Origin: an uncultured Christensenella sp.
Lineage (GTDB): Bacteria; Bacillota; Clostridia; Christensenellales; Borkfalkiaceae
Assembly (NCBI GenBank): GCA_910578655.1
Contig: CAJTQE010000003.1
Span: 1-44,456, forward strand
Length of the DNA stretch: 44,456 nucleotides
Direction: 5' to 3'
Part shown: positions 1-44,456 of the stretch, piece after piece
Position numbering within the stretch: position 1 is the first letter of the stretch
Layout of the letters: each line of letters starts with the position of its first letter
The notes under the pieces: model-generated
Seen by the model: the letters and a program-made list of their open reading frames with translations, nothing else
What the model was told of the DNA's origin: nothing
Databases searched by the model: none
Translations under genes and position numbers: made by a program

Positions 1-3
1 GTG

Positions 4-36
4 AAAAGCTCTCGAACATATCGTTCGAGAGCTTTT
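4..36. terminator. Intrinsic-terminator-like hairpin, usable on either strand
   Basis: Perfect 14-bp inverted repeat AAAAGCTCTCGAAC (4..17) / GTTCGAGAGCTTTT (23..36) with a 5-nt loop and A/T runs on both flanks. It lies downstream of the minus-strand VWA gene. Confidence 0.5.
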
Positions 37-113
37 GTCCTTGCTTGAAAGTGCAGCTCTTAAAAATTTAGAATTTAATTCCCTATGAGAAGTGTGCATT
101 AAGCCCCGTTTTT

Positions 114-1592
114 TTATTCGTAAAATTTACTTTCGGAAGCTTTCCCGACCAACCCTGCGAATTCTTTCTTGTATTCGTCGTCCGCCATATATGCGCCGAG
201 TTCGTTAAGTCTGGTCAAGACGGCTTCAAGCGACGCAGTTCCCTTGTACTTCGAATTGCGAAGGACGAGTCCGAATTCCGCAACGCAGCTTATGAACGAC
301 AAATCGTCCGATGACGGCGTGGTTATTTCAACCGTGCAGGTCACGCTCTCGTTTCTTTCGGTATCTCCGCTTACGTCCTTATATCTGACTTCGGCTTCGG
401 CAAGCTTGCCTTCCGCGCCCTTGGAAAGCGCAATTTCGTACAGCGCGGCTACGCAGAGGTTTGCGCCTATTTCGCCGGTGTCGGCCTTATCGTTATTGAA
501 GTCGTCCTCGGTGATAAGCTTGGTGTCGTAGCCGATAAGCCTGTATTTGTCCACTTCGTCGGTGAAGATGACGCCTGCCTTTGCGTCCTTTGCAACGGTG
601 AATAGCGTGCCGTTCAGCTCGTCTACGAAAACCTTGCGCGCTTCCGCTGCGCTGTCGAGATAGGCGTAGTTCCCGTTGCCTTTCGTTGCAAGCGTTTCCA
701 AAAGGTCGTCGCGCATATTTCCCATACCTACGCCGATAACCGAAAGGTAGACGCCGCTTGCCGCCTTATTCTGTATGAATTCGTGCAGTTCGTCCGTATC
801 CGACATTCCAACGTTGAAGTCGCCGTCGGAAATTAAAATAACTCTGTTGTTGCCGCCCTCGATAAAGTGCTTTTGAGCTATCCTGTACGCGCGTTCGAGT
901 CCGTCTCCGCCCGAAGTTGCGCCCGACGCAACGAGGGAAGAAATTGCGCTGCGTATTTTCTCTTTGCCCTCGTCGGTACATTCACCACCGTCAAGCACGG
1001 TTTTAACGCCGCTGGCATATGTCACGATTGATACGACGTCCCTGTCGCCCAGCCCGTCCAAAAGCATATTGAAGCCCTGCTTGGCAAGCGGCAGACGCGT
1101 ACTGCCCGACATAGAGCCCGAAACGTCTATCAAAAATACGTAGTTTGCGTTGACGTCTTCGACCTCGACCTGCGTCGTTTTCAGCCCGACGAGCATCAGG
1201 TTGTTATCCTTATTCCACGGGCAGGGTGAAAGCGCAGTGGTAAGAGCGACGGATTTGTCCGTCGGCGCGGCGAAGCCGTAGTCGAAATAATTTATCATTT
1301 CCTCTATGCGCACGCTGTCGCAGTTTACTTTACACCCGTCGTCAATCTGAGTTCTTATCTGAGAATAGGACGCCGTGTTTCTGTCAAGCGAGAAGTATGA
1401 GGTCGCCGTTTGCGAAACGGAGATAAAATCCTTTTCGATAATGCTGTCGTGAACGAAGTTGTTTACGTCTGCATCGGTTATATAGTCGTAGCCCGGATCC
1501 CACCGGTCGCCCACGTTGTCCATTCCGCTGCACGCGCCGAACAATAAACAGCCTGCGGAAAGCGCCGCTATACTTGCCAATAGTTTTTTCAT
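114..1592 (-). CDS. VWA domain lipoprotein, YfbK-like
   Basis: ORF 114..1598. Start moved to ATG 1592, which has GGAGG 6 nt upstream. Signal peptide with lipobox LFGAC, N-terminal VRIEEMINYFDY motif, MIDAS motif DVSGSMS, and C-terminal YRLIGYD region typical of YfbK-type VWA proteins. Confidence 0.85.
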   Translation of the reverse strand: MKKLLASIAALSAGCLLFGACSGMDNVGDRWDPGYDYITDADVNNFVHDSIIEKDFISVSQTATSYFSLDRNTASYSQIRTQIDDGCKVNCDSVRIEEMINYFDYGFAAPTDKSVALTTALSPCPWNKDNNLMLVGLKTTQVEVEDVNANYVFLIDVSGSMSGSTRLPLAKQGFNMLLDGLGDRDVVSIVTYASGVKTVLDGGECTDEGKEKIRSAISSLVASGATSGGDGLERAYRIAQKHFIEGGNNRVILISDGDFNVGMSDTDELHEFIQNKAASGVYLSVIGVGMGNMRDDLLETLATKGNGNYAYLDSAAEARKVFVDELNGTLFTVAKDAKAGVIFTDEVDKYRLIGYDTKLITEDDFNNDKADTGEIGANLCVAALYEIALSKGAEGKLAEAEVRYKDVSGDTERNESVTCTVEITTPSSDDLSFISCVAEFGLVLRNSKYKGTASLEAVLTRLNELGAYMADDEYKKEFAGLVGKASESKFYE

Positions 1593-1663
1593 AATCAACC
1601 TCCGGTCTTTTTATAATCAAAACGATTTGCAGTGCGCGTTTGTCCCGCTAATTATAAAAAATT

Positions 1664-2335
1664 TTACCGCAATATCATTTCCAGATATTTTTCATAAGCT
1701 TTGCGGGCGTTGGAACGCACGTCGAAGTAATATTTTACTCCGCCGTAAGCGGCATGCAGCTTGTATTGCGGCTCGCCGTTTTCGGCGGTTCCGCTTGTAA
1801 GAAAATAATTTATTCCGCCGTAGCTGCCTTTGGCGCCGTCCGCGTAATCGGCAAGCCCGGCGTAAACCGCGGTTTCGTCGGTAAACTCAACGTACACGGT
1901 CGTTTCGTCGCGGCAGAGGTTTGCAAGCAGGTTAACGTCCGCTTTGACAAGCGTCAGCTTGCCGTCGCGGTAGCCCGCGGTGCAGCCGTCCACGTTCGCG
2001 TTCGAGGATACCGCAAGATTCTGTATGAAAGCCAGCGAAGGGTGCAGGTTGTAAACTGCGTACGCGCTTTCTTCCCGCAAGTCGAGGTCCGCGTCGGTAT
2101 AATAACCGACCTGCGGCTCGGGCGGGACTCCGTCGACGTTCCGCTTCAAAACTATTGCGACCGCAACGGCAAAGACCAGCGCAAAACTTGCCGCAACGGA
2201 AGCAAGCTTTATGAATTTCGGCAAAAACGCGGTTTTCGGTTTAACGTATTTTTTCGCGTCGGCAGTTATTCCGTTCGGAGTATTTGCGCCTTTGAAGTAC
2301 TCTTCGAACTCTTTTTCAAGTTTATCGTCTTTCAT
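1664..2335 (-). CDS. Single-pass membrane protein, putative anti-sigma factor partner
   Basis: Starts 18 nt downstream of the ECF sigma gene with RBS AGGTGAG. About 45 cytoplasmic residues, one TM helix (FIKLASVAASFALVFAVAVAIVL), then an extracytoplasmic domain. No HxxxCxxC zinc anti-sigma motif was seen, so the function is inferred from position only. Confidence 0.45.
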   Translation of the reverse strand: MKDDKLEKEFEEYFKGANTPNGITADAKKYVKPKTAFLPKFIKLASVAASFALVFAVAVAIVLKRNVDGVPPEPQVGYYTDADLDLREESAYAVYNLHPSLAFIQNLAVSSNANVDGCTAGYRDGKLTLVKADVNLLANLCRDETTVYVEFTDETAVYAGLADYADGAKGSYGGINYFLTSGTAENGEPQYKLHAAYGGVKYYFDVRSNARKAYEKYLEMILR

Positions 2336-2353
2336 TACTCACCTATTAAACGA

Positions 2354-2902
2354 TTATTCTCCGTCGTTTGTCCCGCCCAAAAGCGCTTTTAACTGTTTTT
2401 CCGCTCTGTCCTTGGCGCGCTGCACCGCCGACTTGCTCAGTCCTAACTCGCTTGCTATTTCCCGCACCGTCATATCGAGGAAGTATATTCTGTAAATAAC
2501 GGCGCGGTCGTCGGGTTCGAGCTTTGCAAGCGCCTGTTCCAGCATTATAGCGCTTTCCCTCTTTTCGGGCGAATAGTCCAAAGAGGTGAGCGAATAGAAT
2601 TCCTCGGTGGATACCTTGCCGCGCAGGTTGCGCGATTTGAGGAGGTCCAGCGCGGTATTGCGCACAATCTTCATAAGCCAACCGTATGCGTTGTCGCCGC
2701 GATTAAAGCGCCGTGCAAACCGCGCCACCTTGATAAAGCTGTCGTGCAGCACGTCCTCGGCGTAGTCTTTTCCGACTATGCTTAAAGCTACGGCGTACAT
2801 TTTTCCGCCCGCAAGTGAATAAACGCCGTCAAGACAGTCGGCAAAACCGTCTGCAACCGCGCGGATAAGTCTATTAAGTTTTTCGCCGTCGCTTTCTGTC
2901 AT
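2354..2902 (-). CDS. ECF-type sigma-70 family RNA polymerase sigma factor
   Basis: 182 aa. Region 2-like segment (AEDVLHDSFIKVARFARRF) and region 4 HTH (DMTVREIASELGLSKSAVQRAKDRA). Confidence 0.85.
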   Translation of the reverse strand: MTESDGEKLNRLIRAVADGFADCLDGVYSLAGGKMYAVALSIVGKDYAEDVLHDSFIKVARFARRFNRGDNAYGWLMKIVRNTALDLLKSRNLRGKVSTEEFYSLTSLDYSPEKRESAIMLEQALAKLEPDDRAVIYRIYFLDMTVREIASELGLSKSAVQRAKDRAEKQLKALLGGTNDGE

Positions 2903-2945
2903 AATTATATTGTGTATTATAATAATGCGTTTGTCAATAATTTAC

Positions 2946-2974
2946 TTGCAAAAATATTATTTGGCGTATATAAT
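2946..2974 (+). promoter_or_regulatory. Sigma-A type promoter TTGCAA-17-TATAAT upstream of dapF
   Basis: TTGCAA at 2946..2951, a 17-nt spacer, TATAAT at 2969..2974. The -10 box ends only 7 nt before the dapF ATG (2982). Confidence 0.4.
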
Positions 2975-2981
2975 ATTGTTG

Positions 2982-3812
2982 ATGAGATTTTATAAAATGC
3001 ACGGGCTTGGCAACGATTATATTTACTTCGATTGTATGCAGCGTGAAATTGCCGAACCCGAAAAACTATCCCTCCGCCTGTCGGACAGGCATTTCGGCAT
3101 CGGCGGCGACGGTATAATATTAATGTGCCCCTCTCAAAAAGCCGACTGCAAAATGCGTATGTTCAACGCCGACGGTTCCGAGGGAAAGATGTGCGGCAAC
3201 GGTATACGCTGCGTCGGCAAACTCTGCCGCGATTTGGGTTACGTAAAGGGCGATACCTGCACTGTTGAAACGTTGTCGGGTATAAAGAAGCTTAAATTCT
3301 TCTTTGGGAATGACGGCAAGGTTGAAGCCGTCCGCGTTGATATGGGCGCGCCCGTACTTTCGGGCAGGGACATTCCGTCAACCTTTTCGGGCGATACTGT
3401 TATCGGCAAGCCTTTAAATATTGACTTTGAAGAATATGCGGTCACTCTCGTAAATATGGGCAATCCGCACTGTGTGGTGTTCGCCGACCCCGATACCGTA
3501 GACATAGAAAAGCTTGGCAGAAAGTTTGAATATAATCCGGTTTTCCCCGACCGCGTCAATACCGAGTTCGTAAAAGTTATCGGCGACAACGCTTTGAAAA
3601 TGCGCGTATGGGAAAGGGGCAGCGGAGAAACGTTTGCCTGCGGAACGGGCGCGTGCGCCGCTGCTGTTGCCGCCGTTTTGAACGGGCTTTGCGATAAGTC
3701 AAGGGAAATTACCGTCAACCTTTTGGGCGGACAGCTTAAAATCGAATACCCTGATACCGTATATATGACGGGCAGTGCAACACTTGTTTTTACGGGCAGC
3801 GTGCAGTTATAA
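2982..3812 (+). CDS. dapF: Diaminopimelate epimerase
   Basis: ORF 2910..3812. Start moved to ATG 2982, giving the canonical N-terminus MRFYKMHGLGNDYIYFD. Both catalytic Cys contexts are present (GNGIRC, ACGTGA). Confidence 0.9.
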   Translation: MRFYKMHGLGNDYIYFDCMQREIAEPEKLSLRLSDRHFGIGGDGIILMCPSQKADCKMRMFNADGSEGKMCGNGIRCVGKLCRDLGYVKGDTCTVETLSGIKKLKFFFGNDGKVEAVRVDMGAPVLSGRDIPSTFSGDTVIGKPLNIDFEEYAVTLVNMGNPHCVVFADPDTVDIEKLGRKFEYNPVFPDRVNTEFVKVIGDNALKMRVWERGSGETFACGTGACAAAVAAVLNGLCDKSREITVNLLGGQLKIEYPDTVYMTGSATLVFTGSVQL

Positions 3813-3841
3813 AACGGTTAGTCCCACTCAAGCACGGCGAG

Positions 3842-4108
3842 GTGTTCGTCACCGAAGACGGCGCGGACGAAATAAGCGGGCGTCACCGCCACAGATACGG
3901 GTTCAACTCCAACTTCCGCGAACGCGTTGAAAACGCGGGTATGCGCATAACCTGCCTGTCGCTTGACGGTGTTGTCGAGGCGGTTGAAATTTCCGAAAAC
4001 GATTTTTTTTTAGGCGTGCAGTTTCACCCCGAATTTAAATCGCGGCCTCAACAGGCGCATCCTCTTTTCCGTCAATTTGTAAATATTTCTTCTAAACGGC
4101 GTAAATAA
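3842..4108 (+). pseudogene. pyrG: C-terminal remnant of CTP synthase (glutamine amidotransferase domain only)
   Basis: 88-aa ORF with the PyrG C-terminal signature RHRHRYGFN...GVQFHPEFKSRP..HPLF. About 450 N-terminal residues, including the GATase Cys nucleophile, are absent. No RBS and a GTG pseudo-start. Confidence 0.7.
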
Positions 4109-4125
4109 ATCATAATAGGTAATAT

Positions 4126-5310
4126 ATGAAACTTAATAAAAACTTTAATAATTTAACCGAAAACTATCTTTTTGCCGAGGTCGCGGAGAGGACGAAAAAG
4201 TATGCGGACGCACACCCCGACAAGAAAATTATCAAGCTCGGTATAGGCGACGTGACGCTGCCCCTCGTGCCTGCGGTAATCAAAGCAATGCACGAAGCGG
4301 TTGACGATATGTCGTCAAGCGAAACGTTTAAAGGCTACGGTCCTTACGAGGGATATTCCTTTCTCCGTCAAAGCATAAAGAATTATTATGCAGGGTTCGG
4401 CGTCGATGTCGAGGAGGACGAAATTTTCGTAAACGACGGGGCGAAGTCGGCTCTTGCAAACATTCTTGATTTATTCGGAAAAGACAACGTCGTTTTGGTT
4501 ACCGACCCCGTATATCCCGTTTACGTAGATACCAACGTAATAGACGGCAGAAAGGTGATTTTGGCGGACGCAACGGAGGAAAACGGTTTTCTTCCTATGC
4601 CCGATTATTCCGTCAAAGCCGATATAATTTATATCTGTTCGCCCAACAACCCGACGGGTGCGGCCTATACCGAAGCCCAACTTGCGGCTTGGGTGGATTA
4701 CGCGTTAAAATGCGGTGCGGTAATTTTATACGACGCCGCTTACGAATGTTTTATCGAGGACGAAACGTTCGTCCGCTCCATCTTCGCGGTAGAGGGCGCA
4801 AAGCGGTGCGCGATAGAGTTATGTTCCTTTTCAAAGACGGCGGGGTTCACAGGTACGCGCTGCGGTTATACCGTCGTGCCTAAGGGCATAGAAAGCGACG
4901 GAATGAATTTAAACAAAACGTGGTTCCGCCGTCAGGCAACCAAATTCAACGGCGTGTCGTATATCGTTCAAAAGGGCGCGGCTGCCGTGTATACCGAAGA
5001 GGGCAAAGCACAGATAAAGAAAAATATAGACTACTATAAGCGCAACGCGAAGCTTATTGCCGACTGTATGGATAGGTTGGGCATCTGGTATACGGGCGGA
5101 AAAAACTCGCCGTATATCTGGCTGAAATGTCCGCACGGTATGGACAGTTGGCAGTTCTTCGACTATCTTTTAAACAACGCTCAGGTAGTCGGCACGCCCG
5201 GCGTAGGGTTCGGCAAAAACGGCGAAGGCTTTTTCCGCCTGACAGCGTTCGGCAGTGAAAAGCTGACCGAGGAAGCCATTGCAAGAATAGAAAAGCTTTT
5301 ATCCGAATAA
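4126..5310 (+). CDS. dapL: LL-diaminopimelate aminotransferase
   Basis: 394 aa. N-terminus NYLFAEV...KLGIGDVTLPL and PLP-lysine context SFSKTAGFTGTRCGY are typical of DapL. Confidence 0.9.
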   Translation: MKLNKNFNNLTENYLFAEVAERTKKYADAHPDKKIIKLGIGDVTLPLVPAVIKAMHEAVDDMSSSETFKGYGPYEGYSFLRQSIKNYYAGFGVDVEEDEIFVNDGAKSALANILDLFGKDNVVLVTDPVYPVYVDTNVIDGRKVILADATEENGFLPMPDYSVKADIIYICSPNNPTGAAYTEAQLAAWVDYALKCGAVILYDAAYECFIEDETFVRSIFAVEGAKRCAIELCSFSKTAGFTGTRCGYTVVPKGIESDGMNLNKTWFRRQATKFNGVSYIVQKGAAAVYTEEGKAQIKKNIDYYKRNAKLIADCMDRLGIWYTGGKNSPYIWLKCPHGMDSWQFFDYLLNNAQVVGTPGVGFGKNGEGFFRLTAFGSEKLTEEAIARIEKLLSE

Positions 5311-5318
5311 GGAGAATT

Positions 5319-6821
5319 ATGATAGGAATACAAGAGAGAGGTGCAGGCGTACTGTGTGCAATATCGTCACTGCCCAACGAGTACGGAATAGGTTCTTTGG
5401 GAGAAGAGGCGTATGAGTTCGCCCGTCTTTTAAAGAAAGCCGGCATAAAATTCTGGCAGGTACTGCCCACTGTGCAGACGGGGTTCGGCGACAGCCCGTA
5501 TCAGTCGGTTTGCTGCCATTCGGGCAACCCGTATTTTATCGACTTGAAGTCGCTCCACGCCGACGGGCTGTTGGACGAAGAGGAGCTTCAATCGGCGGTA
5601 ATGCCTAAGGGCAACATCGACTACGAAAAGCTGTACGAGCGCAGGTTCAATCTGCTGCGCCTTGCTTATGCGCGGTTCAATTTAAAGGACAGGGAATTTA
5701 CCGCATTCGTAGACAGTAAAGAATTCGACGATTACGCGCTGTTTATGTCTTTAAAATCGCGTTACGGCGGAACGTTCGACACTTTGCCGGACGCTTATAA
5801 ATTCAGGGAAAAACTTGCCATGCTCGAATTCCGCCGTTCGGTATTGAAGAGCGATTTTCTGTTCTGGCAGTTCGTTCAGTTTGTCTATTTCAAGCAGTGG
5901 AACAAGCTTAAAGAATACGTCAATTCTCTGGGCATTAAGATAATAGGCGACTTACCTTTATACGTCGCGTACGACTCTGCGGACGTTTGGGCGCACCCCT
6001 CGTATTTTAAGCTTGACAAAAATTTAAAACTCAAAGCGGTTGCAGGCGTTCCGCCCGATTATTTTTCCGAAAAAGGTCAGCTTTGGGGCAACCCTCTTTA
6101 CGACTGGGACGCTATGTTCGAGGACGGCTTCGACTGGTGGGTAAAGCGCATTGAGAAAGCGAAAAATCAGTTCGATATTATCCGCATCGACCATTTCCGA
6201 GGGCTTGACAGATATTACTCTATTCCCGCCGGCGCGCAGGACGCGACAGAGGGCGAGTGGCTGCCCGGTCCCGGTATGAGGCTTTTTTACGAGATAAGAA
6301 GGCGCTGCGGAGAGGTGGATATAATTGCAGAAGATCTGGGCGTGTTGGACGCAGGCATTATGCGGCTTATCGAAAGAACGGGTTTCCCCGGTATGAAAGT
6401 GCTGCAATTTGCCTTTGACGGCAAACCCGACAACCCTTATCTGCCTGCAAATTTCAGGGAAAACAGCGTTGTTTATACGGGCACTCACGACAATGATACT
6501 ACGCTGGGATTTTTGAATAAAATGAGCGATAGCGAGTTTATGCAGTTTAAAACGCAACTGCGCGCCGCCCTGAAAAGCGAAGACGTGGTTTATCCTTTCG
6601 TCACGCGTGAACAAACAGTTTGGGCTTTGAATATCTGTGCGCTTGCGTCGCGTGCGGGAATCGCCGTTTTGCCCGTGCAGGATATAATCTGCGCCGACAG
6701 CTCGTCGCGTATGAACGTGCCGTCGGAAGCGTACGGCAATTGGCGGTTCCGCTTGGAAGATTTTCCGTCACGGCGTTCCCTTGCGCTTTTGAAACGCGCA
6801 ATAGCGGAAAATTACAGGTAA
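5319..6821 (+). CDS. malQ: 4-alpha-glucanotransferase (amylomaltase)
   Basis: 500 aa. GH77 motifs IRIDHFRG, IAEDLG, YTGTHDN. RBS AAGGAG lies 8 nt after the dapL stop, so it is probably co-transcribed. Confidence 0.9.
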   Translation: MIGIQERGAGVLCAISSLPNEYGIGSLGEEAYEFARLLKKAGIKFWQVLPTVQTGFGDSPYQSVCCHSGNPYFIDLKSLHADGLLDEEELQSAVMPKGNIDYEKLYERRFNLLRLAYARFNLKDREFTAFVDSKEFDDYALFMSLKSRYGGTFDTLPDAYKFREKLAMLEFRRSVLKSDFLFWQFVQFVYFKQWNKLKEYVNSLGIKIIGDLPLYVAYDSADVWAHPSYFKLDKNLKLKAVAGVPPDYFSEKGQLWGNPLYDWDAMFEDGFDWWVKRIEKAKNQFDIIRIDHFRGLDRYYSIPAGAQDATEGEWLPGPGMRLFYEIRRRCGEVDIIAEDLGVLDAGIMRLIERTGFPGMKVLQFAFDGKPDNPYLPANFRENSVVYTGTHDNDTTLGFLNKMSDSEFMQFKTQLRAALKSEDVVYPFVTREQTVWALNICALASRAGIAVLPVQDIICADSSSRMNVPSEAYGNWRFRLEDFPSRRSLALLKRAIAENYR

Positions 6822-6829
6822 ATAAGTAA

Positions 6830-6859
6830 AATGCGAGGCGTTTATTAACGCCCCGCATT
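6830..6859 (+). terminator. Hairpin downstream of malQ
   Basis: 13-bp stem AATGCGAGGCGTT / AACGCCCCGCATT with one mismatch and loop TATT, followed by AT-rich sequence with a weak T-run. Confidence 0.5.
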
Positions 6860-6963
6860 AATTATAATATTTTAAATTTTTTTTTAAATTTTGCGTTGAT
6901 TTCATTAAAAAATGTTGTCTTATTATATGAAGATATCTTTAATTTCTCGCAAGGAGCATTAAA

Positions 6964-7491
6964 ATGAGCTTGGAGAAAAAGCTTGCGCGAGCGCTGCAAA
7001 CAAATAACCATTCAAAAATCGAAAAGGTTTTTGAAGAAATTTACTATGAATACGGCAAGCTTGTAGGCTTTGTCATATCCAAATACGTACATAATAAAGC
7101 CGACGTGGAAGAGCTGGTTAACGACGTTTTTCTGGCGTTTTCAAAGGTTATGTTCAATACCGAAATAAGCAATATAAAGCGGTATCTGGCTGTAAGCGCG
7201 AAAAATGCTACAGTTAATTTTTTAAGACGTAAAAAGATAGAATGTGAAGAGTTTTCTTACGTTGAGAATTACGACGGCTACGGCGATGGATTGGGTTATT
7301 ACGATATTGCCCGCGAAATGCAAAAATGCCTCAGCATAGATGAGTTAAATACGGTGTTTTTACATATTGTCTACGGCTATTCGTTTACCGAAATCGCCAA
7401 AAGCATATCGCGCCCTCCAAGCTCGGTAAGCTCGCAGTATCATAGGGCAATAAAAAAATTAAAGAGCAAGGTGAATAAAAATGAAATTTAA
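6964..7491 (+). CDS. Sigma-70 family (ECF-like) RNA polymerase sigma factor
   Basis: 175 aa, RBS AAGGAG. Region 2-like VEELVNDVFLAFSK and region 4 HTH YGYSFTEIAKSISRPPSSVSSQYHRAIKKLK. Lies in the AT-rich islet. Confidence 0.8.
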   Translation: MSLEKKLARALQTNNHSKIEKVFEEIYYEYGKLVGFVISKYVHNKADVEELVNDVFLAFSKVMFNTEISNIKRYLAVSAKNATVNFLRRKKIECEEFSYVENYDGYGDGLGYYDIAREMQKCLSIDELNTVFLHIVYGYSFTEIAKSISRPPSSVSSQYHRAIKKLKSKVNKNEI

Positions 7492-8281
7492 AGATAACGA
7501 TTTTATAAATTTAGATTATTCTGATATCAAAGACGAAGTGAGTGAAAATATCCGCAAATCAACAGAAAGTAAAACTAAGATTAAAAGTTACCGCGGAGTT
7601 AATCTGAAAAAAGCACTCAGCTATGCACTATGCGTGATGCTTACCTGCGTGGTTTCCGTAGGTTCGACTTTGCTTATTCAGGGCAGTATGAAAGGCGGCG
7701 ACGGTATGGGAAGTAACGGTTCCCCCGGCAACGTTGATCCGGGGAAATCTCCCGAATTTGCGAAAAAAGAATTTGATGAGTTATTAGCTTTTGGTTCTTG
7801 GTGGTTGGAAAACGGTATTACGTTTACTGAAAATGTGAAATTTGATTTGCTTGGCACGGATATAATATCTGAAAGCGATAAAGACGCTATCAGAGAATTT
7901 GAGAAGGCTAACGGTAAGTCGGGGAAGAACGTCTATTATTATAATATCTATATGGGAATGAAAGACGGCAAAGATACGGTCGTTTTAAGTAGGTTAATAG
8001 CTCCTTATCAGACGTTTAAATTTGAAAGTAATTTGCAGTATTCGTTTTCAAGCGTTATAGAAAAATTTGAAGAATTAAGCGGTGAAGAGCTTACGCGAGA
8101 ATTTTTGCTTGATTCAACTTTTGATAACGACTATTATTATAGCGTTGGCGGTATCAGCGTCAGATTTATTTTGGATGCATTGAATTACAATCACCAAAAA
8201 GGGAAATCTTATATCGAATATTACAGTGCCATAATTGACGGGCAAGTTTATATTGTAACAAGTAAGCAATTGCTTAGTTAA
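7481..8281 (+). CDS. Single-pass membrane protein, possible anti-sigma partner
   Basis: Overlaps the sigma gene stop by 11 nt, suggesting translational coupling. About 45-aa cytoplasmic N-terminus, TM helix ALSYALCVMLTCVVSVGSTLLI, then an extracytoplasmic domain. No recognisable motifs. Confidence 0.45.
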   Translation: MKFKDNDFINLDYSDIKDEVSENIRKSTESKTKIKSYRGVNLKKALSYALCVMLTCVVSVGSTLLIQGSMKGGDGMGSNGSPGNVDPGKSPEFAKKEFDELLAFGSWWLENGITFTENVKFDLLGTDIISESDKDAIREFEKANGKSGKNVYYYNIYMGMKDGKDTVVLSRLIAPYQTFKFESNLQYSFSSVIEKFEELSGEELTREFLLDSTFDNDYYYSVGGISVRFILDALNYNHQKGKSYIEYYSAIIDGQVYIVTSKQLLS

Positions 8282-8305
8282 ATAAATTTTATAAGAGGTA
8301 AACTT

Positions 8306-9889
8306 ATGAAGAACTTTTTGAAAACCGCTACCGTTGCCTGCGCCGTGTTGGCGTTAGGTACGGGGCAAACTTTGACCGCGTTGGCAAATCATTTGCCTAA
8401 GGATGACCTTGTCATTACGGATGAATATACCGTAGAACAGATTGTCGAACAAAAGTTTGGTAAAGGCGATTATACTTATGAAAAGCTTGCAAGCTTTTCC
8501 GACACAGATAGGTTTACACTTGTTGAGGGCGATAAATGTTATTTGATTTACGATAATCAGCTTAATATCTTTATGGAATATTCAACTGAAAATAATTCAC
8601 CATATAAAGACGTGGATATGTCTACTAAAAAAGTTTATTACTCACCTACTTACTATTTTTACAAAATAGGCGATAGAATTTTTGATTTGTATGACGATAG
8701 CGAAGTTGACATTGAAGATATTAATTTATATAAAATGTCTGAAGAAAATTTGAAAGAATCAATTTTGCAAAGCAAAGCAGCAAACGCAAGCCTAAAAAGA
8801 AGTAGTTCACTTTTGACAAGCGAAAATAATGGCCCAAAATTTATTAAAAATTCATTTTATTTTGAGAATTTACGTTATAATAAAGGAACAAATACAAATA
8901 GCGTTTATCCTAACTCTTGTTCTTATGTTGCTCTTGAAATGTTTATGTCTTACTATGATACTTTTTATAATGATAACGTTATTGATGAAAAATATGACGT
9001 TACTGAAATTAAGAGTTTTTCAGATTATTATAGTATAAATATAAAAGACTTTTTACATTCACCTGGTATAGACGATAATTTTCATTCATTTTTGATTAAT
9101 TACGGGCAAACTCATGGTTATTCTTGTTTTAATAATAAAAATTGTATTCCGATTACAAATATGATTAAAGTTATGAATGAACTTCTTAATCCTAAAAATC
9201 TTTCTTTTACAGCGAATACTTCATACAATAGCTCAAACACTTTAAAATTATGTAAGGATGCTGTAGATGCAGATAGCCCGTTTATCGTATGGTTTCAAGG
9301 GAATGGTTCTGACGGTGAAAGAGACCATGATGTCGTTGGCTTTGGCTATAGTGGGGACGGTATTTATGTAAATTATGGCTGGAAAAATAGCAGATATAAT
9401 ATTTGTATATATGGGTATACTTTGAAACAGGTGATGTATATTAATTTTGAATCAGAGCATAGTTGTTCAAATAATTATCATTGGACTGTTAATGGAATTA
9501 CGGGAACAATTTGTCCGTGCGGCAAAAAGGTATGTAATCACGGAAGTAAAAAGCTATATAAATATGATGATACTTATCATAAATTGGGTTGTTTGGTTTG
9601 CGGCGGAGACTATACTTTAATAAATCACAGTTACGTGACCGACGGAGAGTATAAAACGTGCAGCGACTGTGGGCATAGAATTCATACAAACCATAGATTT
9701 ATATATACTCCGATATTCGGCGGAAAATATCATTGGGCGAGATGTCGTTGCGGTTATGAAAATAGAGAACCGTGTATGGGGTATGCCTCAGTGTTTGACC
9801 CGACTGTAAAATGTAATAAATGCGGTCAAACGGTAACTTCGGGATTCAAAACGGAAGATGAAAATCAACCGTCTTTCATAATAAAATAA
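8306..9889 (+). CDS. Secreted protein with putative papain-fold cysteine peptidase core and Cys/His-rich C-terminal region
   Basis: Signal peptide MKNFLKTATVACAVLALGTGQTLTALA. YPNSCSYVALEMFMSYYD and DHDVVGFGYSGDGIYVNYGW resemble the Cys and His/GW boxes of C10/C39-like peptidases; this is motif resemblance only. The C-terminal ~145 aa carries five CxxC/CxC pairs. Confidence 0.4.
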   Translation: MKNFLKTATVACAVLALGTGQTLTALANHLPKDDLVITDEYTVEQIVEQKFGKGDYTYEKLASFSDTDRFTLVEGDKCYLIYDNQLNIFMEYSTENNSPYKDVDMSTKKVYYSPTYYFYKIGDRIFDLYDDSEVDIEDINLYKMSEENLKESILQSKAANASLKRSSSLLTSENNGPKFIKNSFYFENLRYNKGTNTNSVYPNSCSYVALEMFMSYYDTFYNDNVIDEKYDVTEIKSFSDYYSINIKDFLHSPGIDDNFHSFLINYGQTHGYSCFNNKNCIPITNMIKVMNELLNPKNLSFTANTSYNSSNTLKLCKDAVDADSPFIVWFQGNGSDGERDHDVVGFGYSGDGIYVNYGWKNSRYNICIYGYTLKQVMYINFESEHSCSNNYHWTVNGITGTICPCGKKVCNHGSKKLYKYDDTYHKLGCLVCGGDYTLINHSYVTDGEYKTCSDCGHRIHTNHRFIYTPIFGGKYHWARCRCGYENREPCMGYASVFDPTVKCNKCGQTVTSGFKTEDENQPSFIIK

Positions 9890-9892
9890 ATA

Positions 9893-9922
9893 AAAAGCGA
9901 GGCGAAAAATCGCCTCGCTTTT
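9893..9922. terminator. Bidirectional intrinsic terminator between convergent genes
   Basis: Perfect 12-bp stem AAAAGCGAGGCG / CGCCTCGCTTTT with loop AAAAAT and A/T runs on both sides. It overlaps the spoIIE stop codon. Confidence 0.75.
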
Positions 9923-12188
9923 AAGTTTTTTCGAAGATGCGCGTGCAGAGTACCGTCATATCGTCGTCTACGGTTTTGGCGCGTTCTTTGGCGGCAATCA
10001 AAATAGTATCGGCAAGGTTTTGCGGGTTGAGCGGTTTTAAGGTCTGCAAATATTCGTATAGTTCGGTTGAGGAAGAAAACGCAGAAGTAATTCCGTCGGA
10101 CATAAATACCACCACGTCGCCTGCGCGGAGCTGTTCGGTGCAAACGGTGGGGCGCAGGTTTTCCAGAATTCCGAGCGGCAGGCTTTGACTTTCCAAAACC
10201 TTGATTTCGCCTTCGCGTATGATAATTCCCGCGGGCGAACCTATTTTTACGAAGTCCGCCATTCCCGAACTTAAATTTACGGCGGCAATATCTATGCATG
10301 TAAATCTCTCGTCGCGGTTAAAGGAAAGCAATTTGTTTATCGTGTTCAATACCGTCCCTTCGGGCATCTCCGCGCGGTAAAACGCTTCTATGAGCGATAT
10401 AGCCGTTGCCGAAACTTTTTTGGCATATACGCCGCTGCCCATTCCGTCTGACAGAGCCATAAGAAAACTGTGCTCGTTAATTTTGATTACCGAGTGGGTG
10501 TCGCCCGAAACGTTTTCTCCGCTTTTAATTGCATACGCTACGCCGAACGCCGCGTCCAGCCGAGGCGGCGCGCTGAATATAAAGCAGCTTTTTTCATCGT
10601 CGTAACTGAGTTTGTCTTTTAACAGATATTTTCTGTTTGCCGTTTCGCTTATAATGTTTGTCACCGCTTTCAGATTTACGCGTCCGCAAATCACTGCAAG
10701 TATTTCCATATTCTCGCCGTCTATATAAAGTTCGGGGCAGGCTATGCCGTCAGTGGAAAGCTTATTTTTCAGCGCTGTTTCAAGTTCTGTATATTCTCGT
10801 GAAGAACGGCTTAATTCAACGGCGCAGTTTTTCATAACTTCGGCAACGCCGCGCGCCTGTTCGGCAAGCAGTATCCGTCCGCTTTTGGCGTTTTCGGCTT
10901 CCGTCATAAACCTGCGGTATTCGGCGATAAGTCCGTTTAATCTGACCAAAACGTCGGTGGGGTTTGCGCAGTTTACCGTAACTTCCTTAGGCAGGTCTAT
11001 TAAGTTTGCCTTGCCCTTGATGCACCCCGAATCGATAAGTTTTTTAAAGCCCGTATACACGTTGGTGCGCGCGCATATTTTTGCACGGTCACAGGTTTTG
11101 CAGCATTTTTCTTTTAACTCTTCAAGCATACGGCTGCGTGAAGCGCTGTCGTTCACGTCGTCGTCCAAAGCGTTAAACGCGCACTCTATTTCGCGGAAAA
11201 CTTCGCTTATTCTGTATAGTTTTTCGCCCGTGCGGCGGCGGCTGCGCTCTACTGCGGTGTCGGGCAGGACTTCCTTTACGAGAAGTTTGTGCTTGATATT
11301 TTTAAGATAGCTTTCTGAAAATGCTACGGGTAAAGCCAGCGTGCAAAGCAAAAGCAGGGCGCGGAAAACAATCAGCACCACAGAGCAATCGAAACCGCCT
11401 TTAAAATAGCAGTAAACTGCTGTCGGCGCTGCCGCGATAACGCTGGGGGCGAATCTGCCGGCTCCGGAAAACAGCAGCGCAAGCGTGGCTATCGCCAGAT
11501 ATGCGGTAAACGGCTCGGACGAAAGCGATACTGCGGAGGGGGGTATTGCTGCAATAAGCGCGAATATGAGCGCGGACGGCGAACGCGCGAGGCGGACGGA
11601 AAACGTTATAAGTCCTGCCGTTATCGCCGTGTATGCGAAAAATCCGCAAACGTTGTATACACCCGTACCGAATGCGGTATATACTATCGCCAGACATACA
11701 AGTTCATCCTCTTTCAGTTTACAGCGCAGAATTCTGTATAAAAGCGCGTAGACCGATTTTAAAGAGAAGTATGAAAATACAATTACGGCAACGGCGGCGA
11801 CACCCTTAAATGCATATTCGTTTTCCAAAAACGGTACGCCCGTCATTGTCTGCGCGCGCGCGAAAGCGACGTAAGGCGCAAGCGCAATGGCAAGGTATGC
11901 CGCCGCTTCTATGCGTATTTTGCGCTTTGTTCTGCGGTAAATAAACGTCACAAGACCCAAAAACGCCGCCTCGAAAAGCCGTAAGAGCGTTGCCACCCAG
12001 TCAAGATAAATTATCGAGCCCAAAAGATAAATTACCGGCGTTAAAATTACGTTTGCGCCGCAGGTCAGCATTGCAAAGCAAAGCCCCAAAGAAAACGGTA
12101 TTTCGGCAAGAGTTTTGTTTATGAATATTACCGTTATGGCATAGAGTATATATAAAGCCGTACTTTTAGCGTTTATTTTTAAAGTCAT
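9921..12188 (-). CDS. spoIIE: Stage II sporulation protein E (PP2C phosphatase)
   Basis: 755 aa. About 10 N-terminal TM helices, a central regulatory region, and a C-terminal PP2C domain (VSGDTHSV...LSDGMGSG...FMSDGI). Confidence 0.9.
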   Translation of the reverse strand: MTLKINAKSTALYILYAITVIFINKTLAEIPFSLGLCFAMLTCGANVILTPVIYLLGSIIYLDWVATLLRLFEAAFLGLVTFIYRRTKRKIRIEAAAYLAIALAPYVAFARAQTMTGVPFLENEYAFKGVAAVAVIVFSYFSLKSVYALLYRILRCKLKEDELVCLAIVYTAFGTGVYNVCGFFAYTAITAGLITFSVRLARSPSALIFALIAAIPPSAVSLSSEPFTAYLAIATLALLFSGAGRFAPSVIAAAPTAVYCYFKGGFDCSVVLIVFRALLLLCTLALPVAFSESYLKNIKHKLLVKEVLPDTAVERSRRRTGEKLYRISEVFREIECAFNALDDDVNDSASRSRMLEELKEKCCKTCDRAKICARTNVYTGFKKLIDSGCIKGKANLIDLPKEVTVNCANPTDVLVRLNGLIAEYRRFMTEAENAKSGRILLAEQARGVAEVMKNCAVELSRSSREYTELETALKNKLSTDGIACPELYIDGENMEILAVICGRVNLKAVTNIISETANRKYLLKDKLSYDDEKSCFIFSAPPRLDAAFGVAYAIKSGENVSGDTHSVIKINEHSFLMALSDGMGSGVYAKKVSATAISLIEAFYRAEMPEGTVLNTINKLLSFNRDERFTCIDIAAVNLSSGMADFVKIGSPAGIIIREGEIKVLESQSLPLGILENLRPTVCTEQLRAGDVVVFMSDGITSAFSSSTELYEYLQTLKPLNPQNLADTILIAAKERAKTVDDDMTVLCTRIFEKT

Positions 12189-12319
12189 AACTACATTTTA
12201 TAACTTGTGACAGTAAAAAATTTGTCTATTAATAAATCTAAATGTAAAAAATTAAACTAATTTTTTTAATAATAGTCAGTTTAAAGCGCATAATAATTAT
12301 AAACTTGAGTGTTTAATAC

Positions 12320-12348
12320 TTGACTGTTTTTGTATTTTTGTGTAGAAT
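12320..12348 (+). promoter_or_regulatory. Sigma-A type promoter TTGACT-17-TAGAAT
   Basis: TTGACT at 12320..12325, a 17-nt spacer, TAGAAT at 12343..12348, upstream of the Wzz-like gene. Confidence 0.55.
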
Positions 12349-12387
12349 GATATAAAAGAAATTTTAGAATGATATAAAAGAAATTTT
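12344..12387. repeat. Perfect tandem duplication of a 22-bp unit (AGAATGATATAAAAGAAATTTT x2)
   Basis: Copy 1 at 12344..12365 and copy 2 at 12366..12387 are identical. The unit overlaps the -10 box and ends at the RBS (GGGGAG 12388..12393). Confidence 0.95.
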
Positions 12388-12397
12388 GGGGAGTTTT

Positions 12398-13756
12398 ATG
12401 GAAGAAAAAATCGAAAACGAAAACGGAATATCTTTGGGTTACATTTTCCGTACTATTTTTTCACAAAAATGGCTGGCGCTTATAATAGCGGTTGCAATTA
12501 CGCTTGCCGGCACTTTTGGTTTATATTTTTTAGGCAAGAGCAATGAGGTTTATTCGGTTACGTTCGTTTCCAAAATACCCGGTTCCGAAAGTTCTCCTCA
12601 GGCATTCGATTTCCCTGACGGTAAAGAATTCCGTTATGAAGTGATTGTTTCTTACGACAACCTTAAAAAAGCAAAGGACCAAAACAAGCTTTTCGACGGT
12701 ATTGATATACAAAAAATGTACGAGAAAGGTGACATTTCCATAATCCGTACCCTGAAAGAAACAGCCAGCGGTTCCAAAGAATACGAGGCCACTTATAAGA
12801 TTGATGCGAAAGCAAAATATTTTAAAGAAAGCGCTGTTGCACGCGATTTTTTAACCGAGTTGACCCTGTTCCCCGTTCGCTATCTCGAAAGTATGAGTAT
12901 CGACTATGACAAGTCGTTGGAAGCTTCCCGTGAGGCAATTCAGTACGACGTCCGTCTTAGTTATCTCAACGACCAGTTGACATATTTAAACGAAGAATAC
13001 AATAAACTTATAGAAAAATACAGCGAAAACTTTGTAGTGAAGGACGGCAAAACGCTCAACTATTATAAGTCACAGCTTTTAACTTACAGTGACAGGGGAG
13101 ATATAGACCGTCTTAAAATAAAGGCTATTGACGAGCATATTGTAATGGGTGACGAAAACGGACAGCCCCTTGAAGCCGCTATTGCAAAATACAAGTCGCA
13201 GAAGGTCGAGAAAGTGAGAGAAAGGGACAGGATTCAGGCGGCTTTGAAAAATGCCATTGCAAGCGTCCGCCCCGAATCGGGTTCGATAATTCTCGACGCC
13301 GATGCGATAATGAACTACACTATAAGAATTGCTGAGCTTGACCAGGACATTGCCGACATTCAAAAGTTTATCGATGAAAGCCGTGTAAGCGCAGAATTCG
13401 AAGCGGAAGTCGAGGCCGTTGAAACTAAATTAAGCGAGCTGACCAATCTGTATTCGGAAGTAGCGTCTGCCGTTTATTCAAGCAAAACCATTGTCAATTA
13501 TATGAATACGAATATTATTGCAATAGAGAACGGAAGAGGCATAGTGATGAGCGCGGCCATTTCACTCGTGCTCGGTCTTGCCGCAGCGGCAGTAGTTGCC
13601 TATATCGTAGGTTGGAGCAAGCAGAAAAAAGTTCGGGTTAAACAATTCGTAAATATGCCCGTTTACGGTGAAGCGCGGCTGCAAATTGCAGTCAGCGACG
13701 AAACGCATGGTGATGAGGAAAACCGTCCTATTGAAGAACAAGACAAAAAAGAATAA
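12398..13756 (+). CDS. Wzz/polysaccharide-copolymerase-like bitopic membrane protein
   Basis: ORF 12386..13756. Start moved to ATG 12398, which has GGGGAG 4 nt upstream. N-terminal Wzz-like segment plus TM (ISLGYIFRTIFSQKWLALIIAVAITLAGTFGLYF), a ~330-aa coiled-coil-rich external region, a C-terminal TM (MSAAISLVLGLAAAAVVAYIVGW), and an acidic tail. Assignment rests on topology and the N-terminal motif only. Confidence 0.5.
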   Translation: MEEKIENENGISLGYIFRTIFSQKWLALIIAVAITLAGTFGLYFLGKSNEVYSVTFVSKIPGSESSPQAFDFPDGKEFRYEVIVSYDNLKKAKDQNKLFDGIDIQKMYEKGDISIIRTLKETASGSKEYEATYKIDAKAKYFKESAVARDFLTELTLFPVRYLESMSIDYDKSLEASREAIQYDVRLSYLNDQLTYLNEEYNKLIEKYSENFVVKDGKTLNYYKSQLLTYSDRGDIDRLKIKAIDEHIVMGDENGQPLEAAIAKYKSQKVEKVRERDRIQAALKNAIASVRPESGSIILDADAIMNYTIRIAELDQDIADIQKFIDESRVSAEFEAEVEAVETKLSELTNLYSEVASAVYSSKTIVNYMNTNIIAIENGRGIVMSAAISLVLGLAAAAVVAYIVGWSKQKKVRVKQFVNMPVYGEARLQIAVSDETHGDEENRPIEEQDKKE

Positions 13757-13770
13757 AAAAAGTCAAAAAA

Positions 13771-13809
13771 TAAGCGGAACGCAAAAATGCGTTCCGCTTA
13801 AATTTTTTT
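13771..13809 (+). terminator. Strong intrinsic terminator after the Wzz-like gene
   Basis: Perfect 12-bp stem TAAGCGGAACGC / GCGTTCCGCTTA with loop AAAAAT, followed by AATTTTTTT. Confidence 0.85.
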
Positions 13810-13815
13810 CAGACC

Positions 13816-13844
13816 TTGATTTTTTGACTCGGCTATGTTATACT
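13816..13844 (+). promoter_or_regulatory. Sigma-A promoter TTGATT-17-TATACT with extended -10 (TGt)
   Basis: TTGATT at 13816..13821, a 17-nt spacer ending in TGT, TATACT at 13839..13844. RBS GAGGGG and ATG 13864 follow. Confidence 0.55.
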
Positions 13845-13863
13845 GTTAAGTCAGAGGGGCAAA

Positions 13864-16230
13864 ATGACCGAACTTGAAAAAATTTTAAAATTCATATCTC
13901 CGCACAGGCAGCCCGACGAAGCGTTTTTCAGGGAACTGCTTGACTTCGGACGTCAGCGGACTTACGAGGACGAGCGGATAAGGGCGGTTATGCTTGCGCT
14001 TAAAGCATTGCATATAAATAAGCTTAAATCAAAGATAACCGATGCAAAGCGCCGCCGCGAGCAGTTAAATTCGGGTGAACACACTGCCGAAAGTTTTAAG
14101 CAGGTAACTGCGCTGGACGCAGAAATCAAAAACCTTAACGCAAAGCTTTTTTTATATAAACCCTTGTTTGACGAGCCGTATTTTGCACGTATGGATTTGG
14201 TTGACGATAAAGAAGGATACAACAGTTATTATATAGGCAAACGCGGCGACCAGACCCTTGAAATAGTAGACTGGCGCGCTCCTCTTGCAAGAAGATACTA
14301 CCAAAAAAGCCAGACGGCTTTTAAAATAAACGATTATAATTATAAACTTATCCTGCGCCGCGCACTGCGCACGGGCGGCGGCAAAGTGCTCGATATGAAA
14401 AACGAATATCTTTCGGTAAAGGGATACCTTTCGCAAGAGGAAATTGCCGGCAGGGATGAGGCGATTATATTCGACCCCTTTTTAAAGGAAATACTTGAAA
14501 CGCGCAAGGAAAAGCGCGAAATTTGCGACATAATCGAAACTATACAGGAAAAACAGTACGAAATTATCACCCTGCCCGAAGCCGCCGAATTCGCTTTGCA
14601 GGGCGTTGCCGGCAGCGGAAAAACTATGATAATGCTGCACAGGCTGTCATATATATTATATAACAATGAAAGCCTGCGCCCTTCCGACGTTCTGATGGTT
14701 ACGCCGTCAAACTCGTTCAACGCGTTCATTGACGAACTTGCAAAAATTCTGGAGTTGGAACGGGTTAAAACATCGACTTTGGACGGTTATTTTCTGAGCG
14801 TGTTAAAGAATTGCGGCGTTGACGCGGAAAAGATGCTCGACCCGTTTCTGCCGTTGCCGAAAGAGTTTTTAAGTTACGTTTACAGCCGAAAGTTCGTGGA
14901 TGAAATACGGAAAAAACTTGCAAAAATATACGACGGAATCTACGGTATGTTCGCATCCGACGGTTGCAGGGAGGTGGCTGAAAATGTTTCGGACGCCCTG
15001 AAAAGGCAGGAAGAGCGGTATTTTGCAATTAAGAATGCAAGCCTGAGGGTAAGGCGTTCGGTACTCGGCGAGATAAAGGAAAAGGCGGACGGAGGACTTT
15101 ACTACACCAAGCAGTTCAGAAATATGTTTAACTGTATAACGGACGTAAGGGAATTTTTAGGGCTGTTTTCCGACGGACGAATGGGCGAGCAAGCGTTCTT
15201 TTACCGGCAGTTACTGTCATTCTACAAATCGCTTAAATTCCTGTCAAAGTACTCTGAAAAAATTTGTTTGAACGCCGTATCGGATTTAAACGCGCTTTGC
15301 GTTTCCGTCGAAAAAGAGATTTCCGACCTTAAAAGATACAAGATAACCGTCGACGGCATTGAACGTCTGACCTACGCCGAAAGGATAGAAAAGCGCGAAC
15401 AGCTTAAAAAAGAAATTTCGGAAGCGGTGCGGTCCGTTCAAGCAATCGCGGAGGAGTTTGTTCCTCTGTACGATTTTGCCGAAGTGCTGCGCGGGGAAAA
15501 TTATTTGGTAGCCGTCGGCAAGTGTCAGACTACTTACGATATTTTGCGGTTTTTCTACCGTGAAACCGTCAAAAAAATAAAGAACCGTTTTTCCGTAACC
15601 ACCAAAAAGCTGTGCGCTGCCGACCCGTATGCGCTGTGCCTTATATTGTGCGAACTCGGTTTGCCGCTGACACCGAAATACAGATTCATATTCGTGGACG
15701 AGGCGCAGGATATTTCACTGCCCGAATACGAGGTGCTGCGCGCAATCAACGACAGGGCGGCGTTCAACATCTTCGGCGATTTAAAGCAGAATATTACTCC
15801 GTATCGCGGAATTAAAGATTGGGGCGAGCTTGGCTATAAGCAATTTAATCTGAGTTTGAATTACCGCAATACCAACAAAATAGTAGATTTTGTGTCGGGC
15901 AACCTTGCGATAGATATGCAGGCGATAGGCACGGAGGGCGGAGAGGTTGATATAATTTCAAGCCGTGCCGTAACCAAATATCTTTCCGCTTGCGGCGGAC
16001 TCAGTGCGGTTATTTGTTCCGAGGCGAAGCTGCCTGACTATATAAGAAAGAGCTATAACGTCGTGCGCAGCACGGGGCGCATTTCAAAAAGCAAAATCAA
16101 TATTATGACCGTCTACGAAAGTAAAGGACTTGAATTTACTTCGGTTGCCGTTGCCGACGGGGATATGTCCGATAACGAAAAATATATTGCCTATACCCGT
16201 GCGTTAAAAAATTTAGCTTTGATAAGATAA
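13864..16230 (+). CDS. helD: HelD-like UvrD-family (SF1A) helicase / RNA polymerase recycling ATPase
   Basis: 788 aa. N-terminal coiled-coil region followed by PYFARMDL...YYIGKRG...IVDWRAPLARRYY, a HelD hallmark as I recall it from B. subtilis HelD. Walker A GVAGSGKT (14602..14625), Walker B FIFVDEAQD, C-terminal VYESKGLEF. Confidence 0.75.
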   Translation: MTELEKILKFISPHRQPDEAFFRELLDFGRQRTYEDERIRAVMLALKALHINKLKSKITDAKRRREQLNSGEHTAESFKQVTALDAEIKNLNAKLFLYKPLFDEPYFARMDLVDDKEGYNSYYIGKRGDQTLEIVDWRAPLARRYYQKSQTAFKINDYNYKLILRRALRTGGGKVLDMKNEYLSVKGYLSQEEIAGRDEAIIFDPFLKEILETRKEKREICDIIETIQEKQYEIITLPEAAEFALQGVAGSGKTMIMLHRLSYILYNNESLRPSDVLMVTPSNSFNAFIDELAKILELERVKTSTLDGYFLSVLKNCGVDAEKMLDPFLPLPKEFLSYVYSRKFVDEIRKKLAKIYDGIYGMFASDGCREVAENVSDALKRQEERYFAIKNASLRVRRSVLGEIKEKADGGLYYTKQFRNMFNCITDVREFLGLFSDGRMGEQAFFYRQLLSFYKSLKFLSKYSEKICLNAVSDLNALCVSVEKEISDLKRYKITVDGIERLTYAERIEKREQLKKEISEAVRSVQAIAEEFVPLYDFAEVLRGENYLVAVGKCQTTYDILRFFYRETVKKIKNRFSVTTKKLCAADPYALCLILCELGLPLTPKYRFIFVDEAQDISLPEYEVLRAINDRAAFNIFGDLKQNITPYRGIKDWGELGYKQFNLSLNYRNTNKIVDFVSGNLAIDMQAIGTEGGEVDIISSRAVTKYLSACGGLSAVICSEAKLPDYIRKSYNVVRSTGRISKSKINIMTVYESKGLEFTSVAVADGDMSDNEKYIAYTRALKNLALIR

Positions 16231-16251
16231 ATGTAATTTGTCAATAATCTA

Positions 16252-16280
16252 TTGTCAGGCGATATAAAATATGATAGAAT
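16252..16280 (+). promoter_or_regulatory. Sigma-A promoter TTGTCA-17-TAGAAT with extended -10 (TGa)
   Basis: TTGTCA at 16252..16257, a 17-nt spacer ending in TGA, TAGAAT at 16275..16280. RBS GAGGAA and ATG 16344 lie downstream. Confidence 0.5.
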
Positions 16281-16343
16281 GAGTATGCGCGCTTGCGTGT
16301 GAAGAATTACCCGAAAAAATACATCTGTTGAGGAATTGTCCGT

Positions 16344-19300
16344 ATGGCTAATAAAGCGAAAAGCACAAGTATGATTGAATTAGAGGGCGAACTTTTAAAT
16401 GCGGTAAGCTATGCAACCTTTTATTGCAGGCTGCCGCTGTTTACGACTTTTAAAATTTTTAACCGTTCGGAAGAGAACGTCCAAAACGTCACCGTCAGTA
16501 TAAGCGGAAACGAGCTTATTTTGCCGACGGAAATTTCCGTTGCGGAAATTCCGCACGAAAGCAGCGTTTCCGTTACTGCGGAAAATATCTTAAACCCCAA
16601 ATACCTTGCGGATTTAGAGCAACCCGAGAAATGTAAGGTTGTCATTAAACTTACGCACGGCAAAGAAAACGTATGTGCTTTAAAGACCGAAGTGCTTGCC
16701 CTGCCCATAGACAGTTGGAGCGGACTTTCCGGCAATGCGGAAATGCTTGCCGCGTTCGTGCGCCCTAAACTTGCCGACTGCCAAAAAATTCTTGCAGAGG
16801 CAGGTTTGCAGTTAAAGACGTGGGGCTATTCGTCGGAGTGGAGCGGTTATGCGGGCAACGACAGAAACGCTGTCCGCAATGCCGTTGCCGCAGTATATTC
16901 GGCGATACGCCACCTCAATATCGAGCGTAAGGCAAGCGCAGATTTAACCGAAACGGTCAGCACGGGCGATATAAGCAAAATCGTAAAAAACAAAAGCGCT
17001 ACACCTTTAGAGCTTGCGCTTTTCACTGCGTCCTGCTTTGAGGCGACAAAATTAAATCCCGTCATAGTTATAGGTAAAAATAAAGTGGGCGTCGGCGTAT
17101 GGCTCTATGAAAGCTGCTTTTCGTGTTCCGTACAGGACGATATTTCCGTCGTCGAAAGATATATTATGGACGGCGTAAACAACCTTGCCGTTGTAGATTG
17201 CGACGATATGTTCGCGCACAAGAACGCAAGCTTTACAACGAGCGCGTCGCACTTCGAATCGTTCATACGCAGTAATTCGTTCGACGTCTGCCTCGACATT
17301 AAGCGCAGCAGAATAGGTGGAATTTTTCCTCTGCCTTTAAAGGTGAAAACAAAATCCGGATACGAGCTTCTGGACGATAAAGAGCTTTCGTACAGTGCAA
17401 AACCGCGTCAGCTTATCGACGCAAGCAAGTACGAATATTCGCGTACGGAATCAAAGGACAAGTCCTGGCAAAGGCGACTTCTCGATTTGTCGCTAAGGAA
17501 CAATCTTTTAAACTTCCGTTATAAGCGTGAGTGCCTGCACCTTCTGTCGTCGGATTTGTCGGCGTTCTGCGAACGGCTTGCACTCAAAGATAAATTCAAA
17601 TTAAGCCCCCCGGCGTCGGCGATAAAGGACGCGGCGTACTTCGGCGGCGCAACCGTCAAGAGTATGGAGGAACTTATCGCGATAGAGATGAAGTCGGGGC
17701 AGCTCAGGTGCTATTCAAGCGCGGACACTCTCTCCGAAGTAGTTACCTCGCTTATAAGAAAATCGCGCGCGTCGGAGGAAGAGACGGGCGCAAAGACGCT
17801 GTATCTTGCGTTCGGATTTCTCAAATGGAAAAATAAAAACGACAGCGAAGGCAAATTTGCGCCGCTCGCGCTTATGCCCGTCAACGTCAAAAAGGGAAAG
17901 AATTCGGTCATTAATATAGAGGTCGGCGAGAGTTACGAAGTCAATACCACGCTGCTTGAATTTTTGAAACAGGAATTCGGAATAGACATTCGCGGCCTTG
18001 ACGGTAAAGAGCTTTCGCCCAAGGAAATAATCACGGTGTTCCGCGCAAAGACGGCGAATATGAAAGGCTGGGCGGTCTATGAGGACGTCTATCTTTCGCA
18101 GTTCACTTTCGCCCGTTACGCAATGTGGGCGGACGTAAAAAAGAATATTTCGGAATACAGGAAAAATCCGCTTATTGCAAGCTTGCTTACAAATGCGAAT
18201 AAAATGGAAAACAACAAACTTTCGGGCGAAGTTGAGGACGACGGGGAGCCGTGTTCGGTTATAACGCCGCTGCCCTGCGACAGTACACAGTACGCCGCCG
18301 TTGCAGAGTCGGCAAAGGGAACGACTTTCGTTTTGCACGGCCCGCCCGGAACGGGCAAAAGCCAGACCATTACCAATATGATAGCCAACGCAATATTCAG
18401 CGGTAAGCGCGTACTTTTCGTCGCTGAAAAGCAAGCCGCTTTGTCGGTCGTAAAAAAGCGTCTTTCGGAGATAGGCATCGGCGATTTCTGTATGGAACTT
18501 CATTCGGGCAAGAGCGCGGATAAGGGTGAAATAGTCCGCTCTATAGAAAGCACTCTTGCGCTGAAATGTCGGCTTTCGGACGATAAATTCATCGCCGCAG
18601 GCGAAAGAATCAAGTCGGCGCGAGGCACTTTGAGGGCGCCTTTGGACGCACTGCACAGAAAGCGCAGGCTGGGCGTATCCGTCTACGAGGCGATTTTATA
18701 TTACTTGCAGAATAAAAATGCGCCGGAACTCGTCGACATAGAAAGCACGTTTTACGATTCGCTGACCGAAGAAAAACTTGCCGAGTGCGAAAAGATGCTT
18801 ATCACATCGCAGGCTGCGGCTGAGGAGTGCGGCGGAGTATACCGTTCGCCTTTTTCGGGGGTATGCCTCACGGAATGCGACAGGGGCGTAAGGACGGGCG
18901 TTCTGTGCGCTGCGGAAGTGCTGGTTGCCGAACTTAAACATTTAAAAAACTATATTGCGCTTTTCAACGATACTTTCAATCAAAAAGTAAGCAAGTTTAC
19001 CGCGCTTAAATTAAAGTCGCTTTCAAGCATTTTAGGCATTTTGAAAAGCGGCGAACTTGACGAATTTTACGAATGCGACGAAACGGAATTTTATAAATTC
19101 TATAACGCTAATATTCAGTACGACAGCGCAATTAAGCTTTGGGCAAACCGTTTTAAAACTCTGCCCGAAATAGGCAAACTTGCAGATAAAATCGATTCGG
19201 AACTTGAAAATTGGGGCGATAACTACCGTTCGTCCAAACATTTGCTGACCATATTAAAGAGAATGAACAAGTGTACCGACACTCCTTTAAAAGAAAGGGA

Positions 19301-21959
19301 AGAGGTGGACTGGTTAAAGAGGGCGAAAGAGCTTGAGGAATATAAAAAGCGTATGTTCTCGAATACCAAATTAGGCGTTCATTTTTCGGCTATGGGCGGC
19401 GGCATAAACGCAAAAAAGCGCGAGGACTTTTTAAAACCGCTGTACGACTTGCATACTCTGTGTTCACAGGTATTTATGGACTACAACGCAGACGCGTTCA
19501 ACAGCGTATGTATAGGCGCAAGCGGCGGACAGTTGAAGCCGCTTGTAACGGGGCTTATGCTTGCGATAGCTTCTTTTAACAAGAGCTGCGAAACGTTTTT
19601 AAAGACCCTTAAAATAGACAAAAAGGAAACGGCGGACTGCGATTTGTTCGAATACTATACCGTCAAGTGTAATGCGCTTATCGACAATATCGATATGCTT
19701 CCGGCCTGGTGCCTTTACAAGTCCACTGCCAAAGGGCTTGAAGACAACGGACTTAAATTTATGACTGCCGCAATGGAAAGCGGAAGAATAAGCGGAAGTG
19801 CGATTCTGTCTTCGTTCAGAAAAAACGTTTACAGAAACTTTATTCAAACCAACATTCCCGCCGATGAAGATTTGGCTGCGTTTTCTGCAAGCGTGCAGGA
19901 GGCAACGGCGGCGTCGTACGCGCAGCTTATCGAAGAGTTTAACGAGCTTACGCGCACTTACTTGCGCGACGTGCTGATTTCGCGTCTGCCCGAACCCGAA
20001 ACGGAGGGTCCGCTTGCGCTTGAACTTATGGCGTTTAACCGCAGTATAAAGGGCAATATGCGCGGTTTCAATATCAGAAATCTGTTTACGGAAGTACCTC
20101 AGCTTATGCGCATAGTCGCGCCCTGTATGCTGATGAGTCCGGTAACCGTTTCGCAGTACCTGCCCGCCGACCCCGAGCTGTTCGATACGGTAATCTTCGA
20201 CGAAGCGTCGCAGATGCCCACATGCGAGGCGGTTCCGTCGCTTGCGCGCGCAAAGAGCGCGATTATCGTCGGCGACCCTAAGCAGATGCCGCCCACGACG
20301 TTCTTTACTGTGTCCGGTCAGGACGAGGACAATCCCGAAACTGAAGATTTGGAATCGGTTTTGGACGACTGCCTTGCGCTCGGCATACCCGAAAAGCATC
20401 TCGTATGGCATTACCGTTCGAAGCACGAAAGTCTGATAGCGTTCTCGAACATAATGTATTATTCGGGCAGACTTTGCACTTTCCCGTCGCCCGACGCGCT
20501 TGAAAGCAAGGTTACTATGAATTACCTTGAAGACGGCGTTTACGAAAGGGGCGGAACCAAATGCAACAAAAAGGAGGCAGCCGCGCTCGTAGACGAGGTT
20601 ATAAAAAGACTTCAGGACAGCAGACTTAAAAATTCAAGCATAGGAATAGTGACTTTCTCAACCCCTCAGCAGGTGTTGATAGAGCGTATGCTTTCAAAGA
20701 AAATTTCCGAAAAGCATCTTGAGGACGTTGCGTACGAAAGGGAGGAACCGCTGTTTGTCAAAAACCTTGAAAACGTACAGGGTGACGAACGCGACGTAAT
20801 TTTATTCTCGGTGTGCTACGGTCCGGACGCGCAGGGCAGAATTTCCCTGAACTTCGGCCCGTTAAACCAACTCGGAGGTTGGCGCAGGTTAAACGTTGCA
20901 GTGTCGCGCGCAAGGGAAGAGATGATTGTATTCTCGTCTATGCGCTATTCTATGATAGATATGTCGCGCACCAATTCGCGCGGTGTGGCCGGACTTAAAT
21001 CTTTTCTTGAATTTGCCGAAAAGGGAAGAACGAGCATTTCCGTCAAGTCCAATGAAATTATACTGAATAAGCAGGGCATAGGTAAATTCATTGCCGAAGA
21101 GCTTTCGTCATACGGCTACGAATGCCGTTGCGACGTCGGCGTTTCCGACTTTAAAATCGACGTCGGAGTGGTAGACCCTCAAAACAGGCACAACTTTATT
21201 CTTGCCGTGCTTTGTGACGGTTCGCAAAGTTCGTTCTCGGTCAAGGACAGAACTATTTTGCAGGTTCAGACCCTTAAACGCAACAACTGGAACGTGGTCA
21301 GGCTGTACGCGTTAAACTTCTTCAACAACCCCAAACGTGAAATTAAAAAGATTAAAGACTTCCTCGACAGACTGACCGCAAGCGCGAAACCGTCTGTTTC
21401 AAGCTTCAAAAAACCTTATAAGGCTTGCAAGGCAGACGTAAAGGAATGTACGCCCGACTATATTTTAAGCGGCAAAAACGACGCGGAAGTAGTGCGCGTC
21501 ATTAAGGCGGTCGTCGCTGCGGAGGAGCCTATTTCGCATCAGTTTTTAATAAAGCGTACGCTTGCGCAGTACGGAATATCGAAGTTCGGCATAAAGCTTG
21601 AAAACAAGCTGACTGCGCTTATCAGGCTGTGCGGCTTCGGAAGAAGCAAAATTCTCGGCAACAAATATTATTTCCGTACCGATAAATATTCCGGGTTTGA
21701 CAGGTACCGCGTGGAGGAGGGAACCCCCTTGCGTTCCGCCGACACGGATTTTACTCCGTATGATATAATTTCGCTTGTAAAGGGAATTCTGTTAAACAGG
21801 GTCAGCGTATACGTGGAAGAGCTTCTCCCTGCAGTATTGCGGGAACTCAAAGTCCGCTCGTCGGAAAAATTCACCACGTTTATATCCGCCTGCATTGACG
21901 AGGGCGTGAAACGCGGCATATTCATAAGAAGTATTTCGGACAAGTTGACTTTATCGTAA
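16344..21959 (+). CDS. Giant SF1B (Upf1/DNA2-like) helicase with DUF4011-like N-region, REase-fold (DUF559/Vsr-like) domain and DUF3320-like C-terminus
   Basis: 1871 aa. LLDLSLRNNLLNFR motif, Walker A GPPGTGKSQT (18339..18362), DEASQ (20199..20213), GDPKQMPPT, WHYRSKHESLI, VQGDERDVILFS, LNVAVSRAREE. Next comes CDVGVSDFKIDVGVVDP...LAVLCDG...DRTILQVQTLKRNNWNVVRLY, which looks like a PD-(D/E)xK-type fold. The tail contains EEPISHQFLIKRTLAQYGI. Confidence 0.85.
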   Translation: MANKAKSTSMIELEGELLNAVSYATFYCRLPLFTTFKIFNRSEENVQNVTVSISGNELILPTEISVAEIPHESSVSVTAENILNPKYLADLEQPEKCKVVIKLTHGKENVCALKTEVLALPIDSWSGLSGNAEMLAAFVRPKLADCQKILAEAGLQLKTWGYSSEWSGYAGNDRNAVRNAVAAVYSAIRHLNIERKASADLTETVSTGDISKIVKNKSATPLELALFTASCFEATKLNPVIVIGKNKVGVGVWLYESCFSCSVQDDISVVERYIMDGVNNLAVVDCDDMFAHKNASFTTSASHFESFIRSNSFDVCLDIKRSRIGGIFPLPLKVKTKSGYELLDDKELSYSAKPRQLIDASKYEYSRTESKDKSWQRRLLDLSLRNNLLNFRYKRECLHLLSSDLSAFCERLALKDKFKLSPPASAIKDAAYFGGATVKSMEELIAIEMKSGQLRCYSSADTLSEVVTSLIRKSRASEEETGAKTLYLAFGFLKWKNKNDSEGKFAPLALMPVNVKKGKNSVINIEVGESYEVNTTLLEFLKQEFGIDIRGLDGKELSPKEIITVFRAKTANMKGWAVYEDVYLSQFTFARYAMWADVKKNISEYRKNPLIASLLTNANKMENNKLSGEVEDDGEPCSVITPLPCDSTQYAAVAESAKGTTFVLHGPPGTGKSQTITNMIANAIFSGKRVLFVAEKQAALSVVKKRLSEIGIGDFCMELHSGKSADKGEIVRSIESTLALKCRLSDDKFIAAGERIKSARGTLRAPLDALHRKRRLGVSVYEAILYYLQNKNAPELVDIESTFYDSLTEEKLAECEKMLITSQAAAEECGGVYRSPFSGVCLTECDRGVRTGVLCAAEVLVAELKHLKNYIALFNDTFNQKVSKFTALKLKSLSSILGILKSGELDEFYECDETEFYKFYNANIQYDSAIKLWANRFKTLPEIGKLADKIDSELENWGDNYRSSKHLLTILKRMNKCTDTPLKEREEVDWLKRAKELEEYKKRMFSNTKLGVHFSAMGGGINAKKREDFLKPLYDLHTLCSQVFMDYNADAFNSVCIGASGGQLKPLVTGLMLAIASFNKSCETFLKTLKIDKKETADCDLFEYYTVKCNALIDNIDMLPAWCLYKSTAKGLEDNGLKFMTAAMESGRISGSAILSSFRKNVYRNFIQTNIPADEDLAAFSASVQEATAASYAQLIEEFNELTRTYLRDVLISRLPEPETEGPLALELMAFNRSIKGNMRGFNIRNLFTEVPQLMRIVAPCMLMSPVTVSQYLPADPELFDTVIFDEASQMPTCEAVPSLARAKSAIIVGDPKQMPPTTFFTVSGQDEDNPETEDLESVLDDCLALGIPEKHLVWHYRSKHESLIAFSNIMYYSGRLCTFPSPDALESKVTMNYLEDGVYERGGTKCNKKEAAALVDEVIKRLQDSRLKNSSIGIVTFSTPQQVLIERMLSKKISEKHLEDVAYEREEPLFVKNLENVQGDERDVILFSVCYGPDAQGRISLNFGPLNQLGGWRRLNVAVSRAREEMIVFSSMRYSMIDMSRTNSRGVAGLKSFLEFAEKGRTSISVKSNEIILNKQGIGKFIAEELSSYGYECRCDVGVSDFKIDVGVVDPQNRHNFILAVLCDGSQSSFSVKDRTILQVQTLKRNNWNVVRLYALNFFNNPKREIKKIKDFLDRLTASAKPSVSSFKKPYKACKADVKECTPDYILSGKNDAEVVRVIKAVVAAEEPISHQFLIKRTLAQYGISKFGIKLENKLTALIRLCGFGRSKILGNKYYFRTDKYSGFDRYRVEEGTPLRSADTDFTPYDIISLVKGILLNRVSVYVEELLPAVLRELKVRSSEKFTTFISACIDEGVKRGIFIRSISDKLTLS

Positions 21960-22001
21960 AGAGTAACAAATAAGAAAAGACTGCTGTAATGTTATATAAA
22001 T

Positions 22002-22031
22002 AAAAAAACGGACTTTCAAGTCCGTTTTTTA
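22002..22031. terminator. Bidirectional intrinsic terminator between convergent genes
   Basis: Stem AAAAAAACGGACT / AGTCCGTTTTTT with loop TTCA, flanked by A-run and T-run. The stop codon of the minus-strand orphan lies in the loop. Confidence 0.8.
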
Positions 22032-22762
22032 TTTTGCTCCCATTTAAGCATTTTCATTTCAAAAAGTTTTATGTAGCAGGGGATGATAAATTCAAAACAG
22101 GAGAATAAAGCTAAAATATAGTCTAAACTATCGCAGTCGTCATTTTTAAGGTAAAATTTTCCTTTATTATTTTTAATTAAGCGCATTAAAAACGGTGAAA
22201 TGTACGGCAAATCTTTAATATAACGGTCAATTCTTTTTCCTTGTTTTACTTTTTTAAGCTTAATTGCAATTATAAATTCAGCTGCTATCAAACAGTACCC
22301 GTGCAGAGCATCTCTATCAAAAGATTTGTCAAAATTGCTTTCATTGATTTCCGTATTTATAATTTCAGCAAAAATGGGGTAAATGTTTTTTAAGTAGTTG
22401 TCTATACCGTATTTAAAGGGATATATTTCATTCTCATCTCCATAATACGTTTTGTATTTTGGCGCTTGGGCAAACATATAGTTTATTCTGTTGCAGAAAA
22501 CCAAAAAACACGCCTTATCAAAGTTTTCAATGAAAATGTTGAAATAGTCTTTAATAAAGGTTACTTGTGAAAAATCTACCGCTTTATGTAATTCTAATTC
22601 TACAAAATATTTGTCAAACGGTATAGTGTCGCCTATATTTATCTGCTTAAACGCTACGTTTTCAGCATAATAGTTTTTTATTAAAGTATTTACTTGAATA
22701 TCAGTGAAAACATTTGATTGTTCTTCTATAATCTCACTTTTACTAAACTTTTGTTGTTTCAT
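22016..22762 (-). CDS. Hypothetical protein (AT-rich orphan, no recognisable motif)
   Basis: ORF 22016..22909. Start moved to ATG 22762, which has GGAGAAAA directly upstream on the minus strand. 248 aa, rich in K/N/I/F/Y, no signal peptide. Divergent from the XRE gene. Confidence 0.6.
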   Translation of the reverse strand: MKQQKFSKSEIIEEQSNVFTDIQVNTLIKNYYAENVAFKQINIGDTIPFDKYFVELELHKAVDFSQVTFIKDYFNIFIENFDKACFLVFCNRINYMFAQAPKYKTYYGDENEIYPFKYGIDNYLKNIYPIFAEIINTEINESNFDKSFDRDALHGYCLIAAEFIIAIKLKKVKQGKRIDRYIKDLPYISPFLMRLIKNNKGKFYLKNDDCDSLDYILALFSCFEFIIPCYIKLFEMKMLKWEQNKKRT

Positions 22763-22830
22763 TTTTCTCCTTTGTAAAATGAGGATATTTTTGTAAAAAG
22801 GTATACTGTTGTGGGCTATCAAGCATTTTT

Positions 22831-22844
22831 CCCACAATTGTGGG
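22831..22844. promoter_or_regulatory. Perfect 14-bp palindrome CCCACAATTGTGGG (putative XRE operator), copy 1
   Basis: Located 12 nt upstream of ATG 22857 and overlapping the only purine-rich RBS candidate (GTGGGA). An extra half-site TTGTGGG sits at 22809..22815. Confidence 0.5.
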
Positions 22845-22856
22845 AATATGTTTAAT

Positions 22857-23066
22857 ATGGAAGACAAATTTAAAGACAGACTTAAAGAGTTGAGGCAAGA
22901 TAAGCACATTGGTCAAAAAGCATTGGCAAAAATTTTGAATATCAGTCACGGAGCTATCAGCTTTTGGGAAAACGGACAGCGTGAGCCTACTATGAGTAGT
23001 TTGATAGCTTTGGCTGATTATTTTGATGTTTCAATAGACTACCTTGTCGGCAGAAAAAATGATTAA
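22857..23066 (+). CDS. XRE-family helix-turn-helix transcriptional regulator, copy 1
   Basis: 69 aa starting at the internal ATG (MEDKFKDRLKELRQDKHIGQKALAKILNISHGAISFWENGQREP...DYFDVSIDYLVGR), a canonical Cro/CI-type HTH. The TTG start at 22809 in the ORF track is unlikely. Confidence 0.85.
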   Translation: MEDKFKDRLKELRQDKHIGQKALAKILNISHGAISFWENGQREPTMSSLIALADYFDVSIDYLVGRKND

Positions 23067-23126
23067 TTAGTTTAAAAGATTATAATAGATTATAGGGTAT
23101 ACTGTTGTGGGCCGTCAAGCATTTTT

Positions 23127-23140
23127 CCCACAATTGTGGG
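23127..23140. promoter_or_regulatory. Perfect 14-bp palindrome CCCACAATTGTGGG (putative XRE operator), copy 2
   Basis: Same element exactly 296 bp downstream of copy 1. Extra half-site TTGTGGG at 23105..23111. Confidence 0.5.
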
Positions 23141-23152
23141 AATATGTTTAAT

Positions 23153-23362
23153 ATGGAAGACAAATTTAAAGACAGACTTAAAGAGTTGAGGCAAGATAAG
23201 CACATTGGTCAAAAAGCATTGGCAAAAATTTTGAATATCAGTCACGGAGCTATCAGCTTTTGGGAAAACGGACAGCGTGAGCCTACTATGAGCAGTTTGA
23301 TAGCTTTGGCTGATTATTTTGATGTTTCAATAGACTACCTTGTCGGCAGAAAAAATGATTAA
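23153..23362 (+). CDS. XRE-family helix-turn-helix transcriptional regulator, copy 2
   Basis: Protein identical to copy 1, with one synonymous difference (Ser AGT vs AGC). Confidence 0.85.
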   Translation: MEDKFKDRLKELRQDKHIGQKALAKILNISHGAISFWENGQREPTMSSLIALADYFDVSIDYLVGRKND

Positions 23363-23389
23363 GCGGCGAAGATTACTTCGCCGCTTTTT
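23361..23389 (+). terminator. Intrinsic terminator after XRE copy 2
   Basis: Perfect 11-bp stem AAGCGGCGAAG / CTTCGCCGCTT with loop ATTA, followed by TTT. It is outside the duplicated unit, and copy 1 has no terminator. Confidence 0.85.
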
Positions 23390-23415
23390 AGTTATAGACT
23401 GAAAGCTATAATAAG

Positions 23416-24150
23416 TTATTTAATTATATCCTGCATATCGTATTTTCCCGAAGGTTTGCCTGCAATGAAAATCGCGGCTTTTATCGCGCCTGCGGCAAAC
23501 ACCTTTTTGGAGTGCGCCGAGTGGGATAGGGTGATGATTTCGTCCTCGCCGGCAAACATAACCTCGTGTTCGCCGACGATAGTTCCGCCGCGTACGGCGT
23601 GAATACCTATCTCGTTTCCGCGTTTCGTCGCGCCCTCCCTGCCGTATATATAGGGTTTTCCGGTCGCGTTCGCGCTCTCTGCAAGCATAAGCGCGGTGCC
23701 CGACGGCGCGTCAACCTTTTGGCTGTGGTGTCTTTCAATTATTTCAACGTCAAACTTTTCACCGAGAATTTCCGCGCTCTGCCTTACAAGTTTCATTAAA
23801 AGATTTACGCCGAGCGAAAAATTAGCCGTTTTGAATATAGCAATGCTTTTCGCGCTGTTCTCTATAAGTTGCAAATCCTTATCCGAAAATCCCGTCGAGC
23901 CGAGAACGACGGGCACGCCGTTTTTTGCTGCCCATTCAAGTTCGCTTTTCAAAACGGTCGGGGAGGAAAAATCGATAATTACGTCGACCTTTTCTTTAAC
24001 TTTTTCAAAGCTGTCGTAAACGGGGATTTTACTTTCGTTATTGCGCACGTCGACTCCGCAGACTGCCTTCGCATTTTTATCTCCGCGCAAAAGCTCTTCA
24101 ACCGTTGCGCCCATTTTACCGCTTATTCCGCAAATCAAAACGTTTATCAT
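23416..24150 (-). CDS. dapB: 4-hydroxy-tetrahydrodipicolinate reductase
   Basis: 244 aa. N-terminal GISGKMG and signature ERHHSQKVDAPSGTAL. Confidence 0.9.
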   Translation of the reverse strand: MINVLICGISGKMGATVEELLRGDKNAKAVCGVDVRNNESKIPVYDSFEKVKEKVDVIIDFSSPTVLKSELEWAAKNGVPVVLGSTGFSDKDLQLIENSAKSIAIFKTANFSLGVNLLMKLVRQSAEILGEKFDVEIIERHHSQKVDAPSGTALMLAESANATGKPYIYGREGATKRGNEIGIHAVRGGTIVGEHEVMFAGEDEIITLSHSAHSKKVFAAGAIKAAIFIAGKPSGKYDMQDIIK

Positions 24151-25025
24151 TTTATTACCTTTTTCAACTCTTTCAAAAGTATTGCCTCGTGTTCTTTTTC
24201 AAGCTTAGTCAAAGGGGGACGGGGCACGCCGGCCTCGAACCCGAGTAAATTGCAGGCTTGCTTCACGGGGATGGGGTTGACCTCTATAAAACACGCGTCC
24301 ATAAGCGGCAGAAGTTCGTCCTGCAATTTGTTCGCTTTTACTAAGTCGCCGCTCTTTACGCAGTTATATACTTCCTTAACTTGTGCCGGTGCAACGTTCG
24401 ATACAACGGAAATCACCCCTGCGCCGCCTATTGCAAGTATGGGAAGATTCAAAGCGTCCTCGCCCGAAAACAGGTCGCACTTTCCGCGCATCGCCGCCAT
24501 AGTGCGGCAAACCTGCGTCATATTTCCGCTGGCTTCCTTAATGCCCGCAAGGTTTTTTATATCGGCTATTTTTTCAGCCGTTTCGGGGGTGATATTCACA
24601 CCCGTACGCGACGGGACGTTATATGCGATTACGGGCAAGTGAACCGCGCCGCATATGCTTTTATAATATTCGTATATACCGGCCTGCGTACACTTGTTGT
24701 AATACGGCGTGACCGCAAGTATTCCGTCTGCGCCGAGTTTTTCGGCCGTCTTAGCGGCGTGAACGGCTTTTTTGGTGTCGTTGCTGCCTGCACCGACTAT
24801 AATTGCAATTTTGCCGTCGGCTGCTTTTACGGCGTATTTTATTACGGCTTGCTTTTCATCTTCGGTCATAGTAGCAGGTTCGCCCGTCGTTCCCAAAATA
24901 ACCAGAGCGTCAACTCCGCCCTCTATCTGATAGCCGATAAGTTTGCCGAGTGCGTCAAAATTAACTTCGTCGCCTTTAAACGGCGTGATAAGCGCGGTTA
25001 TAACTCCGCTGAAAATTCCTTTCAT
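24147..25025 (-). CDS. dapA: 4-hydroxy-tetrahydrodipicolinate synthase
   Basis: 292 aa. GTTGE and YNVPSRTG motifs. 4-nt ATGA overlaps with both neighbouring genes. Confidence 0.9.
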   Translation of the reverse strand: MKGIFSGVITALITPFKGDEVNFDALGKLIGYQIEGGVDALVILGTTGEPATMTEDEKQAVIKYAVKAADGKIAIIVGAGSNDTKKAVHAAKTAEKLGADGILAVTPYYNKCTQAGIYEYYKSICGAVHLPVIAYNVPSRTGVNITPETAEKIADIKNLAGIKEASGNMTQVCRTMAAMRGKCDLFSGEDALNLPILAIGGAGVISVVSNVAPAQVKEVYNCVKSGDLVKANKLQDELLPLMDACFIEVNPIPVKQACNLLGFEAGVPRPPLTKLEKEHEAILLKELKKVIK

Positions 25026-26098
25026 TCAAAATATCCTTTGGCTGTCAACAGCTCTGCAAGCAGTACCGCACCGCCTGCCGCGCCGCGCAGGGTATTGTGC
25101 GACAGCCCTATAAATTTATAATCGAAAACGCTGTCCTCTCTCAGTCTGCCGACGGAAACGGTCATACCGTTTTCAAGGTCTCTGTCAAGTTTGGGCTGAG
25201 GCCGGTCGTTCTCTTCGAAGTAACGGATAAACTGTTTCGGCGCGGACGGCAGGTTCAGCTTTTGCGGCTCGCCGCAAAAATTTTCCCACGCGTCTTTAAT
25301 CTGCCGTTCGGTCGGTTTGTTTTCAAAAGATACGAAACACGCCGCCGTATGCCCGTCGGAAACGGGGACCCTCAGGCACTGCGCCGTAATCTGCGGACTC
25401 TCTGCGTTTACTATTTTTCCGTTTTCAACCGCGCCCCAGACTTTAAGCGGTTCAAGCTCGCTTTTTTCCTCTTCGCCGTTTATAAACGGAATTATATTGT
25501 CTATAATTTCAGGCATAGTTTCAAAGGTTTTGCCCGCGCCCGATATTGCCTGATAGGTAGTCACGGCAACGCTCTTTATGCCGAACTTACGCAAAGGGTG
25601 CAAGAGGGGGACGTAAGACTGAATAGAGCAGTTGCTTTTAACTGCGATAAATCCGCGCTTTGTGCCCAGCCTTTTTCTCTGCGCGTCGATTACGCAGAGG
25701 TGTTCCGGGTTGATTTCCGGTATTATCATAGGTACGTCGTCGGTAGTGCGGTGCGCCGAATTGTTTGAAACGACGGGACACTCGCATTTGGCGTAAGCTT
25801 CTTCCAAAGCTTTAATTTCGTCCTTTTTCATATTGACGGCGCAAAAGCAGAAGTCTACAGAACGTGCAATATTTTGCATATCGGCGACTGCGTCAAGCAC
25901 GGGCATATCGGCAAACTGCTTCGGTATGGGGGTTGAAAAATTCCATTTTTTTACCGCGTCGCGGTATCTTTTTCCTGCCGACGAAGCGGAGGCGGCAAGG
26001 CAGGTTACACTGAACAACGGATGGTTTTCAAGCAGAGTCAAAAATCTCTGTCCTACGGTGCCGGTCGCGCCTAAAATTGCTACTTTTAACTTTTTCAT
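25022..26098 (-). CDS. asd: Aspartate-semialdehyde dehydrogenase
   Basis: 358 aa. N-terminal KVAILGATGTVGQRF, active-site SNCS, C-terminal HNTLRGAAGGAV. Confidence 0.9.
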   Translation of the reverse strand: MKKLKVAILGATGTVGQRFLTLLENHPLFSVTCLAASASSAGKRYRDAVKKWNFSTPIPKQFADMPVLDAVADMQNIARSVDFCFCAVNMKKDEIKALEEAYAKCECPVVSNNSAHRTTDDVPMIIPEINPEHLCVIDAQRKRLGTKRGFIAVKSNCSIQSYVPLLHPLRKFGIKSVAVTTYQAISGAGKTFETMPEIIDNIIPFINGEEEKSELEPLKVWGAVENGKIVNAESPQITAQCLRVPVSDGHTAACFVSFENKPTERQIKDAWENFCGEPQKLNLPSAPKQFIRYFEENDRPQPKLDRDLENGMTVSVGRLREDSVFDYKFIGLSHNTLRGAAGGAVLLAELLTAKGYFE

Positions 26099-26151
26099 AA
26101 AAATATTTTATCATAGCAGCGCTTTTCAAGTAAAGCATTTTTTAGAAATTC

Positions 26152-26180
26152 TTGACTTATCGGCTTTTTGGGTTTATAAT
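26152..26180 (+). promoter_or_regulatory. Near-consensus sigma-A promoter TTGACT-17-TATAAT upstream of lgt
   Basis: TTGACT at 26152..26157, a 17-nt spacer, TATAAT at 26175..26180. Confidence 0.6.
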
Positions 26181-26215
26181 ACGTATATAAATTTGCTTTT
26201 AAGGAGGTGTCTGAA

Positions 26216-27160
26216 TTGCATCCCGAACCTATATTTCGTATTTTCGGACAGGGGGTATACCTTTACGGCATTTGTTTTGCTTTGGGCGTAATCGCCTGCT
26301 TCGGATTTCTTATGTTTACGATGTGGTACAAAAAGTTCAGTGAAACTTCGTCAAACGCCATTATATTTATAGGAATAATCGCAACGGCTTTCGGCGCGCT
26401 TTCGGGAATGATTTTTCAGGGCATCTACGACGTTATCGAAGGTAAAGAGTTCAGCTTAAACGGAATGACGTTTATCGGCGGACTTATCGGCGGTGTGGTA
26501 AGCTTTTTGGCTATCTGGAATTTATACGTCTTTGTTATCCGTCCGCATACAAAAATCAAAGCGCTTAAAGGCGAAATGAACGCGGGACTTTGCGACGCGC
26601 TTCCGTTTATACCCATAGGTATTGCAATTGCGCACGCATTCGGCAGATTCGGCTGTTTCTGGGGCGGCTGCTGTTACGGTATCGAAGTTGAGTGGGGTCT
26701 GCCCTGTGCGGCGAATTCTACAAAAAACGTTATGCCTACCCAGCTTTTCGAAATGTCGTTTTTAATTATACTTGCCGTGGTAATGGCGGTAATGTATTTT
26801 AAATTCAAGCTGAATTATAACTTTGCGGTGTATTCGATAGGTTACGGAATTTTCCGTTTTATTATAGAATATTACCGTGCCGACGACAGGGGCGAGTTGA
26901 TAGGACAAATTTCACCTTCTCAGTTTTGGGGTATAGTAATGGTGATTTTGGGTATAGTCTATATCGTTGTGCAATATTTCTATTTGGCAAAGCTTATGAA
27001 ACACCCCGAAAATTCGGTTGAAGTTGAAATTATCGAAGCGGACGGAGAAATCGTTGCGGCGGCGTGTCAAGCGGTTGAAGCTTTGTTAAAAACCGAAGAA
27101 AGCGGTGCGGTTACGCCGGTTGAAAAAACGAATAAGAAAAGCAGGAAAGGCAAAGAGTAA
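26216..27160 (+). CDS. lgt: Prolipoprotein diacylglyceryl transferase with hydrophilic C-terminal extension
   Basis: ORF 26207..27160. TTG 26216 is preferred because AAGGAGG (26201..26207) overlaps the GTG at 26207. Polytopic membrane protein with the GRFGCFWGGCCYG motif seen in Lgt family members. About 50 extra acidic/basic C-terminal residues. Confidence 0.75.
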   Translation: MHPEPIFRIFGQGVYLYGICFALGVIACFGFLMFTMWYKKFSETSSNAIIFIGIIATAFGALSGMIFQGIYDVIEGKEFSLNGMTFIGGLIGGVVSFLAIWNLYVFVIRPHTKIKALKGEMNAGLCDALPFIPIGIAIAHAFGRFGCFWGGCCYGIEVEWGLPCAANSTKNVMPTQLFEMSFLIILAVVMAVMYFKFKLNYNFAVYSIGYGIFRFIIEYYRADDRGELIGQISPSQFWGIVMVILGIVYIVVQYFYLAKLMKHPENSVEVEIIEADGEIVAAACQAVEALLKTEESGAVTPVEKTNKKSRKGKE

Positions 27161-27165
27161 AAGTT

Positions 27166-27188
27166 AAAAGCCCCGTTTCGGGGCTTTT
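27166..27188 (+). terminator. Intrinsic terminator after lgt
   Basis: Stem AAAAGCCCCG / CGGGGCTTTT with a short loop, ending in a T-run. Confidence 0.85.
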
Positions 27189-27276
27189 AGTTATGCGTTT
27201 TCGGTATAATTTATTAAACAAAATATTATTTTACATTATGTGCAATTAATGATAAAATTCAGCTAAGGAGGAAAAT

Positions 27277-27807
27277 ATGAACATTTGGCACGAGATAGAC
27301 CCGAAAAGAATATCAGAAAACAATTTCGAGTCTTTGATAGAAATACCTAAGGGCTGTAAAGCTAAATACGAGCTTGACAAAGAGACGGGGCTTTTGAAAC
27401 TTGACAGGGTGCTGTATACGTCTACCGTATACCCTGCAAACTACGGTTTTATTCCGCGTACGCTTGCCGACGACGGCGACCCGTTGGACGTACTCGTTCT
27501 CTGCAACGAAATCATTTATCCGATGACGCTTGTTGAGTGTATGCCGATAGGCGTAATAAAAATGGTTGACGGGGGCGAATTAGACGAAAAGATTATCGCC
27601 GTACCCGTAAACGACCCCAACTATAAACATTTTTATGACATAAAGGAACTTCCGCAACATATTTTTGACGAAATGATGCACTTCTTCGAGGTATATAAAA
27701 ACCTTGAACACAAAACTACTGCGGTAAAGGAAATTTGCCATAAGTACGAAGCAATAGAAATTATAAGAAAGTGTATACAAAATTATAAAGATAAATACTG
27801 TAAATAA
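27277..27807 (+). CDS. ppa: Inorganic pyrophosphatase (family I)
   Basis: 176 aa, RBS AAGGAGG. Motifs KYELDKETG and YPANYGFIPRTLADDGDPLDVLV. Confidence 0.9.
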   Translation: MNIWHEIDPKRISENNFESLIEIPKGCKAKYELDKETGLLKLDRVLYTSTVYPANYGFIPRTLADDGDPLDVLVLCNEIIYPMTLVECMPIGVIKMVDGGELDEKIIAVPVNDPNYKHFYDIKELPQHIFDEMMHFFEVYKNLEHKTTAVKEICHKYEAIEIIRKCIQNYKDKYCK

Positions 27808-27844
27808 CGACTCCGCCCCGTTAACGGTGTTTTTCATAGAGATT

Positions 27845-27879
27845 AAAGCAAGGACGATAAAAACAGTTCTTGCTTTTTT
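27845..27879 (+). terminator. Terminator-like hairpin after ppa
   Basis: AAAGCAAGGAC ... GTTCTTGCTTT stem with one G-U pair and a 10-nt loop, followed by TTT. Confidence 0.55.
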
Positions 27880-27970
27880 ATTACGGTTATGCTATATTGA
27901 AACTACTTTAATCGGTAATCCGGCGTTTTGACGCCGCAATTATTATACCGACACTTTCAGAGGTCGTAAA

Positions 27971-28639
27971 ATGGCGCAAACAATAAAAAGTTTAAGCGGA
28001 ATGATGCAAGAAATTCAAGTCGAAGGCTTTCAGCTTAAAAAATTGAAAAGAGGACTCTATGCCGGATACAATTTAGCTTATGGCGTTGTAGACGATAAAA
28101 TCGAAACAGGATTTAAAATTCTTTACCAAAAGGAAAATGACCATAATGCAAAAAATTCGATTGAACAAACTATAAAAGATAATATCGAATATGTCAGAAC
28201 AATTAACTTAAACTATTCCCCGAAAGGCAGTTCGCTTATAAAATTAATAGATTTGGAAGGCATAGTTTATTTGGTCGGGTATGAGGTAAACCGCATATCG
28301 ATTGAATTTGAAGTCGATCAATGCAGTTTCGATCACGATGGTATTTTTTACACCCGCGCGGAAGTGAACAAGATGATTAAAAAAGCAATAAAATTATATG
28401 TAAAGAAAGTAAAAATTATTTTGAGAAATAAGCATTTCAAGCTTGAAAGTTATAAACTGCAAGACAAATTTGAACTGATTGATGTCAGTAAAGTTATATG
28501 TGTCCACTATGTAACATTATCGGGAAAAGCGTATGGCAAAGACTGCAATTTTACTATAAGGGACTTTGAAACCGAAAATATCAGAAAACGATTAAAAATC
28601 GAACTTAATAAAATGAAAAAGGAGAAGTTTTCAAAATAA
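27971..28639 (+). CDS. Hypothetical protein (AT-rich orphan)
   Basis: 222 aa. RBS-like AGAGG 7 nt upstream. No signal peptide, TM segment or recognisable motif. Lys-rich C-terminus. Bracketed by terminators. Confidence 0.6.
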   Translation: MAQTIKSLSGMMQEIQVEGFQLKKLKRGLYAGYNLAYGVVDDKIETGFKILYQKENDHNAKNSIEQTIKDNIEYVRTINLNYSPKGSSLIKLIDLEGIVYLVGYEVNRISIEFEVDQCSFDHDGIFYTRAEVNKMIKKAIKLYVKKVKIILRNKHFKLESYKLQDKFELIDVSKVICVHYVTLSGKAYGKDCNFTIRDFETENIRKRLKIELNKMKKEKFSK

Positions 28640-28696
28640 AAGGCTGCCTTTATGTCATTGTACAATAAATTTCTTACCGTTCCGCATAAAAAAAGT

Positions 28697-28735
28697 ATAG
28701 CGCACTAATCTTCGCAAACGAAGATAGTGCGCTAT
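28697..28735. terminator. Bidirectional terminator between the orphan gene and the LysR gene
   Basis: 17-bp stem ATAGCGCACTAATCTTCG / CGAAGATAGTGCGCTAT with a single bulged A and loop CAAA. A-run upstream, T-rich downstream. Confidence 0.75.
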
Positions 28736-28772
28736 TTCTTTGTCCGCAAGAAAATCTCTTTAAAAGATATTC

Positions 28773-29672
28773 TTACGGGGCGGTTTTTTCCTTGAGTGCC
28801 TGTATCGTCTTTATAAGCAGCCGTGAAGCGTTGGTGTGGGGGTGATGAGGGTCGGTTATCATACATATATGCCGTTCGGGCGGCGGTGTTTCAAGATTTA
28901 TGCGGAAAACTTCGCCGCGCGCGATTGCGTCCTCCGCCATAGGACGGGGAACGAACCCCAACCCGAAATTATGGCTTATCATAGGCACTATCAAATCTGC
29001 GCCGTCAGCCTCTATGTCCGGTGTTACGGACAAACCGTGCTCGGTAAAAATATCGTCAAGGAATTGCCGCAGCTGCATACTGTGCCGCAGACTGACAAAG
29101 GGATAGTCCTTTAAATCGGAAAGTTTAAAGAGCTTGTCTTTGAGATTTTCAAAATTTTTACCGGCAATCAAAATGTCGTCGAAAGCTTTGATTTTAAGCG
29201 TGTTAAGAGTTTTTGACGGATTGCACGGCGTTGAAACGAACGCCAAATCCACGATGCCATTTTTGAGTTTTTCAATCGTTCCGTTGCTTGAACCGGAGTT
29301 GATTTTAAATTTGATGTTGGGGTGCACGGAATGAAATTTGTCAAGAAAATCAAATAAAAATCCATGGAGGGCGGTTACTGTTGCGCCGATATAAATCGTC
29401 CCTGTTTCCGTGCTTATTGATTTGCTTACTTCGTCCTCGCCTTTCAAAAGCTGGCTGTGGGCAATGTTGACGTAATTAAAAAGCGTTTGCCCCTCGTGCG
29501 TGAACTCAACTCCGCTTTTCGTTCTGACGAACAGCCTGCAACCGAGTTCGGTTTCCAGATTCTGTATCGCCCGCGTTACGGCAGGCTGGCTTGAATAAAG
29601 CTCTACCGCCGCGCGGGTTATATTTTTATGCTTTCCGACATAATAAAATATTTTGTAGTATTCGTAGTTCAT
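28773..29672 (-). CDS. LysR family transcriptional regulator
   Basis: 299 aa. N-terminal HTH FYYVGKHKNITRAAVELYSSQPAVTRAIQNLETELGCRLF plus a substrate-binding domain. Divergent from the malic enzyme gene. Confidence 0.9.
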   Translation of the reverse strand: MNYEYYKIFYYVGKHKNITRAAVELYSSQPAVTRAIQNLETELGCRLFVRTKSGVEFTHEGQTLFNYVNIAHSQLLKGEDEVSKSISTETGTIYIGATVTALHGFLFDFLDKFHSVHPNIKFKINSGSSNGTIEKLKNGIVDLAFVSTPCNPSKTLNTLKIKAFDDILIAGKNFENLKDKLFKLSDLKDYPFVSLRHSMQLRQFLDDIFTEHGLSVTPDIEADGADLIVPMISHNFGLGFVPRPMAEDAIARGEVFRINLETPPPERHICMITDPHHPHTNASRLLIKTIQALKEKTAP

Positions 29673-29823
29673 ATGCGTTGCCCCGTCTGTATTATGTGTT
29701 TTTGTTATGATAAATATATGATATTATTATTTTACATTATATCAGCAATGGTTTATAATGTAAATAAAAAATGAAAGAAATTATAAAAAAAAGAAAAATT
29801 TTCACTTTTTTTTGGGAGGGACC

Positions 29824-31002
29824 ATGAATTATAGAGAAGCTTCGCTTAAAAAGCACACAGAGTGGAAAGGTAAGATAGAAACGGTTGCAAGAGTACCCGT
29901 AGACAGCAGAGAGGCGCTGTCGCTTGCATATACGCCCGGCGTTGCCGAACCGTGTATGGCGATTCACGCCGACATAGAAAAATCGTTCGAGCTGACGAGG
30001 CGGTGGAACACCGTTCCCGTAATAACGGACGGCACGGCTGTTCTCGGGCTGGGCGACATAGGCCCCGAGGCCGGTATGCCCGTAATGGAGGGCAAGTGCG
30101 CTCTGTTCAAGGCGTTCGGCGGAGTGGACGCATACCCGATATGTTTAAGGACTAAGGATACCGAGGAGATTATAAACACTATTAAGATAATGGCCGGCTC
30201 GTTCGGCGGAATAAACTTAGAAGATATTTCCGCGCCGCGCTGCTTTGAAATCGAAACGCGGCTTAAACGCGAGCTTGACATACCCGTATTCCACGACGAC
30301 CAGCACGGAACGGCTATCGTTTCCGCAGCCGCGCTTATAAACGCCGTAAAGCTTGCGGGCAAAAAGCTTGAAAGCATAAAGGTAGTAATCAACGGCGCGG
30401 GCGCGGCAGGCATTGCGATAGGCAAATTTTTATTAAAGCTCGGCGTGAAGGACGTAACTTTATGCGATTTGAAGGGCATCGTCTGCGACGGCAACGAATG
30501 GCTTAATCCCGCGCAAAGCGAAGTGGCAAAGATAACCAACCTTTCGAAAAAGCAAGGCAAGCTTGCCGACGCAATGAAAGGCGCGGACGTGTTTATCGGC
30601 GTTTCGGGTCCGCACTGCGTAACCAAAGAAATGGTTGCGTCGATGGCGGAAAAATCAATTCTGTTCCCCTGCGCAAATCCGGTTCCCGAAATAGAGCCTG
30701 AGGAAGCAAAGGCGGCAGGGGCGTATATCGTAGGCACGGGCTCGTCAGAGCATCCCAACCAGATAAACAACGTGCTGGTATTCCCCGGTCTTTTCCGCGG
30801 CGCGCTTGACGTGAGGGCAACCACCGTTAACGACGATATGATGATAGCTGCGGCAAGGGGCATTGCAAGCTGCGTTTCGGAAAAAGAGCTTGCGCCCGAT
30901 TACATTCTGCCTTACGCTTACGACCAAAAGGCTCACGTTTGCGTTGCAAAGGCTGTTGCGGAAGCGGCGGTAAAAACGGGCGTTTCGAAACTGCATAAAT
31001 AA
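29824..31002 (+). CDS. NAD(P)-dependent malic enzyme (short form)
   Basis: ORF 29812..31002. Start moved to ATG 29824, with GGGAGGG 4 nt upstream. Motifs LAYTPGVA, VITDGTAVLGLGDIG, FGGINLEDI, FHDDQHGTA, NGAGAAG. Confidence 0.9.
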   Translation: MNYREASLKKHTEWKGKIETVARVPVDSREALSLAYTPGVAEPCMAIHADIEKSFELTRRWNTVPVITDGTAVLGLGDIGPEAGMPVMEGKCALFKAFGGVDAYPICLRTKDTEEIINTIKIMAGSFGGINLEDISAPRCFEIETRLKRELDIPVFHDDQHGTAIVSAAALINAVKLAGKKLESIKVVINGAGAAGIAIGKFLLKLGVKDVTLCDLKGIVCDGNEWLNPAQSEVAKITNLSKKQGKLADAMKGADVFIGVSGPHCVTKEMVASMAEKSILFPCANPVPEIEPEEAKAAGAYIVGTGSSEHPNQINNVLVFPGLFRGALDVRATTVNDDMMIAAARGIASCVSEKELAPDYILPYAYDQKAHVCVAKAVAEAAVKTGVSKLHK

Positions 31003-31041
31003 CACGGCAAAAATTTTATCATATACCCCCTATGATAAAGA

Positions 31042-31065
31042 GGTAATGCGCTGACGCGCATTACC
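31042..31065 (+). other. Perfect 10-bp stem-loop immediately upstream of the RBS of the next gene
   Basis: GGTAATGCGC tgac GCGCATTACC. There is no T-run after it, and GAAGGA plus ATG 31076 follow directly. A second inverted repeat, TTATCATA / TATGATAA, lies just upstream (about 31015..31038). Confidence 0.5.
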
Positions 31066-31075
31066 CGAAGGAATA

Positions 31076-31882
31076 ATGATGAAAAGAAAATCTGCAATAG
31101 CAATGCTGCTTTCGCTGTTGATAGCTATGCTTTCGGTTACGTTTCTGTTTTCTGCCTGCGGCAAGGATGAAGTCAACGGGAAAACTGCGAAAGTATTGTT
31201 TATCGGCAACAGTTTCACTTTTTACAGCGATATTCCGGATTTGTTTGAAAAGATAGCGTCAGGCGCGGACAAAAATGTGTTGGCGGACAGCGTAACGCAA
31301 AGCGGTTGTACGCTTGAAAAGTTTGCCGACTCCGACAGCGAACAGGGCAGAAGAGTCGACGCAAAACTGAAAGCAAACAACGACTATGACGCAATTGTTT
31401 TACAGGAACACAGTACGCGCCCGATAAGCGACTACGACGCATTTTTAGCAGGCGCGAAAGGGTTGCAGAAAAAAATAAACGAAACGCAGAAGCACTGCCG
31501 GATATATCTGTATGCGACTTGGGGCTATAAAAGCGGCGCGGACGCGAGAGGAATAACCGTACGGGAAATGGAGGCGCGGCTGCGCTCTGCGTACGCCAAG
31601 GCGGCAAAGGAAATGGGCGTAAAGGTGTGCAACGTCGGTGCGGCGTTTACCAACGTTTCGGAAAATCATCCGCAACTTAACCTGTATTTTGCGGCAGACA
31701 ATAAGCATCCGTCCTATACAGGCGCGTATTTATCGGCTTGCGTACACGCGGCAACCATTTTAAATATCGACCCCCGTACTTCGTCCTTCAACGGCGTGCC
31801 CGCGGATGATAAAGACAGAGTATTCGCAACCGAATACGCAAGAATTTTAAAAGAAGAAGCTTTTGCCGTAGCTAACGGCTGA
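31076..31882 (+). CDS. Lipoprotein, SGNH/GDSL-like hydrolase (DUF4886-like)
   Basis: Signal peptide with lipobox LFSAC. KVLFIGNSFTFY (block I Ser), LQEHS, and DNKHPSYTGAYLSA (DxxH block). Confidence 0.6.
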   Translation: MMKRKSAIAMLLSLLIAMLSVTFLFSACGKDEVNGKTAKVLFIGNSFTFYSDIPDLFEKIASGADKNVLADSVTQSGCTLEKFADSDSEQGRRVDAKLKANNDYDAIVLQEHSTRPISDYDAFLAGAKGLQKKINETQKHCRIYLYATWGYKSGADARGITVREMEARLRSAYAKAAKEMGVKVCNVGAAFTNVSENHPQLNLYFAADNKHPSYTGAYLSACVHAATILNIDPRTSSFNGVPADDKDRVFATEYARILKEEAFAVANG

Positions 31883-31905
31883 TATAAAAAAATTCGGAGG
31901 AAATT

Positions 31906-33231
31906 ATGAAAAAACACTTAATGGCGGCGTTGCTTGCAATTGCAATGTGTTTGGTGGCTTTTTCCGGCTGTTCGCTTGTCAGCGGTCTTGAACGCGACGT
32001 TCAGGTTGTTTTAAAAGTAAACGGTGAATATAAAGGCACTTACACTGTAAATGCATTCAACAATGCGGTGGTTCCCGTGCCTGACGCGCCCGAAGGGCTT
32101 ATATTCTACGGCTGGACCGCCGAAGAGAATTGGGAAGAGCAGGGCGCACAAAACGTACGGGTTACTGCAAATAAGGGACTTATTCGTTACAACGACGTGA
32201 AAGATTGGATAAAGAACGACGAACTCAGCGTGACTTTATATCCCGTATTCGGCGAACCGCCCTATCACGACGTTGCGATAGCCTGGTACAACAAGGAAAA
32301 AACTTCGGGACTAAATCAGTCGATAATAGACGGATTTACAACCGAGCTTTACGGGTTCTTAAAGACAAGCGGTAAAAACCCCGAAGAGATGGACATAGTT
32401 ATCCGCTCCTACGAGGGCAACGTAGGGCCTACCTGCGAAGCGATAAAAAACGACGCCGATATCGACATAATGCTCGGCTGGAAGGACGCCGAAAATCTTA
32501 CGGGTACGGGCGGAATGAAACCCGGCAAGGACTTTGTTGAAAACAACTTCAATATTTTCGTCAACCCCGACTTTAAGGATCCGCGCGGTGTAGCAAAGCT
32601 TGTTGCCGGAGAGGAAATCGTAGATTTGGTATATGACTGGATTCTCGATACGTATGCAGGCGAGGGCGGAGCCACGCTCGACTATCAGTGGGACGGCAAG
32701 CCCGTCGACCCCGAAGAGCCCGACGAACCCGAAGTTCCCGATAAGCCTCAAAGCGGTATAAAGTACACGGTAGGTGCAGACGACGACTTGACGTTTAAAG
32801 TTGCCTGCTACGGCGTATTTGATACTTCGGGCTTTACCGACGAAATCAAGGCAAATTTCGAAGCGGGTTTAAAGGCGGCTTTGAAAGAGTGCGGTGCGTC
32901 GGACGAACAGCTTGCGCAGGTTGAAGTCGAGTTCTATTGTTATAAGCCTTCGGGTTCGGGCAGTGCGGATGACAATACGAACATTGCGGGGCTTGGAGAT
33001 GCAATTGAAGCCGACGGCGGAGCGGACATTCTTTTAGGGGCGAGGGGGGTTGGAAAATCACCTTATCTTAAAGAGTGGAGTAAAACCGGATTAACTTCAA
33101 AAGAAATGACTATCGGTTCAATCAATGACAGATACGTTATTACGTCTAACAAGAAAGGGCTTACTGTTGCAATTTACGACTGGATACTTTCGGCTGAGGG
33201 GCTGGCGCTGCTGGCTACGCCCACGGTGTAA
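31906..33231 (+). CDS. Lipoprotein with N-terminal Listeria-Bacteroides-type repeat and two tandem copies of an unknown module
   Basis: Lipobox AFSGC. VNGEYKGTYTV...PDAPEGLIFYGWT resembles the Flg_new/InlB B-repeat. Two internal modules share TSG(L/F), D(I/A)DI(M/L)LG and YDWIL motifs, joined by a Pro/Glu linker. Confidence 0.55.
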   Translation: MKKHLMAALLAIAMCLVAFSGCSLVSGLERDVQVVLKVNGEYKGTYTVNAFNNAVVPVPDAPEGLIFYGWTAEENWEEQGAQNVRVTANKGLIRYNDVKDWIKNDELSVTLYPVFGEPPYHDVAIAWYNKEKTSGLNQSIIDGFTTELYGFLKTSGKNPEEMDIVIRSYEGNVGPTCEAIKNDADIDIMLGWKDAENLTGTGGMKPGKDFVENNFNIFVNPDFKDPRGVAKLVAGEEIVDLVYDWILDTYAGEGGATLDYQWDGKPVDPEEPDEPEVPDKPQSGIKYTVGADDDLTFKVACYGVFDTSGFTDEIKANFEAGLKAALKECGASDEQLAQVEVEFYCYKPSGSGSADDNTNIAGLGDAIEADGGADILLGARGVGKSPYLKEWSKTGLTSKEMTIGSINDRYVITSNKKGLTVAIYDWILSAEGLALLATPTV

Positions 33232-33243
33232 GGAGGAAAGAAT

Positions 33244-35706
33244 ATGTATTTGAAAAGTAAATTTTTAAAAGCAAGTTCCATTTGCCTTTACGTTTTCACC
33301 GCGCTTTGGTTCGTGCTTGCGGCAAGCTTCTTCGCGCTGTCAAACAACTGGTATTGGGCGTTCCTCATATTCGCGCTTGTCGGTCTTTATGACGGGTTCG
33401 TTATAACTTCCGTGCGCCAAAAAATGAAGAGCGTAAATCTTGAAAAAAACGAAAACGTCAAACTGCTTGTCTGCTGGATACTCAGCATAGTATGTCTGCC
33501 GGCGTTCATTCTCTCGGGCTTAGCTTATTTCCGCAAAACGGAGGACGAAATTATTGTCTGCAAAACCGTTGAAAGCGAAGTTAAGGAAGAGGAGAAGCCC
33601 GTCAGAAAATCACCTTTCTATAAAGCGAAAAGCTTTATTACGATGTGCGTTGCCTTCGGCCTGATTATCGTTTCAAGTTTTACCGCACTGTGTTTTGAAA
33701 CTTCCGGCTTTAAGGTGGACGTTTCCGACTTTACGCTGACGCGTGAAATGACACTTGCGTATAACGAGGGTAAAATTCACGGCAAACAGTATGTAATTCC
33801 CCTTACGGTTACGGACGACGGCAAGGAGCACGAAACTACTTATTCGGTAACTATGTATAAACCCGACAGTGCAACGGCGGAAGCTCCTGCGCCCGTAGTG
33901 TTCGTTCTTCCCGGATTTACCCGTACCAAGGCGACTATGGCGCAGTACTGCATAGAGCTTTCACGCCGCGGCGCGGTAGTGTTCTGTTCAGATCCGGGCG
34001 GTCAGGGCGGTACAACCGAAAATTCTTCGACGGGCGCACACGGTATCGAGTATCTCGTTCAGTACGTTTACAATAACACGGACGATTTTACATTCTGCGA
34101 TAAGCAGCGTTTCGGTGCGGTAGGTCACTCGCAGGGCGGCGGCAACGTTGTTACCATTGCCTCCGATATGGCAGGCGAAAGCTATCAGGACAGCATAATA
34201 AAATCCGTTTACAATTCGGGTTATATAAAGACTTCCGCGGCAAACAAATTTAAAAATTTCAACTGCAATGCGGCAATGTCTTACGCATATTACGACGAGG
34301 GCGCGTACCGCTATCAGACCGATGGTACCGCATTCGAGGTAATAGGACTTCGCTTTATCAACGAAGTCAACGGTTCGGCTAACGCGTACGATACCATTAC
34401 ATACGACTACGGTTACGGCGATATGTCCAAGGGTACTTACAGAATAGTACACCGCGAAAAAATAAACCACTGCTTTGAAATGTACGACAGAGTCAGCATT
34501 GCAAACACGGTAGATTTCTTCAATAAGACTCTTGACATCGGTTCCGACGTGAGCGGTATGAGCCAGATTTGGTTCGGCAAAGAATTTTCAAACGGTATCG
34601 CGCTTGCAGCGGCGTTCACGTTCATAATCGCGCTTTGCGCAGTGCTTATGAATATTCCGTTCTTTGCAACCCTGAAAAACGGCGGCAAGGTTAAGGCGGC
34701 AGAAACCTCCGCAGACGGCGAAAACGCAACGGGTGAAGCGGCCGTCGCTGCGGCTGTAACGGCAGAGCCTATGCAAACGGTTGCGGCGGCAAAACCTGTT
34801 GTTGCGGCGGAGCAGCGGCATAAGACTGTGGCGCATAAGATTATTTTCTGGTCGTGCATAATATTGACCTCGATAATCGCCTGCCTTGACTATATCCCCC
34901 TTGCAAACCTTTCGATTGAAATTTTCCCCACAAGCAACCTTGCAAGCGTGTTCACGTTCGTATTCCCTGCAAGAATGGTTAACGCCATACTGCTTTGGGC
35001 GGTTATAAACGGACTTATCGGTCTTGCGATATTCTTCGGAACTACCGCGCTTGAAAACCTGTACGAGTACGCTATGTACAAGGTGAAGGGTATTCAGCCG
35101 CACTACGACTGGGATAAATTCTCGGATATCAAAATCCGCGGTAACGGCCGGAAAAACGTAGTATTCAACGTATTGAAGAGTTTACTGCTCGGTTTCGGTT
35201 TATTCGGTGTGTTCTACTTCCTCGTTCAGCTTTCGTACTGGATATTCCATCAGGATTTCAGATTTATGCTTATCTCTGCGGCTCCGCTCAATGCAAGAAT
35301 GTTCGTAACCGCGCTTGAATATATCCCGTTCATCTTTATATTCTATATTTCAAACTCTATAAGGGTCAATTGCAGTATAGGCAGAGAGGGCTGGAAAGAG
35401 TGGAAGGTTATGCTTGTCGGCGGTCTTGCAAACAGCTTGGGGCTTGCGTTCATACTGCTTATAAACTATGTTTGCTATTTCACGACGGGTATTCCGTACT
35501 ACGGCAACTGGGGCAGCGGAAACAACGAAGTCTGGTTGTTCGTCAATATGGTTTTCGGACTTGTGGTTATGATGTTTATTCTTCCCATATTCAACAGACT
35601 GTTCTACAAGATAACGGGCAACGTATGGGTCGGCGCAATAGCTTGCTGTTCGATATTCGTAATGATGACGATTTCCGCGTCCGTTTCCTATATACCTATG
35701 TATTAA
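33244..35706 (+). CDS. Polytopic membrane protein with extracytoplasmic alpha/beta-hydrolase domain
   Basis: 820 aa. N-terminal TM helices, a hydrolase domain with nucleophile elbow GHSQGG, an Ala-rich linker, and a C-terminal block of about 8 TM helices. Confidence 0.6.
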   Translation: MYLKSKFLKASSICLYVFTALWFVLAASFFALSNNWYWAFLIFALVGLYDGFVITSVRQKMKSVNLEKNENVKLLVCWILSIVCLPAFILSGLAYFRKTEDEIIVCKTVESEVKEEEKPVRKSPFYKAKSFITMCVAFGLIIVSSFTALCFETSGFKVDVSDFTLTREMTLAYNEGKIHGKQYVIPLTVTDDGKEHETTYSVTMYKPDSATAEAPAPVVFVLPGFTRTKATMAQYCIELSRRGAVVFCSDPGGQGGTTENSSTGAHGIEYLVQYVYNNTDDFTFCDKQRFGAVGHSQGGGNVVTIASDMAGESYQDSIIKSVYNSGYIKTSAANKFKNFNCNAAMSYAYYDEGAYRYQTDGTAFEVIGLRFINEVNGSANAYDTITYDYGYGDMSKGTYRIVHREKINHCFEMYDRVSIANTVDFFNKTLDIGSDVSGMSQIWFGKEFSNGIALAAAFTFIIALCAVLMNIPFFATLKNGGKVKAAETSADGENATGEAAVAAAVTAEPMQTVAAAKPVVAAEQRHKTVAHKIIFWSCIILTSIIACLDYIPLANLSIEIFPTSNLASVFTFVFPARMVNAILLWAVINGLIGLAIFFGTTALENLYEYAMYKVKGIQPHYDWDKFSDIKIRGNGRKNVVFNVLKSLLLGFGLFGVFYFLVQLSYWIFHQDFRFMLISAAPLNARMFVTALEYIPFIFIFYISNSIRVNCSIGREGWKEWKVMLVGGLANSLGLAFILLINYVCYFTTGIPYYGNWGSGNNEVWLFVNMVFGLVVMMFILPIFNRLFYKITGNVWVGAIACCSIFVMMTISASVSYIPMY

Positions 35707-35710
35707 ATTT

Positions 35711-35737
35711 AAAGAGGGGTTTTCAGACCCCTCTTTT
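35711..35737 (+). terminator. Intrinsic terminator after the hydrolase operon
   Basis: Stem AAAGAGGGG / CCCCTCTTT with an 8-nt loop, followed by T-rich sequence. Confidence 0.85.
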
Positions 35738-35811
35738 AATTTTGCGCGTATAATGCCTTAAAATATTCACAAACTCATTGTATGGGCGGTTTCGCCTAAA
35801 TAGGAGAAAAT

Positions 35812-36354
35812 ATGAAAGCAACAGGAATAGTACGCAGAATAGACGAATTGGGCAGGGTGGTAATTCCGAAGGAAATACGCAGTACTCTGCGCCTCAAATC
35901 GGGCGACCCTCTCGAAATATTTACGGACAGGGACGAGCTGATGCTTAAAAAGTATTCGCCCATTGCTTCGCTTGATAAATTTTCGTCGGGAACGGCGAAA
36001 TCGCTGTCCGACCTTTCCGGTCATATTGCGGTTATTTGCGACACTGACGAGGTTCTTTACGCTTCGGGCAGGGGACAGCGCGCTTTCGATAAAAAGAGTC
36101 TTTCAGAAAAAATGGAAAAGATTTTACGCGAACGCAAAAGCTATATCGCCAACCTTTCAGAGGGCGGCGACGTTATTCCCATTACCGACGAGGGCGACGG
36201 CGTAACGGCTCAGATTATAGTTCCCATAGTCTGCAACGGCGACTGTCTCGGGGCGGTTGCACTCGTTTCCGTCGAGCAGGGCGCAAAGATAGAGGCTTCT
36301 GCCTGCAAGTTGGCTCAGCTGTCGGCAACGATACTTGCAAATCAATTCGAGTAA
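35812..36354 (+). CDS. spoVT: Stage V sporulation protein T (AbrB-family regulator with GAF-like domain)
   Basis: 180 aa. N-terminus MKATGIVRRIDELGRVVIPKEIRSTLRLKSGDPLEIF is the SpoVT/AbrB swapped-hairpin domain. Length matches SpoVT. Confidence 0.9.
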   Translation: MKATGIVRRIDELGRVVIPKEIRSTLRLKSGDPLEIFTDRDELMLKKYSPIASLDKFSSGTAKSLSDLSGHIAVICDTDEVLYASGRGQRAFDKKSLSEKMEKILRERKSYIANLSEGGDVIPITDEGDGVTAQIIVPIVCNGDCLGAVALVSVEQGAKIEASACKLAQLSATILANQFE

Positions 36355-36369
36355 GCTTTAAAAACCTAA

Positions 36370-36406
36370 GCCGCAGGGCGCTTCTGCATGCGTCCTGCGG
36401 CATTTT
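36370..36406 (+). terminator. Intrinsic terminator after spoVT
   Basis: 11-bp stem GCCGCAGGGCG / CGTCCTGCGGC with one G-U pair, followed by ATTTTGT. Confidence 0.7.
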
Positions 36407-36439
36407 GTATAAATTATGGTATTTATTTTATAAAAATGG

Positions 36440-36468
36440 TTGAAACCGCGTAAAAACTATGCTATAAT
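36440..36468 (+). promoter_or_regulatory. Strong sigma-A promoter TTGAAA-17-TATAAT with extended -10 (TGc)
   Basis: TTGAAA at 36440..36445, a 17-nt spacer ending in TGC, TATAAT at 36463..36468. It is followed by RBS AGGTGA (36478..36483) and ATG 36489. Confidence 0.65.
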
Positions 36469-36488
36469 TTTGTGAACAGGTGATTATT

Positions 36489-39400
36489 ATGTTGAAAAAT
36501 ATAGCAAACACAAAAAAAATAGGGGGGGGGGGTACTCCACTTGTAGTATAAGCCGCGGCAAACGCCTTTGGCTTACTTTAATACTGACCTTTTTATGTAC
36601 GGCTTTATTGGGCTGTACTTTTTTGTTGCCAAATACGGTAAAAGCCGAGGGCGGCGAGGAGCCGGTGCAATTAAACTGCACTTACGCGGTTGACGGCGGT
36701 TCGCAAAAGTTTTTCTATCTGTATCGCTCAAGCCCTATTGACGTTAAATTCGGGGCCGAATCAAGTTGGGCTACGGGTCACAATTTGTACGCCGCCTTTG
36801 ACGAAACTTCGAAAAACACGCTCGTTTTCGGGACTTCAAGCAGTACTTACGAGGGTAAAGGTGTTTATACGGAATTTACCGCAAGCATCGCAGTGCCGGC
36901 AAGGCAGGAATACGTCGTTAACTACAATATGAACTTTTCTTCCGTTAGAGGTAATTATATCGATTCGGGTATGGGGTTCGAATTGTTCGATTACGGTTAT
37001 TCGAACGATACGGTGACCGCGCCTACGGCCAAAACCGTATCTGACGCGGCGATGGCGGAAGACCCTTCGAAGGACCTCTTTATCGGGTACAGCGAAAGCA
37101 GAATAGGCACTTCTGTTTACGACCCAAACGGAATTAAACCCGAGTATTCCGTATTTTTTCAGTATAGCAGCGGCGGCGACGGTGGCGTTGTCGGTACTAA
37201 GGATATTCAAGCTGTTTATGCCAATAAAACAGACGCGCCCCAAACATTTACTCAGCGTTTCGGGCTTTGGACGGGTCTCGGTTACGGTTCGTCAAATCCT
37301 TCAACGATTAACGGCCAATGCATTATAACGCCGACGCTTGTTTCGGAGGAGACGCTGTTTTACAGTGCACCTAAGGCGGTTACCGTGGAATACGACGGTA
37401 CGGATATGCTCAATCCGCTAAGCACGGCGATAACGTCTGCGGACTGGTACGTCGACGGGGGAATGGTTTTCAGCTGCGCCGATACCGTCAAGGAAAGCGG
37501 AACATATACCGTTACCGCGTCGCTGTCCAACGCGGCGCTAAACGACGGTGTGCAATGGCTGCTCGGCGACGGGACGAAAACGACGGACGACCAGACTTTT
37601 ACGTTTACCGTAACGCCGATAGTCATTACCTCGCCTAAAAACTCTGTAATCACGACGGAATACAACGGCGCGGAGCAATCGTTGAAAACGCTTGCCGATA
37701 AACCCGCGTGGTACGACCAGAGCGTATATTCGGACCCGTCTATAATAGAAATCAACGATAAGTTTACGGACGCGGGGTCTTCTACCGTCAACGTAAAGCT
37801 TGTTTCGGGAAATTATGCGTGGAGCGACGGCGAAAGCAATTCTTCCGACACGCGTTCGTTTACGTTCAAAATAACGGCTAAGCCGCTTTCCGTAATATTC
37901 GAAGAGCAAAACGGTTTGACCGTTGCGCGCTTTGAGGACGAAAGCCAGATTTACGGGCGCGATACGGGCGATAAATATCCCAAGCTTAAAACCAAATATT
38001 ATCAGCCGGGGGACAGTCCCAACAGTGCGGTTGAAAGTCCGACGCGCGTCGGACAATGGATTGCGCTTGCCGCGCTTGAAAATGCCGCCGCTTGTAATTA
38101 TTCCGTCAATGCTGTTTCCGACGAATTTACTGTTTCTAAAATCGTTACCCCGTATCCTGTTTTGACGGCGGGAGGCAGCGCTACGGTGCCGTACAACGGC
38201 AACGAGCAGGAGTTTGTATTCGAGGGTTACGACGGCGAAATAATGGAATACGTCGTGCCGGAGGGAGCAATCAGCTTTGACGGCGCCACGCTGACAGTCA
38301 AGGACGCTGGCGAGTACGCAATAGAATACAGATTAAAGGACGAAAGCCTGTACGAGTGGAGTGGGGGAACGGGCTTAAGCATAAGCGTAGAGAAAAAGAA
38401 GATAGTAATAGTTTCGGACGAGAGTAACGCAACGGAATGGTCAAAGGGCGCGGACGTGGAATTAAAGTTTCGGGTTACTGGACTTGTAACGGGAGACAGC
38501 GTAAAGCTTGAAGCTACTTACAGTAAGGGCGGGTCGGGGACTTCGAAGCTTGTAGTAACGGACAACGGAGACGGAACTCAAAGCGTAACAATCCCCAAAG
38601 GCTACGGCACGGGGGATTACGTGCTAACGGTAAAGACCGCCGAGGTCGGGAACTATATCGAGCGAGAAGCGGCAACTCATTCGTTCAGGATAACGGCGGA
38701 AGGGTTAGACTTAGGCGAGAACGAAATCAAGTGGAAGATAGACGGCAAGAGCTATACGATAGAGGACTGCAAGGACGGCTATCTTGAATTGGAGTATACG
38801 GGCAAGGCGTTTAGCCTTACGGTAGACATCAATTCGAGCGCGAGCGCTGCGGAGCTGGAAATAGAGAGCTACGGCGGAGACTGGCAGACTGCGATAAACG
38901 CAGGCGAGTATACGGCGACGGTGCATATCGTAGCGTCAGACCCCAACCTATACAGCTTTGACGAGACCTACACTTTAAAAATAAGGATAGTACCGAAGGT
39001 CCTCGATTTTAGCGAAGCGACGTGGGAATGGCAGTACGCGGGTGATAGCGACTGGCAGGCATTGAAAGAAGGTAGTATGCCGTCGTTCGATAACCGAGCG
39101 GTAACGGTGAGAATCTCACCCGAGTACTTTGCGGGAATAGGATTAAAAGATGGCGAGTATACGGTAGAGTACCGCAACAACAACGACCTTACCGAAAAGG
39201 GCGAAAAGAGTACTACTGCAGAGATAACGATAAGTAACGGCAATTACACTACAGCGGACGGCGGATATGCAGAGGTAAGCAAGCAGTGGGAGATAACTGC
39301 TAAGTCTCTTGAATATAACTGGACTGGCAAGCAGACAGTAACGGCTGGAGAAAACACGTTCGAATTTGCGGCAATAGAGTTTGCGGACGGCGGGGACTAT

Positions 39401-40681
39401 TCGGGCTTTTTCGAGTATTACTTCACCGTGGACGGAGAAGAGGGAGAGTTCACAAAAGAGGAGCTTGAAGCGTATATATCCGAGCACTGGACGGAAACTA
39501 CGGCTATAACGGGCAAGGTATACGTACGCCAGACGGTAAGCGACGGAGAGGTGGTAATATCTCCGAGCTACCGCAGCTTCACAACGGGCACGCCCAAGAC
39601 CGCGCTTACGGTAGCGATTAGTTGCGAAGAGAACGCTGAGTACGGAAAGGTCAATTTCGGTTTCGAGGTCAAGAGAGGCAACTCGGACGAGCGGACGAGA
39701 ACGGAAGTGAGAATAAGCGGCGGAGCTTTGGAAGAGGAAGTAGTCTTTGCGGGCGACAGCTCGGAGCTTACGGCGTTTATAAACGGATTAGGCGCAGGCG
39801 AGTATAAGATAAAAGTAACGGTAACGGTCGAAAACAGCGAAACGTACGTAGTAACGGGCGATAACGAATACAGACTTATAATAGCCAAGAGAAAGGTAGA
39901 GCTGCCCACGCTGAAAGAGGGAATAACCTATAACGGCGGAGTAATCTATTTCAAGGACTGTATCGAGGGCTACGACGACAGTATAATGACGATACTCGGC
40001 GAGAGTGACGGCGGAATAGACAGCGGCACGGACTGGCGCGAGCAGGGTTATTATACAAAGATACGGCTTATTGACGGCGACAACTACGAGTTTGGCGAGG
40101 GAGTAAGCGAGTACGAGTATAACTGGCATATCGGCAAATTTATAATAACCGAGGATACGTGGAACAAGAGCGGGAAGGAGGGAGCGTATCTCGATTTGCC
40201 GGACTGGGTAAAGGGACTGCTGAGAGACAGCAAAGTTCTTAAACTTGAATACAGTTATTACTTGGACCAGTACAGCGACGCGCTTGAAAGCGTGGAGTTC
40301 GTAAAGGGCAGTTCGTTATACGTAGACGCGAAGCTTTCGGGCAGTGCGGCGGTTAACTTCGAGTTCGAGAACGGCAGCGAGGAGGACGGAGTACAGACCT
40401 CGGCAAAGACGCTTTACACCGTGCCCAAGGGCAGCGGCGCGGGCGAGTTCTTCGAGGATATAGGCGAGTTCGTGAAAGGCAACTACTGGGTAGTGATAGT
40501 AATAGGCATAGGCTTATTGCTGTTGATACTAATAATAGTCTTAGTAAGCCGCAGGCGCAGGCGCGCGGACGACGATTACTATGACGAAGACTACGACTAT
40601 GACGACGACGAAGACTACGACTATGACGACGACGAAGAAGACGATGAGGACGAAGAAGAAGATTACGACGATGATTATTGA
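36489..40681 (+). CDS. Large repeat-rich cell-surface protein (about 1397 aa if restored), frame interrupted at the G11 tract
   Basis: ATG 36489 reads MLKNIANTKKIGGGG and then stops at 36549 as sequenced. The long frame is open from 36476 and encodes the missing signal peptide (KRLWLTLILTFLCTALLGCTFLL, possible lipobox LLGC) before the track start at TTG 36608. Downstream are a ~240-aa unique domain, about 10 Ig-like repeats (YNG/YDG...GEYT patterns), a C-terminal TM helix, RRRRR, and a D/E/Y tail. Confidence 0.7.
36522..36532. repeat. G11 homopolymer, preceded by an A8 run, inside the 5' coding region of the surface protein gene
   Basis: Counted directly: 11 consecutive G at 36522..36532. 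A tract length of 12 or 9 would join ATG 36489 to the long ORF. Confidence 0.95.
40583..40630. repeat. Tandem 24-bp repeat GACGAAGACTACGACTATGACGAC x2, plus a partial third copy
   Basis: 40583..40606 and 40607..40630 are identical, and the next 8 nt continue the unit. Encodes DEDYDYDD twice within the acidic tail. Confidence 0.9.
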
Positions 40682-40684
40682 TTT

Positions 40685-40715
40685 AAACGGTCACCCGGTT
40701 TTCGGGTGACCGTTT
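40685..40715 (+). terminator. Terminator hairpin after the surface protein gene
   Basis: Perfect 13-bp stem AAACGGTCACCCG / CGGGTGACCGTTT with a 5-nt loop. The T-run is short. Confidence 0.7.
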
Positions 40716-40736
40716 GCGTACTTATAATAATATGCA

Positions 40737-40765
40737 AACTCCGCATACTGAATATGCGGAGTTTT
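40737..40765 (+). promoter_or_regulatory. Second hairpin with T-run that contains the RBS of the yabM-like gene
   Basis: Perfect 11-bp stem AACTCCGCATA / TATGCGGAGTT with loop CTGAA, followed by TTATT and ATG 40769. GGAG (40758..40761) lies in the 3' arm. Confidence 0.55.
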
Positions 40766-40768
40766 ATT

Positions 40769-42127
40769 ATGTTAAGTCAAAAGCAATCGTTTATAAAGGG
40801 TGCAATACTAATTTCTTTGGGCGGATTTATTTCAAAGATGCTGGGGGCAATTTACCGCATACCTTTAACTAATTTTCTCGGCGGAGAGGGTATGGGTATT
40901 TACCAGATGGTTTACCCGTTATATTGCATACTTCTTACCGTTTCGGCGTCCGGTATTCCTACGGGAATAGCGCGCGTAATTTCGTCTGGCAAAGCAGGGG
41001 CGGAGCGGCAGGCGTTCAGGCTGTACGGGGCAATAGGCGTCATAGGCACGATACTAATGTATTTTCTGTCCGCGCCGCTTGCCGCGCTGCAATCCGAACC
41101 TGCAATAAAGCTGTGCTGTATAATGCTCTGTCCGTCGGTTTTTTTTGTGTCCGTTCTCTCTATCGTCCGCGGATATTTTCAAGGTAAGGGCAATATGTAC
41201 CCGACCGCAGTTACGGAAGTTACGGAGCAGGCGGTAAAGGTTGCGCTCGGCTGTGCGCTTGCGTATGCGTTCAGGGACAACTTAGCCATAGCCGTTGCAT
41301 CAACTCTGTTCTCTGTGACGGTAAGCGAAGTGGTTGCAACCGCGCTCGCCTTAATCTGGTATTTAAAAAAGCGCTCCCGTCTGCCCCTTTTCAAAGTACC
41401 GTCGCCGCCCGTTTCTTCGATAATAAAATATACCGTTCCTTTGACGCTTACGGCAATAGCTTTGCCGGCAGGTCAGCTGCTGGAAAGTATAGTTGCCGTC
41501 CGTTTTCTTAAAGAGATTTCGGGCGACGCAACCGCGCTTTACGGTATTTTTTCGGGCTGCGCGGTCACAATAATAAACTTGCCCGTATCGGTAACTTACG
41601 GGCTTGCTGCGGCAAGCGTGCCCCAGATTTCCCCTCTTGCCGAAAAGGGGGACTTTGACGCGGCAAAGGGCAAGGCGTATAAAGCGCTTTTAATTACTTT
41701 TGCGATTTCCGCGCCTGCGGCGATAGCGCTGTTTGCTTTTGCGCCGTATGCGGTAAAGGTAATCTTCTCTTCGTTGGAGCCCGAAAACAAAGAACTTTTA
41801 TTAAACCTCGTCAGGATAATGTCCGTAAACGCCGTCACGCTGTCGCTGGTGCAGACCTCGTCGGCTTGTCTTACCGCGCTGGGCAAGCCCATAAAAAGTA
41901 CGGTAACGCAGTGGGTTACGGCAATTCTCCGCGTTGCGATTACGGCGGCTTTAATTAAATTCACGTCCCTTTCAATAGTCGGCGCGGCAATATCTGCAAA
42001 TTGCAGTTATTTGGTTGCGACTTTGATTAATTTCTGGTATATTATCAAAGAACACGGAGGACGGAAAAATGAAAATAACGCTGATTGGTTTAGGAAATTC
42101 GCAAGGCGACTTGACCGCAAAAGCTGA
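40769..42127 (+). CDS. MOP-superfamily polysaccharide/lipid flippase, YabM/SpoVB-like
   Basis: ORF 40706..42127. Start moved to ATG 40769, giving MLSQKQSFIKGAILISLGGFISKMLGAIYRIPL, a typical N-terminus for this family. About 14 TM helices. Position between spoVT and yabN matches B. subtilis yabM. Confidence 0.75.
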   Translation: MLSQKQSFIKGAILISLGGFISKMLGAIYRIPLTNFLGGEGMGIYQMVYPLYCILLTVSASGIPTGIARVISSGKAGAERQAFRLYGAIGVIGTILMYFLSAPLAALQSEPAIKLCCIMLCPSVFFVSVLSIVRGYFQGKGNMYPTAVTEVTEQAVKVALGCALAYAFRDNLAIAVASTLFSVTVSEVVATALALIWYLKKRSRLPLFKVPSPPVSSIIKYTVPLTLTAIALPAGQLLESIVAVRFLKEISGDATALYGIFSGCAVTIINLPVSVTYGLAAASVPQISPLAEKGDFDAAKGKAYKALLITFAISAPAAIALFAFAPYAVKVIFSSLEPENKELLLNLVRIMSVNAVTLSLVQTSSACLTALGKPIKSTVTQWVTAILRVAITAALIKFTSLSIVGAAISANCSYLVATLINFWYIIKEHGGRKNENNADWFRKFARRLDRKS

Positions 42128-43484
42128 ACTTGCATTAAAAACTTGCGCAAAAATTATTGCTCGGACAAACGCGACCGCCGCGTTTGAAAATCTGGCAGGT
42201 TACGAAGTTGAAACGCTTGATTCCGTTTTTGAGTCAAGCCGCAACTTCGACACTTTAAATAAAAAGCTTGCCGCTCGCGTATTGGACGCGGCGCAGAAGC
42301 GGGACGTATGTTACTGCGTCGACGGTGCGGTATGCGAGGACGAGGCCTGCAAAATAATAATTAAAAAACACGCCGACGTCTGCGTTATCGAGGGCGTTTC
42401 CAAAAGCGCGCATATAGCAAGCGCGGCTAAGCTGAACGCTCCGCTGTACAGCGCGGTTTCGGCGTACGGAATAGAAAGTTTAAAAAGTTCGCCTGCGGCA
42501 GTCGTTTACGACGTCGACTGCTATTACATAGCAAGCCTGATTAAAGAAAAGCTTGCAGCCCTGTACGGTGACGAGGCGGACTGCACTTTCGTGAGGGGCG
42601 AAAGCGCTACGCGCATTAAAGTTTACGAAATAGACAGGCAAAAGGACTACGATGCGTCTTGCGCGGTTGCGATAGAGGAGGGCGAGTTTCTCAAAAAAGA
42701 GCGATACGACTACGCCGATTTACTCAACCTTATCAAGCTTTTAAGAAAGCCCGACGGCTGTCCCTGGGACAGGGCGCAGACCAACGCAAGCATAAAGGGC
42801 AACACGATAGAGGAAGCGTACGAGCTTGCCGATGCCATAGAGCGCGGCGATGACGACGGGATAGAGGAGGAAACGGGCGACGTGCTTTTGCAGGCTGCGT
42901 TCCATTCCGTAATTAAGGAAGAGCAGGGCGTGTTCAGCGGCGGCGACGCGATAACGCGATTAGTCAAAAAACTCATTTTCCGCCATTCGCATATATTCGG
43001 AGAAGATAAAGCCGACGGCAGTGACGACGCGCTCGTTGTCTGGGAAAAGAACAAGAATATAGAAAAAAATGTGACGACTTTCGGCGAAAGCGTGGGGGCG
43101 GTTCCTTCAAACTTTCCAGCGTGTATGTACGCGCAAAAGGTTGGCAAACGCGCCGCCAAAAGCGGAATGGATTTTCTCTCGCCGGCGTCCGCGTTCGAAA
43201 GGCTGCAGGACGAATTTTCAGAGCTTACCGACGCAATACAGTCGGAAGATAAGGAGAGGGTGTTCGACGAGGCCGGCGACGTACTGCTTTCCGCCGTCAA
43301 TGCCTGCCGGCTTGCAGGCGTAGACTGCGAAAACGCTTTGAGAGCTTCCGCACAGAAGTTTGCAAAACGGTTTACAGAGTGCGAAAAGTTAATTCTCGCC
43401 GACGGCAAAAATATGACCGACTTGGACGGACGGGAACTCGATATATATTGGGAACGTGCAAAAAATGCAATTAAAGAAAATTAA
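42069..43484 (+). CDS. mazG: YabN-like fusion: tetrapyrrole-methylase-like domain + MazG nucleoside triphosphate pyrophosphohydrolase
   Basis: 471 aa, RBS GGAGGA. N-terminus MKITLIGLGNS. Two MazG EExxE/D-type segments (IEEAYELADAIE...EETGDVLLQ and FSELTDAI...DEAGDVLL). Confidence 0.85.
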   Translation: MKITLIGLGNSQGDLTAKAELALKTCAKIIARTNATAAFENLAGYEVETLDSVFESSRNFDTLNKKLAARVLDAAQKRDVCYCVDGAVCEDEACKIIIKKHADVCVIEGVSKSAHIASAAKLNAPLYSAVSAYGIESLKSSPAAVVYDVDCYYIASLIKEKLAALYGDEADCTFVRGESATRIKVYEIDRQKDYDASCAVAIEEGEFLKKERYDYADLLNLIKLLRKPDGCPWDRAQTNASIKGNTIEEAYELADAIERGDDDGIEEETGDVLLQAAFHSVIKEEQGVFSGGDAITRLVKKLIFRHSHIFGEDKADGSDDALVVWEKNKNIEKNVTTFGESVGAVPSNFPACMYAQKVGKRAAKSGMDFLSPASAFERLQDEFSELTDAIQSEDKERVFDEAGDVLLSAVNACRLAGVDCENALRASAQKFAKRFTECEKLILADGKNMTDLDGRELDIYWERAKNAIKEN

Positions 43485-44403
43485 AATAGCGTCGCTTGAA
43501 AGCAAAAACAACGTTTTTTTGGCTCCGCTTGCAGGCTACACCAACGCGGTGTTCCGCAAGATGTGTTACGAACTCGGCGCAGGGCTGACTTATACGGAAA
43601 TGGTCAGCGCAAAGGGGCTTGTTTACGGCAGTGAAAAGACAAAAGAGCTTTTGGCAATTCCCGACGGTTACAACGGGATTAAGGCTTGTCAGATTTTCGG
43701 CGCGGACCCATCGGTTTTAGAACGCGCGGCGTGCGGAGAGGACTTGGCTCCGTTCGATTTGATAGATATCAATATGGGCTGCCCTATGCCCAAAATTTAC
43801 AACAACGGCGAGGGCAGCGCGCTTTTAAACGATTTCGCGCTTGCCGGTAAAGTTATATCCGCAGTCAAAAAAAGCGGCAAAGCAGTTTCCGTAAAGTTCA
43901 GAATAGGGCTTACTGAAGACAAGATAATTTCCGCAGAATTTGCAAAGTTATGCGAGGATTCGGGTGCGGATATGATTTGCGTTCACGGCAGAACGCGCGA
44001 TAAAATCTATTCGGGCGCGGTAGACTGCGGAGCGATAGAAAGGGCGAAAAACGCCGTCGGCATTCCCGTTATAGCTAACGGCGGAATTTTTTCAAGCGCG
44101 GACGCCGGCAAGCTTATCGAAAGGACGGGCGCGGACGGCGTTATGATAGCGCGCGGAGCAATGTTCCGCCCTTGGATATTTGCAAAGATTACGGGCGTTG
44201 AATACGACGCTAAAAGTTTGGTTGAACGACAGCTTGAAGAAACGGTTAAGGCTTACGGCGAGCGCTTCGCCTGCGTATATATGCGCAAGATGATTGCTTT
44301 TTATTTAAAGAATAAACCTAACGCCGCGGCTATTAGGGCGCGGCTTATGCAAGCCCCTACGACGGACGAAGTCAGACTGATATTGAACGGAATAGAATTT
44401 TAA
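43465..44403 (+). CDS. dusB: tRNA-dihydrouridine synthase
   Basis: ORF 43456..44403; ATG 43465 is used as the start. Motifs LAPLAGYTN, IDINMGCP, VKFRIG, VHGRTR, ANGGI. Confidence 0.85.
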   Translation: MQLKKIKIASLESKNNVFLAPLAGYTNAVFRKMCYELGAGLTYTEMVSAKGLVYGSEKTKELLAIPDGYNGIKACQIFGADPSVLERAACGEDLAPFDLIDINMGCPMPKIYNNGEGSALLNDFALAGKVISAVKKSGKAVSVKFRIGLTEDKIISAEFAKLCEDSGADMICVHGRTRDKIYSGAVDCGAIERAKNAVGIPVIANGGIFSSADAGKLIERTGADGVMIARGAMFRPWIFAKITGVEYDAKSLVERQLEETVKAYGERFACVYMRKMIAFYLKNKPNAAAIRARLMQAPTTDEVRLILNGIEF

Positions 44404-44410
44404 TAAAAAT

Positions 44411-44434
44411 CCACGGGTAAAACCCGTGGTTTTT
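44411..44434 (+). terminator. Intrinsic terminator after dusB
   Basis: Stem CCACGGG / CCCGTGG with loop TAAAA, followed by TTTTT. Confidence 0.85.
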
Positions 44435-44456
44435 CAATTTGGGGTAAAACCCCTTG

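Follow-up and report, generated by a model that had tools for sequence, protein, structure and literature searches.

The window analysed here – 44,456 nucleotides of contig CAJTQE010000003.1 from an uncultured Christensenella sp. – carries the gene for a helicase-nuclease of a known immune kind, reduced in its catalytic equipment and fixed in the chromosome. The protein, of 1871 amino acids, is encoded by the only long open reading frame at 16344..21959 (ATG start; plus strand, as are all features below unless otherwise stated), which profile searches mark as a ProA-like / PDC-S37 helicase-nuclease. On balance we lean towards the view that it belongs, as a diverged representative, to the ProA / PDC-S37 family, which is related to Hhe, and that it defends against invading DNA constitutively, as a fixed possession of its lineage and not as a mobile defence cassette. 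Judging from its motifs the protein probably retains an ATP-driven nuclease function; family membership is the sole guide to its polarity, to its trigger and to whether it acts on DNA or RNA.

A catalogued family

The earlier note had placed the protein in an uncharacterised family, with an architecture for which no experimentally defined role was known. Neither description stands: the family is catalogued as PDC-S37 and as ProA; its relative Hhe has been studied by experiment; and a description of the architecture dates from 2013. The best PADLOC match is to PDC-S37 (PDLC05009; 7e-280), with aa 373-1856 aligned to profile positions 11-1534 of 1550. The profile is thus matched over most of its length; it leaves the N-terminal 372 aa uncovered, and PDC-S37 is a candidate system defined by its association with defence genes, an association absent in the clade to which the window belongs.

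The N-terminal region is accounted for by ProA. NCBIfam model NF058533.1 ('anti-phage protein ProA') matches aa 22-1682 with 1459.8 bits, just below the equivalog cut-off of 1500 bits; for scale, two clade relatives score 1449 and 1509 bits and canonical members 2147-2268 bits at full length. The alignment is collinear: aa 22-1682 pair with profile positions 1-1711, and a second stretch also aligns. Searched by themselves, the N-terminal 372 aa match ProA positions 1-330 at 1.6e-54. The two share the same end-to-end order of an N-terminal domain, DUF4011, an SF1B helicase with a large insertion, a Vsr-type REase and a tail. They differ in that the score here falls under the cut-off, the Cys and His of the N-terminal triad are lost, and the context is chromosomal and housekeeping as opposed to the defence islands and plasmids of ProA. 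The epithet 'anti-phage' comes to ProA from the NCBIfam name alone. A full-text literature search for ProA and PDC-S37 found nothing on either, yielding only the usage of Hhe, the 2013 architecture paper and a core DUF4011 gene of P. aeruginosa.

Hhe (Gao et al. 2020; NF042953, PDLC02194) unites in one chain, as the window protein does according to Pfam, a DUF4011 domain, an SF1 helicase and a Vsr endonuclease. The PADLOC match to Hhe reaches 6e-135 and similarity is strong in the C-terminal half (aa ~1067-1691), which is also the best stretch of the match to the NCBIfam model Hhe_antiphage (aa 1067-1691). However, that match scores 653.3 bits against a cut-off of 2000 and the Hhe profiles, which match the insertion weakly, have no match to the N-terminal domain; these comparisons therefore assign the window protein to a sister family of Hhe, and not to Hhe itself. 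Hhe protects against lambda, T3, T7 and PhiV-1, requires its nuclease site for this (the published substitution is E1731A), and is triggered by DNA-metabolism genes of T7.

The architecture described in 2013 is that of the MTES_1575-type giant proteins, which combine a transglutaminase-like domain, an SF-I helicase, a Vsr-family REase and two wHTH domains overlapping DUF3320, and which were proposed to effect a modification-independent, restriction-like defence (Anantharaman et al. 2013, PMC3710099). These giants carry in addition an N-terminal HEPN RNase, and their transglutaminase is apparently active, whereas the triad of the window protein is dead and Pfam detected no HEPN domain in it. 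The earlier note's comparison with single-gene helicase-nuclease immunity proteins was sound. Type II Mokosh (MkoC) and Nhi likewise fuse an Upf1-like SF1 helicase to a nuclease in one immunity protein, but the matches to MkoC (1e-29) and MkoA (4e-27) are confined to helicase residues ~1356-1555, the nuclease of Mokosh is a PLD whereas that of the window protein is Vsr-type, and the order of domains differs. A PLD domain was not found in the window protein by Pfam, and the Nhi model was absent among the PADLOC matches.

Helicase, nuclease and N-terminal module

A Pfam search of the 1871-aa protein bore out every domain call made in the earlier note, and the motifs that it quoted all lie in the translation where it had placed them. 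DUF4011 spans aa 378-541 (17475..17966; Pfam 3.7e-32) and contains LLDLSLRNNLLNFR (aa 379-392). The helicase opens with the N-terminal part of an SF1B RecA1 domain (18279..18470), recognised by Pfam AAA_11 and by a PDB sequence match to IGHMBP2, which carries the Q-motif residue Q649 and the Walker A motif GPPGTGKS (K672), the longer string GPPGTGKSQT (aa 666-675) being encoded from nt 18339 on. RecA1 is then interrupted by an insertion of ~560 residues (aa 710-1270; 18471..20153), which by its match to PDC-S37 profile positions 359-928 and its conservation in alignments is family-wide; the distance from K672 to D1286 is 614 aa, in agreement with the 'about 620 aa' previously noted between Walker A and Walker B. 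The remaining core (20154..20963; Pfam AAA_11/AAA_12) holds DEASQ (aa 1286-1290, nt 20199-20213), motif III GDPKQ in GDPKQMPPT (aa 1310-1318), WHYRS in WHYRSKHESLI (aa 1355-1365), motif V QGDER, VQGDERDVILFS (aa 1478-1489) and motif VI VSRAR in LNVAVSRAREE (aa 1516-1526).

The Upf1-like SF1B motif set – Q-motif, Walker A and B, and motifs III, V and VI – is complete, with Pfam scores of 2e-16 for AAA_11 and 5.6e-17 for AAA_12. The motif residues are invariant in 77/77 family members from many phyla, and every one of them is present in the window protein. Compared as a whole with the sequences in the PDB, the protein gave matches in the helicase core only and no solved close relative, the closest solved cores being those of IGHMBP2, Sen1 and Upf1. 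As read from its sequence, the Upf1-like SF1B ATPase/helicase core is intact.

Downstream of the helicase lies a Vsr-type REase fold (MTES_1575, aa 1583-1674; 21090..21365), supported by Foldseek and by Pfam at 1.4e-16 (PF18741, 60.7 bits against a gathering cut-off of 38.2). It includes the block CDVGVSDFKIDV...LCDG...KDR...W (aa 1596-1655). Foldseek aligned the region with 3hrl and 3r3p at target-normalised TM-scores (TMt) of 0.68-0.73, only the target-normalised scores of small single-domain PDB targets having been used. Five residues – D1606, D1625, D1635, R1636 and W1649 – are all present; among 77 relatives D1606, D1635 and W1649 are found in every one, R1636 in 74 and D1625 in 71. The nuclease domain is intact in sequence, carrying the invariant acidic residues of the family, and which of the five residues are catalytic is a matter of prediction.

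The C-terminal tail (aa ~1704-1871; 21453..21956) is predicted to comprise two winged-helix domains, a DUF3320-like arrangement consistent with the structural model, with Foldseek and with PMC3710099. Confidence is high over most of it (pLDDT mostly 80-96), and its Foldseek matches are the winged-helix modules of cullin WHB, Cdt1, SelB and ScpB, so that the C-terminal model as a whole resembles DUF559/Vsr-like endonucleases together with winged helices. The tail had been called DUF3320-like; the Pfam match falls below threshold (17.7 bits against a cut-off of 25, E = 0.0035), and it is the model that backs the fold. Run against the PDB with the N-terminal and C-terminal models, Foldseek returned no match at E <= 0.001.

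The N-terminal ~350 aa are modelled as a beta-sandwich followed by a transglutaminase-like core. The sandwich (aa 11-119; 16374..16700) is predicted by AlphaFold with a mean pLDDT of 87.7, and its Foldseek matches are Ig-like / MG-type sandwiches. The transglutaminase/papain-like core (aa ~130-345; 16731..17378), proposed from alignments and model topology, has a dead triad: P221 replaces the Cys, K247 replaces the His, and D266 is retained. The relevant stretch of the window protein, TPLELALF...GVWLYE (aa 220-256), occupies the place at which remote homologues have GTCLDL...GH.F.G.WL...DD, and the model shows a helix (221-234) followed by two strands (239-243 and 248-253). The pattern C...H...D, along with the helix-strand-strand topology, fits a transglutaminase-like fold and agrees with PMC3710099. 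What had been offered as speculation, a transglutaminase/papain-like core lacking the Cys, agrees with remote homologues that bear Cys and His where the window protein bears P221 and K247.

Pfam Transglut_core matches only one of 26 N-terminal homologues (E = 0.011), and Foldseek relates the core weakly to 3kd4 (1e-3) and factor XIII (8e-3). When PDB sequences were searched with a profile built from the N-terminal domain, nothing significant came up (arrestin-like noise, E around 0.4), and the same domain found no match in PHROGs or PADLOC.

The Cys and His of the triad are absent from the window protein and from all 37 clade relatives compared (>=34% identity), while Cys-His-Asp is present in all members at <=33% identity except three (L045, L062 and L087); ProA members scoring above the cut-off carry the C-H-D triad. 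On these alignments the Cys and His have been lost throughout the clade, and with the transglutaminase triad gone the protein is predicted to be missing one activity or more of canonical ProA. Despite its dead triad the N-terminal domain is strongly conserved and confidently modelled.

Genomic context and transcription signals

The gene is vertically inherited and chromosomal, lies in a housekeeping neighbourhood, and is usually found just downstream of a HelD-like gene. In the window it is flanked by spoIIE and dapB-dapA-asd, in related species by comEC-holA-DAC, and synteny with core genes extends to homologues down to 48% identity. The clade consists of records labelled Christensenella, Christensenellaceae, Coproplasma, Scatosoma and Gallimonas (gut Clostridia). 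In multiple alignments the pairwise identities of the helicase-nuclease and of its flanking genes rise and fall together (r = 0.98), with HolA, ComEC and the DAC-domain (diadenylate cyclase) protein less conserved than the helicase-nuclease in 78/78 pairs, which points to purifying selection at least as strong as that on essential neighbours. The pattern is that expected of a housekeeping gene and not of a typical defence gene.

The earlier note had seen an accessory or defence neighbourhood. That view gives way to the HelD-like neighbour, the spoIIE and dapB-dapA-asd flanks and the core synteny; clade homologues sit in core contexts without defence-island enrichment, the very observation that the note itself had named as contradicting its reading. 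Among 109 neighbours in 27 clade loci and the window, defence models found only UvrD cross-hits and one MADS locus. Canonical and distant ProA relatives, by comparison, adjoin type I RM, CRISPR-Cas, DRT, MADS and GmrSD genes, and canonical relatives occur on 491 plasmid records. A scan of IMG/VR viral contigs with two peptide patterns from the family alignment, a weak negative, found no relatives.

The upstream neighbour (13864..16230) encodes a HelD-like UvrD-family protein (NCBIfam HelD_BACSU 1.5e-29 and HelR 3e-25, both below their cut-offs). HelD belongs to a family of RNA-polymerase recycling factors. The HelD-like gene adjoins the helicase-nuclease gene in 15 fetched loci and, with HelD as bait, in 18 of 19 informative metagenome loci; adjacency is missing in L005, L012, L017 and clade members below 50% identity, and one HelD locus (L102) lacks the helicase-nuclease gene. 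A Gabija-like reading of this upstream helicase was rejected: its weak GajB matches cover no more than the generic C-terminal part of UvrD, GajA is lacking, and in NCBIfam it matches HelD and HelR best. The earlier note was right that another SF1 helicase and an AT-rich XRE/orphan module lie next to the gene, but the helicase is HelD-like, and the module (22.0-23.4 kb), though real, falls outside the conserved context since its slot is empty or differently filled in relatives. It appears to be the strain-specific filling of a variable slot.

As to the gene's own promoter and terminator, candidates at the level of consensus exist on both sides. Upstream are a sigma-70-like promoter candidate (TTGTCA-17-TAGAAT with a TG extension, 16252..16280), a second candidate at 16219-16248, and a Shine-Dalgarno sequence GAGGA (16330..16334) 9 nt 5' of the ATG; downstream is a bidirectional hairpin resembling an intrinsic terminator (22003..22030, neither strand assigned; consensus match only), with a 12-bp stem and T-runs on both sides. 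Between the end of the HelD-like gene (16230) and the open reading frame no terminator-like site was seen, so that read-through from upstream may occur, and the two genes are possibly co-transcribed.

Guard or housekeeping enzyme

In the reading we favour, a guard against invading DNA, the winged helices and DUF4011 would place the enzyme on nucleic acid that is abnormal or foreign, for example on intermediates of replication and recombination in phages or plasmids; the SF1B motor would move 5'->3' powered by ATP, and the Vsr-type domain would nick or cleave the nucleic acid. The dead transglutaminase-like module would have given up protein cleavage or cross-linking and may be kept for a structural role or to bind a ligand, as a sensor or an autoinhibitory part.

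The main competitor, to which we give a smaller but real chance, is a domesticated housekeeping enzyme engaged in genome maintenance or transcription-coupled nucleic-acid surveillance, maybe with the HelD-like factor; removal of R-loops or stalled complexes, as by the Upf1-like Sen1 and IGHMBP2, would be examples, and loss of the triad would mark a shift away from immune effector. Much of the context fits: core-gene synteny across species, conservation that parallels and exceeds that of the flanking genes, the HelD-like gene directly upstream with no intervening terminator-like site, the lack of defence neighbours in the clade survey and of viral-contig relatives with the patterns used, and nearest solved helicase cores that are those of IGHMBP2, Sen1 and Upf1. 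The P. aeruginosa DUF4011 gene is likewise core (PMC10250203). Yet adjacency to HelD could be plain inherited synteny, given the loci and more distant members that lack it and the HelD locus without a partner, and the restriction-type nuclease keeps all family-invariant residues, as in immune relatives. Furthermore, lineage-fixed defence genes exist, and we know of no housekeeping role for any family member. A bolder version – that an immune enzyme of the ProA/Hhe lineage was converted across a whole order of gut Clostridia to an essential-like housekeeping factor, devoid of protease/transglutaminase chemistry and working with the HelD-like motor on structures at stalled transcription or replication complexes – is more doubtful.

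The earlier note's own reading, of a previously uncharacterised single-gene immunity family in an accessory or defence island, drew on the union of helicase and nuclease in one polypeptide, on the AT-rich insertion just downstream and on an upstream helicase that weakly matches GajB in PADLOC. It now seems improbable: the family is catalogued and described (PMC3710099), GajB matches the generic UvrD domain of what is a HelD-like neighbour, the context is core and syntenic, and the AT-rich module is strain-specific. Least credible of all is the view that this is a defence gene in decay, without function and simply left over in the chromosome. The lost triad and the ProA score below the equivalog cut-off could be taken that way, but the 5.6-kb reading frame is intact, its length is the same across more than 120 clusters of full-length homologues at 64-100% identity, and all helicase and nuclease motifs survive. 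Strong conservation and a confident model extend even to the dead domain, and the protein as a whole has diverged less than the essential genes next to it.

Automated tools will call this gene phage defence, yet it behaves as a core gene of a large and poorly studied gut group, a helicase-nuclease more conserved than DNA polymerase III delta, and it warns that not every PDC-S37, ProA or Hhe-like match denotes mobile immunity. It offers, besides, a natural separation-of-function variant – helicase and nuclease intact, transglutaminase-like triad dead – useful for asking what part the N-terminal domain plays in ProA-family proteins, and whether the basal activity of the family is genome surveillance or phage-specific defence. 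The conserved HelD-like neighbour offers a lead that can be tested. Should conversion to housekeeping prove true, the clade would hold a bacterial analogue of surveillance by Sen1/Upf1-type enzymes and would document that proteins can pass between immune and housekeeping service.

Family membership and domain architecture

The ProA-like gene (16344..21959, + strand) is an uninterrupted open reading frame of 1871 aa, and the sole ORF of that kind there. The earlier note assigned its product to an uncharacterised family; that label has to be withdrawn, the family being already catalogued as PDC-S37 (PADLOC) and as ProA (NCBIfam), and the related Hhe having been tested experimentally. PDC-S37 was the best PADLOC match (7e-280, aa 373-1856 against profile positions 11-1534 of 1550); Hhe was matched at 6e-135, and matches to MkoC and MkoA were weak and limited to the helicase. 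Against NF058533.1 (NCBIfam 'anti-phage protein ProA'; cut-off 1500) the protein scored 1459.8 bits and two clade relatives 1449 and 1509 bits, compared with 2147-2268 bits over the full 1903-position model for canonical relatives from Flavihumibacter, Paenibacillus and Acetobacter; Hhe_antiphage gave 653 bits against a cut-off of 2000. These ProA scores place the protein at the edge of the ProA equivalog: judged by its sequence, it is a family member at the ProA border.

Architecture, family and anti-phage label (for ProA, the label given in its NCBIfam name) are already known. The architecture of such proteins was described in 2013 (PMC3710099). Hhe protects against lambda, T3, T7 and PhiV-1, and its weak T7 protection is abolished in the nuclease-site mutant E1731A (bioRxiv 10.1101/2022.06.16.496414); T7 class II DNA-metabolism genes act as Hhe triggers (PMC11482910).

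The motifs first read by eye were all recovered in the translation at the residues quoted, and the large insertion between Walker A and Walker B is real (K672 to D1286, 614 aa). Pfam recognises DUF4011 (aa 378-541, 3.7e-32), AAA_11 (2e-16), AAA_12 (5.6e-17) and MTES_1575, a Vsr-type REase (aa 1583-1674; 60.7 bits, cut-off 38.2), with DUF3320 sub-threshold (17.7 bits, cut-off 25). The nearest solved structures found by sequence search – IGHMBP2, Sen1 and Upf1, over the helicase core only – confirm the Upf1-like SF1B class. Among 77 aligned relatives the helicase residues Q649, G669, K672, S673, D1286, E1287, Q1290, G1310, D1311, Q1314, R1358, Q1479, G1480, E1482, R1483 and R1522 are invariant. 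A REase-like fold short of catalytic residues would have counted against the earlier note's reading, but this is not what the alignment shows: D1606, D1635 and W1649 are invariant across the same relatives, R1636 is found in 74 and D1625 in 71, and the window protein carries them all. As modelled (mean pLDDT 81.5), aa 1545-1871 resemble DUF559/Vsr-like nucleases, with TM-scores, normalised by the length of these small targets, of 0.68 for 3hrl and 0.73 for I-Bth0305I (3r3p); they also resemble tandem winged-helix modules. On this residue evidence, motor and nuclease are intact.

Consensus matches, and these only, mark a promoter-like site (16252-16280), a ribosome-binding site (GAGGA, 9 nt 5′ of the ATG) and a strong bidirectional hairpin terminator-like element (22003-22030); no terminator-like site was seen between the upstream HelD-like ORF and the ProA-like gene.

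An N-terminal domain with a dead triad

The N-terminal 372 aa, left uncovered by the PDC-S37 and Hhe profiles, form a constituent domain of the family: among 1.84 billion representative proteins searched, 1268 clusters have the region and, short fragments apart, nearly all carry it at, or close to, the N-terminal end of ~1800-2400-aa proteins. The AlphaFold model (26 homologues; mean pLDDT 87.7, pTM 0.84) has a beta-sandwich at aa 11-119 and, C-terminal to it, an alpha/beta core at aa ~130-345. In remote homologues this core bears GTCLDL at a helix start, GH.F.G.WL on the next strand, and DD – by its motifs, the Cys-His-Asp arrangement of transglutaminase/papain-like enzymes. A transglutaminase-like fold is likely but not proven, because direct fold and profile support is weak: the Foldseek matches were to 3kd4 (1e-3) and factor XIII (8e-3), Pfam Transglut_core matched one of the 26 homologues (E = 0.011), and a profile run against PDB sequences matched none.

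In the alignment of 77 full-length relatives, members at ≤33% identity to the window protein – spanning Bacteroidota, Paenibacillus, Ruminococcus, Proteobacteria, Planctomycetota and Actinobacteria – have the triad in all except three cases; Cys and His are gone from the window protein and from all 37 members at ≥34% identity. The triad positions here read P221, K247 and D266, which bears out the guess of a transglutaminase-like core lacking its Cys, with P221 for Cys and K247 for His. As read from the alignment, the triad is dead.

Inheritance, neighbours and variable slots

The neighbours of distant, triad-intact relatives (two nearest genes per side) match many defence models: type I RM, Cas1/Cas2/Cas8, a DRT-type RT-protease, mad2/mad3, HEC-01A, PDC-S22 and GmrSD. 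They also include transposases; together with 491 plasmid records carrying relatives, this indicates that the family at large is mobile and defence-associated. At five Bacteroidota loci (Flavobacteriales, Sphingobacteriaceae, Chitinophagaceae; L068, L069, L072, L074, L077) the gene next upstream of a triad-intact ProA, on the same strand, is a conserved DUF2130 gene of 410-421 aa, which may be a partner of ProA in that phylum.

The window gene is flanked by spoIIE, a 456-aa gene and dapB-dapA-asd, with lgt, inorganic pyrophosphatase, dapF, an aminotransferase and malQ farther out. More than 120 equal-length protein clusters at 64-100% identity lie on contigs with this same neighbourhood, or with a helD-like / comEC-holA-DAC one (DAC, diadenylate-cyclase-domain gene). 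Across 80 species-representative genomes, comEC-holA-DAC lies downstream in 14-15 loci, some with a protein only 48-52% identical, and dapB-dapA in 6. Identity of the ProA-like protein tracks that of ComEC/HolA/DAC (r = 0.98; 13 species), and it is the more conserved in 78 of 78 pairs (mean 56.7% vs 43.5%); against DapB/DapA (15 pairs) r = 0.57 and conservation is similar (72.8% vs 73.2%). PADLOC found no defence models among clade neighbours except UvrD cross-hits and one MADS locus. Core synteny, identity correlations and the lack of defence neighbours thus show the clade's gene to be vertically inherited in the core genome, under strong purifying selection, much as the DUF4011 gene of P. 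aeruginosa is a core gene, there flanking a defence hotspot (PMC10250203). The proposed defence neighbourhood consequently falls: homologues sit in core-genome contexts without defence enrichment, the outcome the earlier note itself had listed first as counting against it.

The upstream 'SF1 helicase' (13864..16230, + strand) is HelD-like (NCBIfam HelD_BACSU 1.5e-29, HelR 3e-25, both below cut-offs); a GajB reading was discarded, its matches being generic UvrD-domain ones. The pairing is conserved: the two genes adjoin in 15 loci of the 80 genomes, and with the HelD-like protein as metagenome bait a ProA-like gene lay next door in 18 of 19 informative loci, the exception (L102) having the HelD-like and a small gene with no ProA-like gene within 10 kb. 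Their identities correlate (r = 0.91, 105 pairs), the ProA-like protein being more conserved in 90 (66.5% vs 63.4%). A small gene separates the pair in the subclade L099-L104.

The slot between the ProA-like gene and dapB is variable. Here it holds, in a stretch (22.0-23.4 kb) of ~30% GC, an orphan ORF (22016-22909, − strand, ~250-297 aa; no Pfam, PADLOC, NCBIfam or PHROG match) and a tandem direct duplication (22800-23066 and 23096-23362; two 267-nt copies, 99-100% identical, at a spacing of 296 nt), with either copy encoding an 85-aa XRE/Cro-type HTH protein (HTH_3 3.1e-16, phrog_8) and bearing the same small hairpin, TTCCCACAATTGTGGGAA. In L001 an FAD/Rieske oxidoreductase fills the slot, in L002 a DUF898 protein does, and L004, the 83%-identical relative, has nothing there; orphan and XRE pair may together form a small accessory module specific to the strain. 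In 5 related loci the 456-aa ORF (12386-13756, + strand; TTG start, ~35% GC at its 5′ end, no family match) is likewise kept between spoIIE and the HelD-like gene, at only 33-47% identity; it is evolving far faster than its neighbours (67-83%). Three genes make up a low-GC block (6964-9889, + strand; 32-38% GC): one for an ECF-type sigma factor (Sigma70_r2/r4), one for an unknown protein of 266 aa, and one for a protein of 527 aa whose Peptidase_C39-like match is weak. The block is probably an insertion; L001 and L004 lack it at the equivalent site, where malQ is followed by spoIIE or a small toxin-antitoxin set. The block sits where L004 has a PhdYeFM/ParE pair and an HTH gene (2916-3473), and insertions at this malQ-spoIIE site appear to recur.

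Probable function

We envisage an ATP-driven 5′→3′ translocase that would bring its Vsr-type nuclease to DNA that its winged helices and DUF4011 recognise; the N-terminal module would by now play a non-catalytic role, perhaps as sensor or regulator. Immunity against phage and plasmids is the output we somewhat favour. A domesticated function in genome or transcription surveillance is possible though clearly less probable; the core-genome setting and HelD-like neighbour can be read alongside it, as can the family's anti-phage label alongside immunity. That this is a novel, uncharacterised defence-island gene is contradicted by the catalogue entries and the core synteny, and is highly improbable. 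A decaying relic, dead triad included, is contradicted by the intact motor and nuclease and by purifying selection, and we give it almost no credence.

Three features of the clade appear to be undescribed in the literature consulted: the clade-wide loss of the transglutaminase triad, the core-gene behaviour of a protein more conserved than HolA, and the pairing of the ProA-like gene with a HelD-like gene.

Follow-up and report, generated by a model that had tools for sequence, protein, structure and literature searches.

A duplicated XRE repressor cassette divergent from a member of an undescribed protein family in a gut Firmicute: a putative XRE-locked cargo gene

INTRODUCTION

The gating of toxic cargo by XRE-family regulators is a known theme, with examples among the C proteins of restriction-modification (R-M) systems, CapH and the antitoxins of toxin-antitoxin (TA) systems. 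The R-M C proteins, such as C.PvuII, C.AhdI and C.Esp1396I, are HTH_3 proteins of ~70-80 aa, which are autoregulated via tandem palindromic operators located 5' of their own genes and gate a potentially self-toxic partner. The C genes are co-oriented with the endonuclease gene and usually precede it, with the methyltransferase gene adjacent. For P22 C2, lambda cI-Cro and ICEBs1 ImmR, the operators are common to two divergent promoters. In another group of systems, including CapH (CBASS), AbrR (Ambrosia) and the HTH_VI and RmrA regulators of PADLOC, an XRE repressor silences a potentially harmful defence effector. HipBA, HigBA, MqsRA and Xre-RES are compact mobile modules that combine an XRE-family DNA-binding component with a palindromic operator. 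The XRE repression of anti-phage effectors has been put forward as a concept (bioRxiv 10.1101/2025.09.30.679545).

Here we report a computational analysis of an islet of ~1.4 kb, in which two nearly identical copies of a 69-aa XRE gene lie divergent from a 248-aa gene, in a stretch of 44,456 nt of DNA (the window). The islet resembles the R-M C-protein systems in having a small HTH protein with tandem palindromic boxes, O1 and O2, upstream of each XRE copy. However, the target gene is divergent and encodes no member of a nuclease family, the predicted operators lie in overlapping back-to-back promoters, and neither an REase nor an MTase domain was found in the islet, which thus lacks the C-gene/REase/MTase arrangement. 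Putative operators common to two divergent promoters, together with family relatives beside integrases, recall the phage repressors and ImmR; in contrast to them, the window XRE has no C-terminal dimerisation or cleavage domain and is accompanied by neither an ImmA/COG2856 protease partner nor phage genes, and a search for a protease pair of the ImmR/ImmA, CapH/CapP or DdrO/IrrE kind (COG2856/M78, HExxH) gave no peptidase match. The presence of defence candidates nearby is shared with the CapH, AbrR, HTH_VI and RmrA systems, but the window effector matches 0 of the 5,027 models of PADLOC-DB v2 and has no protease or sensor partner. Unlike in HipBA, HigBA, MqsRA and Xre-RES, the window genes are divergent, the XRE is a bare HTH, its partner has no known toxin fold, and XRE partners are interchangeable across the family of the 248-aa protein.

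RESULTS

Genomic setting and anatomy of the tandem cassettes

The islet is located between an Hhe/PDC-S37-type helicase gene and dapB. Its GC content is 0.28-0.36 (22000-23350), against 0.45-0.56 in the flanks, in agreement with the AT-richness stated in the preliminary description. The helicase matches PADLOC PDC-S37 with 930 bits, the only defence-model match besides the XRE regulators. The features, in window coordinates, are as follows.

22003..22030, no strand: bidirectional terminator-like hairpin, 12-pair stem with T-runs on both strands, common to the convergent helicase (+) and 248-aa (-) genes
22016..22762, minus strand: 248-aa gene (the former 'orphan'), RBS AAAGGAG before the ATG, Pfam-less family
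22763..22799, no strand: junction region L, containing the RBS of the 248-aa gene (GGAG on the minus strand, 22768-22771)
22800..23066, plus strand: XRE cassette copy 1, with degenerate O1, -35-like element, O2 and CDS
22809-22815: half-site TTGTGGG, contained in the degenerate operator O1 of copy 1 (22801-22816)
22822 to 22817, minus strand: -35-like TTGATA within copy 1
22829-22846: perfect palindrome O2 of copy 1
22857-23066, plus strand: XRE CDS of copy 1, 69 aa, start codon backed by 69-aa homologs
23067..23095, no strand: spacer B, whose 3' end ATTATAG equals the native upstream flank of this cassette type
23089..23118, minus strand: predicted sigma-70-type promoter P_left, TTGACG, 18 nt, TATAAT (11/12), with the O1 of copy 2 in its spacer
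23096..23362, plus strand: XRE cassette copy 2, with O1 (23097-23112, half-site 23105-23111), O2 (23125-23142) and CDS
23153-23362, plus strand: XRE CDS of copy 2, 69 aa
23361..23386, plus strand: intrinsic terminator-like hairpin, 11-pair stem including 7 GC pairs, T-run after the stem

The preliminary description had reported a 267-bp cassette present twice with a period of 296 bp and three mismatches, a short direct repeat in the spacer, a perfect 14-bp palindrome and an extra TTGTGGG half-site in each copy, and a terminator after copy 2 only, and each of these statements is borne out. The two direct repeats (22800-23066 and 23096-23362; start-to-start spacing 296) differ at exactly 3 positions, 22817 T/C, 22818 A/G and 22997 T/C, and encode identical 69-aa proteins. 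The 29-nt spacer, TTAGTTTAAAAGATTATAATAGATTATAG, contains the 10-bp unit AGATTATA twice. The palindrome CCCACAATTGTGGG, at 22831-22844 and 23127-23140, ends 12 nt from the ATG (22857 in copy 1); its symmetry is even longer than claimed, extending in each cassette to the perfect 18-mer TTCCCACAATTGTGGGAA, which lies 10 nt 5' of the XRE ATG. The window contains this sequence twice, where 0.03 occurrences would be expected, and none of 100 shuffled versions reached two. For TTGTGGG (22809-22815 and 23105-23111), six of the seven window occurrences fall inside the two cassettes, with 2.8 expected window-wide. The hairpin at 23361-23386 separates the copy 2 XRE from the convergent dapB, and a terminator-like hairpin follows copy 2 alone; an Rfam search gave sub-threshold matches on terminators only.

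The repeat has an A-B-A architecture, where A is the cassette and B the single spacer, and on the right it ends exactly with the stop codon. The spacer is unlike both the left flank of copy 1 and the right flank of copy 2. A simple tandem duplication (A-A or A-B-A-B, with one novel junction) is ruled out by this arrangement, in which B occurs only once; as an origin of B, a Campbell-type integration fails likewise, since neither process yields A-B-A.

The small XRE protein

The XRE belongs to the HTH_3 family (PF01381), which it matches over residues 9-63 of 69 with 60.5 bits (Pfam gathering cut-off 23; E 1.6e-16). Among proteins of solved structure, it is closest in sequence to the DNA-binding domains of ImmR from ICEBs1 (7t8i, 3.8e-08) and of P22 C2 (4e-07), and its PADLOC matches comprise HTH_VI (2.6e-12), RmrA N-termini, CapH (3.4e-08) and, weakly, Control_protein (2.5e-5). 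Matches to HipB, MqsA and PezA-type antitoxin models are weak and sub-threshold. The protein is a bare DNA-binding domain with no C-terminal dimerisation or cleavage domain. The 69-aa XRE subfamily is widespread, and its members elsewhere are partnered with unrelated small membrane proteins.

The 248-aa protein

In line with the preliminary description of this gene as having a good RBS (AAAGGAG) and no recognisable motif, its product had no significant match in Pfam, NCBIfam, PHROGs or PADLOC. The top Pfam match, NusG_add, lay below the cut-off with E 0.015, and no Abi Pfam family was matched. None of the 65 aligned family members matched Pfam, NCBIfam, PADLOC or PHROG models either. In a sequence-profile search of the PDB, matches to eL8 and PR10 were dismissed as spurious (E >=0.002). 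An alternative ORF extended to 297 aa finds no support in the family alignment, and a membrane-protein reading was rejected, as the lone hydrophobic stretch at residues 216-234 is not conserved as hydrophobic in the relatives.

The AlphaFold and Foldseek searches suggested earlier returned no PDB or BFVD relative. The AF2 model built from the 65-sequence alignment (pLDDT 93, pTM 0.90; pLDDT 45 with only a 3-sequence alignment) predicts a mostly helical protein with a C-terminal beta-hairpin, and Foldseek found no match with E<1 in either database. The weak matches, all with probability <=0.2, are enriched for winged-helix transcription factor domains (GntR YtrA, PdhR, PrfA, RovA, NtcA). Only two polar residues, E34 and K237, are conserved across the family; there is no conserved His and the 248-aa protein has no HExxH motif. 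Since catalytic-type conserved residues are lacking, a binding or structural action appears more likely than an enzymatic one. A family with just two conserved polar residues would be unusual for an enzymatic toxin.

Distribution and context of the family

The description of the gene as an orphan does not hold, as the protein has relatives in at least 118 clusters. Some family members appear fused to amylase, TIG or CBM20 domains; these look like gene-call run-ons and offer no functional hint. Of 19 other loci with a readable upstream flank, 17 have the family gene in divergent orientation to XRE genes, and the loci with divergent XRE pairing are L003-L012, L023, L025, L026, L028, L032-L036, L038 and L039. 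The usual partner is a tandem pair of old XRE paralogs inside integrative or mobilizable elements; a single XRE is found in L028 and L038/L039. Three further XRE types occur among the partner loci, and the XREs that accompany the family are of at least four unrelated types.

Most relatives have the XRE pair on one side of the family gene and integrase, relaxase or recombinase genes on the other, often in the same orientation as the family gene. Recombinases or relaxases of three different types occur near family loci; none is present at the module in the window or in L025. Defence candidates adjoin the module in L025, L005 and the window. One family relative is on an IMG/VR contig, beside an integrase only. 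Neither tblastn of the 248-aa protein nor blastn of the cassette gave a match in 50,697 phage records or in plasmid records, the PHROG matches comprised regulators and an integrase only, with no phage genes, and the module is not embedded in phage structural, replication or lysis genes as a temperate phage immunity region would be.

The canonical form of the module, found in elements of gut Clostridia and carrying no name or annotation in the libraries searched, consists of two tandem XRE paralogs of 104-112 aa (39% identical) divergent from a family member of ~250-266 aa. The window module has the same effector family (35-42% identity), the same divergent orientation and two tandem XRE genes. 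However, the canonical XREs belong to another subfamily, with no BLASTP similarity to those of the window, and are ancient paralogs, whereas the window XREs, of 69 aa and without a C-terminal extension, are 99% identical. The window module also differs in lacking an accompanying recombinase or relaxase. Since the family is nearly always paired with XRE regulators where the flank is readable, we take it to be a self-contained 'XRE lock plus effector' cassette, of a type that integrative or mobilizable elements and defence islands carry.

Predicted operators and leftward promoter

Four single-copy relatives of the 69-aa XRE cassette (L014, L016, L018, L021; 66-80% identical) present the order ATTATA, O1, GTCAAG, yATTTTT, O2. 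On their minus strand this reads as TTGAC(A/T), 17-18 nt and TATAAT, matching the promoter consensus at 11-12 of 12 positions, with O1 inside the spacer, and palindromes homologous to O2 are conserved in relatives. These consensus matches, by which all promoter and operator assignments were made, suggest a fixed layout, with O1 occupying the spacer of a leftward promoter and O2 located ahead of the XRE gene. Because this comparison places operators of the subfamily inside a leftward promoter, XRE control of the divergent gene is supported as its conserved design, and the proposal that the 248-aa gene is under such control appears well placed.

In the window, P_left is the only near-consensus promoter directed toward the 248-aa gene, ~320 nt upstream of its ATG. 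Its -10 element TATAAT (minus strand, 23094 to 23089) comes from the 3' end of spacer B, and no minus-strand terminator was found between P_left and position 22762. Region L (22763-22799) contains no consensus-grade leftward promoter, the best minus-strand candidates reaching 8/12 at most, and the site that reads ATTATA in all relatives is GTAAAA in this region, before copy 1. Thus only copy 2 seems to retain the conserved leftward promoter, with copy 1 lying between it and the 248-aa gene. The earlier explanation by repressor dosage alone is therefore at odds with this promoter assignment: given that the conserved divergent promoter belongs to copy 2 and not to copy 1, having two copies probably matters for the architecture of the locus, through the intercalation of copy 1 between promoter and target, and not simply for dosage. 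For rightward transcription of the XRE genes there was no convincing promoter candidate (best 7-9/12). An unrecognised promoter for the 248-aa gene in region L is possible.

Assembly support and sister-strain alleles

The duplication is not an artefact of the window's own assembly record, because the same A-B-A structure is present in L001 (a 72.7-kb contig found in four samples) and in L002 (from another sample), and the unitig-type contigs L043 and L044 end exactly 30 nt into copy 2, as expected at a repeat boundary. The duplication is accordingly a real feature; with short reads, the copy number could exceed two, and variants in the repeat interior cannot be phased. The claim that the repressor was recently doubled fares less well. 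The A-B-A structure, its presence in several strains, the edge at the stop codon and the variants shared between the copies would all fit an older duplication whose copies were later made alike by gene conversion. Variants common to both copies could also reflect collapse in short-read assembly.

In sister strains whose flanks are ~99.3% identical, the 248-aa gene has been destroyed by three independent deletions, each with different microhomology junctions. The alleles compared were the window, L001, L002 and L045-L049; outside this set, this XRE also occurs on contigs of 123.8 kb and 25.3 kb. The intact 248-aa gene is accompanied by two XRE copies (window, L001, L002); where it is deleted, one XRE copy remains (L045/L046 and L047) or none (L048/L049). 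No allele with an intact 248-aa gene and a single XRE was present in this series, in which the link between intact gene and two XREs compares about three related full alleles with three deletion alleles. Very few SNPs separate the full alleles, which may belong to a single clade. The L047 and L048 alleles retain the hairpin at 22003-22030, whereas L045 has lost it.

L048/L049 could be taken for a naive empty site, but they represent a deletion scar, with the last 13 codons of the 248-aa gene kept and dapB shortened by one codon. As no naive empty site for the islet was found, its insertion boundaries are not definable. The proposed comparison of XRE copy number in related genomes thus associates two copies with the intact gene and one or none with its loss. 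The strain-variability of the islet adds to the view of it as a foreign regulator/effector pair, and the three deletions fit the idea that the gene is harmful when derepressed: the 248-aa gene is probably costly or toxic when expressed, which would account for its repeated loss. Loss of AT-rich foreign DNA can be neutral.

DISCUSSION

We consider it somewhat probable on balance that the islet, in a spore-forming gut Firmicute, is horizontally acquired and strain-variable and carries an XRE-locked and probably costly cargo gene. From its anatomy, the conserved layout, the coupling of the family to XRE genes and the allelic series, we infer a mechanism in which dimers of the 69-aa XRE would bind the palindrome O2 just 5' of their own start codon, leading to autorepression, and would also bind O1 in the spacer of the strong leftward promoter, repressing the divergent gene. 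Transcription of the 248-aa gene would start ~320 nt upstream, at the promoter left only before copy 2, and the leftward transcript would have to traverse XRE copy 1 in antisense orientation, pass two more operator sites and meet the opposing transcription of the XRE. The intercalation of copy 1 between promoter and gene would then act as a second lock, not merely a second dose. A probable cost or toxicity of the 248-aa gene when expressed would make sense of its three separate losses in sister strains, which kept one XRE copy or none.

A more far-reaching proposal, which we think quite unlikely, is that the family represents a new class of XRE-locked conflict effector (abortive-infection, exclusion or addiction) for which structural relatives cannot be detected and which would spread in the form of a minimal cassette among integrative elements and defence islands of gut Clostridia, and that a repressor gene placed antisense in the 5' leader of its own target forms a nested, possibly bistable double lock. 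We know of no precedent for a nested double lock in XRE cassettes. An Abi or defence role of the 248-aa gene is possible. Its location beside defence candidates in the window, L025 and L005 is suggestive only.

Several alternatives have to be weighed against the locked-cargo model. The islet may instead derive from the switch that regulates an integrative or mobilizable element and have been left stranded by the loss of that element, an explanation that we regard as unlikely. The 248-aa protein would then be a non-toxic regulatory or DNA-binding factor (an anti-repressor, activator, or excision or replication accessory, with a winged-helix-like subdomain), the XREs would be the repressors of the element, the module would decay neutrally and the second XRE would have no adaptive meaning. 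Such an origin would agree with the usual arrangement, in which the family gene separates the XRE pair from integrase, relaxase or recombinase genes and often points the same way as these, with the winged-helix enrichment among weak Foldseek matches, and with the family's lack of catalytic-type conserved residues; the window module has no recombinase nearby, and the deletions are consistent with decay. Yet the Foldseek probabilities do not exceed 0.2, and the association with three recombinase or relaxase types, or with none (window, L025), points to a self-contained cassette and not to the core regulator of one element. Moreover, three assemblies have an intact 248-aa ORF preceded by a strong RBS, and three independent deletions within 1.4 kb at ~0.7% divergence amount to a high rate for neutral loss.

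It is also conceivable, though very doubtful, that the duplication is a neutral, unstable copy-number polymorphism that arises by recombination or slippage of direct repeats and has no regulatory consequence, and that its co-occurrence with the intact 248-aa gene reflects shared ancestry. The full alleles are indeed very few SNPs apart and maybe of one clade, direct repeats of 267 bp are prone to recombination and some alleles have a single copy. Against neutrality stand the A-B-A structure, common to several samples and different from a simple tandem duplication, the tie between the sole consensus leftward promoter and the second copy, and the canonical module, which likewise has two tandem XREs by an independent ancient duplication (39% identity). 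An addiction module of type II TA kind, in which the XRE would be an antitoxin that binds the 248-aa toxin directly to neutralise it and also represses the locus, is in our view highly improbable. XRE/HipB-like antitoxins are common, the XRE has weak sub-threshold matches to HipB, MqsA and PezA-type models, and the module is mobile, strain-variable and AT-rich. But the XRE (+) and 248-aa (-) genes are divergent and form no co-oriented operon, the XRE of 69 aa has no toxin-binding extension that could serve as a neutralising region, and no toxin superfamily was matched in Pfam, NCBIfam, PADLOC or PHROGs, so the label 'TA-like' given to the pair is not sustained. A specific protein antidote is further hard to reconcile with a family that uses at least four unrelated XRE types and with an XRE subfamily that elsewhere accompanies unrelated small membrane proteins, and the XRE is kept after loss of the 248-aa gene (L045, L047).

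An undescribed family of at least 118 clusters, with near-obligatory XRE pairing and a confidently predicted structure that has no relatives in PDB or BFVD, is a candidate new conflict or maintenance effector in gut Firmicutes. The allelic series of one species (the full module, two different knock-outs of the 248-aa gene that keep one XRE, and a complete deletion) resembles a ready-made genetic experiment, and suggests that the 248-aa gene carries a fitness cost and that its presence is coupled to repressor copy number. If confirmed, the intercalated repressor copy would show that duplication can change the wiring of a repression circuit besides raising dosage. The operator/promoter model can be tested for the widespread 69-aa XRE subfamily as a whole. 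Across this subfamily, the operator half-sites covary with the recognition-helix motif, SHGAIS being associated with (C/G)(C/T)(C/T)ACA, and SKGIIS or SNGIIS with CTTACA.

Structure and authenticity of the doubled XRE cassette

The doubling of the XRE cassette noted in the preliminary description was confirmed, and all of its statements about the sequence proved correct upon rereading of 21800-23700, repeat finding, comparison of the copies, and GC profiling. The features of the region, in window coordinates, are as follows.

13864-21959, candidate two-helicase defence pair: 1871-aa DUF4011/AAA_11/AAA_12/MTES_1575/DUF3320 protein (PADLOC PDC-S37, 930 bits; Hhe), preceded by a 788-aa UvrD/GajB-like helicase
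Between the helicase gene and the orphan, bidirectional terminator-like hairpin
22016-22762 (-), orphan gene, 248 aa
22763-22799, L, from the orphan start to copy 1
22800-23066, XRE cassette A, copy 1
23067-23095, spacer B, 29 nt, TTAGTTTAAAAGATTATAATAGATTATAG
23096-23362, XRE cassette A, copy 2
23118 to 23089 (-), predicted leftward promoter

The two copies form a 267-nt direct repeat with a period of 296 and differ at exactly three bases, 22817 T/C, 22818 A/G, and 22997 T/C; the last change is synonymous, and the encoded 69-aa XRE proteins are identical. Each copy contains a perfect 18-bp palindrome, TTCCCACAATTGTGGGAA, with a 14-bp core that occurs twice in the window versus 0.03 occurrences expected, and six of the seven TTGTGGG heptamers in the 44 kb fall within the two cassettes. 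A terminator-like hairpin follows copy 2 but not copy 1. The GC content is 0.28-0.36 across 22000-23350 versus 0.45-0.56 in the flanks.

The same A-B-A structure with the orphan is present in a 72.7-kb contig from four samples (L001) and in a contig from a different sample (L002). In addition, two unitig-style contigs encoding an identical DapB end exactly 30 nt into copy 2, as expected for a repeat with two different right-hand neighbours. Thus, the duplication is not an artefact of the window record, with the copy number being derived from short reads and more than two copies possible. Comparison of the three full alleles shows variable sites that behave alike in both copies: positions 22985/23281 are G,G in the window and L002 and A,A in L001, and for positions 22997/23293 the three assemblies read T,C, C,C, and T,T in turn. 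Such behaviour is suggestive of gene conversion, and also of a collapse of the repeat interior in the de Bruijn graph. A simple tandem duplication was rejected, as A-B-A is not its product. Alignment with relatives identified the 3' end of B as the sequence that natively precedes cassettes of this type, and the right edge of A falls exactly at the XRE stop codon. Two scenarios fit the structure, an old duplication or old paralogs held identical by gene conversion, and an insertional, template-switch duplication; therefore, the near-identity of the copies is no proof of a recent event, and the proposal that the repressor was recently doubled is not supported.

Predicted operator layout and intercalation of copy 1

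The 69-aa XRE protein consists of an HTH_3 domain (60.5 bits) and little else. Among relatives of solved structure, the DNA-binding domains of ICEBs1 ImmR and of the P22 C2 repressor are the closest, and the protein is one of a large subfamily of gut Clostridia regulators, 67-75 aa in length. Four relatives (66-80% identity) are single-copy, each divergent from a different, unrelated small protein of 164-209 aa; these partners possess membrane-like hydrophobic stretches in three of four cases and have no Pfam match above the curated cut-off. As a portable lock, the XRE cassette appears to have been put to use with more than one kind of cargo.

The promoter/operator regions of these relatives (L014:614-695, L016:3915-4000, L018:3904-4000, and L021:3900-4000) share one back-to-back intergenic layout, comprising ATTATA, palindrome O1 (CTTACA-N-TGTAAG type), GTCAAG, yATTTTT, palindrome O2, AAwA, and the start codon. 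On the minus strand it reads TTGAC(A/T), 17-18 nt, TATAAT, with a consensus score of 11-12/12 and a spacer exactly filled by O1. The conserved design would thus place O1 across a strong leftward promoter, which it occludes, and O2 immediately upstream of the XRE start. The recognition helix SHGAIS accompanies the half-site (C/G)(C/T)(C/T)ACA in the window and L014, and SKGIIS or SNGIIS accompanies CTTACA in the other relatives, a covariation that supports, but does not prove, binding of these XREs to the predicted operators. For the XRE gene itself, the search for a rightward promoter gave no confident candidate (7-9/12).

In the window, the predicted leftward promoter (TTGACG, 18 nt, TATAAT; 11/12) exists only at the B/copy 2 junction; at the L/copy 1 junction, ATTATA is replaced by GTAAAA and no minus-strand promoter candidate scored above 8/12. 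Copy 1, with its XRE gene and two operator sites, is thus intercalated between the orphan and the only predicted promoter of consensus grade that faces it. No minus-strand terminator was found between this promoter and the orphan. An orphan mRNA initiated there would carry a leader of ~320 nt antisense to XRE copy 1, and RNA polymerase would have to pass two further operators, head-on against XRE transcription. From this anatomy, we infer that the second copy may act as an added lock rather than a doubled dose; simple dosage doubling, as put forward in the preliminary description, is not supported because the predicted promoter towards the orphan lies beyond copy 1. The leader differences at 22817 and 22818 fall within the -35 hexamer of the leftward promoter. 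Copy 1 has TTGATA and copy 2 has TTGACG, each a derived state one position weaker than the TTGACA shared by the outgroup L014 and the single-copy alleles. Their persistence is explained equally well by nearness to the repeat edge, which conversion tracts seldom reach.

Allelic states in sister strains

Sister strains, recovered by exact look-ups of DapB and of a near-identical XRE, have flanks ~99.3% identical and show four allelic states at the same site.

Allelic states of the XRE-orphan site (allele; records; missing window sequence; XRE copies)
Full allele; window, L001, L002; none (orphan intact); 2
Orphan 3' deletion; L045, L046; 21973-22636, the terminator plus five-sixths of the orphan from its 3' end, with ACAAATA as junction microhomology; 1
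Orphan 5' deletion; L047 (GCA_949747675.1); 22188-22770, ~192 codons together with the RBS; 1
Whole-module deletion; L048 (GCA_949279985.1), L049; 22059-23417; 0

The three deletions are independent events, all destroying the orphan, and none of the alleles recovered combined an intact orphan with just one XRE. The comparison of XRE copy number in related genomes, suggested earlier, thus gave two copies with an intact orphan and one or none where it is destroyed. These alleles are the best available evidence for a cost of the orphan and for retention of the second XRE copy only as long as the orphan is intact, in a small sample whose full alleles may be one clade.

In the whole-module deletion, the last 13 codons of the orphan (MKMLKWEQNKKRT, then stop) remain, fused to a dapB one codon shorter, its C-terminus changed from MQDIIK to MQDII (window 23416-23418; L048:6730-6732) by a stop codon that arose where dapB was joined to sequence from the orphan. 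A naive empty site was rejected for L048 and L049, as the remnant and the dapB truncation constitute a deletion scar. The XRE cassette differs by at most 3 of 267 nt among all alleles, and the orphan remnants next to the junctions (22083-22178 versus L047; 22639-22696 versus L045) are 12-15% diverged, free of frameshifts and stops, against a background of 0.6-0.8%. This divergence hints at highly diverged orphan alleles predating the deletions; mutagenic repair at the junctions is also suggested.

The orphan protein family and its XRE partners

The sensitive profile and structure searches proposed for the 248-aa protein revealed no known domain and no related fold in PDB or BFVD, and the label of orphan did not survive them. 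No family library searched recognised the protein and a word-indexed search returned only three proteins; an exhaustive profile search gave 118 clusters (99 at E<=1e-10), mostly of 240-270 aa. Pfam domains are absent from all 65 members that were aligned. The AlphaFold model built with this 65-member alignment is confident (pLDDT 93, pTM 0.90) and mainly helical with a beta-hairpin at 196-205; Foldseek found no match at E<1 in PDB or BFVD, several weak PDB matches being winged-helix DNA-binding domains (probability <=0.2). Conserved positions are mostly hydrophobic or aromatic, the only near-invariant polar residues are E34 (98%) and K237 (91%), the median pI is 6.2, and the alignment contains no catalytic-type motif; an enzymatic role seems unlikely.

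The 42% identical relative P0002, recorded on 153 contigs, is divergent from two tandem XRE genes (109 and 105 aa) in every locus inspected. As a rule, family genes are partnered by two tandem XRE paralogs that overlap and measure 104-112 aa, each with a ~40-aa C-terminal extension (L003:5139-5778; L023, L025, L026, L032, and L033). They are old paralogs, 39% identical to each other, and lack BLASTP similarity to the XRE of the window. The arrangement recurs in more distant members (L032-L036). Other family genes are paired with a single 170-aa XRE (L038/L039) or a 97-aa XRE (L028, a member only 22% identical); in L024, a degraded copy lies beside a different small HTH gene with no XRE pairing confirmed, and in L027 the upstream sequence is too short for confirmation. 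The intergenic region of the tandem-XRE module (L003:5139-5778 and alike) contains repeated TCCCTA and ATGTCGAAA motifs.

Neighbours of family genes include tyrosine integrases, large serine recombinases, and Mob_Pre relaxases, as well as PDC-S31/DUF2971 proteins and a type IIG R-M enzyme (L025:6228-10575, L005:11197-12216). A module that travels with varied mobility genes or none, and nearly always with an XRE, bears the signature of a self-contained regulator-effector cassette. No orphan homologs were found in 50,697 phage or 72,556 plasmid records. A WYL-type HTH regulator is located inside the P0002 element.

Comparison with known systems

That self-toxic defence genes can be under the control of XRE regulators is already established as a concept (bioRxiv 10.1101/2025.09.30.679545), and by analogy the locus may function in the manner of a C protein or immunity repressor that gates a harmful gene. 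It differs from C-protein R-M systems in lacking an REase or MTase and in orientation, and from ImmR/ImmA-type pairs in lacking a protease; no PADLOC effector model fits the orphan, and assignment to a phage immunity region was rejected. The toxin-antitoxin-like reading fails on comparison with type II systems, as the genes are divergent, the XRE is a bare HTH, and no toxin family is present. Of the originally proposed foreign regulator-effector pair, harmful if derepressed, foreign origin, XRE control, and probable cost are supported; its toxin-antitoxin character, recency, and simple dosage effect are not. What is new is the putative effector family with its nearly obligate association with XREs, as well as the geometry of the intercalated repressor.

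Host and other loci in the window

The module adjoins the Hhe/PDC-S37-type helicase-nuclease, and the candidate two-helicase defence pair is kept in all strains examined. A SpoIIE homolog at 9921-12188 (-) marks the host as an endospore-forming Firmicute. The window contains no tRNA genes. A 949-bp segment (27824-28772) with a Pfam-less 222-aa ORF at 27971-28639 (+) is replaced by about 34 nt in L047 and L048, making a further presence/absence polymorphism just 4.4 kb away from the XRE islet. Finally, six SNPs distinguish the window from L001 and L002 within 23 bp at 20143-20165, five of them at 3-nt spacing (20153-20165), in a GC-rich patch (0.54-0.56) of the helicase gene; this resembles either a short tract of recombination or successive changes at third codon positions.

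Follow-up and report, generated by a model that had tools for sequence, protein, structure and literature searches.

The window, that is the whole stretch of 44,456 bases that was analysed, carries a giant gene with its own promoter and terminator, together forming an accessory cassette downstream of spoVT. Alleles of this gene are called ON or OFF below according to whether or not the length of a poly-G tract near the start codon leaves the start in frame with the large open reading frame (ORF). The features of the locus are as follows:

36355..40735, + strand: accessory cassette (promoter, giant gene and terminator), delimited by strain comparison and absent from some strains
36370..36401, + strand: intrinsic terminator after spoVT, with a 12-bp stem (10 GC pairs) and a T-rich tail
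36440..36468, + strand: promoter TTGAAA-17 nt-TGcTATAAT, 11/12 consensus, partly invariant across four allele types
36478..36483, + strand: Shine-Dalgarno sequence AGGTGA, read directly, 5 nt before ATG 36489; ACAGGTG is invariant across the four allele types
36489..36521, + strand: true start codon and N-terminal extension MLKNIANTKKI; the ON proteins P0005 and P0011 begin here, and distant relatives likewise have about 10-11 residues from the start Met to the Gly run
36512..36519, + strand: A8 run directly upstream of the G tract (A7 in allele types C and D, A10 in assembly L009)
36522..36532, + strand: poly-G tract G11, an OFF length, 33 nt after ATG 36489
36533..36646, + strand: remainder of the predicted signal peptide in the large-ORF frame (basic n-region SRGKR, 21-residue h-region, c-region PNTVKA)
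36544..36551, + strand: alternative-frame stops placed by simulation, TAG 36544-36546 (G10/G13 frame) and TAA 36549-36551 (G8/G11/G14 frame)
36647..40483, + strand: predicted extracellular part, with an N-terminal beta-jelly-roll domain and, after it, repeated small beta modules in an AlphaFold2 model
40484..40564, + strand: C-terminal transmembrane helix YWVVIVIGIGLLLLILIIVLV, then stop-transfer SRRRRR, from the translation
40565..40681, + strand: acidic Asp/Glu/Tyr cytoplasmic tail (38 residues) and TGA stop, from the translation, with in-frame length polymorphism
40685..40715, + strand: terminator hairpin AAACGGTCACCCGGTTTTCGGGTGACCGTTT after the giant gene, with a perfect 13-bp stem

The terminator at 36370-36401 precedes the promoter, and the giant gene therefore begins its own transcription unit; owing to the hairpin at 40685-40715 it is also monocistronic. 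The promoter is of the sigma-70 type, with a -35 box at 36440-36445, a 17-nt spacer and an extended -10 element at 36460-36468, the score of 11/12 being complemented by the upstream TG. An Rfam scan of 36300-36750 returned sub-threshold noise only and thus no known riboswitch or leader, and no recombinase gene was found adjoining the giant gene. On re-reading, every coordinate given by the initial annotation for the promoter, ribosome binding site, ATG, A8 and G11 runs and TAA proved right.

Translated from ATG 36489, the window reads MLKNIANTKKIGGGGTPLVV and stops at TAA 36549-36551, the G11 tract separating this ATG from the predicted signal peptide and an ORF of about 1340 codons. The frame of the large ORF is open from 36476, after TGA 36473, and upstream of TTG 36608 it contains no ATG, GTG or TTG, just the non-canonical ATA 36548, ATA 36581 and CTG 36584, as had been claimed. 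In this upstream part it encodes YSTCSISRGKRLWLTLILTFLCTALLGCTFLLPNTVKA, then EGGEE. The earlier suggestion that a signal peptide lies between the tract and TTG 36608 agrees with the translation, in which n-, h- and c-regions can be recognized; this assignment relies on sequence features, and a lipobox (LLGC) is possible within it. When tracts of G8 to G14 were simulated, G9 gave a protein of 1396 aa and G12 one of 1397 aa, all other lengths yielding peptides of 18-21 aa.

Gene callers start OFF alleles at TTG 36623 or GTG 36665, with products of 1326-1352 aa devoid of the signal peptide, which is why an exact look-up of the product starting at TTG 36608 gave no match. A short upstream ORF or leader could be imagined to hold the tract, the large protein starting at ATA 36548 or TTG 36608 independently of tract length. 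The 20-codon ORF of the G11 sequence indeed ends at TAA 36549, overlapping the in-frame ATA as ATAA, and a start at this ATA would give MSRGKRLWL…. However, allele types B, C and D have GTA in place of ATA 36548, so that this start is not conserved; an ATA start by termination-reinitiation was rejected on the same ground. Starts at TTG 36608 or TTG 36623 lose most of the h-region and have no Shine-Dalgarno sequence, all downstream starts chosen by gene callers truncate the signal peptide, and ON alleles continue from the upstream ATG with an N-terminus conserved in distant relatives. The chance that the protein starts downstream of the tract is thus negligible.

The comparison of tract lengths among related genomes proposed by the initial annotation was carried out on 16 public assemblies of the gene from several projects, some of which may share samples or a mouse facility, so that the count of independent observations is uncertain. 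Lengths from G9 to G13 were found (G9 twice, G10 eight times, G11 four times, G12 and G13 once each). Two natural alleles were ON. That of L012 has G12 and encodes P0005, an uninterrupted protein of 1389 aa with N-terminus MLKNIIGKNKKIGGGGY; that of L013 has G9 and encodes P0011, uninterrupted over 1385 aa, with N-terminus MLKNIANTKKIGGGY. Both proteins begin MLKNI…KKIGGG(G)Y at the predicted ATG, in agreement with the simulation and with the earlier claim that G12 or G9 joins ATG 36489 to the whole protein. In L022, an in-frame G9 is shortly followed by a TAA that is probably an artefact. ON assemblies hence number 2 of 16, perhaps 3 of 16, below the one third expected under unbiased drift. 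Tracts of unlike length also occurred within pairs showing 0 SNPs over about 4 kb, namely L013 (G9) versus L014-L017 (G10) and the window (G11) versus L006 (G10); ON and OFF alleles with 0 SNPs between them therewith coexist in type B.

Poly-G runs are an error-prone weak point of Illumina sequencing, and the assembly differences could be homopolymer errors around a single fixed in-frame length (G9 or G12), with constitutive expression. Four assemblies (L001, L015, L018 and L022) have a substitution 1-4 nt after the tract, which indicates locally poor consensus quality, and the G13 assembly (L009) has a coverage of 2.6x only. The substituted bases are, however, exactly those expected from an admixture of reads with one G more or fewer, and mixed populations account for them no less well than random error does; dislocation mutagenesis was rejected as their origin, the observed base changes being a misfit to it. 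Moreover, out-of-frame lengths (G10, G11 and G13) make up 13 of the 16 consensus sequences, with the OFF lengths G10 and G11 dominating, so that errors would have to outnumber the truth, and a comparable pattern recurs in an unrelated distant cluster (see below). An origin of the length differences in assembly error, which the initial annotation had itself put forward, is accordingly disfavoured and appears very unlikely.

The tract is the sole G or C run longer than 6 in the 44,456 bases, the second-longest having that length. Chance would give 0.11 occurrences of a G9 pattern per window, and 100 dinucleotide-preserving shuffles all fell short of the observed count, which places the tract far beyond chance. 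Apart from this tract, no G/C run reached a length of 8 in the related loci, about 180 kb in total. GGG is the rarest glycine codon (10.8%) and none of the 14 other Gly-Gly pairs of the ORF is written GGGGGG, so that it is the DNA run itself that is maintained.

Across four diverged allele types, the -35 box, TGnTATAA, the Shine-Dalgarno sequence, the ATG and the succession of A-run, TA and G-run were invariant, while the promoter spacer differed. Both alternative-frame stops were likewise invariant amid varying neighbouring bases, and the signal-peptide stretch 36533..36646 was nearly so. Type D (L019) shares this arrangement of promoter, Shine-Dalgarno sequence, ATG, tract and stops in a different genomic context. 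The A8 run is a possible secondary slippage site, whose variation is minor. Among relatives at 28-50% identity, M-x(10-11)-GGG is kept ahead of the signal peptide. In one distant 90% cluster, members with GGG stand beside others that have GGGG, a shifted frame or a truncation, and reconciling the two frames of this cluster forces a G run of at least 8 in its DNA; the tracts of distant family members were inferred from protein sequences only. P0064 and P0021, both on a 27,408-nt contig, may be neighbouring paralogues in different states. Alleles and homologues were successfully retrieved by exact-sequence cluster look-up and by exhaustive HMMER search. A word-indexed search of a database of 5.8 billion proteins with the reconstructed N-terminal 551 aa gave no match and missed even the query itself. 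Scans of metagenome_contigs and genome_contigs for the type-A flank pattern were empty, the flank of the species representative being of type B, and protein-based contig scans returned no loci beyond those already collected.

With most assemblies out of frame, the gene might also be taken for a plain pseudogene that lost its function through a frameshift in the G run and is decaying, the ON alleles being its intact ancestors. The cassette is dispensable: in L002, L003, L004, L007 and L008, which possess the same spoVT and flanks 98.8-99.3% identical, it is missing, homology to the window ending at 36354 and, after an unrelated spacer of about 156 bp, restarting at 40736. Nevertheless, no second disabling lesion was found over about 4 kb of the OFF alleles. 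Those whose contig reaches the stop are open over 1340-1352 codons, and in L005 and L006 no stop interrupts the ORF before the contig runs out. The tract is the sole non-triplet indel of the coding region (15 alleles, 4.25 kb); the further indels that separate the alleles, of 3, 27 and 33 nt in the acidic tail, are in frame. The dN/dS ratio between allele types ranged from 0.13 to 0.23 at dS up to 0.19, including the OFF-OFF comparison of the window with L019. At least three of the diverged allele types include OFF alleles, and type B combines ON and OFF at 0 SNPs, which would require repeated recent changes at one site, and the tract has been preserved rather than interrupted. Judged from these sequence comparisons, the ORF is under purifying selection and is not a pseudogene. 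The fixed, further damaged pseudogene envisaged in the initial annotation is thus disfavoured, and gene decay is extremely improbable as an explanation; G11 can be considered an OFF state, as had been stated, with a frame ending at TAA 36549 and an otherwise intact 4-kb ORF.

The encoded protein was examined for known domains. The AlphaFold2 model of residues 1-420 had a pLDDT of 74.5, with parts below 50. Top Foldseek matches of its N-terminal domain were Bd1399, CBM61, CBM16, legume lectins and tailspike domains, with probabilities up to 1.0 but low target-normalised TM-scores (0.3-0.44), and this modelled beta-sandwich domain is possibly glycan-binding. No match above threshold was obtained for the extracellular part against Pfam, NCBIfam and PDB sequences. 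Ig-like or MBG-type HMMs (DUF4469 Ig-like, Big_13, MBG_3 and Invasin_D3) appeared below threshold only, at E-values of 0.003-0.14. At the C-terminus, NCBIfam model NF041738 (GG_III-CTERM) scored 22.1 bits against a cutoff of 22. Several candidate identities were rejected. The reconstructed ON N-terminus, P0011, P0038 and P0016 had no YSIRK_signal match (YSIRK-G/S, PF04650) at E<=1, although a Y-S-[VI] segment is loosely similar. An LPXTG sortase anchor motif is absent, the C-terminus consisting of the transmembrane helix, RRRRR and the acidic tail, and no PilC or Opa Pfam match was found.

The frame logic, the length polymorphism, the natural ON alleles, the intact, selected ORF and the conserved arrangement support the earlier proposal of a candidate phase-variation switch: the G tract very probably acts as the switch of a phase-variable (contingency) gene operating by slipped-strand mispairing. 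The strong extended -10 promoter would drive transcription, and ribosomes would start at ATG 36489 and read MLKNIANTKKI, then the tract as glycine codons. With G9 or G12, a multiple of three, translation would run on through the signal peptide to the end of a protein of about 1,390 aa (ON), which would be exported and held by its C-terminal transmembrane helix, the N-terminal domain being displayed on a stalk of beta modules. Any other length would lead to a stop after 18-21 codons at the conserved TAG or TAA, without a signal-peptide-bearing protein (OFF). Replication slippage would change the number of Gs far faster than point mutation, and each population is therefore proposed to hold both ON and OFF cells. 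Since the tract would lie within the cleaved signal peptide, G9 and G12 should yield an identical mature protein. We infer that the mutations arise by slippage, that they are reversible within a clone, that the protein is displayed on the surface and that a selective agent, be it immunity, phage or niche, is at work.

Correction at the RNA level was also considered, in which polymerase slippage on A8/G11 or ribosomal frameshifting would restore the frame in some transcripts, the tract working as a dimmer of a low constitutive expression. G11 after A8 is long enough in principle for this, but slippage is best documented for A/T runs and not for G runs. A precedent cited in PMC2831843 is the rescue of frameshifted Buchnera genes by transcriptional slippage on long homopolymers. 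Length variation of the DNA was, however, directly observed here and is sufficient alone, and RNA-level correction would be a possible addition to a DNA switch rather than an alternative. As a replacement for the slipped-strand switch it is scarcely probable.

Several known systems resemble this slipped-strand switch. In Neisseria, pilC has a poly-G run in the signal-peptide coding region and opa has CTCTT repeats in its signal peptide. As proposed here, the repeat resides in a cleaved signal peptide, every ON length leads to the same mature surface protein, and the product is of the adhesin type. These Neisseria products are, however, Gram-negative outer-membrane or pilus proteins without sequence relationship to the present one, in which the tract precedes the charged n-region of a Gram-positive-type signal peptide and a C-terminal transmembrane anchor is found. 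The contingency loci of Campylobacter jejuni (capsule, LOS and flagellar modification genes, among others) share an intragenic run of about 9-11 Gs, a frame switch by slippage and surface targets (PMC8355987). Several tract lengths occur per species, most often G9-G10; switching rates of 1e-4 to 1.6e-3 per division were measured for these poly-G/C tracts, whose lengths converge on G9-G10 (PMC8355987). The present alleles, most often G10 and seldom G12 or longer, show a similar distribution. C. jejuni nevertheless belongs to the Campylobacterota, which lack mismatch repair, whereas the present host is a member of the Bacillota (Christensenellales), and the proteins are unrelated; C. jejuni has about 30 loci per genome as against one tract in about 180 kb here, and for C. 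jejuni the switching rates are measured values. Listeria monocytogenes inlA likewise codes for a surface protein of the Bacillota and has its homopolymer a few codons past the start; a frameshift in it gives a very short peptide and is reversible (PMC2831843). Its tract is A7 instead of G9-13, with a much lower switching frequency, and InlA is an LRR/LPXTG protein, whereas the present protein has neither LPXTG nor known domains. Invertons of Bacteroides and some Clostridia likewise produce stochastic ON/OFF variation of surface structures in gut commensals (PMC11892184). They depend on site-specific inversion, with inverted repeats and a recombinase, while the variable element here is a homopolymer. 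As far as is known, phase variation discussed for gut commensal Clostridia has been inversion-based and epigenetic only.

The mechanism class, a poly-G slipped-strand contingency locus, is known, and the present locus is an additional example. It would provide an uncultured mouse-gut Christensenella-like bacterium with a slippage on/off switch, of which none is known to have been described earlier in this lineage. On a broader scale, there is a chance slightly short of even that a poly-G run about 11 codons after the start, immediately ahead of the signal peptide, is an ancestral control device shared by a whole undescribed family of giant surface proteins. Its members, in Christensenellales and in uncultured gut Clostridia related to them, would each have a lectin-like tip and be anchored in the membrane at the C-terminus. 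A genome would then contain several paralogues that switch independently of one another, forming the first repeat-based 'phasome' in gut commensal Clostridia. As gene callers truncate the protein of every OFF allele, catalogues mis-annotate the family as non-secreted.

Christensenellaceae are among the gut taxa most consistently tied to host genetics and leanness. To our knowledge, almost nothing is known of how they appear to the host, to phages and to other microbes. A strain-variable and phase-variable giant surface protein is a candidate for IgA targeting, for a phage receptor or for glycan adhesion, and existing mouse-gut metagenomes could yield tract length as a population-level marker of the ON/OFF state.

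The elements that the initial annotation had described at the 5' end of the giant surface-protein gene were recovered on reading the sequence. These are a promoter (TTGAAA at 36440, a 17-nt spacer and TGcTATAAT up to 36468), the ribosome-binding site AGGTGA at 36478, 5 nt 5' of ATG 36489, and a frame leading from this ATG through A8 (36512-36519) and G11 (36522-36532) to TAA 36549, with product MLKNIANTKKIGGGGTPLVV. The promoter, which matches the consensus at 11 of 12 positions and has a TG upstream, ranked first among the promoter-like sites of the region. The large ORF was indeed open from 36476 and devoid of ATG, GTG or TTG 5' of TTG 36608, the only codons available in its frame being the non-canonical ATA 36548, ATA 36581 and CTG 36584. 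The signal peptide thought to be encoded between the tract and TTG 36608 was found complete by translation, with a predicted n-region (basic, SRGKR), a hydrophobic core of 21 residues and the segment PNTVKA, after which comes EGGEE. Apart from G11, no run of G or C in the 44 kb scanned exceeded 6, and the observed G9 count was reached in none of 100 dinucleotide-preserving shuffles; the tract is therefore not a chance event. Terminators on both sides of the gene indicate a monocistronic unit:

36370-36401, + strand, strong terminator, 5' of the promoter
40685-40715, + strand, terminator, 3' of the stop codon

G11 had been proposed as an OFF state and G9 or G12 as ON states, fusing ATG 36489 to the signal peptide and the giant ORF. 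Simulation on the window sequence agreed: the product was 1396 aa long with G9 and 1397 aa long with G12, against peptides of 18-21 aa with G8, G10, G11, G13 and G14. The suggested comparison of tract length among related genomes covered 16 non-redundant assemblies with the 5' region, found through a SpoVT look-up, through the 90% cluster of the giant protein (16 members) and through contigs encoding members of this cluster, and revealed lengths from G9 to G13.

Tract lengths and states in the window and the compared assemblies (L numbers)
G9: L013, ON; L022, in-frame length but TAA directly after the tract
G10: L005, L006, L014, L015, L016, L017, L019, L021, OFF
G11: window, L001, L018, L020, OFF
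G12: L012, ON
G13: L009 (2.6x coverage), OFF

Both predicted ON alleles thus exist: L012 (GCA_949747155.1) encodes protein P0005 (1389 aa, starting MLKNIIGKNKKIGGGGYAPYSVSHGKCLWL…) and L013 (GCA_910576655.1) encodes P0011 (1385 aa, starting MLKNIANTKKIGGGYAPYSV…). When 15 alleles were aligned together over 4.25 kb, the tract was the sole non-triplet indel of the coding region; all others kept the frame and fell in the acidic tail and in the N-terminal extension. Alleles without a single SNP over ~4 kb nevertheless differed in tract length (G9 in L013 vs G10 in L014-L017; G11 in the window and L001 vs G10 in L006), and the tract was the only gap between the window and L005 or L006, which showed 28-38 SNPs in 10.8 kb.

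ON alleles represented 2-3 of 16, somewhat less than one third, in a set where samples or mouse facilities may be common to some assemblies. This shortfall could reflect a mutational bias to G10, selection for OFF or non-independent sampling; as a parallel for such a bias, C. jejuni tracts settle at G9-G10 (PMC8355987). Four assemblies carried a substitution 1-4 nt 3' of the tract (L001 6722, L015 542, L018 258, L022 1371), so that the consensus is unreliable at this spot. Each of the four new bases was the one that reads whose tract is one G shorter or longer would place there, a weak test given a chance of ~1/3-2/3 per match; these substitutions would be consistent with mixed tract lengths within samples. 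The apparent TAA stop of L022 was itself a product of such a substitution.

The reading of the gene as a pseudogene was rejected, as the ORF was open over 1340-1352 codons in all alleles with a contig extending to the stop codon (and up to the contig end in L005 and L006), and dN/dS between the four diverged allele types (A-D, the window being type A) was 0.13-0.23 at dS 0.03-0.19 (Nei-Gojobori). GGG was the rarest Gly codon of the window's genes (10.8%) and GGGGGG encoded none of the 14 other Gly-Gly pairs of the giant ORF, so it is the nucleotide run itself that is maintained, beyond any need for three Gly residues in the peptide. Invariant across types A-D were the -35 box, TGnTATAA of the -10 box, ACAGGTG, the ATG, the arrangement of A-run, TA and G-run, and the TAG and TAA ending both wrong frames; the spacer, upstream DNA and some extension codons varied. 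Types B-D have GTA in place of ATA 36548, which eliminates a downstream start at this codon as an alternative.

In OFF alleles, automatic gene callers choose TTG 36623 or GTG 36665 as the start and yield 1326-1352 aa products. Any called start (36608, 36623 and 36665 compared) removes the signal peptide, so that public catalogues annotate the family as non-secreted hypothetical proteins. Searches of Pfam, NCBIfam and PDB sequences gave no match above threshold for the giant protein, barring a borderline match between NF041738 and the TM region. Mature residues 1-420, modelled with AlphaFold2 (pLDDT 74.5), formed a beta-jelly-roll at the N-terminal end and, after it, small beta modules. The best Foldseek matches were carbohydrate-binding modules, lectins and tailspike domains, with low TM-scores; glycan binding by the N-terminal domain is proposed from this model as a hypothesis only. 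The translated C-terminus consists of a TM helix, RRRRR and a 38-residue Asp/Glu/Tyr tail, and neither LPXTG nor YSIRK motifs were found in the protein. Between alleles, the acidic cytoplasmic tail (40565-40678) varied in length through indels in its GAC/GAA/GAT/TAC repeats (3, 27 and 33 nt, all in frame); it is a second hypervariable site of the gene, one that preserves the frame.

The gene is also carried by the GTDB species representative, labelled 'uncultured Christensenella sp. isolate MGBC101977', from a mouse gut catalogue (Bacillota, Clostridia, Christensenellales). SpoIIE and other sporulation genes also lie within the window, and its immediate neighbours are:

35812-36354, spoVT, upstream
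from ATG 40769, spoVB/yabM-like flippase, downstream, then yabN/mazG

An identical SpoVT protein was found on 13 contigs, some of which run directly from spoVT to the flippase, making the 4.4-kb unit a strain-variable accessory cassette. In cassette-less contigs, homology to the window ends at 36354 and resumes at 40736, with ~156 bp of unrelated GC-rich spacer in between (L002/L004/L007 6544-6699); in L003 (6544-6825), ~126 bp of this spacer was tandemly duplicated. The cassette junctions showed neither direct repeats nor a recombinase. The SNPs by which L005 and L006 differ from the window were concentrated left of ~34600 (27-37; regions 29812-33700 and 33700-40612 compared), with 0-1 in the cassette and its left flank, a clustering that suggests recent recombinational transfer or a sweep of the cassette between strains. 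Type D (L019, dS ~0.18 from the other types) occupied a different neighbourhood, with a radical-SAM/HemN-like gene on its 5' side (1-1500) and unrelated small genes on its 3' side (5480-6981); its homology to the window was limited to 36419-40635, the promoter and gene.

Elsewhere in the window, low-GC patches (7001-10000, 12001-13000, 22001-23000, 27001-29000; 30-39% vs ~48% elsewhere) may be horizontally acquired islets, and several of their ORFs had no family match. A 1871-aa DUF4011/AAA_11/AAA_12/MTES_1575 protein following a helicase (region 13864-21959) scored 1459.8 bits against the anti-phage protein ProA, just below the 1500 cutoff, and also matched Hhe; it is likely, from these matches, a defence gene.

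6964-7491, ECF-type sigma factor, in the low-GC patches
8306-9889, peptidase_C39-like protein (weak match), in the low-GC patches
13864-16230, HelD/UvrD-like helicase, 5' of the 1871-aa protein

Among 1.84 billion representative proteins searched exhaustively with HMMER, only 49 related clusters were found. Relatives (including P0016, P0018, P0022, P0048 and P0038) shared, at 28-50% identity, an N-terminal plan of Met, ~10-11 residues, GGG, ~10 residues, a basic patch and a core of hydrophobic residues with the pattern LWLSLILSFLCAxLLCCAFLL. The Gly run was interrupted in P0017 and P0019, which may be locked-ON variants, and several representatives started within or after the signal peptide, as expected of OFF alleles called downstream. 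Within one distant 90% cluster, N-termini read SIGGGY (P0038, P0068) or SIGGGGY (P0067), P0065 carried the shifted upstream frame NLNQYRGGGY, and P0066 and P0069 started inside the signal peptide. A single DNA encoding the N-termini of both P0038 and P0065 must, judging from the proteins, read …AGTAT[A/C]GGGGGGGG…, a true poly-G run. A second gene, probably of another species, thus independently shows the same switch behaviour. By their C-termini, family members could be divided into at least two types (P0020, P0026, P0030, P0032 and P0022, P0033, P0038): one with TM helix, poly-Arg and acidic D/E/Y tail, as in the window's protein, the other with conserved end motifs such as PMPVDDGRVFDVGGFY or DxDGFYD. 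For P0064 (1355 aa, full N-terminus) and P0021 (1218 aa, starting after the signal peptide), the contig given is in each case an ENA contig 27,408 nt long; the two may lie side by side on one contig as paralogues, one in the ON and the other in the OFF state.

The mechanism matches that of classical poly-G contingency loci, and the window's tract is on this basis rated a well-supported candidate for such a locus, acting by a known mechanism. In Neisseria pilC and opa the repeat lies inside the cleaved signal peptide, and these genes are the closest to the window's locus in repeat position. The closest known match in tract type and length is provided by C. jejuni poly-G loci (PMC8355987), and the closest Bacillota example is L. 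monocytogenes inlA, whose 5' tract is poly(A) instead of poly-G (PMC2831843). Literature searches found no tract-mediated phase variation in Christensenellaceae or gut Clostridia; work on gut commensals mostly concerned invertons and epigenetic switching. The locus is of added interest mainly because conservation of the tract seems to extend through a family of giant surface proteins that had not been described.
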